Of a stretch of DNA of 64,000 nt, positions 1 to 64,000 are shown in pieces (position 1 is the stretch's first letter; each line of letters starts with the position of its first letter). Where the stretch lies: assembly GCA_965217585.1 (NCBI GenBank), contig OZ244561.1:32001-96000 (forward strand), given 5' to 3'. A program made the translations under genes and the position numbers. Below the pieces are notes generated by a model that worked only from the letters and a program-made list of their open reading frames with translations, did not search any database and was not told the DNA's origin. Source of the DNA: Candidatus Latescibacterota bacterium. Lineage in GTDB: Bacteria > Latescibacterota > UBA2968 > UBA8231.

Positions 1-128
1 GCTGGAGGTAGGGATCGCTTTTCACAGGCAAACCAAGCGTCTGCGGGCCGCGCCCTCAACGGGTGGGCATCGCGTATCTCGGTGATTTTTCGGGTTTTAT
101 TATATGCGCTGGGCGTACCCTTGTCAAC

Positions 129-995
129 TCACAGGCGGGAGGCCGTAGAATCGGCTTTTACCGGCGGCGGGACACCTGTGATTTCGCCTATTATGGCTAG
201 CAGTTCCTTGCTCAAAGTCGGGCTTACGCGCAGGCTGTCTAGGTAGCTTTCAATCACCGGAATGGCGTCCGTCCCCACCGCTGTAATAGCCTGATGGGTT
301 AGGGTGCGCTCCTCGGGCGTGGGGTCGTATTCCATCTGCGTAGGCTCGATGGGCGTTCCGAACATGCTCACCCGGGGCTGGCCCCCTTCCCCAAAGGGGT
401 CCAACCCCACGCTTGGATAGCGCCGCGGGCCACCCGTGGAGTCGGCGTCCAGCCGTCCGTAGGGTCCGTAGGGAAAGGGTCGCTCTTCGCCGGTGAATAC
501 CCCCCGGCGTGCTCGCTGCTCAGAGCGCAGAGTGAGTATGTCGTAGTAACTGAGGGCATTGACCAAAATTTCTGCTGCCTTGGTCCCCCCCATCTGTCCG
601 AGTGCTTCAATGGCTGCCATCCGCAGCTCGGCTTCGGCCGTATTGAGCGAGCGATCGAGCAGCCTCCCTATATCCGGGACCGCGCTCTGGTCGCCAATGG
701 TACCCAAGGAGCGGAGCGCGTCCTGCTTGAGCGTAGTGCGCTGGTCGTAGTCTTGGAGCGCCATTTTCAGCACCGGCACGGCGCGCGGGTCGCCGATCTC
801 GCCGAGAATGCGCGCGGCCTTGCGCCGCGTGGCATAGGGGTAGTCCTGACGGGAGACGATTTCCATAATCCGATCTAACTGCCCGTGGTCTCCCTCCTGA
901 TAGAGCTTGTGCATCTGGTTGACATTCGTGCAACCCAAGGGGGCCAAAACGACCACTAAAAGCGCGATCCTATACATGGCTAGCTCCTTTGTCAT
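129..995 (-). CDS. HEAT/PBS-lyase repeat lipoprotein
   Basis: Lipobox LAPLGC after a hydrophobic stretch; repeats RRKAARILGEIGDPRAVPVL, ALRSLGTIGDQSAVPDI, RMAAIEALGQMG; start may be ATG 977. Confidence 0.75.
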   Translation of the reverse strand: MTKELAMYRIALLVVVLAPLGCTNVNQMHKLYQEGDHGQLDRIMEIVSRQDYPYATRRKAARILGEIGDPRAVPVLKMALQDYDQRTTLKQDALRSLGTIGDQSAVPDIGRLLDRSLNTAEAELRMAAIEALGQMGGTKAAEILVNALSYYDILTLRSEQRARRGVFTGEERPFPYGPYGRLDADSTGGPRRYPSVGLDPFGEGGQPRVSMFGTPIEPTQMEYDPTPEERTLTHQAITAVGTDAIPVIESYLDSLRVSPTLSKELLAIIGEITGVPPPVKADSTASRL

Positions 996-1060
996 TCCCC
1001 TTGCCGCGCGGAAGTCTTTCCTCTATACTTCAAATTTTCCACAACGCAGCAGGAACTCCA

Positions 1061-1852
1061 GTGAACGCCCCACAAACCCACAACCGCCAACCCATTCCCG
1101 GCATTAAAGATACACTGGCCATAGCCAGCGGCAAGGGCGGCGTCGGCAAGTCCACGCTCTGCGCTAACTTGGCCGTGAGCTTGGCCCACCAAGGGCTACA
1201 GGTCGGCTTGCTCGACGCCGACATATACGGCCCCAACATCCCGGGCTTGCTCGGCCTAGAGGGCCGACCAACCGCAGATGACGGCCGCATCCACCCCTTG
1301 TCCGCGCACGGCCTCAAAGCCATTTCCATGGGAATGCTAATCGACCCGGGTACCCCGGTCGTGTGGCGCGGCCCCATGCTGGCCAAGATGATGCACCAAT
1401 TTCTCTTCAACGTCACTTGGGGCGAGCTCGACCTCCTGCTCATAGACCTGCCTCCCGGGACTGGAGACGTACAAATCACGCTGACTCAAGTGGCACCCTT
1501 GACTGCGGCCTTGATCGTCACCACGCCCTCGGCCATTGCCCTCGAAGACGTGCGCCGCGGCGTCGAGATGTTCCGCCAGACCGAGGTGCCCATCGTCGGC
1601 TTGGTCGAGAACATGAGCTATTTCCGCTGCGACAACTGCGGCCATGCCGACCCCATCTTCGGCACCGGAGGAGGCCGCGCCACGGCCAGCCGCTTGGAGA
1701 TTCCCTATCTAGGCGAAATTCCGCTCGACCCGCTCGTCCGCAGCCAAGCCGACGCGGGGGAGCCGGTCGTAAGGACGCATCCCGATGCCGAGGGTAGTAA
1801 AGCCCTCGCCAACCTAGCCGTCGACATCGGCGCTTATTTCCAGCCCGCATGA
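1061..1852 (+). CDS. mrp: Mrp/ApbC/NBP35 Fe-S cluster carrier ATPase
   Basis: SGKGGVGKST, DADIYGP, WRGPM, DLPPGTGD, ENMS..CxxC; GTG 1061 chosen as start (ORF track starts at 989). Confidence 0.92.
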   Translation: MNAPQTHNRQPIPGIKDTLAIASGKGGVGKSTLCANLAVSLAHQGLQVGLLDADIYGPNIPGLLGLEGRPTADDGRIHPLSAHGLKAISMGMLIDPGTPVVWRGPMLAKMMHQFLFNVTWGELDLLLIDLPPGTGDVQITLTQVAPLTAALIVTTPSAIALEDVRRGVEMFRQTEVPIVGLVENMSYFRCDNCGHADPIFGTGGGRATASRLEIPYLGEIPLDPLVRSQADAGEPVVRTHPDAEGSKALANLAVDIGAYFQPA

Positions 1853-2859
1853 GCCGCGTCCAAATCGCCTGCGTCGGCGCTGGGTATTGGGGCAGAAACC
1901 TAGTCCGCGTCTTCCACGACTTGCCCGATGTACATCTGCGCCAAGTTTGCGACGCCAGCCCGGAAATCCGCAGCGCCATCCAGCGCCAGTACCCGGAAGT
2001 CCCAATCACCGCCAGCTACGACGAGGTGCTCAACGACGACGAGCTCGACGCCGTAGTATTGGCCGTCCCGGCCGCCGACCACTACGAATTGGCCCGCCGC
2101 GCCCTAGAGCGGGGCAAGCACGTGTACGTCGAAAAGCCCATGACCCTCAACGCCACCACGTCGGCTCACTTAGTAGAATTAGCCACAGAGCGGGACCGGG
2201 TGCTGATGGTCGGGCACCTGCTGAAGTACCACCCGGCCGTGCAAATGCTGCATGATTTGGTGCGGGAAGGCGCGCTGGGCGACTTGTATTATTTATACTC
2301 CCAGCGCGTCAACTTGGGCATTGTCCGCAGCGACGAAAACGCCTTGTGGAGCTTGGCACCACACGACATATCGGTCATCCTGTACCTGCTCGGCCAGGAG
2401 CCGGACGCCGTCAGCGCCCGCGGCGAGTGCTACCTGCAACCCGACATCGAAGACGTGGTATTTGCCAATCTGCACTTTGCCGATGGCAAGATGGCGCAGA
2501 TGCAGCTCTCTTGGCTCGACCCGCACCGCATCCGCCGCCTGACCGTGGTCGGCAGCCGCAAGATGGCGGTCTTTGACGATGTGGAAAGCACGGAAAAGGT
2601 GCGCATCTACGACAAATCGGCCGAGCGGCCGCAATACGACTCTTATGGCGACTCCATTGCGCTGCGCTTTGGCGATGTGATCATTCCGCGGCTACAGATG
2701 GCCGAGCCGCTCAAACTGGAGTGCCAGCACTTCGCCGAGTGCGTGCGTACCGGCCAAACGCCCCGCAGCGATGGCCGCGACGGGCTGCGCGTTGTGCGGG
2801 TCTTGGAGGCCGCGCAGGCGTCGCTGCGCCAAGCCGGTGCCCCAGTGCCGCTGCGCTAG
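1849..2859 (+). CDS. Gfo/Idh/MocA family oxidoreductase
   Basis: GAGYWG Rossmann motif, KHVYVEKPM, APHD; ATGA overlap with mrp. Confidence 0.9.
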   Translation: MSRVQIACVGAGYWGRNLVRVFHDLPDVHLRQVCDASPEIRSAIQRQYPEVPITASYDEVLNDDELDAVVLAVPAADHYELARRALERGKHVYVEKPMTLNATTSAHLVELATERDRVLMVGHLLKYHPAVQMLHDLVREGALGDLYYLYSQRVNLGIVRSDENALWSLAPHDISVILYLLGQEPDAVSARGECYLQPDIEDVVFANLHFADGKMAQMQLSWLDPHRIRRLTVVGSRKMAVFDDVESTEKVRIYDKSAERPQYDSYGDSIALRFGDVIIPRLQMAEPLKLECQHFAECVRTGQTPRSDGRDGLRVVRVLEAAQASLRQAGAPVPLR

Positions 2860-5060
2860 CGCACGGTAAATTCCGAGTGGACCTCGGCTTGGTTGCCGCT
2901 CATATCCCGCACCCTCAGCACTAGGCGGTGCGTACCCGGCGGCAAATCTTCCACCAAATGTCCGTACACGCGCCCGGCTTCTGGATCGTATTCGGCGATC
3001 AGCGGGCGTCCGTCGAGCTCGAACTCAAGGTCTTCTTCCCGCCCAATGCCCGCGCCTTGGTCGCGCACCGCGCCGCGAATTTCCGGGCGCGGACCAACGA
3101 CTGTCCCCTCAGTGGGCTGCAAATTGCTGATCTCAGGGGCTTCAAGGTCGGCCAACAGCGCGTAGCGGCCAAAGCGGCGCACCCGCGCCACCACCTGCCG
3201 GCCCACAGCATCCCATTCGTTGCTCACGAGCGTCCACTTTTCAGCGGCGACCTCTCGGTAGAGGCCCAGCTTCTCCGGCGGCATCGCTCCCCGGTCGTAG
3301 CGGAAGCGTAGCGCAACCTTGCGGTCAAAGCTAACATCAGGCCCCAAGGCAAACGCCAACCCGACTGCCATTAGCGCAGCGGGCACTTGCGGCTCAAAGG
3401 TTTCGACTTGCGGGAAAAACGGCGCGTACGCGCTCGCCGCGGCAAAACCCAATTCGACCGCGCCGCCAGCATAGATCAACTCAGCCGCAGCACCCGGCTG
3501 CACGAGCTGCCGGTCGAGGACGACCTTTTGCACGGCGGCCTTCGGCGTCCGCAGCAAAACCGATCCCGCTGCCGAGCCGTTCGGACCGAGCGGCACGGTG
3601 ACTCGGAATTCGCGCAAACCGGTCTGACGGGGGCTGATATTAGCGGTATCAGCGCGGACTAAGGGCGTAGCGCTAGGCACTTGTGAGTAGCGCATCACGA
3701 GCTCCACGAAATCCGCGTGGGAACGGCGCTCCAGGGAAAAGGTCGGCGCAGCGGCCCCATCGTCGGGCAGGCGGCAAACGGCAAAGCCCGTGGCACCCGC
3801 CGGATCCCGCGCCCGGATCCGCCAATAGGAGGCGTTCCGGTGAATCCGCCACTTGAGCGGGCCGGAGCGGCTTTGCCGCCGATCTACGCGCCGCCACGTC
3901 TCGCCATCGCGAGAACTAGCCAATTCTACTTCCACGAGCGGGTCGTCCGCATCGCTCAGCCGTGCCTCGATAAAGGCTCCGTCCGCTTTCACCGCGATCC
4001 GCGCCCCGGCAATGGTCGGCGGTTCATCAACCATCAGCCCAAAGCGCACCCGACTCTCGTTGCCGTTGACATCCGCGACAACGACGACCGCCTCGTGCCG
4101 CCCTTTGGCCAAGTTCACAATTCCATCGTCAGGCCCCTCGTAGAATTGGAGGCGATTGCCCGGCAGGCGACACAAGTTGTAAAAGCGACCCACCCCACCC
4201 TTAAAAACAGCCAGTGGCCGGTCCAAATACATCTGGTGCATATTGCCGTACCCGACCCGCTCGTAGCGCGCCGCAAAAACCGGATCGCCGTCGATGTGCA
4301 AGGCCACGCGATAGGGGGCTAGCTTGTTGGGGGCCGCATCGGCGCGATCGTACATCAACGCGCTGATGCTCACCGGACCGAGCACCTGCACGGGCCGCAC
4401 CCCGGTGAATTCTCCTCGGCTCGGCTGCCAGCGCAAACTGAGCACATAGGGATCGTGCCCTCCCTCGACTTGGGCACTGTGGCCATGCGGCGTGATGGCC
4501 ACTCGTTGCAAGGTCGGCGCAATCGTATCGGCGATGGCGAACCCGTGCAAGAGGGGATTGATCGCCACGTTGTCTCCGTCGCGCAGCTCCAGGTGCAAAT
4601 GAGGAGGACCGGCCCCGCTCTCCCCACTCCAAGCAATGACCGAGCCGCCGAGCACCGGAATCTCCCCAGCCTCGAAATACAAATCCACGCTGTAGCGTCC
4701 ACGCTGCTGCTGGGCTTGCTGCACGCGCTCGGCCACGGGCGCGGCAAAGCCCTCCAAGTGGGCATATACTACAATGCGACCATCGGCCAATTTCTGGTAC
4801 AAAGCCCGGCCATAGCCCCAAGGCGAGGTGCGCACCCGCCAGATATAGCCATCGGCTAGGGCCTGTACGGGGTGGCCGGTCTCGCCCCAAGTCTTGAGAT
4901 CTATGCCAGCGTGGAAGGCCCGGGAGCGCGATTCGCCAAAAGTGGAAGACAGAGCCGGCGCAAGGCGCAGCGGCCAGATGAGGCTTCCCTCTTGCGCGCT
5001 AGCCGGCAGCCACAAAGCCACCACCAATAAGAGCATCCATTTAATCACAGTCGTCCTCAT
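2856..5060 (-). CDS. Secreted M23 family metallopeptidase with C-terminal Ig-like domains
   Basis: Signal peptide; HAGIDL, YAHL and PHLHLE M23 motifs. Confidence 0.85.
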   Translation of the reverse strand: MRTTVIKWMLLLVVALWLPASAQEGSLIWPLRLAPALSSTFGESRSRAFHAGIDLKTWGETGHPVQALADGYIWRVRTSPWGYGRALYQKLADGRIVVYAHLEGFAAPVAERVQQAQQQRGRYSVDLYFEAGEIPVLGGSVIAWSGESGAGPPHLHLELRDGDNVAINPLLHGFAIADTIAPTLQRVAITPHGHSAQVEGGHDPYVLSLRWQPSRGEFTGVRPVQVLGPVSISALMYDRADAAPNKLAPYRVALHIDGDPVFAARYERVGYGNMHQMYLDRPLAVFKGGVGRFYNLCRLPGNRLQFYEGPDDGIVNLAKGRHEAVVVVADVNGNESRVRFGLMVDEPPTIAGARIAVKADGAFIEARLSDADDPLVEVELASSRDGETWRRVDRRQSRSGPLKWRIHRNASYWRIRARDPAGATGFAVCRLPDDGAAAPTFSLERRSHADFVELVMRYSQVPSATPLVRADTANISPRQTGLREFRVTVPLGPNGSAAGSVLLRTPKAAVQKVVLDRQLVQPGAAAELIYAGGAVELGFAAASAYAPFFPQVETFEPQVPAALMAVGLAFALGPDVSFDRKVALRFRYDRGAMPPEKLGLYREVAAEKWTLVSNEWDAVGRQVVARVRRFGRYALLADLEAPEISNLQPTEGTVVGPRPEIRGAVRDQGAGIGREEDLEFELDGRPLIAEYDPEAGRVYGHLVEDLPPGTHRLVLRVRDMSGNQAEVHSEFTVR

Positions 5061-5715
5061 ATGTATGTAGAGCCATGCGGTCCGGGGCTACTTCGAGAAA
5101 GTGGAGGGGTTTTTCGGTCCAAGCACCGGTGTTGAAGTAGCACCGGCCCTGCCGCTCAATCGCCATGGCCGCGTGCGTGTGCCCGCAGACTATGGCTTCA
5201 ACTCCCTCCTGCCGTGCCACGCGCAGGGCGTTGCGCGCCACGTGCTCGTTGAGCACCCGGTAGAGCAAAGGCCATTTCTTGGCGTACTCGGCCACGTGGG
5301 CATCGCCCCCACCGAGCCAGATGCGGCAACGGTGTAAGCGGCGGAAAGCCCACTTGAACGCCGCGTGCCGGGGCATCAGCCGGTCGAGCCGATGGCCGTG
5401 GACTACGAGCAGCCGCCGATCGAGACGCCAGCTATCGACAAAGCGGATCTGCCCCGGCTCGGCCAGCTTGAATTGGGTATCGCGATTGCCGTACACCCAG
5501 ATTACGGGCCGAGATTGCGACTCGCTCACGAGGCGCTCCAGCACGGCCCGATGGGCGTCGGGCAGGGCTTGGCCCGGCTCATCTATGACGTCGCCGTTGA
5601 GCACGAGCGGCACCCCTTTGGGCAAAGCATCTAGCCAAGAAGAAAAGTTGCGATGGTAAAAGTAAGCCGATCCGAGGTGCAGATCGCTGACGATAAAGCA
5701 GCGTGCGACGCCCAT
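5041..5715 (-). CDS. Calcineurin-like metallophosphoesterase, UDP-2,3-diacylglucosamine diphosphatase (LpxH)-like
   Basis: SDLHLG, NGD, GNRD, HGH, GHTH, NTGAW motifs; start moved to ATG 5715 because the longer ORF overlaps the divergent gene. Confidence 0.75.
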   Translation of the reverse strand: MGVARCFIVSDLHLGSAYFYHRNFSSWLDALPKGVPLVLNGDVIDEPGQALPDAHRAVLERLVSESQSRPVIWVYGNRDTQFKLAEPGQIRFVDSWRLDRRLLVVHGHRLDRLMPRHAAFKWAFRRLHRCRIWLGGGDAHVAEYAKKWPLLYRVLNEHVARNALRVARQEGVEAIVCGHTHAAMAIERQGRCYFNTGAWTEKPLHFLEVAPDRMALHTYEDDCD

Positions 5716-5758
5716 GCCTCTTGCTGTATGGGTTATAATATTATTGAATAATTGACCG

Positions 5759-7222
5759 ATGAATAAACAGAGAACCCCACCTGCGCGCAAAGCGTACGAC
5801 CCGGATAAATTACAGGCCCTGCTCCAGTACATCGGTCGCCTGCTGCCCAACGACCAAGAGCGCGCGGCCTTTGATCGGTGCTCGCGCACTCCTCCCCCAG
5901 CTTCGCTGCGCTTGAACGCGCTCCAAGCGCAAGCACAGCACATACGGCCCCACTTGCTCCAACGCGGCCAAAGCGTGCCATGGTGCAGCGATGGCTTCGC
6001 CTTGCCAGAGAGCAACGCCAACCTCGGCCAGACCATTGAACACGCTATGGGCGCGTATTACGTCCAAGCCAAGGCCCCTATGCTAGCCGTCGAAGTACTG
6101 GCCCCCCAGCCCGGCGAGCGCGTCCTCGACCTGTGCGCCGCCCCAGGCGGCAAGGCCACCCAGATTGCCACGCGGATGCAAAACAGCGGCCTGCTGCTGG
6201 CCAACGAACTCCAGCGCAAGCGCATGCCCGCTCTCGTGGGCAATTTAGAGCGCTGTGGAGTGGCCAATCACGTCTTGACCCAAGCCCCAGGAACTATGCT
6301 GGCGCGTTACTTTCCCAACTTTTTCGACCGCATCTTAGTAGATGCCCCCTGCTCGGGCGACGGCATCGTGCGCAAAGACCAGAACATGCTCACCTACTGG
6401 TCGCCGCAAGACGCCCAGCGCCTCGCGCAACAACAGAAGGGCCTCTTGCGCGCTGCTTACCAGATGCTGCGCCCTAACGGCACGCTAGTGTACTCGACCT
6501 GCTCGCTATCGCTGGAGGAAAACGAAGAAGTGCTCCTCGGGCTGTTGCGCCGCTATAGAGAAGACGTCGCGATCCTCCCCATCGCAGAGTTCGAAGGACC
6601 GCCGCTGCCGGATGCGCTGGCCGCCCAATTCCCGACCGAGTTCGCCCGCTGCGTCCGCATCTGGCCCCACCACCACGACACCGAAGGGGCTTTTGTCGCT
6701 CGTCTTTCCAAACGCGCGCCGACGCCAAGCCCCGAAGACGCCCCTGCTTGGGCTGTCTCGACGACCGATCCCACCGCCGCCGAGTCCCGGCACGCCATCG
6801 AAGGCCGGTGGAGTGGTACCCTACCCTGTCCCTCGGACCAGATATTCACCCTTGGCAGCCGCCACCTATGCCAGCAGCCGGCGCTCGGCCCGGCGTTCCA
6901 AGAGCATCTGCCTTACTTCGTCCGCAGTGGCATGAGGGTCGCCCGCCCCCACAAAGGGTACTACTACCTGAGCCAGCAAACCGTCGCCCTGTGGGGCCAC
7001 CTCATGCAGGGTCCCAGTGTCGAGTTGAACTGGCCCCAACTACAGGACCTGTTCGAGGGGCGTCCAATCCACTGCGACCCACCCACGGGCCTCAAAGGCG
7101 AAATCTTCTGCCGCTTCGGACCGTGGACCGTCTGTCGCGCCATCGCCAGAGAGGAAGGCCGCCTGCTCGAAGGCATGCTGCCGCGCGCGTTATTCCGCGC
7201 CAATTTGGATCGGCTGATGTAA
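5759..7222 (+). CDS. RsmB/NOP2 family m5C rRNA methyltransferase (RsmF-like)
   Basis: DLCAAPGGK, DAPCSG, YSTCS motifs. Confidence 0.88.
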   Translation: MNKQRTPPARKAYDPDKLQALLQYIGRLLPNDQERAAFDRCSRTPPPASLRLNALQAQAQHIRPHLLQRGQSVPWCSDGFALPESNANLGQTIEHAMGAYYVQAKAPMLAVEVLAPQPGERVLDLCAAPGGKATQIATRMQNSGLLLANELQRKRMPALVGNLERCGVANHVLTQAPGTMLARYFPNFFDRILVDAPCSGDGIVRKDQNMLTYWSPQDAQRLAQQQKGLLRAAYQMLRPNGTLVYSTCSLSLEENEEVLLGLLRRYREDVAILPIAEFEGPPLPDALAAQFPTEFARCVRIWPHHHDTEGAFVARLSKRAPTPSPEDAPAWAVSTTDPTAAESRHAIEGRWSGTLPCPSDQIFTLGSRHLCQQPALGPAFQEHLPYFVRSGMRVARPHKGYYYLSQQTVALWGHLMQGPSVELNWPQLQDLFEGRPIHCDPPTGLKGEIFCRFGPWTVCRAIAREEGRLLEGMLPRALFRANLDRLM

Positions 7223-7230
7223 GGGTAGGA

Positions 7231-7845
7231 TTATCGCGCAGGCCCCTGCCAAGGTGGGAAGAGCTGGTGTTCGATCCGCAGTATGTTGCAGATGCGGCCA
7301 GCGATAAAATCGCCCAAATCGTCAAAGGTCTGCGGCTTTTGGTAAAAGGCTGGCATGGCTGGCAGAATGACCGCTCCGGCTTCGGCCGCCGCCGTCATGT
7401 TGCGCAACTGAATCAGATTGAGCGGGGTCTCGCGTACCACCAGCACTAGCGGTCGCTGCTCCTTGAGGCTGACATCGGCCGCTCGCTCAATCAGGCTCGC
7501 AGACGCTCCGCGGGCAATGCTCGACAGCGTCTTGGCCGAGCAAGGCACCACTACCATGCCATCGATGGGCACCGAACCGCTGGCGATGGGGGCGGATAGG
7601 TCGCCGGCGTTGTACTCGCTCAGTTCGCCAGCTTGGGTCTCCTCCCCGTAGCACCGCGTTATAAACGCTCGTAGGCTCTCCTTGTCGGGGCGGAAGCCCA
7701 ACTCTTCGACGAGCAGGTAGCGCCCGTATTTTGACAGGACCAGATGCACTTGGTGTCCGCCGATCAGCAGGGCGCGCAGCAGGCGGCCGGCGTAGAGTGC
7801 GCCACTGGCTCCGGTGATGCCGACGACGATTTGCTTGCCGCTCAC
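7231..7845 (-). CDS. ubiX: Flavin prenyltransferase UbiX
   Basis: [31 protein letters not shown]. Confidence 0.95.
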
Positions 7846-9824
7846 GACGCCCCCTTTAGCGCCTCGCGGCCCGCTTCGAGCGTGGCGACAATCGCATCCA
7901 CGTCATAGACGCAACCGCCCCAAGTGCCGCCGCCGACGTTTTGCAACGCCGCCCACAGCCTAGTGTCGTCGGGCAACTCCGCTTCGGGTGCCAGGTCTGG
8001 GCGCAAGGTGCGCTCGGCAAGCATCCGCTGGCCTTCCTCTGCGCCGAATTCCGCGCCCGCGCAGCCGACCAAGTCGATGCGCCCGCGCAGGTTGTGGCAG
8101 TCGATTTCAATGGCGATCAAGTCGCCGTCCCGCAGCTTGCCGATTGGCCCGCCAGCCAAGGCCTCCGGGCCGATGTGCCCAATGCAAGGACCGGAGGAAA
8201 ACCCCGAAAACCGCGCGTCCGTAAGCAGCGCCACGCGCTTGCCAATATCCGTGTACTTGAGCGCAATTGTAACCTGCGCCACTTCCTCCATCCCCGTGCC
8301 CATCGGCCCGCAGCTAATCATCACCAGCACGTCGCCCTGCTCGATCTTGCCGTCCTTGATCGCGGCGATGGTGTCGCGTTCGGTGGTAAAAACCTTTGCC
8401 GGCCCCGTGTGCCGATAGACCCCCTGCGCGTCCAGCAACGAAGAGTCGATGGCCGTGCTTTTGACGACCGCGCCCTCGGGCGAGATGTTGCCGACCGGGA
8501 AGCAGGTGGTGCTGGTCAGGCCCTTGGCGCGGGCGCGATCAGCATCCATAATCACGTCGTCTGGATCTACCCCGTCTAGCTTGCGCAGTTCCTCGCGGAA
8601 GCGGTGACGGCGCGGCGCACTCTCCCACCAATCGAGGTTTTCGCCCAGCGTGCGGCCCGTAACCGTCATCACCCCCTCCTCCAACAGCCCTAGGCGGCGC
8701 AGGTGCAACATGACCTCGGGCACTCCGCCGGCCAAAAAGGCGCGCACGGTAACGTGGAACTCCGGGCCGTTGGGCAGCACATCGACCAAGCGCGGCACCT
8801 CGCGGTTGATCCGGTCCCAATCCCCAACCTCCGGCCGCTTCCGCCCGGCCGCATGGGCAATAGCCGGCACATGCAGAATCAAGTTCGTCGAACCACCAAA
8901 GGCCGCGTGGACGACCATCGCGTTGTGCAGCGCCTCATCGGTGACCAACTCCTGCGAGCGAATGTCCGCGGCCTCCAGCGCCATCAGCGCCCGCGCCGAG
9001 CGCACGGCCATATCGCGCCAGACCGCTTCTCCCGAAGGAGCCAGCGCCGAATGCGGCAGCGAAAGCCCCAGCGCCTCGCCCACCACTTGAGCCGTGGCCG
9101 CAGTCCCCAAAAACTGGCATCCACCCCCCGGCGTGGCACAGGCGCGGCAGCCCAGCACCTGAAAGTCGTCAATGTCCATCTCGCCCCGCGCCAGCCGTGA
9201 ACCCGCCGACTGGATCTTGCCCGCGTCCTCGCCTTCTTCCGGCGGTAGGGTCACCCCGCCGGGCACGACAATAACCGGCAGGTCCGGCATACCAGCTAGG
9301 GCAATGAGGACCGCCGGCAATCCCTTGTCGCAGGTGCCCACGCCCATCACGCCTCGCCGCGTCGGCAACGAGCGGATCAAGCGGCGCAGGATCATGGCCG
9401 CGTCGTTGCGGTACGGCAGGCTATCGAACATGCCGGTCGTACCCTGCGTGCGGCCATCGCACGGGTCCGAGCAATAGGCGGCAAAGGGGATGCCACCCCG
9501 GCGGTGGATTTCCTCGGCCGCGGCCTCCATCAACAGGCCAATTTCCCAGTGGCCGGTGTGGTAGCCCAGCGCGATCGGCCGGCCATCCGGGGCGCGGATG
9601 CCGCCCTGTGTGCTGACGATGAGGAACTCACCCCGGCCCAGCTCGTCGGGGTTCCAGCCCATCCCCGCGTTCTGACTATAGCCAAAGATGTGGCCGCTCG
9701 GCGCTTCGACGACCTGCTCTATGGTCAGCGGCAGCTTGCCACTCGGGCCGGGAGCGCGGGTGCGGATCTGGTAAATCGCATCATCGGTCTCGCCGACGAT
9801 TTCTGCAAAGGAATCAGTACTCAT
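7842..9824 (-). CDS. IlvD/Edd family dehydratase, YjhG/YagF (xylonate dehydratase)-type
   Basis: [61 protein letters not shown]. Confidence 0.88.
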
Positions 9825-9852
9825 GCTGCCTCGTTATCTTTCTAGTTCAGTC

Positions 9853-10863
9853 CTACCAACCCTCTTCACGGACTTGGATTTTCTTTAGCAGAGGACGCCA
9901 CCAAGCTTCGTTGTCGCGGTACCAGTGGACTGTATCGCGGAAGCTCTGGGCGAAATCGACTTGCGGTTCCCAACCTAGTTGGGTGCGGATTTTGGTCGAA
10001 TCGAGCAGGTAGCGGCGGTCGTGCCCGGGCCGATCATCCACGTAGGTTTTGTGCGCGGTGTCCAGCCCCAAGGCGTCGAGGATCAGGTCGGCAATGGTTT
10101 CGACGTCTTTTTCAATGCCGCTGCCAACGTTGTACGTATGGCCAATCTCGCCTTTTTTTAGCACTAGGTCGATGGCCCGGCAATGGTCATCGACGTGGAG
10201 CCATTCGCGGCGGTTCTGGCTCGACTTGTACAGCGGCATCTTCTGGCCGGTGAGCAGGCGGACGACGAAGAAGGGGATGACTTTTTCCGGGAATTGATAG
10301 GGGCCGAAGTTGTTGGAGCAGTTCGACAGCGTCACGGGCAAGCCAAAGGTGTGGCCATAAGCGCGCACGGCCAAGTCGGCCGCAGCCTTGGCCGCGTTGT
10401 ACGGAGTGCGCGGCCGATAGGGCGATTCCTCGCTGAAGGTCTCGTCCGCGTCGAGGGCCAGATCGCCGTACACTTCGCAGGTGGAAATGTGGTGGAAGCG
10501 CGGCACTTGGGCATCGGCCGCGGCCTGCAACAGCTTTTGCGTCCCCACTACATTGGTCTGGAAAAAGGCCGAGGGATTGACAATGGCCAGGCTGTTGTGC
10601 GATTCCGCGGCAAAGTTGACCACGTAGTCGGGGCGGTGGATCTCGAATAGGTGACGGGTCAGATCGGCATTCTGAATATCGCCGCGGACAAAGGTATAGC
10701 GGTCGCCATAGCTTGCTTCCACGTCCTTGAGGCTGGCCAAGTTGCCGGCGTAGGTGAGCAGATCGTAGTTGACAATGCGGTCGTCGGGATAGGTCGATAG
10801 CCAGTAGCGAATGAAATTGGAGCCGATGAAACCGGCACCGCCGGTGACGAACAAAGTGGTCAT
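9853..10863 (-). CDS. rfbB: dTDP-glucose 4,6-dehydratase
   Basis: VTGGAGFIGSNF, LTYAGN, FAAESH, YxxxK (YNAAK), DRPGHDRRY; start ATG 10863. Confidence 0.92.
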   Translation of the reverse strand: MTTLFVTGGAGFIGSNFIRYWLSTYPDDRIVNYDLLTYAGNLASLKDVEASYGDRYTFVRGDIQNADLTRHLFEIHRPDYVVNFAAESHNSLAIVNPSAFFQTNVVGTQKLLQAAADAQVPRFHHISTCEVYGDLALDADETFSEESPYRPRTPYNAAKAAADLAVRAYGHTFGLPVTLSNCSNNFGPYQFPEKVIPFFVVRLLTGQKMPLYKSSQNRREWLHVDDHCRAIDLVLKKGEIGHTYNVGSGIEKDVETIADLILDALGLDTAHKTYVDDRPGHDRRYLLDSTKIRTQLGWEPQVDFAQSFRDTVHWYRDNEAWWRPLLKKIQVREEGW

Positions 10864-11074
10864 GGATTCTGTTAGTTCAAGGTGAATGAGTCGGCGGGAG
10901 CAAGGACAGGTCAGGAGGCCGACGGTCAGTGATAATCTACTATTACTATAACAAGGCGGACAACTCGGCACGGATTTTATCGCGGATATTGCTGCTCATC
11001 ATTCGTTCGTCCTATCTGCGGCCTTCTCGCCCTTTGCCCATCATTTCAGTAAATACCCTCATTAATACCCTTAT

Positions 11075-12130
11075 TCAAGCGTTACTACCCTTATTCCCGA
11101 GAAAACGCCAGCGCGCACCCGGGCCTCGGCCGCTGCAAGCTACATCACCGGATTTCTTTAGCTCCGCTAAGAGGGTGCGAATCCATTCGCGGCCGACGCC
11201 GGGGCAGGCGTGTTCTAGGTCGCTCAGGCGGAATTCGCCCGGTTGGGCGCGGATGGCGGCGAGCACCCGCTCAGACTTGGCACCCCGTGGGGCCTTGATC
11301 TGACCAGCGCGTTCCTCCAATTCGACGTAAGCACGGCGGATGATCGCAAAGAGGAAGTTGAACCAAGGCGTCAGTTCGTGTTTGCCGTCGTGCCAGCGCT
11401 GTGAACTGAGCCGGAGGCATTCGTAGTAGTCCTCCCGGGATTCCTCAATGAGGCGTTCCAAGCTGATGTAGCGACCGACCTCGTAGCCGTGCTGGTAGAG
11501 CGCCAACAGGGTGAGCAGCCGGGACACGCGGCCGTTGCCGTCCCGGAAAGGGTGGATGCAAAGGAAATCCAAGACGAGGGCGGCGATGGCGATGAGCGGC
11601 GGGATATTCTCCTGGTCGAGGCCGTGCTGATAATGCTGGCAGAGTTCTTCTACAGCCGCCGGGGTCTCCGCAACCTTCACGCAGCGGAACCGAACCACCG
11701 GGGCCTGTCCGGGCAAGAATTCCACGATGTCGTTATCGACTCGTTTGAATTCGTCGCCGCTGGCGGACTGGCAAAGGGCATGTAGGCGTTGCAAGGTGTC
11801 TGGTGTGATAGAAAGAGCGGCGTAATCGGAGTGAATCTCGTTCAAGGCGCGGCGATAGTCCTGAATCTCCTGCTCGGAGCGGTCACGAGGTTTCGCTTGG
11901 CCGAGCACCAGCGGGTAAAGGCGGGCTTGGGCGACCGTTACACCTTCAATGCGGTTGGAGGATTCAGCGCTCTGAATGACAGCCGTGTCGCGGAGCGCTT
12001 TGAGGGCTTGCGGCGACTGGCGTGTGAATAGCTCCTGTTTGCCCCTCGACTCGGCGATATCGTTGAGCAGCCACACCGTGCTCAGAGGTGTTTCGTGGTC
12101 GCGTAGGCGGTTGTTGCGGAACGAGTTCAT
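11075..12130 (-). CDS. Fic family protein with C-terminal wHTH
   Basis: Fic motif HPFRDGNGRVSR; SSNRIEG. Confidence 0.92.
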   Translation of the reverse strand: MNSFRNNRLRDHETPLSTVWLLNDIAESRGKQELFTRQSPQALKALRDTAVIQSAESSNRIEGVTVAQARLYPLVLGQAKPRDRSEQEIQDYRRALNEIHSDYAALSITPDTLQRLHALCQSASGDEFKRVDNDIVEFLPGQAPVVRFRCVKVAETPAAVEELCQHYQHGLDQENIPPLIAIAALVLDFLCIHPFRDGNGRVSRLLTLLALYQHGYEVGRYISLERLIEESREDYYECLRLSSQRWHDGKHELTPWFNFLFAIIRRAYVELEERAGQIKAPRGAKSERVLAAIRAQPGEFRLSDLEHACPGVGREWIRTLLAELKKSGDVACSGRGPGARWRFLGNKGSNA

Positions 12131-12186
12131 TTTGAGAAGGCTTTAGGTTTGGAGGAAATTCAACAATCTACACCGGTGAGTACCAG

Positions 12187-12654
12187 CTAACCGGGCAGTC
12201 TACTTACATCTCGTAATTTATGATCCCGTTTATTATTGAAGAATCGCTGTTCTTCAGGCCTAACGTATCGCCAAGACTGAGGGACGACGAAATTCGGGAA
12301 TTGTTTCCTTAGCGTGTTCAGATCAATCGGATTCTTGTATTCCCAGACCTCTGTGATTTCCAAAGCATAAGCAATGGTCCGTCCCTCATAGTAAGCATCG
12401 AAATCTCGTTTATCTATACCCACAAATTCAGACACATTGTTCCAGACTTCCTCGGGTGATCCACTCCACACTTGTCCAACGCGAAAACCGCCACGGAGTT
12501 GCCTGACTGGGCTTGAGACGTAGATAAACACGTCGCGGTTTTCTATATAAGGAGTGATACGTCTCCTTAGTTCAGCCTCTTTGAGTTTTTCAAAAACCAA
12601 GTCTGCATAGCAGGGTTTAAAAGAAAAAAGTAAAGGTGCCATTGTCGCGTTCAT
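12187..12654 (-). CDS. ASCH/PUA-like domain protein
   Basis: LFSFKP.YA..VF..K..ELRR, IYVSSP, PQSWRY pattern; low GC. Confidence 0.8.
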   Translation of the reverse strand: MNATMAPLLFSFKPCYADLVFEKLKEAELRRRITPYIENRDVFIYVSSPVRQLRGGFRVGQVWSGSPEEVWNNVSEFVGIDKRDFDAYYEGRTIAYALEITEVWEYKNPIDLNTLRKQFPNFVVPQSWRYVRPEEQRFFNNKRDHKLRDVSRLPG

Positions 12655-12656
12655 GA

Positions 12657-14669
12657 CTAATCTGGGAATCCCAACCGAAATAGTTTCTGGAATGTTTTCA
12701 TTGGCACTTTGGAAGGAGATTGCAGTGTTAGCCCAACTCTATCTTCCTTAAAGACACCTCGTAGTTCATCCAACGAAATCGGTTTTCTAAAAAGGAAAGT
12801 ATGTGAAAATTTTAGTGCCATAATTTCTTTTGATAGATCACCATCACATAGGTCATAAATATCTTTCCATTCCAGTATCCCAAATTTTTTGAATTTTCCG
12901 AAAAGCACTTTTGGGGTGTCTATCTCAACAGTGTCAAGATGGGATATAGCTATTATTTTTTTTATATCTCCGCTGACGTACCACAGAATTCGGGCAGGAG
13001 GTTTGAGCATTCTATGACAAGTTTTACTACTTCGATAATACACGTTATCCCAACGCAACAATACACTCTTTTTACCTCCAAAGAGATCGTTGGCTGATTG
13101 GTATCTATCAAAGAGGCTGATAGCATAGCCTGGACGGATTGGTATTAAAAAATGATCTTGGTCCGCTGCCAAGCCCAAAGGTGAGCAATGCCGTTCAATA
13201 TCTAGAGGCGACATACTCTGATAATTACTCGACGATTCAGGAGATAGCCTAGAAATTTCACCTAATACCTCTCTATGTTTAAGGCAACGAGAAAAGCAAA
13301 ATTTCACGAAACTGTCATTATACTTTGTAAAACCCACCTCTAAGAGGTCCGCCACCAATCTGGTGACGATAGCTGTTCTATCGAATTTCACTATGTCAAT
13401 GTTCTCTTTCACAGCTTTGTAAACGGTATCCGCGATCAAAAAATGCTCGAATAACAATCGATCATTAGATGACACTACCCTTCCCAAATGTACAGTAAGT
13501 GCGTTACCACTATTGTTTTCAAGAATCCGAATCGCGCATATCTCTCGACCTGACCATAGAAGCTCACACTCATACTGCTTAGGACTTGCAAGGAAATTAT
13601 TCACCCTTTCCCGAAATTTACCTAGTCTTTCCCCTTGGTCTAGAAAGGAGATAAACGGAAAAGATGGGATATCATCGGAGGTCAAGCGACGCCATTCAAG
13701 GCTGAGGCCCGACACGCGGGCTGGCATATAAGATTGTCTTTCGGAGAGCTCGTGAAATTGAATAATCAACTCGGTCGGGGATAACACTTGGATTCTCGTC
13801 ATATCCTCAATTGCATCCGCTTTTTGTAAGAGACGCTGATCTCGAGTAACAAAAAAATTAACGTCAGATGCAGCCGTCCTAGCCAAGTGGCGAATATCGG
13901 ATTTTTCGCGTGGCGTACGATTGGGAAGAATTTTCTTCAGGTGCCCCTCAAAGTGTTCAGCCAATTGTGCGTCGTGTATGATTTTTGGAAATCCATAGGC
14001 TCTGTTTCGGGATTTTTCGCGCTGACTAGAATCGCTATGCCGATCTATTTCGACAAACAGTTCATCGGTGATACAAAGATTGAGGGAACCTATTAAGAAA
14101 TCGGACAGCAAGGCTTTGGATAGCTTTGTTGCATCACTATCCGACCGATCAAAATGGAAGAATATCTGGGCATCAATGACGATATCAATAGCCTCATCTG
14201 ATGTTTTTGTCTGAAAAAGTTCTAACTGGTCATATGGTGCCAGAGTAAGGCACCAAAGCGTCAAGGTGTGTCTAGCTGCGGAACGGCCAGGTTTTTCATT
14301 GATAGGTACGAAGCCCAATTTCGGCCACATGTGATGCGCTGCAAAATCACGTCGGCAATGAAGTTTTATGACCTTCTGAGTAGTGGCAGACGTCTTTAAA
14401 GTGTTAACAAGTCGCCTCACGACACCTCGGCCTTGATATTGTTCCAACACGCAAAGCTGAAAAATACGAAAATAGTTTCGATTGATTCCGTAGAGAAGAT
14501 AACCTATCAGTTGGTCGTCGCCGTTCTTGGCCCCCCAAACACCGCCCTTTTCGAGATAATCACGAAGGGCTTCTCTGGGAAGAAAGCCTAGCGTCCTACG
14601 ATTCCACTTCATCAACTTGTCTACTGCGACAAGGTCAGCAGACGTCAGTTTTGAGATAGTGATACTCAT
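12657..14669 (-). CDS. GNAT-PIN-ASCH/EVE-like multidomain protein
   Basis: N-terminal GNAT (QLCV...QGRGV..RL, W.KLGF); PIN acidic pattern (VIDAQ, DELFVEI, SDIRHL, FVTRD); C-terminal PUA-like IPIRP..NVYYRS..ILWYVS; low GC; ATGA overlap with the RM gene. Confidence 0.75.
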   Translation of the reverse strand: MSITISKLTSADLVAVDKLMKWNRRTLGFLPREALRDYLEKGGVWGAKNGDDQLIGYLLYGINRNYFRIFQLCVLEQYQGRGVVRRLVNTLKTSATTQKVIKLHCRRDFAAHHMWPKLGFVPINEKPGRSAARHTLTLWCLTLAPYDQLELFQTKTSDEAIDIVIDAQIFFHFDRSDSDATKLSKALLSDFLIGSLNLCITDELFVEIDRHSDSSQREKSRNRAYGFPKIIHDAQLAEHFEGHLKKILPNRTPREKSDIRHLARTAASDVNFFVTRDQRLLQKADAIEDMTRIQVLSPTELIIQFHELSERQSYMPARVSGLSLEWRRLTSDDIPSFPFISFLDQGERLGKFRERVNNFLASPKQYECELLWSGREICAIRILENNSGNALTVHLGRVVSSNDRLLFEHFLIADTVYKAVKENIDIVKFDRTAIVTRLVADLLEVGFTKYNDSFVKFCFSRCLKHREVLGEISRLSPESSSNYQSMSPLDIERHCSPLGLAADQDHFLIPIRPGYAISLFDRYQSANDLFGGKKSVLLRWDNVYYRSSKTCHRMLKPPARILWYVSGDIKKIIAISHLDTVEIDTPKVLFGKFKKFGILEWKDIYDLCDGDLSKEIMALKFSHTFLFRKPISLDELRGVFKEDRVGLTLQSPSKVPMKTFQKLFRLGFPD

Positions 14670-17600
14670 GGTTTCCCTTCCACCGTCGAGATTTCTTCCT
14701 CTGTCAGTCCATACAGCGCATACACCAGCCGGTCTATCTCCGCTTCCTGCTTGCCAGTGTCCATCGCCGGATCGTCCGCTTTCGCCGACAAGATACTGTC
14801 CACCAAGCGGATGAACGGGCGTTGCTCTGCGGCGAGGATTTTGGGGATGGGGATGGTTTCCACTGAAATACTAAACCACCGGGTTACGCCCATTCCAGAA
14901 GTAACGGCTGTGTTCCTCATAAACCAGTTTATCAGGTTAGAGTTGAGTATGGCGCATAGAAATTTGATTGACTGCCCGGACACCATATAAACAGTGTTGA
15001 CGCAGAACATTTCACCCTCGTCATACGCAAATCGCCCTTGCTCCGTCAGGTCCATCCAGAACAACTTTTCTTTGGCAAACTCTGCGTGGTAGGCACAATT
15101 ACGGAGATTATACGACGTCCTGCCTTTGTCCTGCCGTTTTTCCAGTCTCGGATAGAACCCGTCCAGATGGCTTTTGATCGCCGGATAGTTGTCAATGTTG
15201 GCAGCGGGAACATTGCCGTAGCCGTTATGCGTGTCAATCAGCCACAAGCCCGCCCATTTTGCCCGGTAACGCTGAATATCCCGCCCACGCAGGATGGGCT
15301 TGATGATTTCAGCAGACTTTGAATCTTCGGCAATCAACGCTTGCCGGGCCACATCGCCAATAATAAAGGCTTCATTGTAGCCTGTCTTGATTCCATAGTT
15401 GATTTTCACCTCCCAATTTTTCAGCGGCGTCCCTTTCACCTTCACCTTATCCATAATGCTGTGTTCGGCGTGCGACAAGATACTCCACGGTTTTTCGCCG
15501 TCCGGGCGTGTTTGTCCCCACAGACTTGCATCAGGCGGGAAGTCTGTGGCGTCCAGTTTGTCCATATCAACGGCATCACATGTGGCGTTGCTACTACCCT
15601 CGCGCACTATCAGGACGCTGGTGTCAACGATGGCGTTTTCAAAAACATCCTTGCCCATTTCCAGCAAGCGCAGCGGCGTATGCCGCTCGGAGAGGTAGCG
15701 ACGCAAGGCTTTGCCGTATTCCGCCTTGAGCCAGCTATTGGAAGTGATGTAAGCCAGCAAGCCTTGAGCCGGTCTCAGCAGCCGACAGCCGCGCTCGTAG
15801 AAAAGCTGGTAAATGTCGCCGGTGCGGGCGAAAGTGGCGTAGCCAGTATCCTTGTAGAGCTTGCCCAGTTCGCCGCCGTTCTTCTGCAATTGAATGTATG
15901 GCGGATTCCCAATCACCACGTCAAACCCGTCGGCGACCCCAAACATATACTCTGTATCGAACCAATCGGCACCGGCATTCTGATCGTAGGGATCCCATTG
16001 GGCAACTTGGTTAGCGGCGGCAGTAGGCATACCAAGTTGGGTCAATTCCTGCGCCAACTCGCCTCGTAGCCGACGGTCCTCATTGAGGCATTTCAGTTTT
16101 GCTTGGCGGTTGGCAGCATGAAAGTGTCGCTCCCGGTTCGCGTGCAATTCGCGCTCTAGCCCTTGCACTTTTTCGCTGCTCAACATGCGCTGACCAAGAC
16201 TCAACAGCGTATTCGCCGCCACAAACCGCGTCTCCAGATTCGGCAGCGGCTTGATGCCGAAGTTCTCCGCCGTCTCGTCGGCTTCTTGTTCAATCGCCAG
16301 CGAAATGAAAAAGCGCAGTTTGGCGATTTGGCAAGCCACCGGCTGAATATCTACGCCAAAGATGCTGTTCTGGATCAGGTAGAGCTTGCGCCCAAAGTCG
16401 CCCGAATACCGCTCAAAGGTCTCGCTGATCTCCAGCAACTCGGCATCGCGCTCTTGCTGATCTTTGGTTTCAAACGCCTCGTCCGCTCGTTGTCTGGCCC
16501 GTTCCTTTTGCAGTGCTTGCCAACGCTGGTTGTCGGGGTCAATCCGCTGCAACGCCAAGGTCAGCTTGTGCAGTATGCCCATTGGAAACGCACCGGAACC
16601 GACCGCCGGGTCCAGCACCTTGATCTCCGCAATCGCCTGTACAATGCCCTCGGCTTCGGCCTCTTCAAAAAGTTCATTGGCGTCGTCGAATGCGTCTTCA
16701 TAATCCAGCAAATAGCGCAACCGCTCTTGCCAGTACGCCGCGTCGCCATCGTCGGGCTGCGCTGTTTCCGCCAGCGTCGCCACCAACGCCTCCTCCACCA
16801 TGTAGTCCACCACAGCGCGGGGCGTGTAGTAGGAGCCGGTTTGCTTGCGCGCCGTCTCGCGGGTCTCTGGGTTGTAGGCCGCCAGCAAATTTTCAAAGAC
16901 CTTGCCGAGCAATTCCGGGTCTAGGGCGACTTCCTGCTCTATGGGCGTGTTTTCCTCCACCGTGAACTTGTAGTGATTGAGTAGAGGAAACAGACCCTGA
17001 TCTTCGTCGAAGAACAGGGCGTCAGGGACGTTCAGTTCCCGCCAAGCATCGCGGCGCGCTTCTGCCGCCCGGGGACCATCGTTTGGGTCCGGATCGCTGA
17101 ACATGTCGACGCGTCTGCCCCCGGCGCTTCTTGATTCTTCATCGTCTAGGCAGTCGAACAGGCCGCCGTTGATGAACGGAGTCTGCTTCATCAGGTCTTC
17201 GAAGCGCTCCGTATCCCGGATGAGTGATTGGTAACGGAAACGTGAAAAGACCCGGTGGCTAGGCTCGGTCCGGGTGCTGAAGCCACGTGCGCCTATCTCG
17301 GTGTTGAGAGTCGCGAAGAAGAGATTCTGCAAAACGGCGCGGTAGTAGTCGGAGCCGCCGAAGTCGTTCAGCAACTCTTCCATTTCGGCGCGAACGAACC
17401 ACTCCTCTCGGACCAGTCCCTTTTCCTTAATGAACCAGACGAACAGGATGCGGGTGATCAACCGGATGACCTGCTGTTCCGCCGACACGGTCGAGGGGAA
17501 CTTCGCTTCCTCTACTGCCTTCTTGAACCAGTCGAATAGCTCGCCGTAGAACCGCCGGTTGAGTTCCTCGGTGTCCAGTTTATCCAACCAAGCAGCCAGC

Positions 17601-18250
17601 AATCCGTCAAAATTGTGTGACTTGTTATGGATGTCTATCCATTCCGAACACTCGGCCAGCGATAGTTCGGCCAAAATGTCCAGATGGGCACGGTGGGGAT
17701 CAGCCGGGTCAATCTCCCGTACCAGCGACACATGGCCCAGCACATCGCGCCCTGGATCGCGCCTGTGCTCGCGGCGATGGACAAAGGACAGGGTGAGCCG
17801 ATGGTCGGCGGTTCTGAACAGAACGACGGTTGGTTGGCTCAGGCGCTTGTTGATCTCCCGGGTGAACTGCGCGTACTGGCCGCGAGTGTAGGTCGTCTCC
17901 TTGAGTCCCACGGCAAAGAAGATAAAGCTCTGTTGCTGTCCCTTGTCGAAGGAATCGGCTTCAAACCCAAGCGTCGGCTGATCGACTGAGGCGATTTCAT
18001 CACTTGTCACCTGAAAGATGATCCGTACGGATCGGACATGCTTGCGGAATGCCTGCCTCGTCTGGGTATTTTGGCTATACGCAGGGAATTCCTGGATAAA
18101 GTCATCCACGCTGCCTGAAAGTTCCTGTGTGCGGTCACTTTGGTATCCGAGGACTTCCAGTAGGTCTTTAGCCGCCGCTAGGAAATCTCTGGCGGGTATG
18201 TCCTTCAGAGCCGATAGAATCTGTTCCTTTGTTTGAGAAACGCTGCTCAT
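14666..18250 (-). CDS. Type IIG-like (Eco57I/TaqI-C) restriction-modification protein, N6-adenine methyltransferase
   Basis: LLGKVFENLL, GSYYTP, DPAVGSGAF (motif I), GNPPY (motif IV), C-terminal TRD (GIKTG.NEAF, LRNCAY, EIDRLVYALYGLT). Confidence 0.92.
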   Translation of the reverse strand: MSSVSQTKEQILSALKDIPARDFLAAAKDLLEVLGYQSDRTQELSGSVDDFIQEFPAYSQNTQTRQAFRKHVRSVRIIFQVTSDEIASVDQPTLGFEADSFDKGQQQSFIFFAVGLKETTYTRGQYAQFTREINKRLSQPTVVLFRTADHRLTLSFVHRREHRRDPGRDVLGHVSLVREIDPADPHRAHLDILAELSLAECSEWIDIHNKSHNFDGLLAAWLDKLDTEELNRRFYGELFDWFKKAVEEAKFPSTVSAEQQVIRLITRILFVWFIKEKGLVREEWFVRAEMEELLNDFGGSDYYRAVLQNLFFATLNTEIGARGFSTRTEPSHRVFSRFRYQSLIRDTERFEDLMKQTPFINGGLFDCLDDEESRSAGGRRVDMFSDPDPNDGPRAAEARRDAWRELNVPDALFFDEDQGLFPLLNHYKFTVEENTPIEQEVALDPELLGKVFENLLAAYNPETRETARKQTGSYYTPRAVVDYMVEEALVATLAETAQPDDGDAAYWQERLRYLLDYEDAFDDANELFEEAEAEGIVQAIAEIKVLDPAVGSGAFPMGILHKLTLALQRIDPDNQRWQALQKERARQRADEAFETKDQQERDAELLEISETFERYSGDFGRKLYLIQNSIFGVDIQPVACQIAKLRFFISLAIEQEADETAENFGIKPLPNLETRFVAANTLLSLGQRMLSSEKVQGLERELHANRERHFHAANRQAKLKCLNEDRRLRGELAQELTQLGMPTAAANQVAQWDPYDQNAGADWFDTEYMFGVADGFDVVIGNPPYIQLQKNGGELGKLYKDTGYATFARTGDIYQLFYERGCRLLRPAQGLLAYITSNSWLKAEYGKALRRYLSERHTPLRLLEMGKDVFENAIVDTSVLIVREGSSNATCDAVDMDKLDATDFPPDASLWGQTRPDGEKPWSILSHAEHSIMDKVKVKGTPLKNWEVKINYGIKTGYNEAFIIGDVARQALIAEDSKSAEIIKPILRGRDIQRYRAKWAGLWLIDTHNGYGNVPAANIDNYPAIKSHLDGFYPRLEKRQDKGRTSYNLRNCAYHAEFAKEKLFWMDLTEQGRFAYDEGEMFCVNTVYMVSGQSIKFLCAILNSNLINWFMRNTAVTSGMGVTRWFSISVETIPIPKILAAEQRPFIRLVDSILSAKADDPAMDTGKQEAEIDRLVYALYGLTEEEISTVEGKP

Positions 18251-18267
18251 TGGACCTGCTCCAGAGA

Positions 18268-18273
18268 ATTATA
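18268..18273 (-). promoter_or_regulatory. Possible -10 box (TATAAT) of an internal promoter for the RM methylase
   Basis: Perfect TATAAT on the minus strand 17 nt before ATG 18250, in a 143-bp AT-rich gap; no well-spaced -35 seen. Confidence 0.3.
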
Positions 18274-18393
18274 CACTGCCATATTTCCGCTCCCATCAAT
18301 AAGTAAACTATATAATTCATCTCAGCCGCATGGCTATCCTCGAATCGGAAAGTCACTCGCCAATTGCAGCATTCAACAGTTTGTCTTAATAGG

Positions 18394-19974
18394 CTATGTG
18401 ATCAGCGTCTTCAGCGCTTGGTAAAATATCCGATGGCGTAGCTTGCTGAGTGCCCGCTCCTTGAGCTGGCGAATGCGCTCGCGCGTTAGATTCATCATGT
18501 CGCCAATTTCCTCAAGCGTCAGGGCCTTGTTGCCATTGAGGCCAAAATAGAGCCTGATAATGCGCGATTCGCGTTCTTCTAGGAGCCCTAGAACTGCCTC
18601 TAACTGTATTAGCGCCGATTCGCGCAAGATGTCGGCGTCAGGGGGAGCCATCGCCTCATCGACCAAGATGTCGCGCAAGCTGATTTCGTCGTCGAAGAAG
18701 GGTTCGTCAAGCGAACATACGGTGCGGGCGCTAAGGGTCGTCTCTATGATCTCTTTGGCCGGAACATCAAGTTCGGCGGAGATTTCTTCCATATCTGGCT
18801 CACTAGCCCGGTCCTGATTCAGTTTGCGCGAGGCTTTGGAAATATCCCTGAGCAAGCTGATTTTGTTGAGGGGGAGTCGCACGATGCGTACATGCTCGTC
18901 AAGCGTTTAGAGAATGGACTGGCGAATCCACCAAACCGCATAGGTAATGAATTTGTGCCCCTTTGTCCCATCGAAGCGATCAGCCGCCGTAATCAGTCCG
19001 ATATTGCCGGCGCTAATCAAGTCAGAGAGGGACAGACCACGATTTTGGTATTTCTTGGCCTCGTTAATGACAAAGCGCAAATTCGCCTGGATCATTTCGT
19101 CGCGGGCGCACATGTCGCCATTTTTGATGCGGTCGGCCAGTTCTGCTTCGCGCTCCCTCGGAAGAGGTGTGGACTCGGCGATATCGTAGAAGTAAAGTCG
19201 TAGAGTTTGCTCCTCCCCTTCCGGGAATTTCTCCTCAAACACCGCCCGTTCAAACCAGTCGAACGTATATCGGTAGAACTCCTGGTTGCGCTCTACGGTG
19301 TCCAGCTTGGCAAGCCAAGCGGCCAGCAAACCTTCGCAGTTGTGCGGCTTGGCATTGGAACTCATCCACTTGGCGCACTCCGATAGCGACAGCTCGGACA
19401 GAACGTCGAGATCGGCACGGCGCGGATTCTCTAGAGGAATATCCTTGCTCAACGACGTAACACGCTTCAGCACGTCACGACTATCATCGAGCTTGTTCGG
19501 ACGGCGACTGATAACAGCGACGGCCAAGCGTGCTCCAGCGCGGAAGAAGACCACGGTTGGCACGATTATCCGCTTATCGATCTCCCGTGTAAATTCGTCA
19601 TATATCCCTTGAGGGTAGTTGTCCTCCTTCAGTTCCACGGCGAGGAAGATAAGGCTCTGCTGCCGTCCTTCCTCAAAGGAAGCAGCCTCAAGCCCAAGTG
19701 TCTGCTGATTGGCTGAGGCGATTTCATCATTCGTTATTTGAAAGACGATCCGCACAGATTGGACGTGCTGGCGAAATGCCTGCTCAGTCTTGGTATTTGG
19801 TTTTTGTGCAGGGAATTCGTGGATAAAACCATCCACGGTGTCTGGAAGTTCTTCTGTGCGGTCACTCTGATAGCCGAGGACTTCCAGTAGGTCTTTAGTC
19901 ACAGCCAGAAAATCGCTGTAGGGCATGGCCGCTAAAGCGGCTTGAATGTCTTCTCGGATGTCGGCCATGCTCAT
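18394..19974 (-). pseudogene. Chimera: RM N-terminal domain fused to an RpoD/RpoS-type sigma70 factor, one in-frame TAA at 18907-18909 (526 codons if read through)
   Basis: ORFs 18907-19995 and 18394-18882 share a frame and read QSIL*TLDEHVRIVRLPLNK, matching QSILQTIAEHARTVRLPLNK of the sigma at 33753; the first ~250 aa align to the N-terminus of 14666-18250; ATG 19974 overlaps the helicase stop (ATGA). Confidence 0.88.
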
Positions 19975-21993
19975 GCCTCTGCGATAATCAGCCAAGTTAT
20001 TAGCTCAAAATCAGCATTACTCGGTTTTGAGGATTTAGCCGGCAGTCTGAAGTCGCGCTGGCCGTGAATACTCAGTTGCCGTATTTGCGTGGCTCTGTCC
20101 GCCCCGCCGATGTGGTCAATCACGGTGTTCAACAGTTTGTCGTAACGGGCCATGTCCTGGCCGTTTTGGGTCTCGCTGTCAAACTGGTCGCATAGCCTTT
20201 TCAGCGGTTCGGTCTTACCGAGGGACGCCGATTCAAACAGCTCCAGCACCTGCCGGGCATTGGCACAACCGTAGCGGATATCGCCGTTGTCGCGGATATA
20301 TACCGCACAGTACGGATGAATCGGGCTGGCCCTTTTTTCTCTTTTGTCAGTACTGGCGTTGCGCTGGCGCAGGAAAAATATCACGCCCGGCTGTGCGGTG
20401 TCGCCTTTCCCGTCGGTTACTGCGTAGGCCCCATAGGGCATTGCTTCCAGTTCCGCCTTGTTTTCCTCCAAATACCGCAACAATTGGGTAAAAAAGTAAT
20501 CGAGCGTAAAGTCGCTCATAACGACGCCATCGGACAGCTCGTCCAAGTCCAGCACCTCTTCGCGCATTTTCTTTAGTTGCTCGTCGCGGAAGTTCAGCTC
20601 CATCTGGATCTGCTCAGGCGGGTCTTCATTCAACGGATCGTCGCCTCCGCTGGCCGTGGCGTCCGCCAAGGCCATGCGTGCTTGTACGCGGCTTTGCAGG
20701 CGCAGATATACCTCCATGTCCTTGGTGGGCCAATAGTTAATCATCCGCACCGACTGGTTGCGGCTGCCGATGCGGTCTATGCGCCCGAAGCGCTGGATAA
20801 TACGCACCGGATTCCAGTGGATGTCGTAGTTGAGCACGGTATCGCAATCTTGAAGATTCTGCCCCTCTGAGATGCAATCGGTAGCAATCAGCAGGTCGAT
20901 TTCGTTAGTGCTATTGGTTTGCCCGTGTGCTCTCGGCGCGAAGTTGGTCAGAATGGCGTTGAAGTTGTTGGCACCGGAAGTGGTGCGCGTTACATCCCCA
21001 GAGACCATTGCCATGTTCAACCCCAATTCGTTCGCCAAGTCAGCCAAGTTCTCGTACAGGTACTCCACGGTGTCTTTGAAGGTGGAGAACACCAGCAGCT
21101 TGCGGTTGATCTGGCCGTCCTTGTTGGTCGTCGGGTGTTGTGCTTTGTCTCGAATGTGCGCCTTGATCTCTCGCAGCTTACCGTCCCGCTCCGGCGTGAT
21201 AATACTGACCCGTTCATAGACTGCTTCCAAGGTCTTCTTATCCTTCAGCAAGTCCTTTTTCCAACGGGGCAAATCCAACTCGCGCAGATGGTAAGGGGTG
21301 CGTGCCCGATTGATCTGAAATTCCTCGTCGTCGTCATCGTCATCCGGGAGGATGTCCGCTCGCTCGTCCAACAGCAGGTTCTGCTCATAGCGGTCTATTT
21401 TTTCTAGTAGGTCTTTAATTTTGCCGATAGTGCGCCCGAGCGTTTCCGTCAGGGAATGGGCCGAACTTTCTAGGCGTTTCAGGAAGTTGACCCGTATCAT
21501 ACCGATGAGGAAATGCTCGCGGTCTGCCTGATTAAACCGTAGTTGCTTTTTTTCCTCCGCCAACCGTTTCTTGGCCTCAGCGCTAGTAACGTAGCTTGAT
21601 GGCCGGTAGATGGATAGGGCGAACCGCTCGATTTGCTCGGATAAACTTTTATATGAAAGTTCGTCCTCTAAATCTGTCAGCGGGTAGCGATTTTTCGGCT
21701 GGTGCCGCGTGGGGAATTGGCCGATTCTGTCCATCTCCTCGGCGTAGAACTGCTTGATCTGACGCCGCGAGCGAGCAATGGAAACGCCGCCCAGCAGCTT
21801 AAAAAAATCAGCGCCCAACGTCTCCAACAACTTTGACTTGTCTTTTTTGCCGCTCTTGTCGGCTTTGGTCTCCCATGCCTTAAACTCCTTTTGCGCCTGC
21901 CTCAGCAGAGCGCCGATATGGCCGATGCCCAGATTTTCCCGGAACACGTCCTCGCGCTTTTCGGTCATCAGGTAAATCTGATTGCGTAAGTCA

Positions 21994-23293
21994 CTTGAAT
22001 TCGACAGGTAGGTTGATATTTAGGCTCGAACAGGCATCGGAGTCTCCCTATTTTGGGATAGCTTGATTCACCGCCATGGATCATCTACCCCAGGGAAACT
22101 CCGATGCTGAACCTGACTCGCTTGCCTGTGAACCTTCGTTATTTTTTGCGTGGGACTCAACATTTTTTTCGTCATCGCCATCATCTGGTGTTCTGTTGGA
22201 GTATGACGCTGTTGTTAATCTATCAAGATAAAGCGACGCTGTGTGGTTTAGCCCGCTTGGGGCCTAACCATATAGCGGAATGGCACTTACGTCGCTTGCT
22301 GAGTGCGACCTACTGGAGTTGGCGGTTGCTGTTGGGGTACTTGGTTGATGCGGTGATCGCCGGGCTGCCACCGGCGGAAGACGGTCGGGTGTTGGTGATC
22401 GTCGACGGGACCTACAAAGCCAAGGTGGCCAAGAAACATCCGTTGGTGCGCAAAGCCCGCGCCGATGGCTATAGTCCCTTTCTGTGGGGGTTTGAAGTGA
22501 TCCTGGTCATGCTGCAGTGGGGCAATTATCGAATCCCTATCGATTTCGAGTTGGTTCGGCGTAAAGAAGACCCGGCCTATCAGAAGCCCAATGTGTTGTT
22601 TCGTCAGATGCTGACCGCCTTGGTACCACCGGCTTGGGCCCAGCAAGTGATCGTGGTCGCCGATGCCGGGTTTCCCGCTAAAGAAACGCTGCACTTGATC
22701 CAGCAACGAGGCTTCTTTTTCGTCATGAGTCTGCCCCGCACCTGGAAGTTTGAAGACGGCCATACGCTCAAAGATTGGGTCCATCATACGCGCCATACCT
22801 GTTATCGAAAAATCTGGTTTCGTCCGCACGGCTCCCGTCGGCGGGTCTATTGGGTCTACCGCGGTCGTAAACGCCTGCGACACATCGGAGATGTCACGTT
22901 GGTCTTGAGCAAGAAACGGCGCAACGATTCGCCGAAACAAACCAAAATCCTGGTGACCAATCTACCGGACGTGACCGCAGGCCAACTCGTCGTGTTGTAT
23001 ACCCGCCGCTGGCACGTGGAACTGCTCATCAAAGAATTGAAAGGGGCCACCGGATTAGGACAAGCCCAGGTGACCAAGCAGACCCAACGAGTCGAACGCT
23101 CCGTCGCGTTGTCCGTTATGGCCTACTTGGTTTTGATCCATTTTCGGCAGCGGGATATTCCCCACCAAGGACCGTGGAGTGCGTTTACCCTCAAGCGAAA
23201 TTTTGCTTGGGAGTGTGCGCGAAAACAGATTGAACATAACCAAAAACGAACCTACACAAAGGCCGCCTAAGACAACTACCTGTCGAATTCAAC
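21994..23293 (+). mobile_element. 1300-bp insertion sequence (IS4/IS701-like DDE) with 17-bp inverted repeats and 7-bp TSD
   Basis: TTGAATTCGACAGGTAG at 21995-22011 and its reverse complement at 23276-23292; TAAGTCA duplicated at 21987-21993 and 23294-23300. Confidence 0.93.
22104..23270 (+). CDS. DDE transposase
   Basis: VIVDGT, VADAGF, YTRRWHVELLIKELK (Y-R-E-K signature). Confidence 0.9.
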   Translation: MLNLTRLPVNLRYFLRGTQHFFRHRHHLVFCWSMTLLLIYQDKATLCGLARLGPNHIAEWHLRRLLSATYWSWRLLLGYLVDAVIAGLPPAEDGRVLVIVDGTYKAKVAKKHPLVRKARADGYSPFLWGFEVILVMLQWGNYRIPIDFELVRRKEDPAYQKPNVLFRQMLTALVPPAWAQQVIVVADAGFPAKETLHLIQQRGFFFVMSLPRTWKFEDGHTLKDWVHHTRHTCYRKIWFRPHGSRRRVYWVYRGRKRLRHIGDVTLVLSKKRRNDSPKQTKILVTNLPDVTAGQLVVLYTRRWHVELLIKELKGATGLGQAQVTKQTQRVERSVALSVMAYLVLIHFRQRDIPHQGPWSAFTLKRNFAWECARKQIEHNQKRTYTKAA

Positions 23294-24602
23294 TAAGTCA
23301 ATAAGCGAGGTGTTGACCGGCGTCGCCGAAAGCATCAGCACCTTGGTTTGGGTACCGGCTTTGATGACTTCTTCCAACAACCGCGAGTAGCGGCTGTGGC
23401 GAATCCTGCCGTCGTCGTCGGAGCGAGGCTTGGAGTCATTGCGGAAATTGTGCGATTCGTCGATGACCACCATGTCAAAATTGCGCCAGTTGAAGTTTGC
23501 CAGATCAATATCGCCGGCCCTGCCCGTGTCGCGGGACAAGTCAGTGTGCGATAGCAGCGCGTAGCCGAAGCGATCGTCTAAGAAGGGATTGCCAGTTTGG
23601 GCATTATCGGCTGGATACAGTGCCCAATTTTCGCGCAGCTTTTTGGGGCACAACACCAGCACCCGCTCGTTGCGCAATTCAAAGAACTTGATCACTGCCA
23701 ACGCTGTGTAGGTCTTTCCCAAGCCGACGCTGTCGGCCAAGATACAGCCGTTGTGCCCCAACAGGCGGGCGATCGCGCTTTTGGCACCGTCTTTTTGGAA
23801 GTCGTACAGCGCATTCCAGATTGCGGTATCGTATAGGTGCGTATCTTTTAGGTGGCTTTCGCCGGCTTTCCTCGCTTCGATGTCCTCCTGGAACAACTCG
23901 TAGAGCGTTTTATAATAGATCAACTCCGGCGCGTATTCTCTGCCTATCCGCGCCAGCGCGTCCAGCACGTCTTTTTTGACATCCTTGGTCAACGTCTTGT
24001 CCGCCCACAGATCGTCAAACCATTGTTGCAGTTCGGTACAAGTAGCTGCGTTTTGGGTTGCCAAGTTGATTTCCACGTTGGCACTCGTCCCGCTGCCTAA
24101 GCCGCCGCGAGTGAAGTTAGAGCTGCCGACCACCGCTGTGCCGCCATTGGCTGATTCGGTGAGATACATCTTGCCGTGCAGAAAGTTGGATTGGCCAATA
24201 GAGCGAATTTTGACGCCTTTGTCGTCTACCCATTCAGCGCATTGATTGGCGAGGTATTTCTGTCGCAAGGTGTATTGAGGAGATAGCCCGTCTTCGGTCA
24301 GGTTGAAGGCTTTTTGCGCTTTCTCGCCGGGGTCCAACTCGCCAACCGATGCCGGATCGCCAAAGAGGAAGCGCACGTCCTCAACGCCGCGCAATTCGCT
24401 TTGCAGGGCCTCGTACCCGTAAATAGTGAAATACGCCGAAACGAGGCGAAATACCTCGGCGGAGGACAGGTGCTGCCGCAGATAATCGACGACCTTGCGG
24501 GCGCGGTTGTCCAAAATGTGCTCATATTGGGTCACTTTTGATAGCTTCCGTTAAGGCGTTCATCATTAGTTGCCTATTCCCCCGTATCACCGTTCGGGCA
24601 GA

Positions 24603-25625
24603 TCACGGATCCCCGAGATTGATTCTCTGTATGATCTTCTTTGCCAAATCCCTAAAATCCCGGTGTGCGTCTTTTGCCGCGGCGGCATGGCTGCCAATGG
24701 CACCATCGGCCGTGGTGAGGTGGAAAATAGGCTTGCGTGCTTCCTGAGCCATCGGCACCAAGCTCCGGTAGTGCTTGACGGTGGCAAGGGCGTGTTCCTC
24801 ATCCTGTGTCGGTGTCTCGGGGTACGGTCCTTCGTTATCATCGCACAGGTTGCGGGCGTATTCTTCCGGCATTCTATTGACCCATTTGTCATACGCCCTG
24901 ACGGGGCGGTTCAGACGGACGCCGTGCTGTTGCACTACATAGCCGACGGGTTGCATGGCCCCATCCGGCAGTGGAAAGTCCGGTTGCGCCCAGTGGTCCC
25001 TTCGCCGCTGCCAGTCTTGTCGCCACCGATTCAGCGTCGGGCCGAGATTGCGCAGACCTTGGAGCGAAAACAAGTCGGCACCCAGCGGAACGACGATGTA
25101 ATCAGTGGCAATCAGCGCGGAGCGATTAATCGCACCAAGATTGGGGCCAACGTCGGCCAAGATGATTGAGGCGTCCATCTGTGCGGCCCCAGACTGCATG
25201 ACGGTCGAGAAGGCAGTTAAAATGCGGAAGGGGCGGTACAGCTCGCTAGAACCCAATGCGTTAGGCCATTCTGATGACAGAGTATCTTCAAATCCGGCCA
25301 GCGCCAAGTCTCCCGGAATCAGGCACAGTCTAGATATAAGCGTAGATGTGATTTCGACGAGCGTCGGGTCTTTGATATCGCCAACTTTCGTCAGAGGTCG
25401 GACGCATTGCAGTATGGTCTTAGCGGATGCCTCGTTGTCTTCATCCCACAGCATTTCCAACTGATCTTCATTTAGAAATGCAGCGGTGAGATTCGCCTGT
25501 GGATCGAGATCGCAGGCCAGCACTCGATAACCACTGTCGGACAGCATCCACGCCAGATGATAGACAAGCGAGGTCTTGCCAATCCCCCCCTTGTTGTTGA
25601 AGAAAGTCAAGACGGGAACGGTCAT
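24603..25625 (-). CDS. ParA/Soj-like ATPase (defence-island type)
   Basis: NNKGGIGKTS deviant Walker A, DLDPQANLT, DVGPNLG; no parB nearby. Confidence 0.85.
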   Translation of the reverse strand: MTVPVLTFFNNKGGIGKTSLVYHLAWMLSDSGYRVLACDLDPQANLTAAFLNEDQLEMLWDEDNEASAKTILQCVRPLTKVGDIKDPTLVEITSTLISRLCLIPGDLALAGFEDTLSSEWPNALGSSELYRPFRILTAFSTVMQSGAAQMDASIILADVGPNLGAINRSALIATDYIVVPLGADLFSLQGLRNLGPTLNRWRQDWQRRRDHWAQPDFPLPDGAMQPVGYVVQQHGVRLNRPVRAYDKWVNRMPEEYARNLCDDNEGPYPETPTQDEEHALATVKHYRSLVPMAQEARKPIFHLTTADGAIGSHAAAAKDAHRDFRDLAKKIIQRINLGDP

Positions 25626-25627
25626 CG

Positions 25628-26857
25628 TTATGCTCCCCTTGCCTTTACTGTTACCCGCGCAAAATTATTGGAAATATCAAATTCAGGTTCTGGATGTCCC
25701 GCCTCCGCCAACTGATTCTTGGCTATTGGTATTCCTACGCCAAAACGCTGAACAAATCCGAGAGTTCTCATCGCGTCCGCAAGATTTGGATTGCGATAAT
25801 CGACTAACCCCGGCTCTCCAAAGCTCTCGATTGTCACCGCCCCAAATGCGCCGCCGGGGCTCAAAACCTCAATGCGGTCATTGAACCAATAGACATGAAC
25901 GGGCGCATTGGTTGCCTCGTAAGTCCTGTGCATCACTGCGTTGTGGGTGATCTGGTGCAATGCTTCTAGGGGGTACAGCTCTGTTCGTTGTTCAATGTAG
26001 CTTGTTGTAATATCCACAGCGATGCGATTGTGGGCCGTCAGTTTTTCTTTGAGCTGGCGCAGGAGTTCCGGGATGGCACCGCGTATCTCTTGGGCATCGA
26101 TTATCTCATCAGCGTATCCATTGCCATCGATTCTGAGGAATTGCACATAAGCACCTGGCAGAAAATCCTGCGGGTTTTTGCCGATCGTGAGTATGCCCAG
26201 CACGGTCGCGGTGGGCTGGTCGGCGGCGACGATCATTTTTGTCGCTGCCAGTTGCTCATTCAGGCTGCGGTCGTTTGCTGCTAGTACCTCATCCGAAAAT
26301 GCTGCGGTTAAGTATTCGTTCTCAAACTGGGTCAGATTGAGGTCGGACAAGCCGGCGGTCGGGATCGGTTGAAGGTCAAAAGGGCGATTTCCGTATCGCC
26401 GCTTTTCGTTGAGAGTCCTTTCGTCCTGAGATGTAGCGATGCCACGGCGAGGGCCAATGCGGACATGGATAGCACCCTTGAAGCGAACCGGCGGCGAGTT
26501 GGAGGGTTGCACTGTGATCACTGCAACTTCCTTGCCTTGCAGCCTACGCTTCTCCACCGTCAGCGAGGGTGGAGGTACGATATTGCCGTCGGTTTTCATA
26601 TCGGCCAACTGCTGGAGCAACTGATCTGTAACCGCTAGAGTGCCTATCGTTCCATCGTCCTTTACACCAACGAAGATGAGGCCGGGTTTTTCGTGCTCGG
26701 CCAAATCATTGGCAAAAGCACAGATAGCTTCCCGGATTATAGTGGCGGCGACACCAGCCAAAGACTCCTTGAACTCGACGCGGTCAGCTTCGCCGCTTGC
26801 GATGATTTGCAGCAACTCTTGTTCTGTAAAATCTGGCATTGCGATTGCCCCGCTCAT
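25628..26857 (-). CDS. Schlafen/AlbA_2 domain fused to HATPase_c_4 (RecG-C-like) domain
   Basis: GEADRVEFKES, ICAFAN, G.IFVGVKDDG; NAVMHRTY, DRIEVLSPG, RNPNLA, FGVGI. Confidence 0.85.
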   Translation of the reverse strand: MSGAIAMPDFTEQELLQIIASGEADRVEFKESLAGVAATIIREAICAFANDLAEHEKPGLIFVGVKDDGTIGTLAVTDQLLQQLADMKTDGNIVPPPSLTVEKRRLQGKEVAVITVQPSNSPPVRFKGAIHVRIGPRRGIATSQDERTLNEKRRYGNRPFDLQPIPTAGLSDLNLTQFENEYLTAAFSDEVLAANDRSLNEQLAATKMIVAADQPTATVLGILTIGKNPQDFLPGAYVQFLRIDGNGYADEIIDAQEIRGAIPELLRQLKEKLTAHNRIAVDITTSYIEQRTELYPLEALHQITHNAVMHRTYEATNAPVHVYWFNDRIEVLSPGGAFGAVTIESFGEPGLVDYRNPNLADAMRTLGFVQRFGVGIPIAKNQLAEAGHPEPEFDISNNFARVTVKARGA

Positions 26858-26869
26858 GTTGACCTAGTA

Positions 26870-27060
26870 TCAGCCTGTGCGTTCAAGCACAACGGGCCAA
26901 GTTACCAACTCAAAATCGCCGTTGTTTGGGTTGGCGGATTGCACAGGCAGCCTGAAATCTCGCTGACCGTAAATGCTCAGTTGCTGGATCCGCGTGGCTC
27001 TGTCCGCCCCGCCGATGTGGGCCATGCCCGCATTCAACAGGATGTGTTCGTATTCTGCCC
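26870..27060 (-). pseudogene. Remnant of a second PLD-SNF2 helicase copy
   Basis: HIGGADRATRIQQLSIYGQRDFRLP..DFELVTW matches the C-terminus of 19971-21968; 29 bp identical at 20087-20115 and 26992-27020. Confidence 0.8.
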
Positions 27061-27144
27061 TGTTGGATAGGGAAAGAGGTGAGCAGACTTTCAATTACTT
27101 AGTGATTGTCTAGTTCCCATGCAACTCGCAGCCGGGATTCTTCG

Positions 27145-28050
27145 TCAAAAGCGCAGCAATTCCCCCTCGCCAAAGACGAGTAGATCGGCCAAGATCGCGG
27201 CAAAGTAGATCAGGCTGACCGTACTGTTGACCGTCATAAAGGCCGTGCTCAGGCGAGACAAGTCGTCGGCCCGCACCAGCCGGTGCTCGTACACCAACAA
27301 GCCAGCTACCACTACGACCCCCAACCAGTATAAAAGACTCAAGCCAGCCGCACGGCCCACGAGGATCAGTAGCACCACAAACAATAGGTGTAAGGCGCGG
27401 GCAATGTACAGGGCGCGGGCAATGCCAAAGCGGACCGGGATGGAATGGAGTCCGGCCCGGACGTCAAAGGCGTGGTCCTGGCAGGCGTAGATGATGTCAA
27501 AGCCGGCGACCCAAACCAGCACCCCCAAGCAGAGCGGCAGCGGGATGAGGTCAAAGCCGCCGGTGACCGCAATCCAAGCGCCCAGCGGCGCCCCGCCCAA
27601 ACTCAACCCTAGAACTAAGTGAGAGGCCCAAGTGAAGCGCTTGGTCAGCGAGTAGAACAAGAGCACGGCCAAAACCAGCGGCGACAGATAAAAGCACAAA
27701 GAATTGAGCTGATGTGCCGCCAAGACCAAAACCAAGGCCGACAAAACCACGAACAACCCCACGGCTTGAGGCGAGACCACACCTCGCGGTAGTTCGCGGT
27801 TTTGAGTGCGGGGATTGGTCGCGTCGAGATGGCGGTCAACGAGGCGATTGAAACCCATCGCCGCGCTGCGCGCCCCCACCATCGCCAGCGCGATCCAGCC
27901 GATCTGAGCCGGGGTGATGCCAGCGTGCATCGCGGCCAGCAAAGCACCGCTAAAGGCAAAAGGCAGGGCAAAGACGCTGTGGGAGAATTTGATCATGCGG
28001 CCGTACACCGCAATGGCCTGCAAGGGAGCCATCTCGACCTTCCTTGACAA
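27145..28050 (-). CDS. ubiA: UbiA-family prenyltransferase (MqnP-type)
   Basis: IKFSHSVFALPFA, NRLVDRHLDATNPRT..RELP, GFDIIYACQD; multiple TM segments. Confidence 0.88.
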   Translation of the reverse strand: MSRKVEMAPLQAIAVYGRMIKFSHSVFALPFAFSGALLAAMHAGITPAQIGWIALAMVGARSAAMGFNRLVDRHLDATNPRTQNRELPRGVVSPQAVGLFVVLSALVLVLAAHQLNSLCFYLSPLVLAVLLFYSLTKRFTWASHLVLGLSLGGAPLGAWIAVTGGFDLIPLPLCLGVLVWVAGFDIIYACQDHAFDVRAGLHSIPVRFGIARALYIARALHLLFVVLLILVGRAAGLSLLYWLGVVVVAGLLVYEHRLVRADDLSRLSTAFMTVNSTVSLIYFAAILADLLVFGEGELLRF

Positions 28051-28062
28051 GGGCGGCCTGGG

Positions 28063-28857
28063 TCAGGCCGCTGGATAAAAGCGCAGCGGAGGGACCGCGT
28101 CGATCAGGCCGTGGCGATGAGCCAGTTGGTAGAATAACTGCAAACCGGCCTGAGCGGCCTCGTCCAAATCAAAGCGGATGTGGTGGGTCAGGTAGCGCTC
28201 GTAGAACTCGGGCGAGCCACCGCATTCTCGGCTGTACGCTGCGGCTATGGACGGCACTTGGCACAACCCCTGATCTTTGGCCCACTGCAATTGTTGGACT
28301 TGGACGGGTGTGAGCGCCTGCTGGCGGCCGGCCCAAAAGGCAAAGACAAAAGGCAAATCGGTCATATCAGTCCATTCCCGACCCAAGTCCAAGCTCTCCA
28401 CGTCCCCGTCCAAATGCGGGAAGACCTGATCGCCGATGAGCAGGGCCGCGTCGGCGCACTCTAACATGGCCTCCAGATCGGGTGAAGCCTCTATCAATTG
28501 CGGATCGAGAGCGAATTTTTCGCGCAGGAGAATGGACAACAAAGCCACTGAAGTGCGGGAACTAGTATCCAAGGCTATGCGCTCGACCTGCGGCAACGGA
28601 CGGCGGCAAAAGAGGCGCACCGTCAGCACCGGTCCCTGCGAACCAATGGCTATATCGGGGACGATCCAGTAGGGGCGAGCGCTGCGGGCGTATTCGATCG
28701 CGGGAATGATCCCCACGTCGATGGTGCCATCTGCCAGCTCCCTCGCACAGCGCGAGGGTACCGAATAACTCAGTGCAAAAGGTGCGGGGTCGCGTTCAAG
28801 GGCAAAGACGAGGGGCCGCGTGTTGAGGTACGGGACCGCGCCCAAGCGCGGCTTCAT
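28063..28857 (-). CDS. mqnA: Chorismate dehydratase
   Basis: YLNTRPL, SSRTSV.L, LLIGD, DLG.EW...T.LPFVFA.W. Confidence 0.9.
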   Translation of the reverse strand: MKPRLGAVPYLNTRPLVFALERDPAPFALSYSVPSRCARELADGTIDVGIIPAIEYARSARPYWIVPDIAIGSQGPVLTVRLFCRRPLPQVERIALDTSSRTSVALLSILLREKFALDPQLIEASPDLEAMLECADAALLIGDQVFPHLDGDVESLDLGREWTDMTDLPFVFAFWAGRQQALTPVQVQQLQWAKDQGLCQVPSIAAAYSRECGGSPEFYERYLTHHIRFDLDEAAQAGLQLFYQLAHRHGLIDAVPPLRFYPAA

Positions 28858-30002
28858 GAATGGAGGGCCTCTTGCAAAGCGTCGATCCGACAGGGTGAAG
28901 CCACCAGCTCGTAGCGGGTGTTGCGCCGTTGGGGCGCAAAGCCGGCGTCGCGGATTAGCCGTTTCATGGCATCCAAGCTCATCTCGTTGGTGTGGCTGGT
29001 GCCGGCGGCGCTGACGACGTTTTCTTCGAGCATAGTGCTGCCGAAGTCGTTGACTCCGTAGCGCAAGCTAACTTGGGCGATTTTAGGCCCTTGGGTCACC
29101 CACGAGGCCTGCAGGCTGGGAATATTGTCGAGGAAGAGCCGCGCTACCGCCACCGTGCGCAGGTGGTCGTACCCGGTCGCTTTGGCACCATTCCAGCGAG
29201 TCGCGTCCGCGCCCAAGTCCGTGTGATCGGGCTGGAAGTTCCAAGTAATAAAGGCGGTGAAGCCACCGCGTTCGTCCTGGAGTTGCCGCAGACAGTCGAG
29301 GTGCTCTAGGCGATGTTCGACCGTCTCCACATGGCCGTACATCATCGTCGCGGTGGTCGGCATCCCCAGTTTGTGCGCCACGCGATGCACTTCCAGCCAC
29401 TCCTCGGTGCGGTCCTTGCGAAAGCCGATAATGTCGCGCACCTCGTCGTTGAGGATCTCAGCCCCGGCACCCGGTATCGAATCCAGCCCCGCGTCGCGCA
29501 GGCGGTGAATGGTCTCGTCCAGCGGCAGCCGCGACAGGTGCGCGATGTAGATGATTTCCGTGGCCGAAAGACAGTGTAGCTGCACCTGCGGATAGTGGTC
29601 CCTAATCGCCGAGAGCAACTGTTCGTAGTAATCGAGACGCAGTTTGGGATTGAGACCGCCCTGCATCAGGATTTCGCAGGATTTAGGCTCGTCGCCGCCA
29701 AAGGCTACCAACTCGTCGATTTTGGCAAATATCTGCTCGTCGGGCAGGACGTAGCCCTCGCTGGAACCCGGCGGCCGGTAGAAGGCACAAAAATCGCACT
29801 TGACCCAACAAACGTTGGTGTAGTTGATGTTGCGCCCGACGTTGTAGGTGACCACCTGCTCGGGGTGTTTCTGCAGGCGCACCCAATGCGCCAACATCCC
29901 CAGTTCGGCGAGGTTGTGGTGCGCGTACAGGCGGCGGGCATCATCGAGCGCGAGGCGCTCCCCGGCATAGACCTTGTCGGCAATATCGGTGATCACGGGC
30001 AC
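28854..30002 (-). CDS. mqnC: Cyclic dehypoxanthine futalosine synthase (radical SAM)
   Basis: RNINYTNVCWVKCDFCAFYR, MQGG, QASWVTQG, NDFGSTM.EENVV. Confidence 0.9.
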   Translation of the reverse strand: MPVITDIADKVYAGERLALDDARRLYAHHNLAELGMLAHWVRLQKHPEQVVTYNVGRNINYTNVCWVKCDFCAFYRPPGSSEGYVLPDEQIFAKIDELVAFGGDEPKSCEILMQGGLNPKLRLDYYEQLLSAIRDHYPQVQLHCLSATEIIYIAHLSRLPLDETIHRLRDAGLDSIPGAGAEILNDEVRDIIGFRKDRTEEWLEVHRVAHKLGMPTTATMMYGHVETVEHRLEHLDCLRQLQDERGGFTAFITWNFQPDHTDLGADATRWNGAKATGYDHLRTVAVARLFLDNIPSLQASWVTQGPKIAQVSLRYGVNDFGSTMLEENVVSAAGTSHTNEMSLDAMKRLIRDAGFAPQRRNTRYELVASPCRIDALQEALHS

Positions 30003-31126
30003 TATCCGGCCGCCGCCAGCAGGGTCGAGGTATCGGCGACGATATTGTAGAGGGAGTCGCGCTCTAGAGGCTGGCGCCCAGCCTCGACGATGCGCTGCAA
30101 GAGTTCGGCCTGCGTCAGCCGCTGCTGGGTGTCGGCAAAGCTCTTACGGGTGATTTCGTAGTCCATGACTGTGCCGTCTATATCGTCGGCCCCGTACCAT
30201 AGCGCGGTCTGCGAAATCTCAATGGTGTTCATAATCCAGAAGGTCTTGACGTGGGGGAAGTTGTCGAGCATCAGCCGCCCCACGGCGATCTCCTTGAGGT
30301 CCAGGCAACCCGTCGGCCCGGATAAGTGCTCCAGTTCGGTGCGTTCGGGATGAAAAGAAAGCGGGATATAGCAGAGGAAGCCGCCGGTCTCGTCTTGGAC
30401 TTCGCGCAGTCGCACGAGGTGATAGACCTTCTCCTCGGTGTTTTCGATGTGGCCGTAGAGCATGGTGGCGTTGGAGGGCAGGCCGGCTCGATGCGCCGTC
30501 TGAGCGATTTCCAGCCATTCCTCAGAGTCCGCCTTAGTCCAGAAAAGATCGCCCTGGACCCGATCGCTGAAGACCTCGGCCCCACCGCCGGGCAGCGACT
30601 CTAGCCCAGCCGCCTTCAAGTCGGCAAAGATCTCCTCCAGCGGCTTTTTGGCGATGCGCTGAATCTGGGCGATCTCGATCATGGTGAAGGCCTTCAGGTG
30701 CGCGGCAGGGCGGGCTTGTTTCATCGCCCGCAAGACGTCGAGATAGTATTGGTAAGGTAGTTTGGGATTGACGCCGCCGACCATGTGGATCTCGGTGATC
30801 GGGGCTTGATCGTACTCGGCGACCCGCGCGGCGACCTGTTCGGGTGCCAACACGTAGCCGCGCTCGTCTTTGGGCTTGACGTAGAAGGAACAGAACTTGC
30901 AGAGCTTGTTGCAGATGTTGGTGTAGTTGATGTGCTGGTTGCGCACGTAGTACGCGGTATCGCCGCTTTTGCGCTCGCGGACGATATTGGCCAGATAGCC
31001 CAAGACAGGCAGTTCATCGCAGGCGTACAGGCGCAGGCCGTCGTCCAAGCTCAAGCGCTGCCCAGCCAGCACTTTGTCGTGGATATCTGCGAGGCCGGCG
31101 CGGCCGATAAGGTCGTCGTAAATCAT
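30002..31126 (-). CDS. mqnE: Aminofutalosine synthase (radical SAM)
   Basis: HINYTNICNKLCKFCSF, EIHMVGG, KAFT..EI, SNATMLYGHIE, HVK.FWIM. Confidence 0.9.
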   Translation of the reverse strand: MIYDDLIGRAGLADIHDKVLAGQRLSLDDGLRLYACDELPVLGYLANIVRERKSGDTAYYVRNQHINYTNICNKLCKFCSFYVKPKDERGYVLAPEQVAARVAEYDQAPITEIHMVGGVNPKLPYQYYLDVLRAMKQARPAAHLKAFTMIEIAQIQRIAKKPLEEIFADLKAAGLESLPGGGAEVFSDRVQGDLFWTKADSEEWLEIAQTAHRAGLPSNATMLYGHIENTEEKVYHLVRLREVQDETGGFLCYIPLSFHPERTELEHLSGPTGCLDLKEIAVGRLMLDNFPHVKTFWIMNTIEISQTALWYGADDIDGTVMDYEITRKSFADTQQRLTQAELLQRIVEAGRQPLERDSLYNIVADTSTLLAAAG

Positions 31127-31166
31127 TTATTTCTCCCGCGTTTAGTACATAATACCTATGGGTATC

Positions 31167-31895
31167 TTATTCGTCAACCGACCCTTTGACGCCCTGGTAC
31201 ACCGCGGCAATCCCTAGAGTCATGGGCGTGTAGCGCGTCTGGCTGAAACCGGCCTCGACGAGCAATTCGACAAAGGCCTGCCCCTGGGGAAAGGTCCCTA
31301 CCGAGCGCGGCAGATAGGCGTAGGCCCGGCGCTGGCCGGAAATTAGGCCGCCGATCAGGGGTAGCACTTTGTGGAAGTAGAACAAGTACAATTGCCGAAA
31401 CAGCGGCGCAGTAGGCTCGCAGAAGTCGAGCACCAAGAGCTGACCGCCGGGTTTGAGGACGCGGTAGGCCTCGGCTAAGCCGCTGGGAATGTGCCCAAAG
31501 TTGCGCACCCCAAAGGCCCCGGTCACCAAGTCGAAGGTATTGTCCTGAAACGGTAGTTGCTCGGCGTCGCCGACTAACAACTCCACGCGCGAGGTCAGCC
31601 CCTTAGCCGCCACCTTGGCCGCCCCTAGCCGCAGCATCTCAATGGCCATGTCAATACCGACGACCTGCTGCGGCCCCAAGCGGGCAGCCGCGAGGGCAAA
31701 ATCGCCGGTGCCAGTAGCGAGGTCCAAGACGCGCTGCGGACGCTTATCGCGGGCGCAGTCAAGGGCGCGACGCCGCCAGTACACATCTACACCGCCGCTG
31801 AGAAGGTGGTTGAGCAAGTCGTAGCGCCTAGCAATGGCGTTGAACATGTCTCGGTTGCGCCTCTTGTGTTCGGCGACGTTTTGCTTATTCTCCAT
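31167..31895 (-). CDS. menG: Demethylmenaquinone methyltransferase UbiE/MenG
   Basis: F..IA.RYDLLNHLLS.G, LDLATGTGD, FGVRN, RVLKPGG, Y.YLP.SV. Confidence 0.92.
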   Translation of the reverse strand: MENKQNVAEHKRRNRDMFNAIARRYDLLNHLLSGGVDVYWRRRALDCARDKRPQRVLDLATGTGDFALAAARLGPQQVVGIDMAIEMLRLGAAKVAAKGLTSRVELLVGDAEQLPFQDNTFDLVTGAFGVRNFGHIPSGLAEAYRVLKPGGQLLVLDFCEPTAPLFRQLYLFYFHKVLPLIGGLISGQRRAYAYLPRSVGTFPQGQAFVELLVEAGFSQTRYTPMTLGIAAVYQGVKGSVDE

Positions 31896-31939
31896 GCTGG
31901 AAAAGCTAGTCCTCTTCCTATCACTGTCAACAGAAGCCC

Positions 31940-33304
31940 ATGCCCCAACTTCAGGCCAACATCCTCATCGCCGACCACTCGCTCTTTATCCGCGAAGGGC
32001 TGCAAGAGGCGTTGCAAAAACCCGGCTATGTCATCGAAACCGCTGCGGACGGTGCCCAAACGCGCCGGATGCTGGGAGCCGGCGACTTCCACTTGGCCAT
32101 TCTCGACTTGCAGATGCCCGGCCCCTCTGGGATGCAACTTTTGCAGGAGGTCGGCCAGCACCACCCCGACACCCTGTGCATCATACTCACGGCCCATGAC
32201 AACGTCCACACCGCGGTCGAAGCCATGCGCAAAGGTGCGTACGACGTAGTGACCAAACCCGTCGATCTAGACCATTTGCGCCTCGTAGTCGCCCGCGCAC
32301 TCGATCGCTTCGAACTCGTCGTCGAAAACCGCAAGCTCCACAACCGCCTCGAAAAAGAAGCCCCCTTCCGCCGCCTCGTGCGCCACAGCCCGGCCATGCA
32401 GGCCGCCGCGGCCACGATCAAACAAGTGGCCCAAACGGATGTGCCGGTACTCCTGCGCGGCGAGACCGGCGTCGGCAAGGATTTGGTAGCACGCGCCATC
32501 CACGAGCGCAGCAAGCGGCGAGACGCCCCCTTTGTGGCCGTCAACTGCGGCGGCTTCACTGAAGAGCTTTTTACCAGCGAACTGTTCGGCCACAAACGCG
32601 GGGCCTTTACCAGTGCCCACGCCGACCGACCCGGCCGTTTCACCCTCGCCGAGGGCGGGACCCTCTTCCTCGACGAAATCGGCGAGGTCTCGCACAAAAA
32701 TCAGGTCGAGCTATTGCGCGTCCTCGAGTCTCACGAGTTCCAACCGCTCGGGGACCCGCAGGTCCACCGCGCCGATGTGCGCATCATCGCCGCGACCAAC
32801 CGCGACCTCGAAGACGCTGTCGCAACAGGTGCCTTCCGCGAAGACCTGTACTACCGACTCAACGTGATCCCCATCGACATTCCCCCCTTGCGCCAGCGGC
32901 GAGAAGACATCCCAGTCTTGGTCGAAATGTGCCTCGACGAAGCCTGCCGCGCTCAGAACAAGCCCCCCAAGAAAATCAGCCCGGAAGCCATGGAGGGCCT
33001 CATCGCCTATAATTGGCCGGGCAATGTGCGCCAGTTGCGCAACCTGCTCCAGCGACTCGTGGTCACCACCCCGGCTGCGGTCATCCTCCCCGAGCACCTG
33101 CCCGGACCGCTCGGCGAACTCGCCGATGGCCCCGGGCAGTTCTCAATGGCCCTCGGCTCTTCCCTGCAAGAGGTCGAAGCCGAGCTCATCCGCCAGACCC
33201 TCCAACGCCTCACGGGCAACCGCCGCGAAGCGGCCGCCATTTTGGGTATTAGCGTCCGCTCCCTCCAGTACAAGCTCAAGCGATACAACATCACAACTAA
33301 GTAG
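31940..33304 (+). CDS. Sigma54-dependent response regulator (REC-AAA-Fis HTH, NtrC/AtoC-like)
   Basis: LDLQMP receiver, GETGVGKD, GAFTSA, LFLDEIG, WPGNVRQL, C-terminal HTH. Confidence 0.92.
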   Translation: MPQLQANILIADHSLFIREGLQEALQKPGYVIETAADGAQTRRMLGAGDFHLAILDLQMPGPSGMQLLQEVGQHHPDTLCIILTAHDNVHTAVEAMRKGAYDVVTKPVDLDHLRLVVARALDRFELVVENRKLHNRLEKEAPFRRLVRHSPAMQAAAATIKQVAQTDVPVLLRGETGVGKDLVARAIHERSKRRDAPFVAVNCGGFTEELFTSELFGHKRGAFTSAHADRPGRFTLAEGGTLFLDEIGEVSHKNQVELLRVLESHEFQPLGDPQVHRADVRIIAATNRDLEDAVATGAFREDLYYRLNVIPIDIPPLRQRREDIPVLVEMCLDEACRAQNKPPKKISPEAMEGLIAYNWPGNVRQLRNLLQRLVVTTPAAVILPEHLPGPLGELADGPGQFSMALGSSLQEVEAELIRQTLQRLTGNRREAAAILGISVRSLQYKLKRYNITTK

Positions 33305-33420
33305 CACCTGCATTTTTTGCACTTTTGCACTTGCGCGGCCCTTCGACCCACTCCTAGCCCAGCAGTGTCTTTTTCGTAAGTAAATTATTCACAATGCCTT
33401 AACTGGCAAGCGAATAAATG

Positions 33421-33436
33421 TGGCATTGGATTTGCT
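33421..33436 (+). promoter_or_regulatory. Sigma54 -24/-12 promoter
   Basis: TGGCATTGGATTTGCT with exact GG-N10-GC spacing, just downstream of an enhancer-binding protein gene. Confidence 0.75.
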
Positions 33437-33447
33437 TATCTATACGT

Positions 33448-33512
33448 AGGTCGAAATGAGCGCCTCTCACCCCTCCGCGCAACAGGGAGGGTTTCACGGC
33501 GCGTATCGACCT
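33448..33512 (+). ncRNA. Candidate structured small RNA or 5' leader
   Basis: Nested pairings AGGTCGA/TCGACCT, GCGCC/GGCGC, CCCTCC/GGAGGG beginning at the expected +1 of the sigma54 promoter. Confidence 0.4.
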
Positions 33513-33752
33513 TAACTATTTGTTAATACAGAGCAAACAATTTTGTCTCACCAAGTATTGAACAACGCGGGGGCGTTTTACAGCCCTCAACTGAAACGGT
33601 GAGAATGCAAATTATGCACTTTGGAACACTGGAACCCGACGCTTCTAACTCGCGCAATTTAAGCGCTTTGCGGAACGTCGGCCCAAAATTGTTGCAACTG
33701 AGTGCAAAAATTTGTGCCTGCTGAACCCATTTACCCAAGGAAGGTTTCGCAC

Positions 33753-34625
33753 ATGGCTTACGCGATCCAAGAAGCCCTAAGCGACGAGGACAACACACTG
33801 CGCCTCTACTTCGATGACATTGCCGAGTCTCGGCCGCTGAGCCGTCAGCGGGAAGTCGAGCTGTCGGCACGAATCCAAGACGGCGACATAGCCGCCCGCG
33901 ACGAATTGGTTCAAGCCAACCTGCGCTTCGTCATCGATGTGGCCAAAAACTACCAGAACCGCGGTCTCTCGCTAGAGGACCTGATCAGCGCGGGCAACGT
34001 AGGTTTGCTGACCGCTGCCGAGCGCTTCGACGGCACCAAGGGATACAAGTTCATCTCGTACGCCGTATGGTGGATCAAGCAGTCCATCTTGCAGACCATT
34101 GCCGAGCACGCCCGCACCGTGCGCCTGCCGCTGAACAAGCTCAGCCTGCTCAAGGACATTTCGCGGGCTGTGCGCAAGCTGGGCCAAGGCCGCGAGAGCG
34201 AGCCAGATGTCGAGGAAATCGCTGCTGAGTTGGGCCTGCCAACCGAGGAGGTCCTCGACACGATGCTCAGCGCCCGCTCGGTGCGCTCGCTCGACGAGTC
34301 CTTTGAAGACGACGACGACCGCAGCCTGCTCAGCCTCCTCGCCGACGACAATCAGGAGACGCCCGACAGCGACGTCTTGCAAAGCTCGGCCCGCGCCCAC
34401 TTAGAGGAAGCCCTCGCTAGCCTCGAAGACCGCGAGTTGCGCATCATTCGCCTCTACTTCGGTCTCGACGGCAGCCAAGCTCTGACCTTGGAGCAGATCG
34501 GCGGGTTGATGGGCCTGACGCGGGAGCGCGTGCGCCAGCTCAAGGAGCGCGCCCTGAGCAAGCTCCGCCACCCGACTCGCTACCAGTCGCTCCTCGCGTT
34601 GGTAGATGAGACAGAGTTTTACTAG
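33753..34625 (+). CDS. RNA polymerase sigma70 factor, RpoD/RpoS-type lacking region 1.1
   Basis: LRLYF (1.2), ANLRFV..AKNY, DLISAGN.GL, KFISYAVWWIKQSI, TVRLP, LTRERVRQ; AAGGAAGG RBS before ATG 33753. Confidence 0.93.
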   Translation: MAYAIQEALSDEDNTLRLYFDDIAESRPLSRQREVELSARIQDGDIAARDELVQANLRFVIDVAKNYQNRGLSLEDLISAGNVGLLTAAERFDGTKGYKFISYAVWWIKQSILQTIAEHARTVRLPLNKLSLLKDISRAVRKLGQGRESEPDVEEIAAELGLPTEEVLDTMLSARSVRSLDESFEDDDDRSLLSLLADDNQETPDSDVLQSSARAHLEEALASLEDRELRIIRLYFGLDGSQALTLEQIGGLMGLTRERVRQLKERALSKLRHPTRYQSLLALVDETEFY

Positions 34626-34637
34626 GATTGAAAGCGA

Positions 34638-34666
34638 GTCCGCGGCCCGCGCTTAGGGCAGCGGAC
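34638..34666. terminator. Hairpin between convergent genes
   Basis: GTCCGC-G-GCCC / GGGC-A-GCGGAC stem; no U-tract. Confidence 0.4.
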
Positions 34667-34717
34667 CGCTAATTGGTAGGGATGTAGTAGGGGGTCTTGC
34701 GGGCGGCGCCTGACTAC

Positions 34718-35506
34718 TCAGCCTTCGCCCTCCCGCAATTTCTTGAGTTCGTCGCGCAAAAGCGCGGCTTTTTCAAATTCTTCGCTATCAACCGCTTCTT
34801 GTAGCCAGCGCTCTAGCTGCTCCTTTTGGCTCAGCGGCCTCTTTTGCAAAATCTCCTGCTCCAACTCCTCGAGCGCGGCTTCTGAACGCTCGCGCTCGAG
34901 GTAGAATTCCTCGGCCTCCACCTCGGGCCACGTGCCAATCCGCGCGCGGGTCTGCCGCACGATGGCCAATGCGCTGTCGTAGTCTTGATCGCCGACGGCA
35001 ATCATGGCCCGGGCCACGCCGTTGATGCGCAATATATAAGGCCACCATTTCTCTAGATTATCGCGGTCCTCTTCGCGCTCGGCATAGCGGTTGACAAACC
35101 GAAAGAGCGCCATATTGCGCTCGGTATCGCGCACGACCCGCCGGTAGTCGTGCAGTTGGATCAGAAAGGCATAGCGCTTGTACAAGCGGCTCCCCTCGTC
35201 GAAAAGCTCGCGGCAAGCCGCTTCATCGAGCGCGAAGCCCTCGTCGCTGGCCCCGTGCTCGCGGCGGTATTTTTCTAACTCGCCTCGGTAGTAATCCAGA
35301 GCAAAGTCCCGCCCGTGGGGCCGGCGGCCATCGGGCCGACCATCGAGATTTAGCTGCAAAATGCCCTGAAAGGCCCCTTGATCCACCCGGATCTGAATCT
35401 TCGCAACCCCGTCCCTTCCCGATACTTTCCGCACATTCGCCTCTGGATCGAAGGACCATTCATTTAATAGGTCGGTCATATCTCGACTCATGCCAACCTC
35501 GCACAA
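34718..35506 (-). CDS. UvrB/UvrC-motif (UVR) domain protein
   Basis: C-terminal LQEAVDSEEFEKAALLRDELK; N-terminal GILQLNLDGRPDGRRPHG. Confidence 0.75.
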   Translation of the reverse strand: MCEVGMSRDMTDLLNEWSFDPEANVRKVSGRDGVAKIQIRVDQGAFQGILQLNLDGRPDGRRPHGRDFALDYYRGELEKYRREHGASDEGFALDEAACRELFDEGSRLYKRYAFLIQLHDYRRVVRDTERNMALFRFVNRYAEREEDRDNLEKWWPYILRINGVARAMIAVGDQDYDSALAIVRQTRARIGTWPEVEAEEFYLERERSEAALEELEQEILQKRPLSQKEQLERWLQEAVDSEEFEKAALLRDELKKLREGEG

Positions 35507-35656
35507 CTGCTTTTTACTGACATTTCAGGCCTCGCGCCTGCAGGACGGAAATTCTCATCGCAGAATAATAACCGGGTTGATGCGTTACGGCAATGACCTT
35601 CCCTCAGCCGCAGGTACCATACCATTCCCGCAGACCTTCTGGACCCTGGCCTGCGA

Positions 35657-35672
35657 TGGCATAGTTTATGCT
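35657..35672 (+). promoter_or_regulatory. Sigma54 -24/-12 promoter of the NifA-like gene
   Basis: TGGCATAGTTTATGCT, GG-N10-GC. Confidence 0.6.
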
Positions 35673-35842
35673 ACAACAATGTACGACACATTCTTTACAT
35701 TTACTTGAATGACGCCCTCTTGCGGCGCGTGACACTGTATTTTTGGTCGATTTTTCGCTTTTCACAACGAATATGTGGTCTTTTGATATTTACAAAAATG
35801 TCATTTTAGACCATACTAACAACAAAAACGTCGTAAAATAGG

Positions 35843-37396
35843 ATGCCGTACATGTCCACCCTACCGACCGCCAGTGCCCAACAACATATCTCCATCCTAC
35901 ACGAAATCGGGCAAATACTAGGCTCGACAACCGAGTTTGAGGAGGCTCTCAACGTCATTCTCAAGCTTATGTGCGACCAGCTCAACATGAGCTTGGGGAC
36001 AGTCAGCCTCTTGAGCCAAGAAGCCACCGAAGTCTCCATCGACGTGGCTTATGGACTCTCGCAATCGGAAATCAAGCGAGGCCGCTACGACGTCGGGGAA
36101 GGGATCACCGGCAAGGTCGTAGAATCTGGCAAACCCGTGATCGTGCCGCGCATCAGCAGCGAGCCTCTCTTCCTCAACCGCACCGGTGCCCGCGGCAGCG
36201 CGGCCAAGAGCCAGACCTCGTTCATTTGCGTACCCATCCTACAGCAGCAGCAGGTAGTAGGCACCATTAGCGTCGATATTCCTTATAAAGACAACGAAAG
36301 CCTGCAAGATACCGTGCGCTTGCTGTCCATTATATCCGTCATGATCGGCCAATCGGTCGCCGCCCGCCAACGCGCCCGCGTCGAGCGAATCCAGCTTCTC
36401 GACGAAAACTTGCGCCTACAAAACGAGCTCCGTGAACGCTTCCACCCCACCAACCTCATCGGCAACTCCCGCCCCATGCAGGAGGCTTGCCAACTCATCG
36501 GCCAAGTGGCACCCAGCGACGCCACGGTCCTGTTGCGCGGCGCGAGCGGCACAGGTAAGGAACTGGCCGCAGATGCCATACATTACAACAGCTTACGCGC
36601 CGACAAACCTTTTGTCAAAGTGCATGTCGCCGCCCTGCCGGAAACCTTGGTCGAATCCGAGCTATTCGGCCACGAGCGCGGGGCTTACACCGGGGCCTCG
36701 ACTAGCAAAGCTGGCCGATTTGAACGAGCGAGCGGCGGAACAATTTTCCTCGACGAAATCGGCGAGCTTAGCCTGGGTGCGCAGGTCAAACTGCTCCGCG
36801 TGCTGCAAAATCGCGAAATCGAGCGCCTCGGTGGTCGCGGCCCAGTATCGGTTGATGTCCGCGTCGTGGCGGCAACCCACATAGATCTGGAAAAAGCCAT
36901 AGCCGAGGGGACCTTCCGCGAGGATCTATACTACCGACTCAATGTCTTTCCCATCTTCATTCCGCCCTTGCGCGAGCGCAAATCCGACGTCGTCCAGCTC
37001 GCTGACCACTTCCTCGAAAAGTACTCCCGCCAGCACGACGTGGAGATGTACCGCATCTCTACCCCCGCCATTGACATGATGATGAGCTACCACTGGCCGG
37101 GCAACGTGCGCGAGTTGGAAAACTGCATTGAACGAGCGATCATTCTCAGTAATGACGGCGTCATCCACGGCCACCACCTGCCCCCCTCCTTGCAAACGGC
37201 TGACGCTACCGGAACGCCGGTCGCCGGTTCGTTTAATACGATGATGCGGGCCTATGAACGAGAAATCATCATCGAGGCCCTCAAAAACGCCCGCGGCAAT
37301 ATGGCCAAGGCCGCCCGCACCCTCGGCACTACGACCCGCATTTTCTCTTATCGCATCGAGAAACTAGACATCTGCCCAAAAAACTACAAGAAGTAG
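35843..37396 (+). CDS. NifA-like GAF-AAA-HTH sigma54 activator
   Basis: GAF ([15 protein letters not shown]), [30 protein letters not shown]; no nif structural genes in the window. Confidence 0.88.
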
Positions 37397-37403
37397 CCAC
37401 ACA

Positions 37404-37448
37404 AACTACAAAATTGTAATTTTTTGAGACTGTTTCAATTTTGTAGTT
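37404..37448. promoter_or_regulatory. Paired palindromic upstream activator sites (TACA-N4-TGTA)
   Basis: Perfect 13-bp inverted repeat AACTACAAAATTG / CAATTTTGTAGTT about 95-135 bp upstream of the amtB sigma54 promoter. Confidence 0.55.
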
Positions 37449-37540
37449 ATGCTGACCTCGTTCCTCTCTTTATTGTTATTTTTCCTAACTCCCTAATTTA
37501 CAATAAGCTACAATTCTGAAGTGTCTGCGCCCAATCCACT

Positions 37541-37555
37541 TGGCACATTTCTTGC
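37541..37555 (+). promoter_or_regulatory. Sigma54 -24/-12 promoter of amtB-glnK
   Basis: TGGCACATTTCTTGC, consensus match. Confidence 0.85.
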
Positions 37556-37633
37556 CTTATAGCAATCCGATGTTCGCATCCACGAGGCGTCGATCGGATG
37601 CCTCCTCATACCTCACAAGGGAAGGGATTGCCC

Positions 37634-38980
37634 ATGTCTGTTTTTCGCAACCGTCCTTCGCTCTTATGGATCAGTGCCGGGGTCCTCGGAGCGACTACAC
37701 AGGCTTCAGCGGGGGATTTCACAACCGTAGAAGCCTTCCAGGCCATGCCCTTGGCCTATCCCAAATTCATGGTGGACAACCTGTGGCTTCTCATCGCCGC
37801 AGCCTTGGTCTTCGTCATGCACTTGGGCTTTGCCACGCTCGAATCCGGCCTGACCCGGCAGAAGAACACGGTCAACATCCTCTTCAAGAACCTCTTTGTC
37901 ATCTCAGCCGGCATCCTCACCTACGCCTTGTGCGGCTTCAACATCATGTATCCGGGCGACGATTGGCTCATCGCCAATGTGCTGGCCCTCAAGGGTTGGA
38001 TCGGCTTTGACGACGATGTGGCTAACCTGACCAATCAGTACGCAGATTACACCTATTGGTCGGACTTCATCTTCCAGGCCATGTTTGCCGCCACTGCCGC
38101 CACCATCGTCTCCGGTGCGGTGGCCGAGCGCGTCAAGCTGTCGGGCTTCATGCTCTACGCCGCGATCTTGGTGGCCTTTGGCTACACCATAGCAGGCTCC
38201 TGGAAGTGGGGTGGCGGCTGGCTCGATGACCTCGGTTTCTACGACTTTGCTGGCTCCTCGGTAGTGCACGCCTTTGGCGGCTTCTCGGCCCTCGCCGCCG
38301 TCATGGTGCTCGGGGCGCGCAAGGGCAAGTACCACAACGGGGAAATCAGGCCCATCCTCGGCCACAGCATGCCGCTGTCAACTATCGGCGTCTTCATGCT
38401 CTGGCTCGGCTGGTTCGGCTTCAACGGCGGCTCGGTGCTCAGCGCCGACCCGGCGGCTATATCGCTGGTCTTTGTCACCACGTCCCTCGCCGCTGCGGCC
38501 GGTTGTATGGCCTCGATTTTTACCTCCTATATCTATCTTAAAAAGCCCGACATCACCATGGCTCTCAACGGCATCCTCGCCGGCCTAGTCGGCATCACGG
38601 CCGGGGCCGACGTGGTCACTTGGGCCGGGGCCATCTGGATTGGACTGATCGCCGGGATCATCGTCGTCTTCGCCATTGTCTTTATCGACCGCATCAAGAT
38701 CGACGATCCGGTCGGTGCCATCTCCGTCCACGGTATCTGCGGCATCTGGGGCACGGTCGCGGTCGGGCTGTTCAGCACCAACGCCGACCACAGCGTAGGT
38801 ACCCAAATATTGGGCACCCTGTCTTACGCCATCTTCGCCTTTGTCTTCTCCTTTGTCCTCGCGACCATTGTCAAGGCGATACTCGGGTTCCGCGTCGATG
38901 AGGAGGACGAGGACGAGGGCCTCGACCTAAGCGAGCACGGCCAGCCCGCGTACGCGGATTTCCAGCACATCAACAACTAA
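37634..38980 (+). CDS. amtB: Ammonium transporter
   Basis: FQAMFAATAATIVSGAVAER, DFAGSSVVH, GWFGFNGGS, DDPVGAISVHG; start could be 37598. Confidence 0.95.
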   Translation: MSVFRNRPSLLWISAGVLGATTQASAGDFTTVEAFQAMPLAYPKFMVDNLWLLIAAALVFVMHLGFATLESGLTRQKNTVNILFKNLFVISAGILTYALCGFNIMYPGDDWLIANVLALKGWIGFDDDVANLTNQYADYTYWSDFIFQAMFAATAATIVSGAVAERVKLSGFMLYAAILVAFGYTIAGSWKWGGGWLDDLGFYDFAGSSVVHAFGGFSALAAVMVLGARKGKYHNGEIRPILGHSMPLSTIGVFMLWLGWFGFNGGSVLSADPAAISLVFVTTSLAAAAGCMASIFTSYIYLKKPDITMALNGILAGLVGITAGADVVTWAGAIWIGLIAGIIVVFAIVFIDRIKIDDPVGAISVHGICGIWGTVAVGLFSTNADHSVGTQILGTLSYAIFAFVFSFVLATIVKAILGFRVDEEDEDEGLDLSEHGQPAYADFQHINN

Positions 38981-38998
38981 GCGAGGGGAGAACCAACG

Positions 38999-39337
38999 AT
39001 GTATAAAATTGAAGCCTTTCTCCGGCCATCGGCCCTTGAAGACGTGCAGAAGGCCCTGGGCGAACGGGGCATCGCCGGCATGTCCGTAACCGAAGTGCGG
39101 GGCTTTGGCCGCCAGCGCGGCCACCGCGAGGTCTATCGCGGCGCCGAGTACCGCATTGATTTCGTCCCCAAGATCAAAGTCGAGGTCGTCGTCAAGGACG
39201 CAGACCACGAGCAGGCGATCAACACCATCGTCGAGGCAGCCAAATCCGGCAAAGTCGGCGACGGCAAGGTCTTCGCCTCGCCGATCCAAGAAGCTGTGCG
39301 CATCCGCACCGGCGAGACGGGCGAAAGCGCCCTGTGA
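38999..39337 (+). CDS. glnK: P-II nitrogen regulator
   Basis: 112 aa; GFGRQRG, YRGAEY, GDGKVF, RIRTGE; adjacent to amtB. Confidence 0.93.
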   Translation: MYKIEAFLRPSALEDVQKALGERGIAGMSVTEVRGFGRQRGHREVYRGAEYRIDFVPKIKVEVVVKDADHEQAINTIVEAAKSGKVGDGKVFASPIQEAVRIRTGETGESAL

Positions 39338-39344
39338 TATGCAA

Positions 39345-39375
39345 GGGGCCGGCGTGGCCCGTCTGCGCCGGCCCC
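39345..39375 (+). terminator. GC-rich hairpin after glnK
   Basis: GGGGCCGGCG / CGCCGGCCCC 10-bp stem; no clear U-tract. Confidence 0.45.
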
Positions 39376-39437
39376 CCATCTCTTACACCATCAACGCAGC
39401 ACATCTCAACCCACCTAACCCACCCAAGGAGCATCTG

Positions 39438-40121
39438 ATGAACCGCTTGCTTTTTGCCGCACCCCTTCTCTTCGCGCTGACCTTAGCCGCCGTTCCGGCC
39501 GATGCCGGGGTTGGCTTTGGTGCCGACGTAGTCAATCGCTACGTGTGGCGCGGCACGGATTTTGGCAATGCCGTCAGCGTCCAGCCGGGCATGTCCATCA
39601 GCCACGGCAACGTCGAAATCGGCGCTTGGTCGTCGTGGGCAATCACCGACGGTGGCGCCAACGAAAACGACCTCTACGCCAGCTTCTCTTCCGGCCCTAT
39701 CGGCATTACCCTGACCGACTACTACTTCCCGGGCCTAACCGAAGATGACATGTTCTTTAGCTACAGCGACGAAGACGCAGTACATATCCTCGAAATCAGC
39801 GCGTCCCTCGCCCCCGATGGCGTACCCTTGAGCGCCCTAGTCGCTTACAATGTATCCGGCGACGCCGATGATTCGTTCTGGGCAGAAGCGACCTACGACT
39901 TGGGCGAAATGGAAGAAACCGCCGTCAGCGTCACCGTCGGCCTCGGCAACGGGTTTTACACATATGAACTCGACGAAGATCCGGACGACGGCGAAGATCC
40001 GGACGACACCGTGGCTCTGGTCACCGTCGGCCTCAACATGAGCAAGGGCGATTACTTCGCCTCCTATATCCTCAACCCCAACAGGGAATCCACCTTCCTC
40101 GTCTTTGGCAGGAGCTTCTAA
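39438..40121 (+). CDS. TorF-like putative outer-membrane porin
   Basis: AGGAG RBS, signal peptide, [23 protein letters not shown]-terminal Phe. Confidence 0.7.
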
Positions 40122-40239
40122 AACCTGGTCGGCATCCCGCGCAACTAAACGGCGGGAGCAGACCAGAAGCAGGGGGCGCGTGCTGCGGGGAACGCGCCCC
40201 CTGATCCCATCTCAACTACTTTTTGCGAAAGGAATTCTC

Positions 40240-41715
40240 ATGGCCAAAGCCAAAGCCAAGACCAAAACGAAAGCCAAAGCTAAAACGAAGTCATCCGGGC
40301 CTAGCGCGGTAGAGTCTGCGCTGGCCCTAGCACGCGACCAACAAGCACAGATGGTCGATTTCAAGTTCGTCGATCTGCCCGGCACTTGGCAGCATTTTAC
40401 CATGCCCATTGCCGACCTCGAACCCGACCTGTTCGACGACGGCCTCGGCTTCGACGGCTCCTCCATCCGCGGCTGGAAGGCCATTGACGAATCCGACATG
40501 CTCGTCGTGCCCGATCCAACCACCGCGGTCATGGATCCGTTCACCGAGGTGCCGACCCTGTCGCTGATTTGCTCGATTGAAGACCCCATCACCCGCCAGC
40601 CCTATGCCCGCGATCCCCGTGGCGTCGCCCAGCGCGCCCAAGCCTACTTGCTGCGCACCCAGCTGGCCGACACGGCCTTCTTCGGGCCGGAAGCGGAGTT
40701 TTTCATCTTCGACAACATCCAGTTCGACCAGCAAGCCCATCAAGCCTTCTATGCGATTGACTCAGCCGAAGGCCGCTGGAACAGCGGTGCCGACGAAGGG
40801 CCCAACCTCGGCTACAAGCCCGACTACAAGGGCGGCTACTTCCCCGTCCCTCCCACCGACTCCCTGCAAGACCTGCGCACTGAGATGGTGCAGACGATGC
40901 TCGACTGCGGCATCGACGTGGAGATTCACCACCACGAGGTGGGCACCGCCGGCCAAGGCGAGATCGACATCCGCTTTTGTCCGCTGCTTATTTGCGGCGA
41001 CCGGATGATGATGTATAAATACATCGTCAAGAATGTCGCGCATCAGCATGGCAAGACCGCCACGTTCATGCCCAAGCCGCTATTTGAGGACAACGGCACC
41101 GGCATGCACACTCACCAGAGTCTGTGGCAGGGCGACCAGCCGCTGTTTGCTGGCAGCGGCTACGCCGGCCTCAGCCAGATGGCCTTGCACTACATCGGCG
41201 GGCTGTTGCACCACGCACCGGCGCTGTTGGCATTCACTAATCCGACGACCAACTCCTACAAGCGGCTAGTGCCCGGCTACGAGGCCCCGGTCAACTTGGC
41301 TTACTCCCAGCGCAACCGCAGTGCCTCGGTGCGCATCCCGATGTATTCACCCAGTCCTAAGAGCAAGCGGGTGGAGTTCCGCTGCCCCGACCCGTCGTGC
41401 AACATCTACTTGGCGCTGTCGGCGATGCTGATGGCGGGGTTGGACGGCATTGAGCAGCAGATGGATCCGGGGGAACCACTGGACAAGAATCTGTATGATC
41501 TGTCGGCGGAGGAGCGAGCGGGCGTACCACAGACGGCGGCTTCGTTGGAGGCGTCGTTGGATCACTTGGAGCAGGATCGGGACTTTCTGTTGCAGGGGGA
41601 TGTGTTCTCCGACGACCTGATCGACGCGTGGATTGACTACAAGCGCACCGAGGAGGTCGATGCCATCCGCTTGCGTCCCCATCCCTATGAGTTCGCCCTC
41701 TACTACGACGTGTAA
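40240..41715 (+). CDS. glnA: Glutamine synthetase type I (GSI-beta)
   Basis: [43 protein letters not shown] adenylylation site; ATG 40240. Confidence 0.96.
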
Positions 41716-41745
41716 ACAACTACCTACTACAAATACAAACGACAC

Positions 41746-41780
41746 AAAGGGGCGGTGCCAGCTTGGCATCGTCCCTTTTT
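41746..41780 (+). terminator. Intrinsic terminator after glnA
   Basis: AAAGGGGCGGTGCCA-GCT-TGGCATCGTCCCTTT stem ending in a T-tract. Confidence 0.75.
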
Positions 41781-41839
41781 ACATTTTGGTACGTCCGCGC
41801 GTTTTTCGTATATTCAGCCCCCCAAAATAAGGAGAATGT

Positions 41840-42634
41840 ATGCGCTTCTTGACGATTCTCGTGCTCGCCGCCCTCCCACTCGCAACGTACGCCGAAACAG
41901 GTCTGCAAGCGCAGTACGCAGTCCAACGCGCCCTCGAACCGGTCGTCGTCGATGGCAAATTGGACGAATTCTCGTGGGAAAGGGCGCATCAAATCAACCG
42001 CTTTGAGCGCATCCTCAACGATTACGACGAGGTGCTCTTTCCCACGCGGGCGAAGATGCTGTGGGATAGCGACTACTTTTACTTTGCCTTCGTCTGTCAA
42101 GATGCGGACATGTGGGCCATTTACGAAGAGGAAGACGATCCGCTGTGGGGAGAAGAAGTCGTGGAGATTTTTATCGACCCCGACGGCGACGGCAAACGCT
42201 ACCTAGAGCTGGAGGTCAACCCACGCAATGTGGTCGTCGATTTGCTGATCTATTCGGTGTCGCCCGAGTGGCACTCGTCCAAAGACTGGGATATCGCCGG
42301 GCTTAAAACAGCAGTCCAAGCCCACGGCACCGTGAACGACTCGCTCGCGCTCGACTGGGGCTGGACCGCGGAAATCGCCATCCCCTGGGCCGCTTTGGCG
42401 GACAGCGTCACCGGCGGTGCGCGCCCGACAGCAGGCGATGTCTGGCGGCTCAACCTCTACCGCATCGAACGCAAGGGCGGACGCAATCTAAAAAGCCGCC
42501 TAAACGACCTCCAAGACTCTGACGCGCTCCAGCAGCACTACCACGAGCAGACCGAGTACACGGCCTGGAGCGAAACCTACCAGCGCGGCTTTCACCACCC
42601 CGACCGCTTTGGCGCGGTGCAATTTGCGGAATGA
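41840..42634 (+). CDS. Carbohydrate-binding family 9-like (DOMON-like) secreted protein
   Basis: Signal peptide; DGKLDE.SW, KMLWD, EIFIDPDGDG..YLELEVNP, WTAEIAIPW, FH.PDRFG. Confidence 0.8.
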   Translation: MRFLTILVLAALPLATYAETGLQAQYAVQRALEPVVVDGKLDEFSWERAHQINRFERILNDYDEVLFPTRAKMLWDSDYFYFAFVCQDADMWAIYEEEDDPLWGEEVVEIFIDPDGDGKRYLELEVNPRNVVVDLLIYSVSPEWHSSKDWDIAGLKTAVQAHGTVNDSLALDWGWTAEIAIPWAALADSVTGGARPTAGDVWRLNLYRIERKGGRNLKSRLNDLQDSDALQQHYHEQTEYTAWSETYQRGFHHPDRFGAVQFAE

Positions 42635-42640
42635 GTATCC

Positions 42641-43234
42641 ATGAATAAGCTCTTAACCCTCTGCCTTTTGCTCGCCCTGCCGGCGCTGGCCGCGGCCGAC
42701 GAGGAAGGCATGGTATGGATCGGCCCAGACTTCTACATCGACATCTACGAGTACCCCAACCAGCGCGGCACCCTCCCCAAAGTCGACGTCACTTGGGGCG
42801 AAGCGGAATCGCTCTGCGCAGCGCAGGGCAAGCGGCTGTGTACCGAACAGGAATGGCAGAAAGCCTGCACCGGGCCGCAGAACTTCGCGTACTCCTATGG
42901 CGCGGAATTCGAGCCGGGGCGCTGCAATACGCGCTTTGCCGTCGATGGAGTCTGGCAGCGCGGACCGGGCCTAGCGCCCAGCGGCGCGTATGAACGCTGC
43001 ACCAATGTCTACGGGGTCTATGACATGATCGGCAATGCTTGGGAGTGGACCGCATCTTGGTATTCGCGCTCCGACCGCTGGCGGATCGTGCGCGGCGGCT
43101 CCTTTTTCCACAGCGTCAACCTAGCCCGGGCCGACACTCGCTACGGGCGATTCCTCGACTCCGACTACCACCTCGATTTAGTAGGGTTCCGCTGCTGTCG
43201 CTCGGCGGCTCCCCCCCAAGCCCAAGCGCCGTAA
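42641..43234 (+). CDS. FGE-sulfatase (SUMF1/PvdO-like) domain protein
   Basis: KRLCTEQEW, N.YGVYDMIGNAWEW, RGGSF, GFRCC. Confidence 0.85.
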   Translation: MNKLLTLCLLLALPALAAADEEGMVWIGPDFYIDIYEYPNQRGTLPKVDVTWGEAESLCAAQGKRLCTEQEWQKACTGPQNFAYSYGAEFEPGRCNTRFAVDGVWQRGPGLAPSGAYERCTNVYGVYDMIGNAWEWTASWYSRSDRWRIVRGGSFFHSVNLARADTRYGRFLDSDYHLDLVGFRCCRSAAPPQAQAP

Positions 43235-43238
43235 CGCC

Positions 43239-43775
43239 ATGGCCATTCGCAAGGTGTCGCGGATGGGGCATCCAGTGCTGCGCCAACGCGCCGCAGAGAT
43301 CCCCCCTGCCCAGATGCAAAGCCCCCAGATGCAGCGCTTAATCGACGACATGATCGAGACCATGATCGACTACGAGGGCATTGGTTTGGCTGCGCCGCAA
43401 GTCTTTGAACCCTTGCGGCTGATCGTCCTCGGCGACCCCGCAGCCGACCCCCAAGACGAGGCCGCCATACCGCTGACCGTGCTCTTCAATCCGCAGTTTA
43501 CCACCCTGTCACCAGAGCGCCTAGATAGCTGGGAAGGCTGCTTGAGCATCCCCCAACTGCGCGGTGTCGTCCCGCGCTCGGCAGCCGTCGAGGTCCGGGG
43601 CTACGACCGCGAGGGTCAAGCGGTGGAGCAGGCGGCAGAGGGGCTTTGCGCCCGCGTCCTCCAGCACGAAATCGACCATCTCGACGGCGTGCTCTTCCCA
43701 GACCGCATGGCCGATCTACAGACCCTTACCTTTCTAGAAGAATGCCAGCGCTATTGGCTCAATGCCGAAGCGTGA
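43239..43775 (+). CDS. def: Peptide deformylase
   Basis: GIGLAAPQV, EGCLS, QHEIDHL. Confidence 0.95.
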   Translation: MAIRKVSRMGHPVLRQRAAEIPPAQMQSPQMQRLIDDMIETMIDYEGIGLAAPQVFEPLRLIVLGDPAADPQDEAAIPLTVLFNPQFTTLSPERLDSWEGCLSIPQLRGVVPRSAAVEVRGYDREGQAVEQAAEGLCARVLQHEIDHLDGVLFPDRMADLQTLTFLEECQRYWLNAEA

Positions 43776-43866
43776 GGCCGCCGGGTCGGTGATAGGGCCG
43801 ACTTGACAACCGCCCCAGACCTAGTACTATGTTTGCGTCCATTTCCCAACCCTCTCAGATACGCCC

Positions 43867-46800
43867 ATGGATCCCCGTTTCTCACTCGAACAAGGCACGG
43901 GCATTTACACCGGCAACGAGCTGATTGTTAAGGGTGCCTTAGAAAGCCAAGTCGGCATCATTACCGGGTACCCCGGCTCGCCCTTGGCCGAGCTTTTCGA
44001 GACCCTCGAAAACAACAAGGACCTCTTTAACGAACACGGCATCGTCGCTCAGATCGCCAACAACGAAGCCCTCGCCGCCGCCCGCCTCAACGGCTCGCAG
44101 ATGGAGGGCATTCGCGCCTTGGCCGTGATGAAGAGCGTCGGCCTGCACGTGGCGGCCGACGGGTTGGCCCTCGGCAATATGGTCGGTGCGTCGCCCAGCG
44201 GGGGTGTCCTAGTCGCCGTGGGCGATGACACCTGGTCCGAGGGGACCCAAGTACCGGCTGACTCGCGCTTTCTATCCCAGCATCTCTACATGCCGGTCCT
44301 CGAACCCGCGACCTTTCAGGAAATCAAGGACTGGATCGGGAAGGGCTTTGAGTTGTCGCGGCGCTCGTGCCTCTATCTGACCTATCTGGTCACCTCCAAC
44401 CAAGCCGACGGTGGTGGCAGCGTCACCGTCTATCCCAACCGCTTTCCCGCTCTCAACCGCAAGCAGCGCATCGCGCTGGACACCAGCGCCATTTGCTCTG
44501 ACGACCGCGTCATCATCCCGCCGGCCACGGCGCACAAAGAGCGCGAAGTCGTCCACCAGCGCTATCCCCACCTGTGGCAGCTAGCGCGGGAGGCGGGCAT
44601 CAACCAAATCCTCTATCCTCCGAGCGCGGCCCCCAAGCCGCTGGGCTTTATCACCTCTGGCTTGGCTTATAGCTATCTCGAACACGCCCTACACATCCTC
44701 GGGCTGACCGGGCATTTCCCCATCCTCAAGCTGGGCATTACCTACCCGGTCGATCCCCACATGATCGCGCGCTTTGCCGATTGCGCGCAGACCTTCTGCG
44801 TGGTCGAGGAAAAGCGGCCCTTTATCGAGCCGCAGATCGCCGCCGAGTTGGCGCGGCAACAAGACCTCGGCCCCGCGCTGTGGGGCAAGCACTTCCCGGG
44901 CAATGTCCCGGGCTTTCCCGATGTCCAAGGCCTGCACCCCTCGCTCATCGTCCAAACCCTATCGCGCCTCTTCGCTGCGCTGGACGCCGAGCTACCCATC
45001 GACCGCGAGAAACTACAGGCCGAACTCGACGCCTTGGCACCCGTGCCCTCCACCACGACCGTGCCACCGCGCGCGCCCTCTTTCTGCCCGGGGTGCCCAC
45101 ATCGCGACTCGGCTAGCGTGCTCAAGAAAGCCGCGGCCGACTTGGCTGCGCCGCCCGAGGGCCAGGCTCCCGTAGATTTGGTCTTCCACGGCGACATCGG
45201 CTGCTATTCCATGCTCAAATACGCGCCGTTTTCCGAGTTGATGCACAATCTTTCCGGCATGGGCTTGGGCGGCGGCACCGGCGCGGGCATCGACCCCTTC
45301 ATCGATAACAAACAGGTCGTCTTCATGGGGGATTCGACCTTTTTCCACACCGGTATGATCGCCATCTCCGACTCGATCAAAAACGGCCAGGACATCACCT
45401 ACATCATCCTCGACAACAAGACCACGGCCATGACCGGGCACCAGCCCACCCCGGGTGTGGATGTCGATGTCCTCGGCAAACCGACCTTTGCCCAAGACAT
45501 CGAAAAGACCGTCGCCGGCCTAGCCGGGGACTCGTCGGCTTTTATCGCCCGCATGGACCCATCCCAACGCCAGGCCTACGACGCCCTCGTCCGCAAAACC
45601 TTGCTCCGCGACGGGGTCAAAATCATCATCGCCGACAAGGAATGCGGCATCACCTACCACCGCCGCGAGCGGGCGCGCCAGAGCGCGATCGCCAAAGAAC
45701 AGGGCTTCCTGCCGGTCGAAAAGCACATCAACATCAGCGAAGACGTCTGCGAGTACTGCCTCGAATGCACCCAGGCCACCGGATGCAGCGGCCTGACGGT
45801 CGCGGCCGCCACCGAGTACGGCCCCAAGATCGCCATCGACTCTTCCTCCTGCGTTGCCGACGGGGCCTGCACCCGGGTCGAAGTCGGCGATGGCGACAAA
45901 ACCTGTCCCTCGTTTGAGGAGATCACCGTCCATCGCAAAGCCCCACCCACCGTCTCGACCCCTCCCATTGACGTCGGCCAGTTGCCCACGCCCGCACACC
46001 GTCCCCTCTCCGACATCTGGTACACCTACATAGCCGGGGTCGGCGGCATGGGCGTCAATGTAGTGGCCTCGGTGCTGGCTCAAGCCGGGGTGCGGCAGGG
46101 CTACGAGGTGCGGCTGACCAACAAGAAAGGGCTGGCCATCCGCAACGGCTCGGTCTATTCGCATTTGAGCTACGCGCCCAAGGGCACCCCGGTCTCCCCG
46201 CTGATTCCCTGCGGCAAGGCCGACTTGCTCTTCGGGCTCGACGTACTCGAAGCGGCGCGGGGCCTCGAACCCCAAGGCCGCTACCGCATCGCCCACCCGG
46301 AGCGCACCGCAGCCATCGTCAATACCGCCAAGACCCCCACGATCGACACCCTCATCGGCCAAGAGGACTTCTCGGCCGAAGTCCAAGCCGACCTGATCCA
46401 CCAACACACCCGCCAAGACGCGTACTTCGGCGCGGATCTCTTCCGCATCTGCGAGCACTACTTGGGCAACAAGCTCTACGCCAACATCATGATGCTCGGC
46501 GTGGCCTTCCAGCGCGGGTTGCTCTCCCTAGAACTAGACACCTTGCTCTGGGCCATAGGCCGAGCCGTGCGCCGCGACTTAGAAACGAATCTAAAAGCCT
46601 TTAACATGGGGCGGTACCTAGCGCTCGATCCGAACCATTTTCCACTCGAAGAAAAACCACTTAGCTACGCCGAACTCGTCGCCGATAAAACTGCGCTACT
46701 GGCCCGGACGCGGGGCAAGCGCGTCGCCGAGGCCTACCGCGACCACATCCGCGATACGCCCATCGTCGTAGCGCGACGGCACTTCGCGCTGCGGGTGTAC

Positions 46801-47421
46801 GACCTAATCCAGTACGAAGACCTCGATTACGCCGACCGCTATATCCACCAAGTGCTCTCAGTGCAAGCCAAAGACGGACCCGAGCGCAATTTCGCAGCCA
46901 CCCGCGCGGTCATCCACCAGCTCGCCAAGGTCCTCGCCATCAAGGACGAAATCTACGTGGCCTATCTGCTCACCTGCGAGGAGAAGTACCGCCGCGACCG
47001 CCGCCGCTACAACATCGACCCGAGCCGCGGCGACCGCATCCGCTACCGCCACCTGAACCGGCCGCACCTGCGCCTGTTTGGCCGCGACTTTCGCCCGGAT
47101 ATCAAGCTGGGCGATAGGCCGCTGAAGTTGATCGCCCGCATGAAGTTCCTCCGCCGGCTCTGCTCCTCGTGGTGGCACCGCGAAGAACGCGACTTCGCCG
47201 CTTGGTACGAAAGCCTGATCGCCGACTTTTCCCCTCGCTCCGCAGACGAGTACGACACTTGGGTGCAAGTTCTGTCGCTGCCCGAGGAGGTGCGCGGCTA
47301 CCGCGGCGTCCGGCAGCCCAAGATGGAGGCGGCCAAGGAGCGGGCCGCCGAGCTGCTAGCCGGGCGCGAGATCGCCCCAGACCCGGCGCTGTTGCAGATC
47401 CCCGTATCCACTGTAAGCTAA
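43867..47421 (+). CDS. Fused indolepyruvate:ferredoxin oxidoreductase family protein
   Basis: GYPGSPL, FCPGCPH, GDIGC, GDSTFFH, TAMTGHQ, ferredoxin-like Cys cluster, GVGGMG beta domain, KDEIYVA. Confidence 0.88.
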   Translation: MDPRFSLEQGTGIYTGNELIVKGALESQVGIITGYPGSPLAELFETLENNKDLFNEHGIVAQIANNEALAAARLNGSQMEGIRALAVMKSVGLHVAADGLALGNMVGASPSGGVLVAVGDDTWSEGTQVPADSRFLSQHLYMPVLEPATFQEIKDWIGKGFELSRRSCLYLTYLVTSNQADGGGSVTVYPNRFPALNRKQRIALDTSAICSDDRVIIPPATAHKEREVVHQRYPHLWQLAREAGINQILYPPSAAPKPLGFITSGLAYSYLEHALHILGLTGHFPILKLGITYPVDPHMIARFADCAQTFCVVEEKRPFIEPQIAAELARQQDLGPALWGKHFPGNVPGFPDVQGLHPSLIVQTLSRLFAALDAELPIDREKLQAELDALAPVPSTTTVPPRAPSFCPGCPHRDSASVLKKAAADLAAPPEGQAPVDLVFHGDIGCYSMLKYAPFSELMHNLSGMGLGGGTGAGIDPFIDNKQVVFMGDSTFFHTGMIAISDSIKNGQDITYIILDNKTTAMTGHQPTPGVDVDVLGKPTFAQDIEKTVAGLAGDSSAFIARMDPSQRQAYDALVRKTLLRDGVKIIIADKECGITYHRRERARQSAIAKEQGFLPVEKHINISEDVCEYCLECTQATGCSGLTVAAATEYGPKIAIDSSSCVADGACTRVEVGDGDKTCPSFEEITVHRKAPPTVSTPPIDVGQLPTPAHRPLSDIWYTYIAGVGGMGVNVVASVLAQAGVRQGYEVRLTNKKGLAIRNGSVYSHLSYAPKGTPVSPLIPCGKADLLFGLDVLEAARGLEPQGRYRIAHPERTAAIVNTAKTPTIDTLIGQEDFSAEVQADLIHQHTRQDAYFGADLFRICEHYLGNKLYANIMMLGVAFQRGLLSLELDTLLWAIGRAVRRDLETNLKAFNMGRYLALDPNHFPLEEKPLSYAELVADKTALLARTRGKRVAEAYRDHIRDTPIVVARRHFALRVYDLIQYEDLDYADRYIHQVLSVQAKDGPERNFAATRAVIHQLAKVLAIKDEIYVAYLLTCEEKYRRDRRRYNIDPSRGDRIRYRHLNRPHLRLFGRDFRPDIKLGDRPLKLIARMKFLRRLCSSWWHREERDFAAWYESLIADFSPRSADEYDTWVQVLSLPEEVRGYRGVRQPKMEAAKERAAELLAGREIAPDPALLQIPVSTVS

Positions 47422-47425
47422 CCTC

Positions 47426-47893
47426 GTGATTCGCCCCTATCGCCCAGAGGACTTGGCCGTGCTCAAGCGCATTACGGCCGTCTGCTTCCCCGGGGTATCC
47501 ATCGACCACAACATCGAGCAGCGCTTCGGGCTAATCGGCGACCGCGACTGGCAATTTCGCAAGCTGCGCCATATTGACGACGACGTGGCCGGCGAGCGGG
47601 CGAGCGGCGTCTTTGTATGGGAATCAGACGGCGAGATCGTCGGCTACATCACCACCCGCATCGACCACGAGAGCAAAATCGGCGGGATTCCCAACCTTGC
47701 CGTCCTGCCGCACCGCCAAGGTGAGGGCATGGGCCGCCAGCTCTTAGAGCACGCCCTAGCGCACCTGCGCGCCGCCGGTATGGAGTGCGCCAAAATCGAG
47801 ACGCTGGCGCAAAACCCCATCGGCGCGCACTTGTATCCCAGCCTCGGTTTTGAGGAAGTCGCCCGCCAGATCCACTATTGCACGCGCCTTTGA
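47426..47893 (+). CDS. GNAT N-acetyltransferase
   Basis: LAV.P.RQGEGMGRQL, LYPSLGF. Confidence 0.85.
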   Translation: MIRPYRPEDLAVLKRITAVCFPGVSIDHNIEQRFGLIGDRDWQFRKLRHIDDDVAGERASGVFVWESDGEIVGYITTRIDHESKIGGIPNLAVLPHRQGEGMGRQLLEHALAHLRAAGMECAKIETLAQNPIGAHLYPSLGFEEVARQIHYCTRL

Positions 47894-47905
47894 ATTGGTA
47901 ACGAC

Positions 47906-48586
47906 ATGACGCCGAAAGAAGCCGCAGGCCGCCGCGCCGCCGAATACATTGAAGCCGATATGATCGTGGGATTGGGCACTGGCTCGACCGTCGAATGGAC
48001 CATCCGCGCCCTCGGGGAGCGCGTCGCGGCCGGGCTGGCGGTTACGGCCATCCCCACCTCAGAAGCCACGACCGCCTTAGCCCACTCCCTCGACATTGAA
48101 CTGACGACGCTCGCCGAAGTGTCCAGCGTCGATTTGACCATCGACGGGGCCGACGAGGTCGATCCCAGCCTCGACTTAATCAAGGGCCTCGGCGGCGCGC
48201 TCCTGCGCGAGAAAATCGTCGCCTCCATCACCGCGCGCCAAATCATTGTCGCTGATCCATCCAAGCTAGTCGATCGGCTCGGCACCAAGGCCCCGCTGCC
48301 GGTCGAGGTCGTCCCTTGGGCCCATCCCCTCGTCGCGCGGGGTCTCGAAGAGCGGGGCCTCGCCCCGGCCTTGCGCTTGCGCGCTCCGAACATCCCGTTT
48401 GTCACCGACAACGGCAACTACGTCATCGACGCTCGCTTTCCCGAGGGGATCGACGACGCCCGCGCAACCGAGCGCTGGCTCAACACCCTGCCTGGGGTCG
48501 TGGAAAACGGACTTTTTATCGGGATGACCCATCTCGTGATCGTCGGCCAAGACGACGGCTCCTGCCACCTGATCAACAAAAGCTGA
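47906..48586 (+). CDS. rpiA: Ribose-5-phosphate isomerase A
   Basis: GLGTGST, DGADEVD, IKG.GGALLREKIV, TDNGN. Confidence 0.95.
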   Translation: MTPKEAAGRRAAEYIEADMIVGLGTGSTVEWTIRALGERVAAGLAVTAIPTSEATTALAHSLDIELTTLAEVSSVDLTIDGADEVDPSLDLIKGLGGALLREKIVASITARQIIVADPSKLVDRLGTKAPLPVEVVPWAHPLVARGLEERGLAPALRLRAPNIPFVTDNGNYVIDARFPEGIDDARATERWLNTLPGVVENGLFIGMTHLVIVGQDDGSCHLINKS

Positions 48587-48593
48587 GATTCCT

Positions 48594-49721
48594 ATGCACG
48601 ATTCTGCACCACGCTCGCGCCGCTCCTTTCTGCAAAGCGCCCCGCTGCTAGCGGCTGGCACCTTGGCCGCCTGTGGCGAGAGCCAGCAACAGCAAGCGGC
48701 CCCGGCCGTCCAATCCCAACAGCACTTCAAGTGGAAGATGGTCACCACCTGGCCCAAGGACTTTCCGGCTTTGGGCACCGGAGCCAACAACCTCGCCCAC
48801 AGCATTGCGGCTCTCTCCGGGGGACGCCTGCAAGTCAAGGTGTACGGCGCGGGTGAGCTGGTGCCGGCCTCGGGCGTATTCGACGCGGTCTCCGGCGGCA
48901 CCGCCGAGATGGGCCACGGAGCCGCTTACTACTGGAAGGGCAAGCACGAGGCGACCCAGTTTTTCTCGGCCGTCCCTTTTGGGCTAAACGCGGCCGAGAT
49001 CAACGGCTGGCTGCGCTATGGTGGCGGCCAGAGCCTGTGGGACGAACTCTACGCCGACTTCAACCTCCGAGCCTTTCCCGTCGGCAACACCGGCGTGCAG
49101 ATGGGCGGTTGGTTCAACAGGGAAATCAACACCTTGGCTGACTTCTCCGGCTTGGTCATGCGGATGCCGGGCTTGGGCGGCGAGGTCCTGCGCCGCCTAG
49201 AAGTCACGGTCAAAGCCCTGCCCGGCGGCGAGATTTTCCAAGCCCTCAAGACCGGTGCCATCGACGCCACCGAATGGGTCGGCCCGTACAACGATCTCGC
49301 CTTTGGGCTGCACCAAGCCGCCCAATACTACTACTGGCCGGGCTGGCACGAGCCGGGAACGGCGCTAGAGTGCATGGTCAACAAGCAAGCCTTGGAAGCC
49401 CTCCCCTCCGACCTCCAAGCAGTCGTCGCATACGCCTGCCAAGCGGCCAACGACGACATGCTCAGCGAGTTCACCGCGCGCAATAGCCAAGCCCTCAAGA
49501 CCTTGGTGGACGAACACGGCGTCCAACTCCGGCGCTTCTCCGACGAGCTCTTGGCGCAAATCGGCAAAGTGTCCGCCGAAGTCGTCGCCGAGATCGCGGG
49601 CCAAGACCCCTTTTCCAGCCGGGTCTATAGCTCGTTTGATGCCTTCCGCAAAAACTCCATCGCGTACACGCGCATCTCCGAGGAAGCCTATACCCAGGCC
49701 CGCGCCCTGACCTTTGGCTGA
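48594..49721 (+). CDS. dctP: TRAP substrate-binding protein (TakP-like, Tat lipoprotein)
   Basis: SRRSFL Tat motif plus LAAC; YYWKGK, GNTGVQMGGWF, RMPGLGG, DATEWVGP. Confidence 0.88.
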   Translation: MHDSAPRSRRSFLQSAPLLAAGTLAACGESQQQQAAPAVQSQQHFKWKMVTTWPKDFPALGTGANNLAHSIAALSGGRLQVKVYGAGELVPASGVFDAVSGGTAEMGHGAAYYWKGKHEATQFFSAVPFGLNAAEINGWLRYGGGQSLWDELYADFNLRAFPVGNTGVQMGGWFNREINTLADFSGLVMRMPGLGGEVLRRLEVTVKALPGGEIFQALKTGAIDATEWVGPYNDLAFGLHQAAQYYYWPGWHEPGTALECMVNKQALEALPSDLQAVVAYACQAANDDMLSEFTARNSQALKTLVDEHGVQLRRFSDELLAQIGKVSAEVVAEIAGQDPFSSRVYSSFDAFRKNSIAYTRISEEAYTQARALTFG

Positions 49722-49729
49722 CGCCCGGT

Positions 49730-50206
49730 ATGGAACGCCTCAACCGCTTCATCGTCCACACCGTGCCTTGGCTGACGCTGGGTATGGTCTTGGTGACCTT
49801 TGTCATCGTGATCTTGCGCTATCTCTTTGGGCGCGGCTGGGTCTGGATGCAGGAAATAGCCCTGTACATGCACGCCTTTACCTTCCTCCTCGCGGCCGGC
49901 TACACCCTCTCGCGCGACGCGCACGTCCGCGTCGATATCCTCTACCGGCCCTTGGGCGTCCGCCGCAAAGCCCTAGTCAACCTCTTGGGCAGCGCGCTGC
50001 TGCTGATCCCCTGCTGCTCGGTGCTGTTCTACCAGTCGCTGCCCTTTGTCGCCGGCTCTTGGGCCGTGCTCGAAGGCTCCCAAGACGGCGGCGGCTTAGA
50101 GGCAGTCTATCTGCTCAAAACCGCCATTCCCCTGTGCTTCGCGCTGCTGTTTTTGCAAGCTCTAGCCATCATTCACCACAGCGTACAAACCCTCCGCACC
50201 CAATGA
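49730..50206 (+). CDS. dctQ: TRAP small permease
   Basis: Four TM segments, HVRVDILY. Confidence 0.85.
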   Translation: MERLNRFIVHTVPWLTLGMVLVTFVIVILRYLFGRGWVWMQEIALYMHAFTFLLAAGYTLSRDAHVRVDILYRPLGVRRKALVNLLGSALLLIPCCSVLFYQSLPFVAGSWAVLEGSQDGGGLEAVYLLKTAIPLCFALLFLQALAIIHHSVQTLRTQ

Positions 50207-51597
50207 GCGAACTCGTGCCGCTGGCCATGTTTCTCTGCACCTTCGCGGTGCTGCTATCCGGCTTCCCAGTGGCCTTTTGCCTCGCGGGTACAGCCCTGAG
50301 CTTCGCCGGTCTCGGCGTCCTCACCGGCCACTTTGACGCGGCCTTTCTCTCGGCTTTGCCGTCCCGCATCTACGGCATCATGTCCAACGAAACCCTGATG
50401 GCCGTGCCGCTGTTCGTCTTTATGGGAGTCGTGCTAGAGCGCTCGAAAATCGCCGAGGACCTGCTCGAAACCATGGCCCAACTCTGCGGCAGCTTGTGCG
50501 GCGGGCTGGGGATTTCGGTCTGCCTCGTCGGGGGCCTGTTGGCGGCCTCCACCGGCATCGTCGGCGCGACGGTCGTCACCATGGGCCTCATTTCGCTGCC
50601 GGCGATGCTCAAACGCGCGTACTCCCCAGCGGTTGCCACCGGCATTATCTGCGCTTCGGGGACGCTCGGCCAGATCATTCCGCCCAGTATTGTACTGGTC
50701 ATCCTCGGCGATGTCGTCTCCTCGGCGTACCAGCAGGCCCAGCTCAAAATGGGCAATTTCGCCCCGGTCTCGGTGTCGGTCGGCGACCTCTTTATGGGCG
50801 CACTCATACCCGGTCTCGTACTGATGGGCCTCTATATCCTCTATATAGTCGTCCTCGGCCTCCTCAAGCCAGCCGCCGTGCCAGCCATCCCGGCGGAGGA
50901 GCGCGCGCAAATCCTCAGCGCGGCCTTCTTCCGCCGCCTCGGCGCGGCCCTCGTGCCGCCCCTAGTCCTCATCGGCGGGGTGCTCGGCTCCATCCTCTTC
51001 GGGGTGGCCACCCCGACCGAGGCGGCTTCGGTCGGCGCAGTTGGTGCCATGCTCTTGGCGCTGGCCAAAGGGCACTTCAACCGCGCCGCGCTCAAAGAAG
51101 TCATGCGCACCACCACCGAGATCAACGCCATGGTCTTTATCATACTCATCGGCGCGAGCGTGTTTTCGTTGGTCTTTCGCGGCTACGGAGGTGACGAAGC
51201 GGTCGAGAGCTTTCTGACCCATGAGGTGACCGGCGGCGTGCTCGGCTCTTTCGCGCTGGTGATGGCGGTGATGTTTTTGCTCGGCTTCTTTCTCGACTTC
51301 TTCGAGATCATCTTCGTCGTCGTCCCCATCGTCGGCCCGATCCTCTTGGCGATGGGCTTAGATCCAGTGTGGTTCGGCGTGATGATCGCCCTGAATTTGC
51401 AGACCTCTTTTCTCACGCCCCCGTTTGGCTTCTCGCTCTTTTATCTGCGCGGCGTCGCTCCCCCTGAGATCAGCACGCCGCAGATCTACCGGGGGGTCGT
51501 GCCCTTTATCGCCATTCAGGTGCTGCTGTTGGTGGGGCTGTGGTTCGTGCCGGAGCTGGCTATGTATCTGCCGACGAGGGTGTTCGGACGCGGGTAA
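50203..51597 (+). CDS. dctM: TRAP large permease
   Basis: AVPLFVFMG, GTLGQIIPPS, ATPTEAA, LTPPFG; ATG 50203 overlaps the dctQ stop. Confidence 0.9.
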   Translation: MSELVPLAMFLCTFAVLLSGFPVAFCLAGTALSFAGLGVLTGHFDAAFLSALPSRIYGIMSNETLMAVPLFVFMGVVLERSKIAEDLLETMAQLCGSLCGGLGISVCLVGGLLAASTGIVGATVVTMGLISLPAMLKRAYSPAVATGIICASGTLGQIIPPSIVLVILGDVVSSAYQQAQLKMGNFAPVSVSVGDLFMGALIPGLVLMGLYILYIVVLGLLKPAAVPAIPAEERAQILSAAFFRRLGAALVPPLVLIGGVLGSILFGVATPTEAASVGAVGAMLLALAKGHFNRAALKEVMRTTTEINAMVFIILIGASVFSLVFRGYGGDEAVESFLTHEVTGGVLGSFALVMAVMFLLGFFLDFFEIIFVVVPIVGPILLAMGLDPVWFGVMIALNLQTSFLTPPFGFSLFYLRGVAPPEISTPQIYRGVVPFIAIQVLLLVGLWFVPELAMYLPTRVFGRG

Positions 51598-51618
51598 GGT
51601 TTCTGCGAGGCCAAGTGC

Positions 51619-53721
51619 TCAGAGGCGCTTTTGGCTCGATTCCCTCACCATAGTCAGGATCCCGACGTAGGCGTCGTAGAAATTCTGAATGTTGACCACG
51701 TAATGCACGGGCTGGCCGCAGCGACAGAAGCCGTAGCGCGCCCGTTTGTAGTACGCCGGCTTGGCGAGCAGCCTCATCGCCTGTTCCACGTGGCCGAACC
51801 ACCGGTCGGGATTCCACCCGTTCTCGCGGGCCAAGCGGCGCGCGTCGAGCACGTGCCCGTACCCGACATTGTAGGCGGCCAACGCAAGGCGCATCCGCTC
51901 ATCCATAGGGATTTTCGGATCAAAGCGGTTGACCAGGTGAGACATGTACTTTACCCCCGCGTGGATATTCTCTTCGGGGTCGTGCAGATCGGTAAATCCC
52001 AGTTCGCGCCCGGTGACCGGCATGATCTGCATCAGCCCGCGAGCGCCGACCCAGCTAGTGGCTTGGGGATCGAATTTGGATTCCTGGTACATCTGCGCGG
52101 TAATCAAGCGCCAGTCCTGACCGTATTGCTGGGCGTATTTTTTTACCAACTCATCATAGGGCGACAGGCGACCGCTCAAATCGACCCGCAGCGAATCCTT
52201 CGCCTTGGCGATGGTGCGCTTGTTTTTGAAGTATCGCTTCTTCATCATGTTAAAAAACAAGCCGCCTTTTTCTTCTTTTACGTACTGGTTGAGCGCCGCC
52301 AGCAAGGCCGGATTGTCCGCGCGCACCGCCCACCCCAAAGCCGTCGGCTTGATGCTGAAGGCCGCCTTGAGCTGCCGCCCGTAGGCGAGTTCCACATCGA
52401 GCAGATTGGAGTCGCACAGAGTAATGTCGTAGCGACCCGCCTCGACGTCGGCTAGGATATCTTCGGTTTCGAGGGAGTCGGGCAGTGGTTCGACCTGCAA
52501 ACCCTCTATGGAATCGGCGAGAGCCATCAGGGTGGTGTAAAAAGAAGAGCTTTGGCGCACGTGGATTGTGCGCCCGGCCAAGTCCTGGAGACTGGCAATC
52601 GAATCCTCCTCCGCGCGCACTACCACCAGCTCGTCCACTTCGTTATAAGGCAAGGTAAACGCCGCCTGTGCCCGTCGCTCTTCAGTAATGGTCATCGCCG
52701 CGGCCACGACGTCGCCTTTGCCTTCGTTCAAATACGCCAGCAGATCGGCGTGGCTTTCCGGAATGACGATATCGAGCCGCAGGTCGTGTCGGTTGGCGAA
52801 TTCCTTTATAAGCTCGTATTCAAAGCCCACCTGCCGGCCGCGGTGGATGAAGTAGGTCATCGCGTTATTGCGCGTGATCATGCGCAGCCGCCGCTGCTCT
52901 TTTAACCCGGGCAGATCGTCGGTGAAGGCTTGCTGGGGCTGACGCGTAAACTGCCGGGCGAGCAGATATTCATCGACCTTGGTCTTGAGCCGCACATCGT
53001 CGGGCCGCATCATCAGGGCAATCGGGCGATTTTCGGCCAGCACCAGCGGCGTAACCATGCTGTGGTAGTAGCTTGCTACCGCCCGCCACAAATGCTCGTC
53101 GGATATGGTCGCTTGGTATTCGCCGCGAACAATGCCTTCGAGGAGGTGTTCGAGGCCGAGCTTTTCCGGCGCGGCGTGAATGCGCAACGACGGCACCTGT
53201 TGCTGAATATCCAACAGGGTCTGGTAGTGCGAGCTGGAGCGCCGGACGCCGATTTTCATCCCGGCCAAGTCCTCAATCGTCGCCAGCAGGCTGTCGCTGG
53301 CCGCCGTAATCAGATATTCATCCACATAGAGATACGGCACGGAAAACGCCGCTTGCTCCTTCCGCTCTGGCGTAATCGTTAGGCTAGCAGCGACGATGTC
53401 GCCTTCGCCTTCCAGCAGTTTCTGGACCATCTGGGCGTAATTTTCGACCTTTACCAGCACCAGCTCCAGCTTGAGCGCCTCAGCCAGGCCGTGGGCGAGA
53501 TCGTAGTCGATCGTCACCGGTTCGGCAGACTTGGGCATGTGGTCAAGCGGCTCTGGGGGGACGATGACGCGCAACTTGCCGTGGGATTGCAATACCGGCA
53601 GATCGCCGGTGTATTTGGGCAACGGCGGCGGGGTCGCCGGAGTCGCCGGTTGGCTGCATTGCGCAAAGGTAGAAAGGGCAATAAGTCCTGCGGGAAGAAG
53701 CGTTCGGGTATGCAACAACAC
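51619..53721 (-). CDS. mltF: MltF-like lytic transglycosylase with two substrate-binding domains
   Basis: Two SBP_bac_3-like repeats (GEGDIVAASLTITPER / GKGDVVAAAMTITEER) and SLT motifs QES, GARGLMQ, AAYNVG; AAAGGAGG RBS before GTG 53721. Confidence 0.8.
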   Translation of the reverse strand: MLLHTRTLLPAGLIALSTFAQCSQPATPATPPPLPKYTGDLPVLQSHGKLRVIVPPEPLDHMPKSAEPVTIDYDLAHGLAEALKLELVLVKVENYAQMVQKLLEGEGDIVAASLTITPERKEQAAFSVPYLYVDEYLITAASDSLLATIEDLAGMKIGVRRSSSHYQTLLDIQQQVPSLRIHAAPEKLGLEHLLEGIVRGEYQATISDEHLWRAVASYYHSMVTPLVLAENRPIALMMRPDDVRLKTKVDEYLLARQFTRQPQQAFTDDLPGLKEQRRLRMITRNNAMTYFIHRGRQVGFEYELIKEFANRHDLRLDIVIPESHADLLAYLNEGKGDVVAAAMTITEERRAQAAFTLPYNEVDELVVVRAEEDSIASLQDLAGRTIHVRQSSSFYTTLMALADSIEGLQVEPLPDSLETEDILADVEAGRYDITLCDSNLLDVELAYGRQLKAAFSIKPTALGWAVRADNPALLAALNQYVKEEKGGLFFNMMKKRYFKNKRTIAKAKDSLRVDLSGRLSPYDELVKKYAQQYGQDWRLITAQMYQESKFDPQATSWVGARGLMQIMPVTGRELGFTDLHDPEENIHAGVKYMSHLVNRFDPKIPMDERMRLALAAYNVGYGHVLDARRLARENGWNPDRWFGHVEQAMRLLAKPAYYKRARYGFCRCGQPVHYVVNIQNFYDAYVGILTMVRESSQKRL

Positions 53722-54090
53722 GCCGCGCCTCCTTTCAAATGGGCCCGCTCGGCTGGGCCTCAGCGGTGTTTTAGTCTCCAAGCTTATGCGGCCAGAAGTC
53801 CATCTGCACCATGCCCAGCCGTGACATTTTTGCACCAATGTGTATTAGCACCAAATCGCTTATCAGACACTTGATCAGGACGTTGTATCCACATTGGGGT
53901 CTCATTGTTGAACTCCTCCAGCTTTCTCGGGCACCATAAACCCCTCGGTCCAGCTATCTTTCGCCAATGATAGAGAAGATAGGCATTTTTCGTCAAGCAG
54001 TTTTCGCCACCACTGCACGGCTTGACGCCGTTTGCCTAAAGGCCCTTTATACTTCCGCACTTGCTGCCAATGCGGCCCATTTAAGGAGGA

Positions 54091-55116
54091 TTGACCACCG
54101 TGCTAACCCATGGACTCACCGTCGTCGAGCCGGGGCGGATTGAGGTTACAGAGACCGACCTCGACGACCGCCTGCACCCCTCGGAAGTACTGATAGAGAC
54201 CGAATATTCCATCGTCAGCGCCGGCACCGAAGGCGCGGGCTTTACCGGCCTCGTCAAGCAGATGCCTTTCGGCGACGCCGGTCAGTATCCCCGCGACACC
54301 GGCTACGGCAACCTCGGCCAAGTGTTGAAGGTCGGCGACGCAGTCTCCGGCGTACAACCGGGCGACCGCGTATTGTCCTTTACCCGCCACGCTTCTATCG
54401 TCAAGACAGATGCACAGCGCATGGCGTTGCCTGTCTCGCGCGAGGCCCCCGGCCAGCACCTCGTGTTTACGCGCATGGCCGGCGTCAGCATCTCCGCCTT
54501 GCGCTCTTCTAGCGTCCAGCCCGGAGACACGGTGCTGGTGGTCGGCGGCGGCCTCGTGGGCAACTTCGCCGCCCAGCTCTTCCACCTAGCTGGTGCCGAT
54601 GTCATGCTCGCGGATTTGTCCGAGCTGCGCCTGCGCCAAGCGCGCGCCTGCGGCATCGAGCGCACCGTCAATCCCGGCCGCGACGATCTGGAAGAAGCAG
54701 TGCGCGACTGGACCGGCGGCGCGGGTGCTCGCATCGGCGTCGAGGCCATTGGCATCAGCGAAGTCATCGCCCAGACCGCGATGTGCGTTGCCCGCCACGG
54801 CGAACTCATCCTCCTCGGCAGTCCACGCGCCCCAGCCCACTTCGATGTGACGCCCATGCTGCTGCGCATCCACTTAGAGGCGATCCGCATGATCGGTGCC
54901 CTCGAGTGGCGCTGGCCGCAGCACGAGACTGAGCGCTGCCGCGATCTCGACGCCAATTACCGCCAGATCGCCGCGTGGATCGCCGGCGGCCAGCTCGTCG
55001 TCGAACCCCTGCTCTCCCATCTGGCGTCCCCGGCGGACTGTCAGCAGATGTACGAAGGGCTTACCACCAATAAAGAGGAATACCTCGGCGTGGTCTTCGA
55101 CTGGTCGCGCCTGTAA
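54091..55116 (+). CDS. Zinc-type (MDR) alcohol dehydrogenase-like protein
   Basis: SAGTE, GDRV, GGGLVG Rossmann motif. Confidence 0.8.
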   Translation: MTTVLTHGLTVVEPGRIEVTETDLDDRLHPSEVLIETEYSIVSAGTEGAGFTGLVKQMPFGDAGQYPRDTGYGNLGQVLKVGDAVSGVQPGDRVLSFTRHASIVKTDAQRMALPVSREAPGQHLVFTRMAGVSISALRSSSVQPGDTVLVVGGGLVGNFAAQLFHLAGADVMLADLSELRLRQARACGIERTVNPGRDDLEEAVRDWTGGAGARIGVEAIGISEVIAQTAMCVARHGELILLGSPRAPAHFDVTPMLLRIHLEAIRMIGALEWRWPQHETERCRDLDANYRQIAAWIAGGQLVVEPLLSHLASPADCQQMYEGLTTNKEEYLGVVFDWSRL

Positions 55117-55126
55117 TTTAATACCC

Positions 55127-56617
55127 ATGCCAACGCACTACCTCGCGCTAGACATCGGCTCGACGACCGTCGTCGCCATCGTCATTGACCTCGACACCAA
55201 CGTCGTCGTCGGCGCAGCCAGCACGGCCAATCTGTCCGAAGTGACCGCCGCGGCAGATAAGCGAATCAGCCGCTCGGAATGGGATCTCGACGCGATGACC
55301 GAGCTGGCCATCGACAACGCCGCCGCGCTCGTAGCCCGCACCAACGCCCGGCCCGCGGCCATCGGCGTCACCGGGCAGCAACAGGGCCTTCAGCTTCTCG
55401 ACCCCGCGCTCAATGCCGTAGGCCCTTTCTTCTCCTGGCAGGACCAGCGCGCCCAAGAATGCCTACCGGGCCAGCAGCACACCTACCTCGACATCATAGC
55501 CCAGCGCGGGGGTGCCACCGCCGCCGAAGACGAGCTACCCGCCTTTGCCCATACCGGCTGCCCTCTCGTGGCGGGCCACGCTGCACCGCACCTGTTTTGG
55601 CTGCAAGCCAACAATCAGCTTCCCAGCGGCGTCAGCGGCACGACGGCCCCTGAGTTTGTGGTGTCGCGTCTGGTGGGCAAACGGCCCGTTGTCGATCCCA
55701 CGGACGCGCTCGGCTGGGGCGTCTATGATGTGGCCAAGCGCGGCTGGGCGGACGAGCTTATCGCCGCCCTTGGCCTAGACCAGGCGCTGTTTCCCGATCT
55801 CGCCGAATCCTGTACCATGGCCGGTCCCCTGACCGCAGCAATGGCCCATAAGCTCGGCGTACCAGCGGGTCTGCCCGTCGCCGTGGCGTCCGGCGATCAC
55901 CAGTGCAGCTTTGCCGGCACGGTTGCCGATTACGCCAACACCGTGGCCGTCAATGTCGGCACCGGCGGGCAAGCCGCCCTGCATATCGAAGCCCCCCTGC
56001 CGCGCGGCTCGCTCGAACTGCGTCCCTATATGCAGCGCGGCTACCTACTGGCCGGCGTGGGGGCCGTCGGCGGACGCACGTTTAGAACCCTGCGCGACTT
56101 CTTCGCCGACGCCATCTATGCCCTCACCGAGATCCAACCCGACCGCGAGGCCCTCTACGAGCGGCTCGTCGCATTAGCGGCCGATGTGCCGGCCGGTGCC
56201 GAGGGCGTGCGCACCGACCCGCTGTTTTCCGGATCGCGCCGCAGTCCACGCGCCAAAGCCGCCTTCCGCGAGCTGACCTCTGCGACGCTGACTGCTGGCC
56301 ATCTAACGCGCGCACTGTTGGAAGGCATGGCCGTCGAGTTGGCCGACTCGTACCTCGAGGCCATCAGACTGGGCGCTGGCCCGCGCTCCAAGCTGGTTGG
56401 CGCTGGCAACGGCATCAAGCTAAATCCCGTGCTGCGGGAGGCGTTGGAAGCGGAGTTCGCTATGCCACTGCACGTAGGGTCGCACGGCGAAGAAGCCGCC
56501 GCCGGTGCCGCGCTGTGTGCCGCCGTGGCCGACGGCGCGTTCGGCTCTATTGCCGAAGCGAGCGCGGCGTTTGCCACTGTCCCCCCTTCCGCGTCGGCAG
56601 TGTCAAGCGTCAAATGA
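55127..56617 (+). CDS. FGGY family carbohydrate kinase (sedoheptulokinase-like)
   Basis: LDIGST, IGVTGQQQG, SWQDQR, GDHQCS, NVGTGGQ, GAGNG; ATG 55127. Confidence 0.85.
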   Translation: MPTHYLALDIGSTTVVAIVIDLDTNVVVGAASTANLSEVTAAADKRISRSEWDLDAMTELAIDNAAALVARTNARPAAIGVTGQQQGLQLLDPALNAVGPFFSWQDQRAQECLPGQQHTYLDIIAQRGGATAAEDELPAFAHTGCPLVAGHAAPHLFWLQANNQLPSGVSGTTAPEFVVSRLVGKRPVVDPTDALGWGVYDVAKRGWADELIAALGLDQALFPDLAESCTMAGPLTAAMAHKLGVPAGLPVAVASGDHQCSFAGTVADYANTVAVNVGTGGQAALHIEAPLPRGSLELRPYMQRGYLLAGVGAVGGRTFRTLRDFFADAIYALTEIQPDREALYERLVALAADVPAGAEGVRTDPLFSGSRRSPRAKAAFRELTSATLTAGHLTRALLEGMAVELADSYLEAIRLGAGPRSKLVGAGNGIKLNPVLREALEAEFAMPLHVGSHGEEAAAGAALCAAVADGAFGSIAEASAAFATVPPSASAVSSVK

Positions 56618-56678
56618 GATGTTTCTGGCAGTCTGGCACTGTTCTTATGTAAGAGCGAAATTATATTATACGTGACAT

Positions 56679-56948
56679 ATGCCTCGCCCAAGAAAACCAT
56701 ACCGTCCTTTGCGGGCTGAAGACTTGCCCGAGCGTTTTCGTCCCCTCAAGAACTGGCATGGAGTAATGGTCGTGGTGGAGTACGGACCCTACAAGGGTCG
56801 GAGAGGCTATCCCGATGAGCAGGGCAATATATGGGTGCCCACACGACCGGGTGAGTCGCATGGAGGGCCTCACTTCGATGTCCAGTTAGACGAAGGGCGG
56901 GCCGGTCACATCAATGTCTATCCAGACGAACGAAAAAATCGAGGGTAA
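56679..56948 (+). CDS. Stand-alone polymorphic-toxin-like domain (Ntox37-like)
   Basis: GYPD..GNIWVPT....HGGPHFDVQ....GHINVYP pattern, recalled from Ntox37 toxin tips. Confidence 0.6.
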   Translation: MPRPRKPYRPLRAEDLPERFRPLKNWHGVMVVVEYGPYKGRRGYPDEQGNIWVPTRPGESHGGPHFDVQLDEGRAGHINVYPDERKNRG

Positions 56949-56949
56949 C

Positions 56950-57216
56950 ATGAAACATATCGAGATTGTCGATGGGGCACTGAATAGTCGCTTTGAACTA
57001 TACGCTGTGACCGATCAAGTCTTTGAGTTGCTATTTCCCGCAGAAGAAGACGAAATATATCTTGAAGATCTGAGCGAAGAGCTGCAAGAGAATGCCGCGT
57101 TCTGGGAACAAGTTTATGCCCGAGAAGTAGATCGACGCACAGTTAAGGGAATCCACGGCATCCTCCATACGCATCCCAAAGCGAAAATCTCCATCCTAGA
57201 ACAAACCGCTAGTTGA
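56950..57216 (+). CDS. Small acidic hypothetical protein, candidate immunity protein
   Basis: ATG 1 nt after the toxin-like stop, GAGGG RBS, E/D-rich, lower GC. Confidence 0.55.
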   Translation: MKHIEIVDGALNSRFELYAVTDQVFELLFPAEEDEIYLEDLSEELQENAAFWEQVYAREVDRRTVKGIHGILHTHPKAKISILEQTAS

Positions 57217-57259
57217 AATAGATAAATCGACTATTGACCACTTAAAACAGGAGTCAACG

Positions 57260-60112
57260 ATGAGACGAGTTTTGCCGCTTTTCTTTGTATTTCCAGTGCT
57301 GCTGTACGCCTGCGTCAGCACGTCGCCAACGCCCGTGCAACAGGCCGCGATGGAGGAGACGACCGAGGAGAAGCTGCCCATTGATTCGCTGGTGACCGTC
57401 GGCCAGCTAGACAACGGCCTGCGCTATGTCATCCGCAAAAACCAGAAACCCGAGAACCGAGTCGAGCTGCGGCTAGTGGTCGATGTAGGCTCGGTGCTGG
57501 AGGACGAAGAGCAGCAGGGGCTGGCGCACTTTGCCGAGCACATGGCCTTCAACGGCACCAAAAACTTTGCCAAGCAGGAGCTGGTGGACTATCTGGAGCT
57601 AATCGGCATGCGCTTTGGGCCGGATCTCAATGCCTACACCAGCTTCGACGAAACCGTGTACATGCTGACGGTACCTACCGACAGCGCCGAGGTGGTGCAC
57701 ACAGCCTTCCAAATCTTAGAGGACTGGGCGCACCAGATCAGCTTTGAGACCGAGGAGATCGACAAGGAACGGGGCGTAGTCATCGAAGAGTGGCGGCTGG
57801 GGCGCGGCGCACAGCGGCGCATGTTCGACAAGCAATTGCCCATCCTCCTAAAAGATTCGCGCTACGCCGTGCGCCTGCCCATCGGCCAAAAGGCCGTGCT
57901 CGACACCTTTCAGCACGAGGCCCTGCGCCGCTTTTACCAAACCTGGTACCGGCCCGACCTGATGGGTTTTGTGGCCGTCGGCGACATTGAGCCAGCGGCA
58001 ATAGAGGCACTGGTGCAGGAGTATTTTGCGCGCATCCCCGCGACAGCAAGCCCCCGCGAACGCACGGTGTTCCCCGTGCCCGACCACGAGGAGACACTAT
58101 TCTCCATTGCCACCGACCCAGAAGCCACCTACAACAACGTCAGCATCTACTACAAAATGGACGTGCGACCCCAAGGAACGGTGAGTACCTACCGCCGCTC
58201 ACTCATTGAGGCCCTATATCACCGGATGTTCAACCAGCGCCTGCACGAACTGACCAAGCAGCCCGAGCCGCCCTTTTTGGGGGCCTATTCGGGCCAGGGG
58301 CGCTGGCTGCGCTCCAAGGAGTTTTTCATCCTCGGCGCTGCGGTGCAAAACAACGGTTTCGACGCTGGTCTCGAGGCCCTGTTGATTGAAGCGGCTAGAG
58401 TGCGGGAATTCGGCTTTACCGCCTCTGAGCTAGAGCGCGAGAAAAAGGAAATGCTGCGCGGCATGGAGCAGTCCTACCGCGAGCGCGACAAGCAGCAGTC
58501 GAGCGGTTTTGCCGCCGAATACGTGCGCCACCTGCTGACCGACGAGGTGATCCCCGGCATTGCCAAAGAGTACGAACTCTACCAAGAGCTGGTACCCGGC
58601 ATTGCACTGGCGGAGATCAATGCGCTGGCCAGCGAGTGGACGAGCGAAAAAAACCGGGTGATCACCGTGGAGGCACCCGAGCAAGAGGGTATTGCCGTGC
58701 CCAACGAGCAGGATCTGCTGGCGATCTTCGCCGAGGCGGCGCAGCAGGAGATCGAGCCGTACGCCGAAGAGGTGTCCGACGAGCCGCTGGTGGCCCAGGT
58801 GCCAGCTCCGGCTGAAATCATCGAACGCAGCCAAATCCCCGAGATCGGCGTGACTTGGTGGACCCTCGCCAACGGCATCCGGGTCTGCCTGAAGCCGACG
58901 GACTTCAAAAACGATGAGATCCTCTTCCGGGCCTATAGCCCCGGTGGGCACTCGCTGGTCCCCGACGCCGACTACGTCGCGGCTTCGACGGCGACTTCGG
59001 TGGTAAGCGAAGGCGGCGTGGGGCCGTTTAACAAGATCTCACTGGAGAAGAAACTGGCCGGCAAAGTGGTGCGGGTATCGCCGTGGATCAGCAGCTTGCG
59101 GGAGGGCATTTCTGGCTCGGCCTCGCCCGAAGATATCCAGACCATGTTCGAGCTGATCTACGCCTTCTTCACCGCGCCGCGCCAAGACAGCACGGCCTTC
59201 CAAGCCTACCAGACGCTCATGCGAGGTTCCATCCAAAATCGCAGTGCGCGTCCAGAGACGGCTTTCAGCGACACCATTGCGGTCACCATGGCGCAGTATC
59301 ACCACCGGGCGCGCCCCTGGTCGCTGGAGTTGCTCGACGAGATGGACTTGGGCACGTCTATGGCCGTGTACCAAGATCGCTTTGCCGATGCCGGCGACTT
59401 CTCGTTTTTCTTTGTCGGCAACTTCACCCTCGAAGAGATGGAGCCGCTGGTGCGTACCTATTTGGGTGGCCTGCCAGCCACGGACCGGGAGGAAACTTGG
59501 CGCGACGTCGGCATCGAGGCCCCGGAGGGCGTGATCGACAAAGCGGTCTATCGCGGCATCGAACCCAAGAGCCAATCGCGGATGATTTTCACCGGCCCCT
59601 TTGAATACGACGGCTGGAAAAACAACCTCGAACTCAGGGCCATGACCTCCGTGCTGCAGATCAAGCTGCGCGAGGTATTGCGCGAGGACTTGGGCGGCAC
59701 CTATGGGGTATGGGTCGGCAGCAGCGGCTCGCACTACCCGGACGAGAAGTACCGCATCTCCATCACCTTCGGCAGCGATCCCGAGCGCGTCGAGGAGCTG
59801 ACGCAGGTAATCTTCGAGCAAATCGACAGCCTAAAAACCGTCGGCACCACCGACCTCTACGTCGATAAGGTCAAGGAAATGCGCAAGCGCCAGCGCGAGA
59901 CCGACCTCAAGGAAAACAGCTTCTGGGTCGGGTCTCTGGAGGCGCTAGACTTCAACGGAGTCGATCCACGGCTGCTGATTCAGTATCCAGCGTTGGTCGA
60001 TTCGCTGACTGTGGAGGCGGTGCAGCAATCGGCGCAGAAGTATTTCAACATGGATCGCTATGTGCGGGTGGTGCTCTATCCAGAGGAATCAGGCGAGGCG
60101 GGAGAAGAGTAG
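57260..60112 (+). CDS. M16 family zinc protease (PqqL-like lipoprotein)
   Basis: LYAC lipobox, HFAEHMAFNGT, NAYTSFDETVY, LREDLGGTY. Confidence 0.92.
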   Translation: MRRVLPLFFVFPVLLYACVSTSPTPVQQAAMEETTEEKLPIDSLVTVGQLDNGLRYVIRKNQKPENRVELRLVVDVGSVLEDEEQQGLAHFAEHMAFNGTKNFAKQELVDYLELIGMRFGPDLNAYTSFDETVYMLTVPTDSAEVVHTAFQILEDWAHQISFETEEIDKERGVVIEEWRLGRGAQRRMFDKQLPILLKDSRYAVRLPIGQKAVLDTFQHEALRRFYQTWYRPDLMGFVAVGDIEPAAIEALVQEYFARIPATASPRERTVFPVPDHEETLFSIATDPEATYNNVSIYYKMDVRPQGTVSTYRRSLIEALYHRMFNQRLHELTKQPEPPFLGAYSGQGRWLRSKEFFILGAAVQNNGFDAGLEALLIEAARVREFGFTASELEREKKEMLRGMEQSYRERDKQQSSGFAAEYVRHLLTDEVIPGIAKEYELYQELVPGIALAEINALASEWTSEKNRVITVEAPEQEGIAVPNEQDLLAIFAEAAQQEIEPYAEEVSDEPLVAQVPAPAEIIERSQIPEIGVTWWTLANGIRVCLKPTDFKNDEILFRAYSPGGHSLVPDADYVAASTATSVVSEGGVGPFNKISLEKKLAGKVVRVSPWISSLREGISGSASPEDIQTMFELIYAFFTAPRQDSTAFQAYQTLMRGSIQNRSARPETAFSDTIAVTMAQYHHRARPWSLELLDEMDLGTSMAVYQDRFADAGDFSFFFVGNFTLEEMEPLVRTYLGGLPATDREETWRDVGIEAPEGVIDKAVYRGIEPKSQSRMIFTGPFEYDGWKNNLELRAMTSVLQIKLREVLREDLGGTYGVWVGSSGSHYPDEKYRISITFGSDPERVEELTQVIFEQIDSLKTVGTTDLYVDKVKEMRKRQRETDLKENSFWVGSLEALDFNGVDPRLLIQYPALVDSLTVEAVQQSAQKYFNMDRYVRVVLYPEESGEAGEE

Positions 60113-60147
60113 CGCTACGCGGTACCGTATATTTTTCTCGCTACTAC

Positions 60148-60189
60148 GTCGCCGTCGGCCCGAGCTGTTTTGGTTGGGTCGGCGGCGGC
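60148..60189. terminator. Hairpin between convergent genes
   Basis: GTCGCCGTCGGCCC / GGGTCGGCGGCGGC stem with G-U pairs. Confidence 0.5.
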
Positions 60190-60222
60190 TTTAGCACTCT
60201 TATTCACTATCTTCAATAAACT

Positions 60223-61293
60223 TAGGACTTACGCAGTTGGATAGTTTAGGATAAGATAGAAGCTACTCCCCCTCCGCCGCGAGCCAGTCCGATGAACCCA
60301 GCCAAGTGTGCAGACCACGACTACATCCACTTCCTGATCGCCGCTCAGTGCGCCTTCAGTTGTACTGAGGCCGCCCGCTGTCATCCTGAAGGGGGCCCTA
60401 CGCCATCCCATGACGCCTTCACGCGCCTGCTCACAAGACAGCCTCCCGATACCGAGGCGTTGTGGCGAGAGACGCAGGGACTGGTCACCCTTCAGGGCGG
60501 CGTGTTGGCTCTGGACGATTCCACCTTGGACAAGCCCTATGCCAAGCGGATCGAACTGGTGACGCGCCATTGGAGCGGCAAACATCACCGGGTGGTCTTG
60601 GGCATCAATCTCATAAGTATGGTCTGGTCGGACGGCCTCGCTTGCATTCCCTGCGACTTCCGCGTCTATGACAAGCCGATCGGGGGCCACAACAAGAACG
60701 AGCACTTCCGGGCGATGCTGGCCAGTGCCCAAGCGCGCGGCTTTCAGCCCGAGTGCGTGGTGTTCGATAGCTGGTATGCTTCCCTCGACAACCTCAAGCG
60801 GATTCGCGCCTACGATTGGTCTTGGCTGACGCGCCTCAAGGCCAACAGACAGGTCAACCCCGATGGGAGCGGCAACGTGGCGATCGGCTCTGTTGCCATC
60901 GAACCGGAAGGCCGGCGGGTGCATCTCAAGGGCTATGGGTTCATCCAGGTGTTTCGGACGGTCTCGGCAAACGGAGACGCGCAATACTGGGCAACCAACG
61001 ACCTGGAGATGGCTGTCAGCCAGTTTGAGGCGTGGTCCAAGCGGGCGTGGTCCATTGAGACCTACCACCGAGGCCTCAAGCAGTGTTGCGGCGTCGAGCA
61101 GGCGCAGGTTCGGTCGGCACGGGCGCAGATGAACCATATCGCGTTGTCGATTCGCGCCTTCGTGCGGTTGGAGGTGCATAGACTCCAAACCGGTGTCAGT
61201 TGGTATGAAGCCAAAAGGAACATCATCCGAGAGGCTGTCCGGCTGTATCTGCAACGACCACTGCACAGGCTCAACTCAACTGCGTAAGTCCTA
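60223..61293 (+). mobile_element. IS701-family element, 1071 bp, 17-bp inverted repeats, 5-bp TSD
   Basis: TAGGACTTACGCAGTTG at the left end and its reverse complement at 61277-61293; AAACT at 60218-60222 and 61294-61298. Confidence 0.92.
60292..61287 (+). CDS. IS701-family transposase
   Basis: SHDAFTR, LDDSTLDKPY, FDSWY, W.IE.YHR.LKQ. Confidence 0.92.
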   Translation: MNPAKCADHDYIHFLIAAQCAFSCTEAARCHPEGGPTPSHDAFTRLLTRQPPDTEALWRETQGLVTLQGGVLALDDSTLDKPYAKRIELVTRHWSGKHHRVVLGINLISMVWSDGLACIPCDFRVYDKPIGGHNKNEHFRAMLASAQARGFQPECVVFDSWYASLDNLKRIRAYDWSWLTRLKANRQVNPDGSGNVAIGSVAIEPEGRRVHLKGYGFIQVFRTVSANGDAQYWATNDLEMAVSQFEAWSKRAWSIETYHRGLKQCCGVEQAQVRSARAQMNHIALSIRAFVRLEVHRLQTGVSWYEAKRNIIREAVRLYLQRPLHRLNSTA

Positions 61294-61699
61294 AAACTTC
61301 TTAAGTCGCCAGTACATAGATGTTAACTTTCCTTTTCCACCTGTATAGTCAAGGTATCCACCTGTAAACATTTCATAGCATCCGGTACGTGCTATTTTGT
61401 CCATGAAGCTGGCTATCTGATCTCTTGGAAGCCTTAATTCATTCGTTATATCTTCTGCAAATTTGTCCCAAAACTGGTTGGTCCACTGTAGATCATTCTG
61501 TGCTTCTGATCGTGTGGTTGAGCTATATTTATCTAAGATTCTTAAAGCCAAGAGTTCACGATAACTAAGTTCATCTAATATTTTTAGGAAATCCTCATAC
61601 TCATCTATATTTGAGATATCTTTTTCTGTAAGCGAACTTTTCAAAAGACGAGCAAACATTTCTATTTTTTCTCGTCTTCTGGTATTTAGCGCATACTGA

Positions 61700-62569
61700 G
61701 AAGCTGTTGAGTTATTCAGATGCATTTAGCGACCGTACTCTTTATCATGGCAATACGAATCATGTTCTCTGCGGATTGGGTGAGGATTTCGAAGTCTTTC
61801 GCCAAGCGTCGAAATCCACCCAACCAAGCCAAGGTTCGTTCGATGATCCAGCGTTTGGGCACCACTTGGAACCCTTGGGTTGGTTTATCCGCTATATCGA
61901 GTCGCAACCCCAACAGGTTTTCAACGAATTCAACGGTGGTACCGCGATAGCCTTGGTCGCCGCAGAAGGCTTCGACCGAATCATACTTTTCCGCGACCCG
62001 ATCACATACGTCCCATCCTTGGCTGGTATCGGCCACATGGGCGGCATGTACTTGGATGGTCAGCATATTACCCAGCGTATCGGTGGCGAGGTGGCGTTTA
62101 CGTCCTTTGATCTTTTTTCCCCCCATCCACGCCTCGATCCTGACTGGCATATTGGGTTTTAACCGATTGCGAATCGATCAAGGCATAGGTCGGATGTTCG
62201 TTTTTGCCCTGCTTGTGACGGGCGCGCTCATTCAGCGCGTCCAAGGCTTGTTCCCACACGCCACGCTGATTCCAGCGTCGGTAATGGTCATAGACGGTAT
62301 CCCAAGGGGGAAAATCAAGCGGCAGCATCCGCCACGGAATACCCCCTTTGACGACATATAAAATGGCATTGACCACCTCGCGTTTGGCATACTTGCCGGG
62401 GTTGCCCCGGGGATCAGGACGGTCGAAAAACCCCGCGATCAGGGCCCATTCTGGATCAGTCAAGTCACTTGGATACCCGCCCATACTAAAAGTCTCCCTG
62501 CGCAAAAAAGACAGCAAGCAATACATTATACATACAATACATACAGAGCTTTTTTAACTCAACAGCTTC
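61700..62569 (-). mobile_element. IS5-family element (IS427/IS1031-type), 870 bp
   Basis: Inverted repeats GAAGCTGTTGAGTTA / TAACTCAACAGCTTC; flanked by TGA and TTA. Confidence 0.9.
61716..62484 (-). CDS. IS5-family transposase in two frames joined at GGGGGGAAAAAAG (~62112-62124)
   Basis: YPSDLTD.EW, WRMLP.DFPPW.TVY, IDSQSVK; then KKIKGRKRH, DQGY, KRWIIERT. Confidence 0.88.
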
Positions 62570-62821
62570 TTAGTGGTTGCAAAATATGCGTGTAAAAAGT
62601 CTTCAGACTTAAGAAGTTCTTCATCGACAATAACATCTCCTTTAGCTAATTCATCAAAGAAAGCCATTGTTCTTTCTCTTTGTATATTTTCCAATGTCTT
62701 CATTAGTACGACGTCTATAGCACTACCAATACCACATGGCAATAGCTGTATTAATCCACGAATAACGCGATTGTCATACTTTTCTAGCGGAATTGTAGAG
62801 GGATGGATGTACTTCGCCGTT

Positions 62822-63037
62822 TTACTGTGCATAGATGACTTTTTCATTGATAATAGCTAATGCTTCCTGTTCCAATTTATAGGCTTCGGTTCTTTTCTGA
62901 TTTGCCTCCAAAACCTTGTTGTTTATATCCTGTTGAATATTTTCATCGTGCAACAATGGAACACTTATTCTCAAAATATGCTCCTTTTTTATATGCCCAA
63001 CTACAGCACCATAAGTAAATCTATTAATTAGGATGAA
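62822..63037 (-). pseudogene. 3' remnant of a restriction specificity subunit (HsdS-like)
   Basis: Manual translation ILINRFTYGAVVGHIKKEHILRISVPLLHDENIQQDINNKVLEANQKRTEAYKLEQEALAIINEKVIYAQ*; no start codon, low GC. Confidence 0.6.
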
Positions 63038-63218
63038 TTATCCTAGCTTCCTGTCCTCGGATTGGGCCGATCCCGGTCCCATCTGACCTAGGCTCTTCGA
63101 TCTATGAAGCCCATCAAACCCTGTCAACAATCGGCTTACGAACCTCCGACCCGCCTCCTGCCCCCACTGCACAGGTCCCACGATTGACCGACCGATCCAA
63201 TGAGATGGGTTTCGACCA

Positions 63219-63629
63219 TCAACGCCCCCGTAGTTGACGGGCTATCTCCGCCCGTTCCTGTTCCAGTCTTCGAGCAAGCGTCTCTAGCTGTTTATGATAG
63301 CTGACATCAACTTGGCCGCTGAGAAGGTGCTCACCAAGTTGCTTCAGATCCAGACCCGTGAAAGGCTCGCCGGTGTTTGACCGGAGCAAGCTGTCCAAGG
63401 TCAGCGCCTCAAGGGACTGCGATTCGAGGCCCTGATCACTGGCATCAATGAGAAGCCGCCCGAGCTTCTTCTGATCTGGATCGGGCAGACGGGTCCTCCC
63501 TCGTCCCAGCCGTTCAATTACCTTGTCTATCAGGGTGCCATAAGCCTCGACATCGGCGTAAACCCCCCTCAGCAAACTCAAGTCACTCATGTTGTCATCT
63601 CCGCTGAAGATGAGCGTTTGTAAATTCAA
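63219..63629 (-). CDS. Hypothetical helical protein
   Basis: Clean ORF; likely start MSDLSLL at ~63590; no motif recognised. Confidence 0.5.
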   Translation of the reverse strand: MNLQTLIFSGDDNMSDLSLLRGVYADVEAYGTLIDKVIERLGRGRTRLPDPDQKKLGRLLIDASDQGLESQSLEALTLDSLLRSNTGEPFTGLDLKQLGEHLLSGQVDVSYHKQLETLARRLEQERAEIARQLRGR

Positions 63630-63648
63630 TGAGATGGCGAAGAAACCC

Positions 63649-63738
63649 TTAACAGAGAAATTTTTTGAGGTTCTTCCCTCTCCGTTGAGATCGTTTCATA
63701 TCTCTTTCAAAGCGCTTAGAATAAAAAGGACGCCGCAT
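63649..63738 (-). pseudogene. yafQ: Truncated YafQ-family toxin
   Basis: Manual translation MRRPFYSKRFERDMKRSQRRGKNLKKFLC*; ATG overlaps the antitoxin stop (TGATG). Confidence 0.7.
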
Positions 63739-63998
63739 CAAATGTTGAGCTTCTGAAACATGCCCTCGGCGTCTTCACACTCGACCAATTCTCCCCCTCG
63801 ATCCGTCTTTTCAAAAACGTCTCGGGTTTCCTCATTCGGTAGCTCTACGGGAAACGGCAACCCGTTGCGCAGTTCCATTTGCCGAAAGAAAAGGGTTATG
63901 GCCTCGGTCGTGGTCAGGCCGAGCTTGCTCAATAGCGCCTCGACATTGCGCTTTAGCTCTGGATTGATACGCGCCCGGACAACTTCAGTCTTTGCCAT
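63738..63998 (-). CDS. dinJ: RelB/DinJ family antitoxin
   Basis: VRARI.PELK, LGLT.TEAI.LF, GLPF...PNEET. Confidence 0.88.
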   Translation of the reverse strand: MAKTEVVRARINPELKRNVEALLSKLGLTTTEAITLFFRQMELRNGLPFPVELPNEETRDVFEKTDRGGELVECEDAEGMFQKLNI

Positions 63999-64000
63999 AA

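Follow-up and report, generated by a model that had tools for sequence, protein, structure and literature searches.

In the prevailing view, methylase or TRD modules direct restriction systems to their targets, and the hemimethylating asymmetric ATP-dependent RM systems are a functional analogue of the two-protein core described here. Such hemimethylating systems are also discussed as an analogue in the accessible part of a preprint (bioRxiv 10.64898/2026.09.23.753747). According to the available portions of two sources, BR-2/MANTIS (Gao_RL) and Hma systems combine a helicase-nuclease effector of the HKD plus SF2/SNF2 type with a specificity-setting N6-MTase, and are often linked to back-up effectors of the Schlafen-HisK type (PMC12839542; bioRxiv 10.64898/2026.09.23.753747). 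Proteins of Schlafen plus HATPase architecture are described next to BREX and BR loci, again as back-up effectors, in the accessible sections of one of them (PMC12839542). Here we describe a locus from a genome of Latescibacterota type with sponge-associated MAGs among its relatives, in which a helicase-nuclease and a methylase are accompanied by a third gene that fuses the N-terminal head domain of the methylase protein to a sigma-70 factor.

The island spans positions 11075–26857 of the window, by which we mean the whole stretch of 64,000 nucleotides that was analysed, and consists of ten co-oriented and tightly packed minus-strand genes (Table 1).

Table 1. Position, strand and supporting matches of the features of the island, in window coordinates.
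Feature	Position	Strand	Evidence and remarks
Fic-domain gene	11075..12130	-	Right border of the island; Pfam Fic 4.4e-16; PADLOC SoFic 4.9e-36
ASCH-like small protein, PDC-M11B	12187..12654	-	PADLOC PDC-M11B 2.6e-30; Pfam ASCH only E 0.015
GNAT – PIN – GNAT-like – C-terminal domain protein, PDC-M11A	12657..14669	-	Pfam GNAT residues 29–126; PDC-M11A 3.5e-22
N-domain – gamma-type N6-adenine MTase – TaqI_C TRD protein (RM)	14666..18250	-	Intact 1194-aa ORF; PADLOC REase_MTase_IIG 8e-146; Pfam Eco57I, TaqI_C, N6_Mtase
Spacer between fusion and RM, decayed duplicate of helicase 3' end	18251..18393	-	TATAAT box just upstream of RM start codon
[N-domain :: sigma-70 r1.2–r4.2] fusion	18394..19974	-	N-domain 19201–19974; sigma 18394–19200; broken by TAA 18907–18909
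HKD-SNF2 helicase-nuclease, C-terminal part	19971..21993 (ORF 19971–21968)	-	RecA2 lobe and C-terminal tail; Pfam Helicase_C; C3a139 'HKD+Snf2' 5.3e-65
IS701/IS4-type insertion sequence	21994..23293	+	1300 bp; 17-bp inverted repeats; 7-bp target duplication TAAGTCA (21987–21993, 23294–23300)
HKD-SNF2 helicase-nuclease, N-terminal part	23301..24535 (ORF 23276–24535)	-	HKD/PLD nuclease and SNF2 RecA1 lobe; Pfam PLDc_2 and SNF2-rel_dom; C3a139 9.2e-44
ParA/MinD-like ATPase	24603..25625	-	Pfam AAA_31 4.6e-27, CbiA
Schlafen (AlbA_2) + HATPase_c_4 protein	25628..26857	-	Pfam SLFN_AlbA_2 8e-17, HATPase_c_4 5e-18

An initial annotation of the same DNA had described a low-GC defence island with all genes on the minus strand and often overlapping or nearly adjacent, and this description largely holds. 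The ORF list and the matches to Pfam, PADLOC and NCBIfam agree on the ORFs and their domains, ATGA overlaps join the helicase stop to the fusion start and the RM stop to the GNAT start, and gaps of 2 nt are found at the Schlafen/ParA and GNAT/ASCH junctions. GC content is 0.523 for 12187–26857 compared to 0.603 elsewhere in the window, with the PDC-M11 pair lowest at 0.43–0.44 against 0.53–0.56 for the other modules and the Fic gene excepted by its flank-like 0.608. The housekeeping genes flanking the island also lie on the minus strand, and co-orientation alone is therefore no mark of a unit. A classic integrative element was ruled out, as neither a tRNA in 1–40000 nor an integrase in the island was detected. 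An Rfam search of 9000–29000 gave no match. The slot between ubiA and fic that the island occupies is variable, and the island itself is a mosaic.

The constant part of related loci is a core trio of HKD-SNF2 helicase-nuclease, [N-domain::sigma-70] fusion and [N-domain-N6-MTase-TRD] protein, present as the trio or as its remains in nine of nine related loci. In all nine fusion loci the helicase lies upstream, in eight of the nine an RM-type gene or its remains lies downstream (the contig of L015 ends), and four more distant loci contain the helicase followed by the RM gene only, whereby the genomes compared are kin and these and the following counts of loci and genomes are not independent. The transcription-linked component suspected initially is thus real, the sigma part being a conserved part of the core in relatives. 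The comparison of synteny that had been proposed as a check supports the trio but not the eight genes as one fixed set, since the trio alone is constant, and in the closest syntenic relative, L010, the corresponding slot is filled with AIPR and TIR genes.

Schlafen-ParA and GNAT-PIN/ASCH are cassettes that can be separated from the core and are repeatedly encountered next to it or within it. The Schlafen gene occurs in 34 of the 168 genomes of the phylum, directly followed by the ParA-like gene in 32 of them, and the ASCH-like gene adjoins the GNAT gene in all eight genomes that contain the latter. Their recurrence near the core fits the theme of back-up effectors around BREX-related systems as far as it is laid out in the available sections of PMC12839542, and both pairs would probably act as back-up effectors here, in agreement with the abortive role assigned to them initially; the Fic gene, which had been given the same role, turned out to belong to the flank. 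One could also regard all eight genes as a single obligate multi-gene defence system with the accessory proteins as RM subunits, which would suit the co-orientation, the 4-nt and 2-nt junctions across module borders, the position of Schlafen-ParA between helicase/fusion and RM in G102, G058, G083, G138, G133, G145/L012 and G050, and that of PDC-M11 directly downstream of RM in four genomes. We consider this improbable in view of the two- and three-gene forms that lack accessory modules, the AIPR and TIR genes of L010, the unequal GC content of the modules (0.43 vs 0.53–0.56), and the distribution of the cassettes themselves, as Schlafen-ParA lies away from any head-domain gene in about two thirds of the 34 genomes and PDC-M11 away from the core in four of eight. 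As a separate observation, the ATGA overlap of RM and GNAT and the cassettes found between helicase and RM in seven relatives speak for more functional integration than the term mosaic implies.

The GNAT/ASCH pair belongs to PDC-M11, a PADLOC candidate system, as its two neighbouring genes match the A and the B profile, respectively. The PIN domain of the GNAT protein was not visible to Pfam, which gave nothing useful for the middle and C-terminal regions of the protein even at E≤5, and was found by a fold search with a model of pLDDT 66, in which it matches VapC toxins (VapC11, 6a7v_A, Z 12.4, rmsd 2.8, 127 aligned). The same model contains a second GNAT-like fold (Z 13.3 to 8osp_C), while a C-terminal ASCH is a candidate based on one weak PDC-M11B match (E 0.0023) and on a low-confidence part of the model. 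Homologues of the GNAT protein form 822 clusters at E≤1e-10 and the family extends across many phyla. The Fic gene shows the motif HPFRDGNGR and is a candidate member of the SoFic family, to which PADLOC matches it at 4.9e-36, but its NCBIfam score of 58 bits lies far from the equivalog cut-off of 550. It is 95–96 % identical in L010 and G102, where it forms the same border, and the 95.8 % identity in the comparison with L010 contrasts with 73–89 % for fusion and RM, thus Fic evolves like flank and is a conserved flank gene, not variable cargo.

The helicase had initially been described as a PLD-SNF2 helicase. Its domains were confirmed, including HxK at residue 120 with GSSN, GLGKT at 271 and DESH at 359 in the N-terminal part, but the gene is split by the 1300-bp insertion sequence, and in silico excision of 1307 bp restores a helicase ORF of 1085 aa. 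The element is active: eight copies at 100 % and two at 97 % identity are present in the genome, and contigs in runs X1, X5 and X9 skip exactly these 1307 bp. RNA run X17 covers the IS and a few short pieces only. The C-terminal tail of the helicase is kept in all 11 helicases, including those of two-gene systems, and the protein matches the C3a139 profile (5e-65) far better than HmaA (1.4e-22).

The gene initially termed RM::sigma joins an N-domain to a sigma factor, but is interrupted. Pfam finds Sigma70_r1_2, r2, r3 and r4 in order and the best NCBIfam matches are RpoS/RpoD types, as in sigma-70 factors of group 1/2. The frame of the fusion is uninterrupted in relatives, where intact homologues measure 520–570 aa, but not here. 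Two ORFs, 18394–18882 with r3–r4 and 18907–19995 with the N-domain and r1.2–r2, are in the same frame, and one TAA is all that divides them. It lies within region 2, results from a CAA-to-TAA change at a position mostly occupied by Q in intact homologues, and is covered by a contig of run X1 that matches 18400–18943 with 0 differences. With its split helicase and broken fusion, the restriction arm of this genome is inactivated, and methylation and the accessory modules are all that could still work; the copy in the window is a dead example of decay, whereas intact copies in relatives could be expressed.

Beyond the window, 55 of 120 clusters among the matches listed cover at least 96 % of the fusion query. 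Fusion-length frames are found in 16 of 168 genomes (15 and this one) and in three families, and outside a single lineage, whose relatives include sponge-associated MAGs, the fusion does not occur. It could in principle lack any function and have arisen as a side effect of cassettes inserting at a site prone to recombination, since the helicase-RM junction is a hot spot for insertions (AIPR, Schlafen-ParA, helicase 3' fragments) and the fusion, besides being broken here, is reduced to remnants in three genomes (G138, G133, G050). Intact ORFs of 470–575 aa in 15 genomes, dN/dS values well under 1 in both halves (0.19–0.49 for the head and 0.19–0.32 for sigma, 36 pairs), the full retention of the predicted contact residues presented below and the use of another type of sigma by P0055 and P0062 make this highly improbable. 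Judged by these counts and substitution rates, the fusion is a real, selected family.

Its origin can be read from its neighbours. The N-domain of the RM protein (17456–18250 in the window) is 58 % identical to that of the fusion, the spacer can be aligned to the 3' end of the helicase gene (window, L010, L012 and L013), and in the sigma tree 17 of 19 fusions group in a single clade (98/96) that is sister to the host sigma L003, with an identical region 4.2 and a nearly identical region 2.4. Together, the head identity, the spacer homology and the sigma clade show, as far as sequence relationships can, that the third gene arose by duplication of the helicase 3' end together with the head, the first copy of which then acquired a host sigma-70 behind it. 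P0055 and P0062 have another sigma type, 63–74 % identical to stand-alone metagenome sigmas and about 51 % to L003, and a metagenome scan with P0055 yielded 80 loci that match its sigma part only.

The spacer invites a different function for the fusion, namely that of a C-protein-like regulator of its own operon that drives the methylase from a spacer promoter and uses the head as a feedback sensor. A spacer with TATAAT box is indeed present only in fusion loci, while RM directly follows the helicase in two-gene systems, and it remains 84–86 % identical between loci (L009, L010 and L013 compared to the window) with a synonymous divergence of 0.27–0.48. The region 4.2 identity and near-identity of region 2.4 to the host sigma, however, leave no private promoter specificity, the spacer derives from decayed coding sequence and has one 9-of-12 site in the promoter scan against 0.5 expected, neither another copy of it nor its motif was found elsewhere in the genome, and the retention of every tail-contact residue in the head would stay unexplained, so that we regard a regulator as unlikely. 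Two further candidates in the spacer were dropped: the distance of 20 nt between a TTGATG and the TATAAT box exceeds that of a classic promoter, and a structured RNA gained no convincing covariation (compensatory change in two of 24 pairs by RNAalifold) and no Rfam match.

What the head itself does is suggested by structure prediction. It is at best a distant relative of DUF4391 (PF14335), as the head of the fusion reaches 20.1 bits against a gathering threshold of 29.9 and P0248 alone passes (30.2) among the relatives scanned. Complex prediction of the helicase tail with the head of the fusion gave a score of 0.71 (runs 0.72, 0.71, 0.71), compared to 0.00 for the best of three controls; 116 of 157 solved complexes attain the score mark, as do 2 of 215 mismatched pairs, but since we used our own alignments these counts apply only approximately. 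The runs agree in at least 87 % of contacts, with a partner pLDDT of at least 75, and place helicase residues 1045–1065 against head residues 37–43, 76–81, 104–109 and 134–138. Within this predicted interface S37, R39, F78, Q79, T81, S107, K134 and R135 show no or almost no variation among 18 fusions and 16 RMs. The head is therefore best read as a putative socket for the conserved C-terminal tail of the motor rather than as an obligate nuclease. A Foldseek search of the head model against the PDB gave no match at E≤0.001, and its fold is restriction-endonuclease-like. The best fold matches are weak and fall on two nuclease heads, that of DrdV (Z 6.1, rmsd 4.3, 122 aligned) and that of BpuSI (Z 5.0). 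Most heads contain a D83/E84…E114-x-K116 pattern, in which E114 occurs in all 18 fusions and in 11 of 16 RM heads (G in that of the window) and K116 in 13 of 16 RM heads. In view of this fold and pattern, the head may be a DNA-cutting domain, either in addition to its docking role or in place of it.

We thus propose that the core works as a two-component ATP-dependent RM system of a motor-nuclease protein and a head-MTase-TRD protein, in which the head would hold the C-terminal tail of the helicase. The fusion keeps the residues of this predicted socket and the promoter-reading helices of the host sigma, and would most likely couple the motor-nuclease to the RNA polymerase holoenzyme as an alternative to targeting by methylase and TRD. 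To the account as a whole, comprising a mosaic island, a two-component core, a duplicated head with captured sigma, a fusion tether and back-up cassettes, we assign a probability of roughly 0.6. Its most specific element, that the fusion plugs the motor-nuclease into the holoenzyme and that promoter recognition, or the sensing of a phage attack on sigma, takes over targeting from the methylase TRD, is more tentative and to be seen as possible rather than probable. The sigma part might alternatively be a decoy of the host sigma, whose binding by a phage anti-sigma releases or activates the motor-nuclease held by the head. The closeness to the host sigma (identical region 4.2, sister clade), the other sigma type in P0055 and P0062, as host-tracking is expected of a decoy, and the predicted hold of the head on the nuclease tail would be compatible with it. 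The same data fit a working sigma matched to the core enzyme and promoters of the host, the sigma branches of the fusions are longer than those of stand-alone sigmas, a poor fit to a strict mimic, and there is no known phage partner, which renders a decoy unlikely.

Among described systems, the RM protein resembles type IIG/IIL enzymes (Eco57I/MmeI-like; DrdV, BpuSI), with N6-MTase motifs (motif I VLDPAVGSGAF at residue 551, NPPY at 782) and TRD in one chain and the same order of head, gamma-type N6-MTase and TaqI_C TRD. It differs from a stand-alone enzyme of this type in that it is always paired with an HKD-SNF2 gene directly upstream (13 of 13 loci; in fusion loci the fusion gene, sometimes with an accessory cassette too, lies between them), that the putative catalytic E is absent in five of 16 RM heads including that of the window, and that its head has a predicted docking role for the tail of the helicase. 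As in Type ISP and Type III RM systems, a motor-nuclease is coupled to an MTase-TRD module, here with two proteins, an HKD/PLD instead of an Mrr/PD-ExK nuclease and an SNF2-type motor; to our knowledge, no sigma component is known in those systems.

The initial proposal of a helicase plus N6-MTase core distinct from DISARM and BREX was supported by profile searches of the island ORFs, which returned no separate DrmA (DUF1998 helicase) or DrmB (DUF1998) ORF and no PglZ or BrxC match; weak DrmD, DrmMI and DrmA-helicase-core matches fall on the SNF2 and MTase genes, and PglX models reach 64–85 bits against cut-offs of 400–900. The combination of HKD plus SF2 helicase effector and N6-MTase that marks BR Type-2/MANTIS is present, whereas neither a DUF499/ORC-type ATPase (MtsA/HmaC) nor a DUF3780 protein (MtsB) was found by Pfam and PADLOC among the island ORFs and immediate flanks. 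The GNAT-PIN/ASCH pair corresponds to PDC-M11 in both profiles, and the Schlafen-HATPase protein has a fixed ParA-like partner (32 of 34) that is not mentioned in the accessible sections of the BREX/BR account (PMC12839542). The nearest parallel to the fusion is MzaA of the MZA system (NCBIfam NF041931), which also carries sigma-70 r2–r4 behind a long N-terminal extension (PADLOC MzaA 1.3e-19 and 1.8e-12), but only the sigma part matches (profile 431–494 and 590–658; 88–103 bits against a cut-off of 800), and N-terminal domain and partner genes differ. No published account of a sigma fused to an RM head was found in the literature searched, and no DUF4391 paper deals with this system by title or abstract; the sigma-fused restriction head is new to that literature. 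It would offer a testable handle on the role of the DUF4391-like head in common helicase-methylase systems and on the slotting of accessory effectors, and if the proposed tether holds true, restriction would be linked directly to the transcription machinery, a transcription-coupled form that sets it apart from the systems described so far.

All genes named in the initial annotation, together with their places and their minus-strand orientation, were borne out when gene identities were checked with the ORF map and three profile libraries. A lower GC content than in the flanks was likewise found, with 0.523 for 12187–26857 vs. 0.603 in the remaining window. Helicase and fusion genes as well as RM and GNAT genes overlap by ATGA, and gaps of 2 nt each separate Schlafen from ParA and GNAT from ASCH. 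Since the housekeeping genes flanking the island also lie on the minus strand in the ORF map, co-orientation alone carries little information. A further stretch of low GC (0.45–0.47) near the window end, at 61001–63000, may be another island.

Genes of the island in window coordinates, from the ORF map and profile libraries
Feature	Position	Strand
Fic gene	11075–12130	-
ASCH-like protein gene	12187–12654	-
GNAT protein, 670 aa	12657–14669	-
Type IIG-like protein (RM), 1194 aa	14666–18250	-
Sigma-70 ORFs, two	18394–18882 and 18907–19995	-
PLD-SNF2 helicase, two halves	19971–21968 and 23276–24535	-
Transposase between helicase halves	22104–23270	+
ParA-like ATPase	24603–25625	-
Schlafen AlbA_2 + HATPase_c_4 protein	25628–26857	-

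The two sigma-70 ORFs are a single frame, in which residues 9–267 share 58 % identity with the N-terminal head of the neighbouring RM protein and residues 260–362 share 86 % identity with the chromosomal sigma L003, both found by searching the window's own genome. In the homologue alignment, the head/sigma junction of this fusion falls exactly at sigma region 1.2. Among the 120 matches listed from a protein collection, at least 55 clusters with lengths of 421–570 aa cover at least 96 % of the 362-aa fusion query. A head-only query retrieved 759 representative clusters, the majority 1000–1350 aa long, with the domain always N-terminal; the mid-length head proteins examined are RM fragments, several of them with weak DUF4391 matches. 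The head is present in 37 of 168 genomes of the phylum, and fusion-length frames (470–575 aa, three families) in 15 of them plus the window's genome, the sigma part being confirmed by tblastn at the loci inspected for context and inferred from frame length elsewhere. Fusion remnants occur in G138, G133 and G050. Across 36 pairs, dN/dS values of 0.19–0.49 for the head and 0.19–0.32 for the sigma part indicate purifying selection. Besides the fusion, the window's genome encodes six short RpoD-like sigmas, none of which reaches the RpoD_Cterm cut-off (best 248 vs. 354 bits); the stand-alone paralogue L004 (33423–34346, plus strand) is 74 % identical to fusion region 1.2–2.

Nine fusion loci were found on genome contigs, all from MAGs labelled Latescibacterota or Gemmatimonadota. 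An HKD-SNF2 gene lies upstream in all nine and an RM-type gene or its remnant downstream in eight, the contig of L015 ending at this point. That the fusion controls the methylase gene is a possible role, which we regard as unlikely. Four more distant loci (Porisulfidus, Terriglobales, Ignavibacteriaceae and Burkholderiales) carry only the helicase followed by the RM gene. The 3' end of the helicase gene aligns with the 143-bp spacer that separates the fusion from the RM gene, and longer helicase 3' fragments persist at the same position in L011, L012 and G133. The sequences thus show that a unit of helicase 3' end and head was duplicated and that capture placed a sigma gene behind the first head. 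Extra TaqI_C TRD segments were noticed directly 3' of the RM gene in inverted orientation (L013:15535–17396, followed by a tyrosine recombinase gene, and L016:15570–17400), and also in G058 (L113:1352–2077), G083 (L114:2117–2890) and G138 (L115:13693–14445). The inverted segments look like a phase-variable specificity shufflon; the window has no inverted extra TaqI_C segment.

In the sigma tree, one clade (98/96) unites the sigma parts of 17 of the 19 fusions, with the host sigma L003 as its sister; region 4.2 of the fusion is identical to that of the host sigma. The remaining two fusion proteins, P0055 and P0062, carry another type, whose region 4.2 resembles that of host sigma L005 and which shares about 51 % identity with L003 and 63–74 % with stand-alone sigmas from metagenomes, on long tree branches. 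This other type points to a second sigma capture or a replacement. A role of the fusion in sensing phage anti-sigma proteins seems to us more doubtful still than control of the methylase gene.

The AlphaFold model of the head (pLDDT 81, pTM 0.78) gave no match in a Foldseek search. A wide structure aligner ranked the N-terminal nuclease heads of two enzymes highest, DrdV (Z 6.1, rmsd 4.3, 122 aligned) and BpuSI (Z 5.0), both of them weak matches. A D/E...E-x-K pattern is frequent in the heads without being invariant; E114 is found in 18/18 fusions vs. 11/16 RMs and is replaced by G in the window's RM. Complex prediction for the fusion head with helicase residues 345–1085 scored 0.71, the best of three controls 0.00, with at least 87 % contact agreement between runs and a partner pLDDT of at least 75. 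The score clears a mark that 116 of 157 solved complexes also reach, as do 2 of 215 mismatched pairs, figures that are approximate as our own alignments were used. The predicted interface places helicase tail 1045–1065 against the invariant head residues S37, R39, F78, Q79, T81, S107, K134 and R135, and all 11 helicases compared conserve this tail, also in two-gene systems. Predicted docking, invariant contacts and tail conservation together lead us to read the fusion head as a putative socket for the C-terminal tail of the motor, and the RM head would offer the same socket.

The methylase-TRD protein would mark self DNA, and its head would recruit the HKD-SNF2 motor-nuclease to sites left unmarked, in the manner of Type III, Type ISP and MANTIS-like systems. 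Because the fusion presents this socket too, on a sigma that shares an identical region 4.2 with a host sigma, it could bring the motor-nuclease to the RNA polymerase holoenzyme. Targeting of the motor-nuclease is one possible role of the fusion, with a probability of roughly 30 %.

The trio of helicase, fusion and RM is dead as a core in the window's genome. The fusion frame is interrupted by a lone TAA (18907–18909) within region 2 ('WWIRQSIL*TLDEH'), where most intact homologues have Q. A contig from sequencing run X1 shows 0 differences to 18400–18943, a match without independent weight for the TAA since X1 is possibly the source sample. An element of the IS701/IS4 type, 1300 bp long (21994–23293), interrupts the helicase; its inverted repeats measure 17 bp, and it is accompanied by a 7-bp duplication, TAAGTCA. 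Scripted in silico excision of 1307 bp restores a frame of 1085 aa, the length of intact relatives. The 7.3-Mb genome holds the element here and at nine other places, eight copies at 100 % and two at 97 % identity, so it was recently active. Contigs from X1, X5 and X9 run through the site without exactly these 1307 bp, and in X5 most of the element has no depth. The insertion itself therefore looks recent and missing from near-identical relatives in other runs. An intact methylase gene remains, which still encodes motif I and NPPY. At the sigma region 3 linker, X5 and X9 contigs show a 45-nt tandem duplication (window 18742–18786), and many homologues have at least one additional acidic 'EEIAAELEVP'-like repeat (alignment A1, columns 440–500). 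Decay was also seen elsewhere, in the split RM of L016 (11764–15504), the in-frame TAG in the RM of G072 (C1:4840340–4841101) and the fragmented helicase of L015 (8126–9313).

Around this core the island is a mosaic. Among the 34 Schlafen-bearing genomes, 32 have a ParA-like gene next to the Schlafen gene. The pair lies upstream of the helicase in the window and G119, between the RM gene and the helicase or fusion in G102, G058, G083, G138, G133, G145 (L012) and G050, and elsewhere in about two thirds of the 34. The PIN domain proposed for the GNAT protein escaped Pfam and was recovered by its fold match to VapC toxins (Z 12.4, 6a7v_A, rmsd 2.8, 127 aligned) in a search with a moderate model (pLDDT 66), which also revealed a second GNAT-like fold (Z 13.3, 8osp_C). 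This GNAT-PIN gene, from a very large family spanning many phyla, was found in 8 of the 168 genomes, each time alongside the ASCH gene and in four of them (G000, G102, G052 and G050) directly downstream of the RM. The related locus L010 is syntenic with the window (Mqn, UbiA, Fic, GMD and ilvD 95–98 % identical), and its slot holds AIPR and TIR genes in place of the window's modules; at further loci, DUF3644 or an SMC-like ATPase was seen. Fic, 95.8 % identical in L010, matches the flank and keeps its border position in G102 and G138. AIPR abortive-infection genes were seen in the slot at L010:4972–6642, L012:4958–6736, L011:8285–9958 and L014:8278–9969, twice between helicase and fusion, and L010:15471–16676 encodes a TIR_2 protein followed by a 539-aa ORF. 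The initial observation is borne out, and its interpretation in part. The core is conserved and unusual, and dead here; the modules around it vary across relatives.

By PADLOC profiles, the island would be called RM type IIG plus PDC-M11 plus SoFic, and no single named system there covers the whole set. In the literature we searched, no account of an RM head joined to a sigma was found. MzaA provides a precedent for a sigma within a defence system, with a match confined to the sigma part and far under the cut-off. Set against PMC12839542 and the MANTIS preprint (bioRxiv 10.64898/2026.09.23.753747), the core resembles BR Type-2/MANTIS in combining an HKD-helicase with an MTase, but Pfam and PADLOC profiles show neither a DUF499-type ATPase nor a DUF3780 protein among the island's ORFs.
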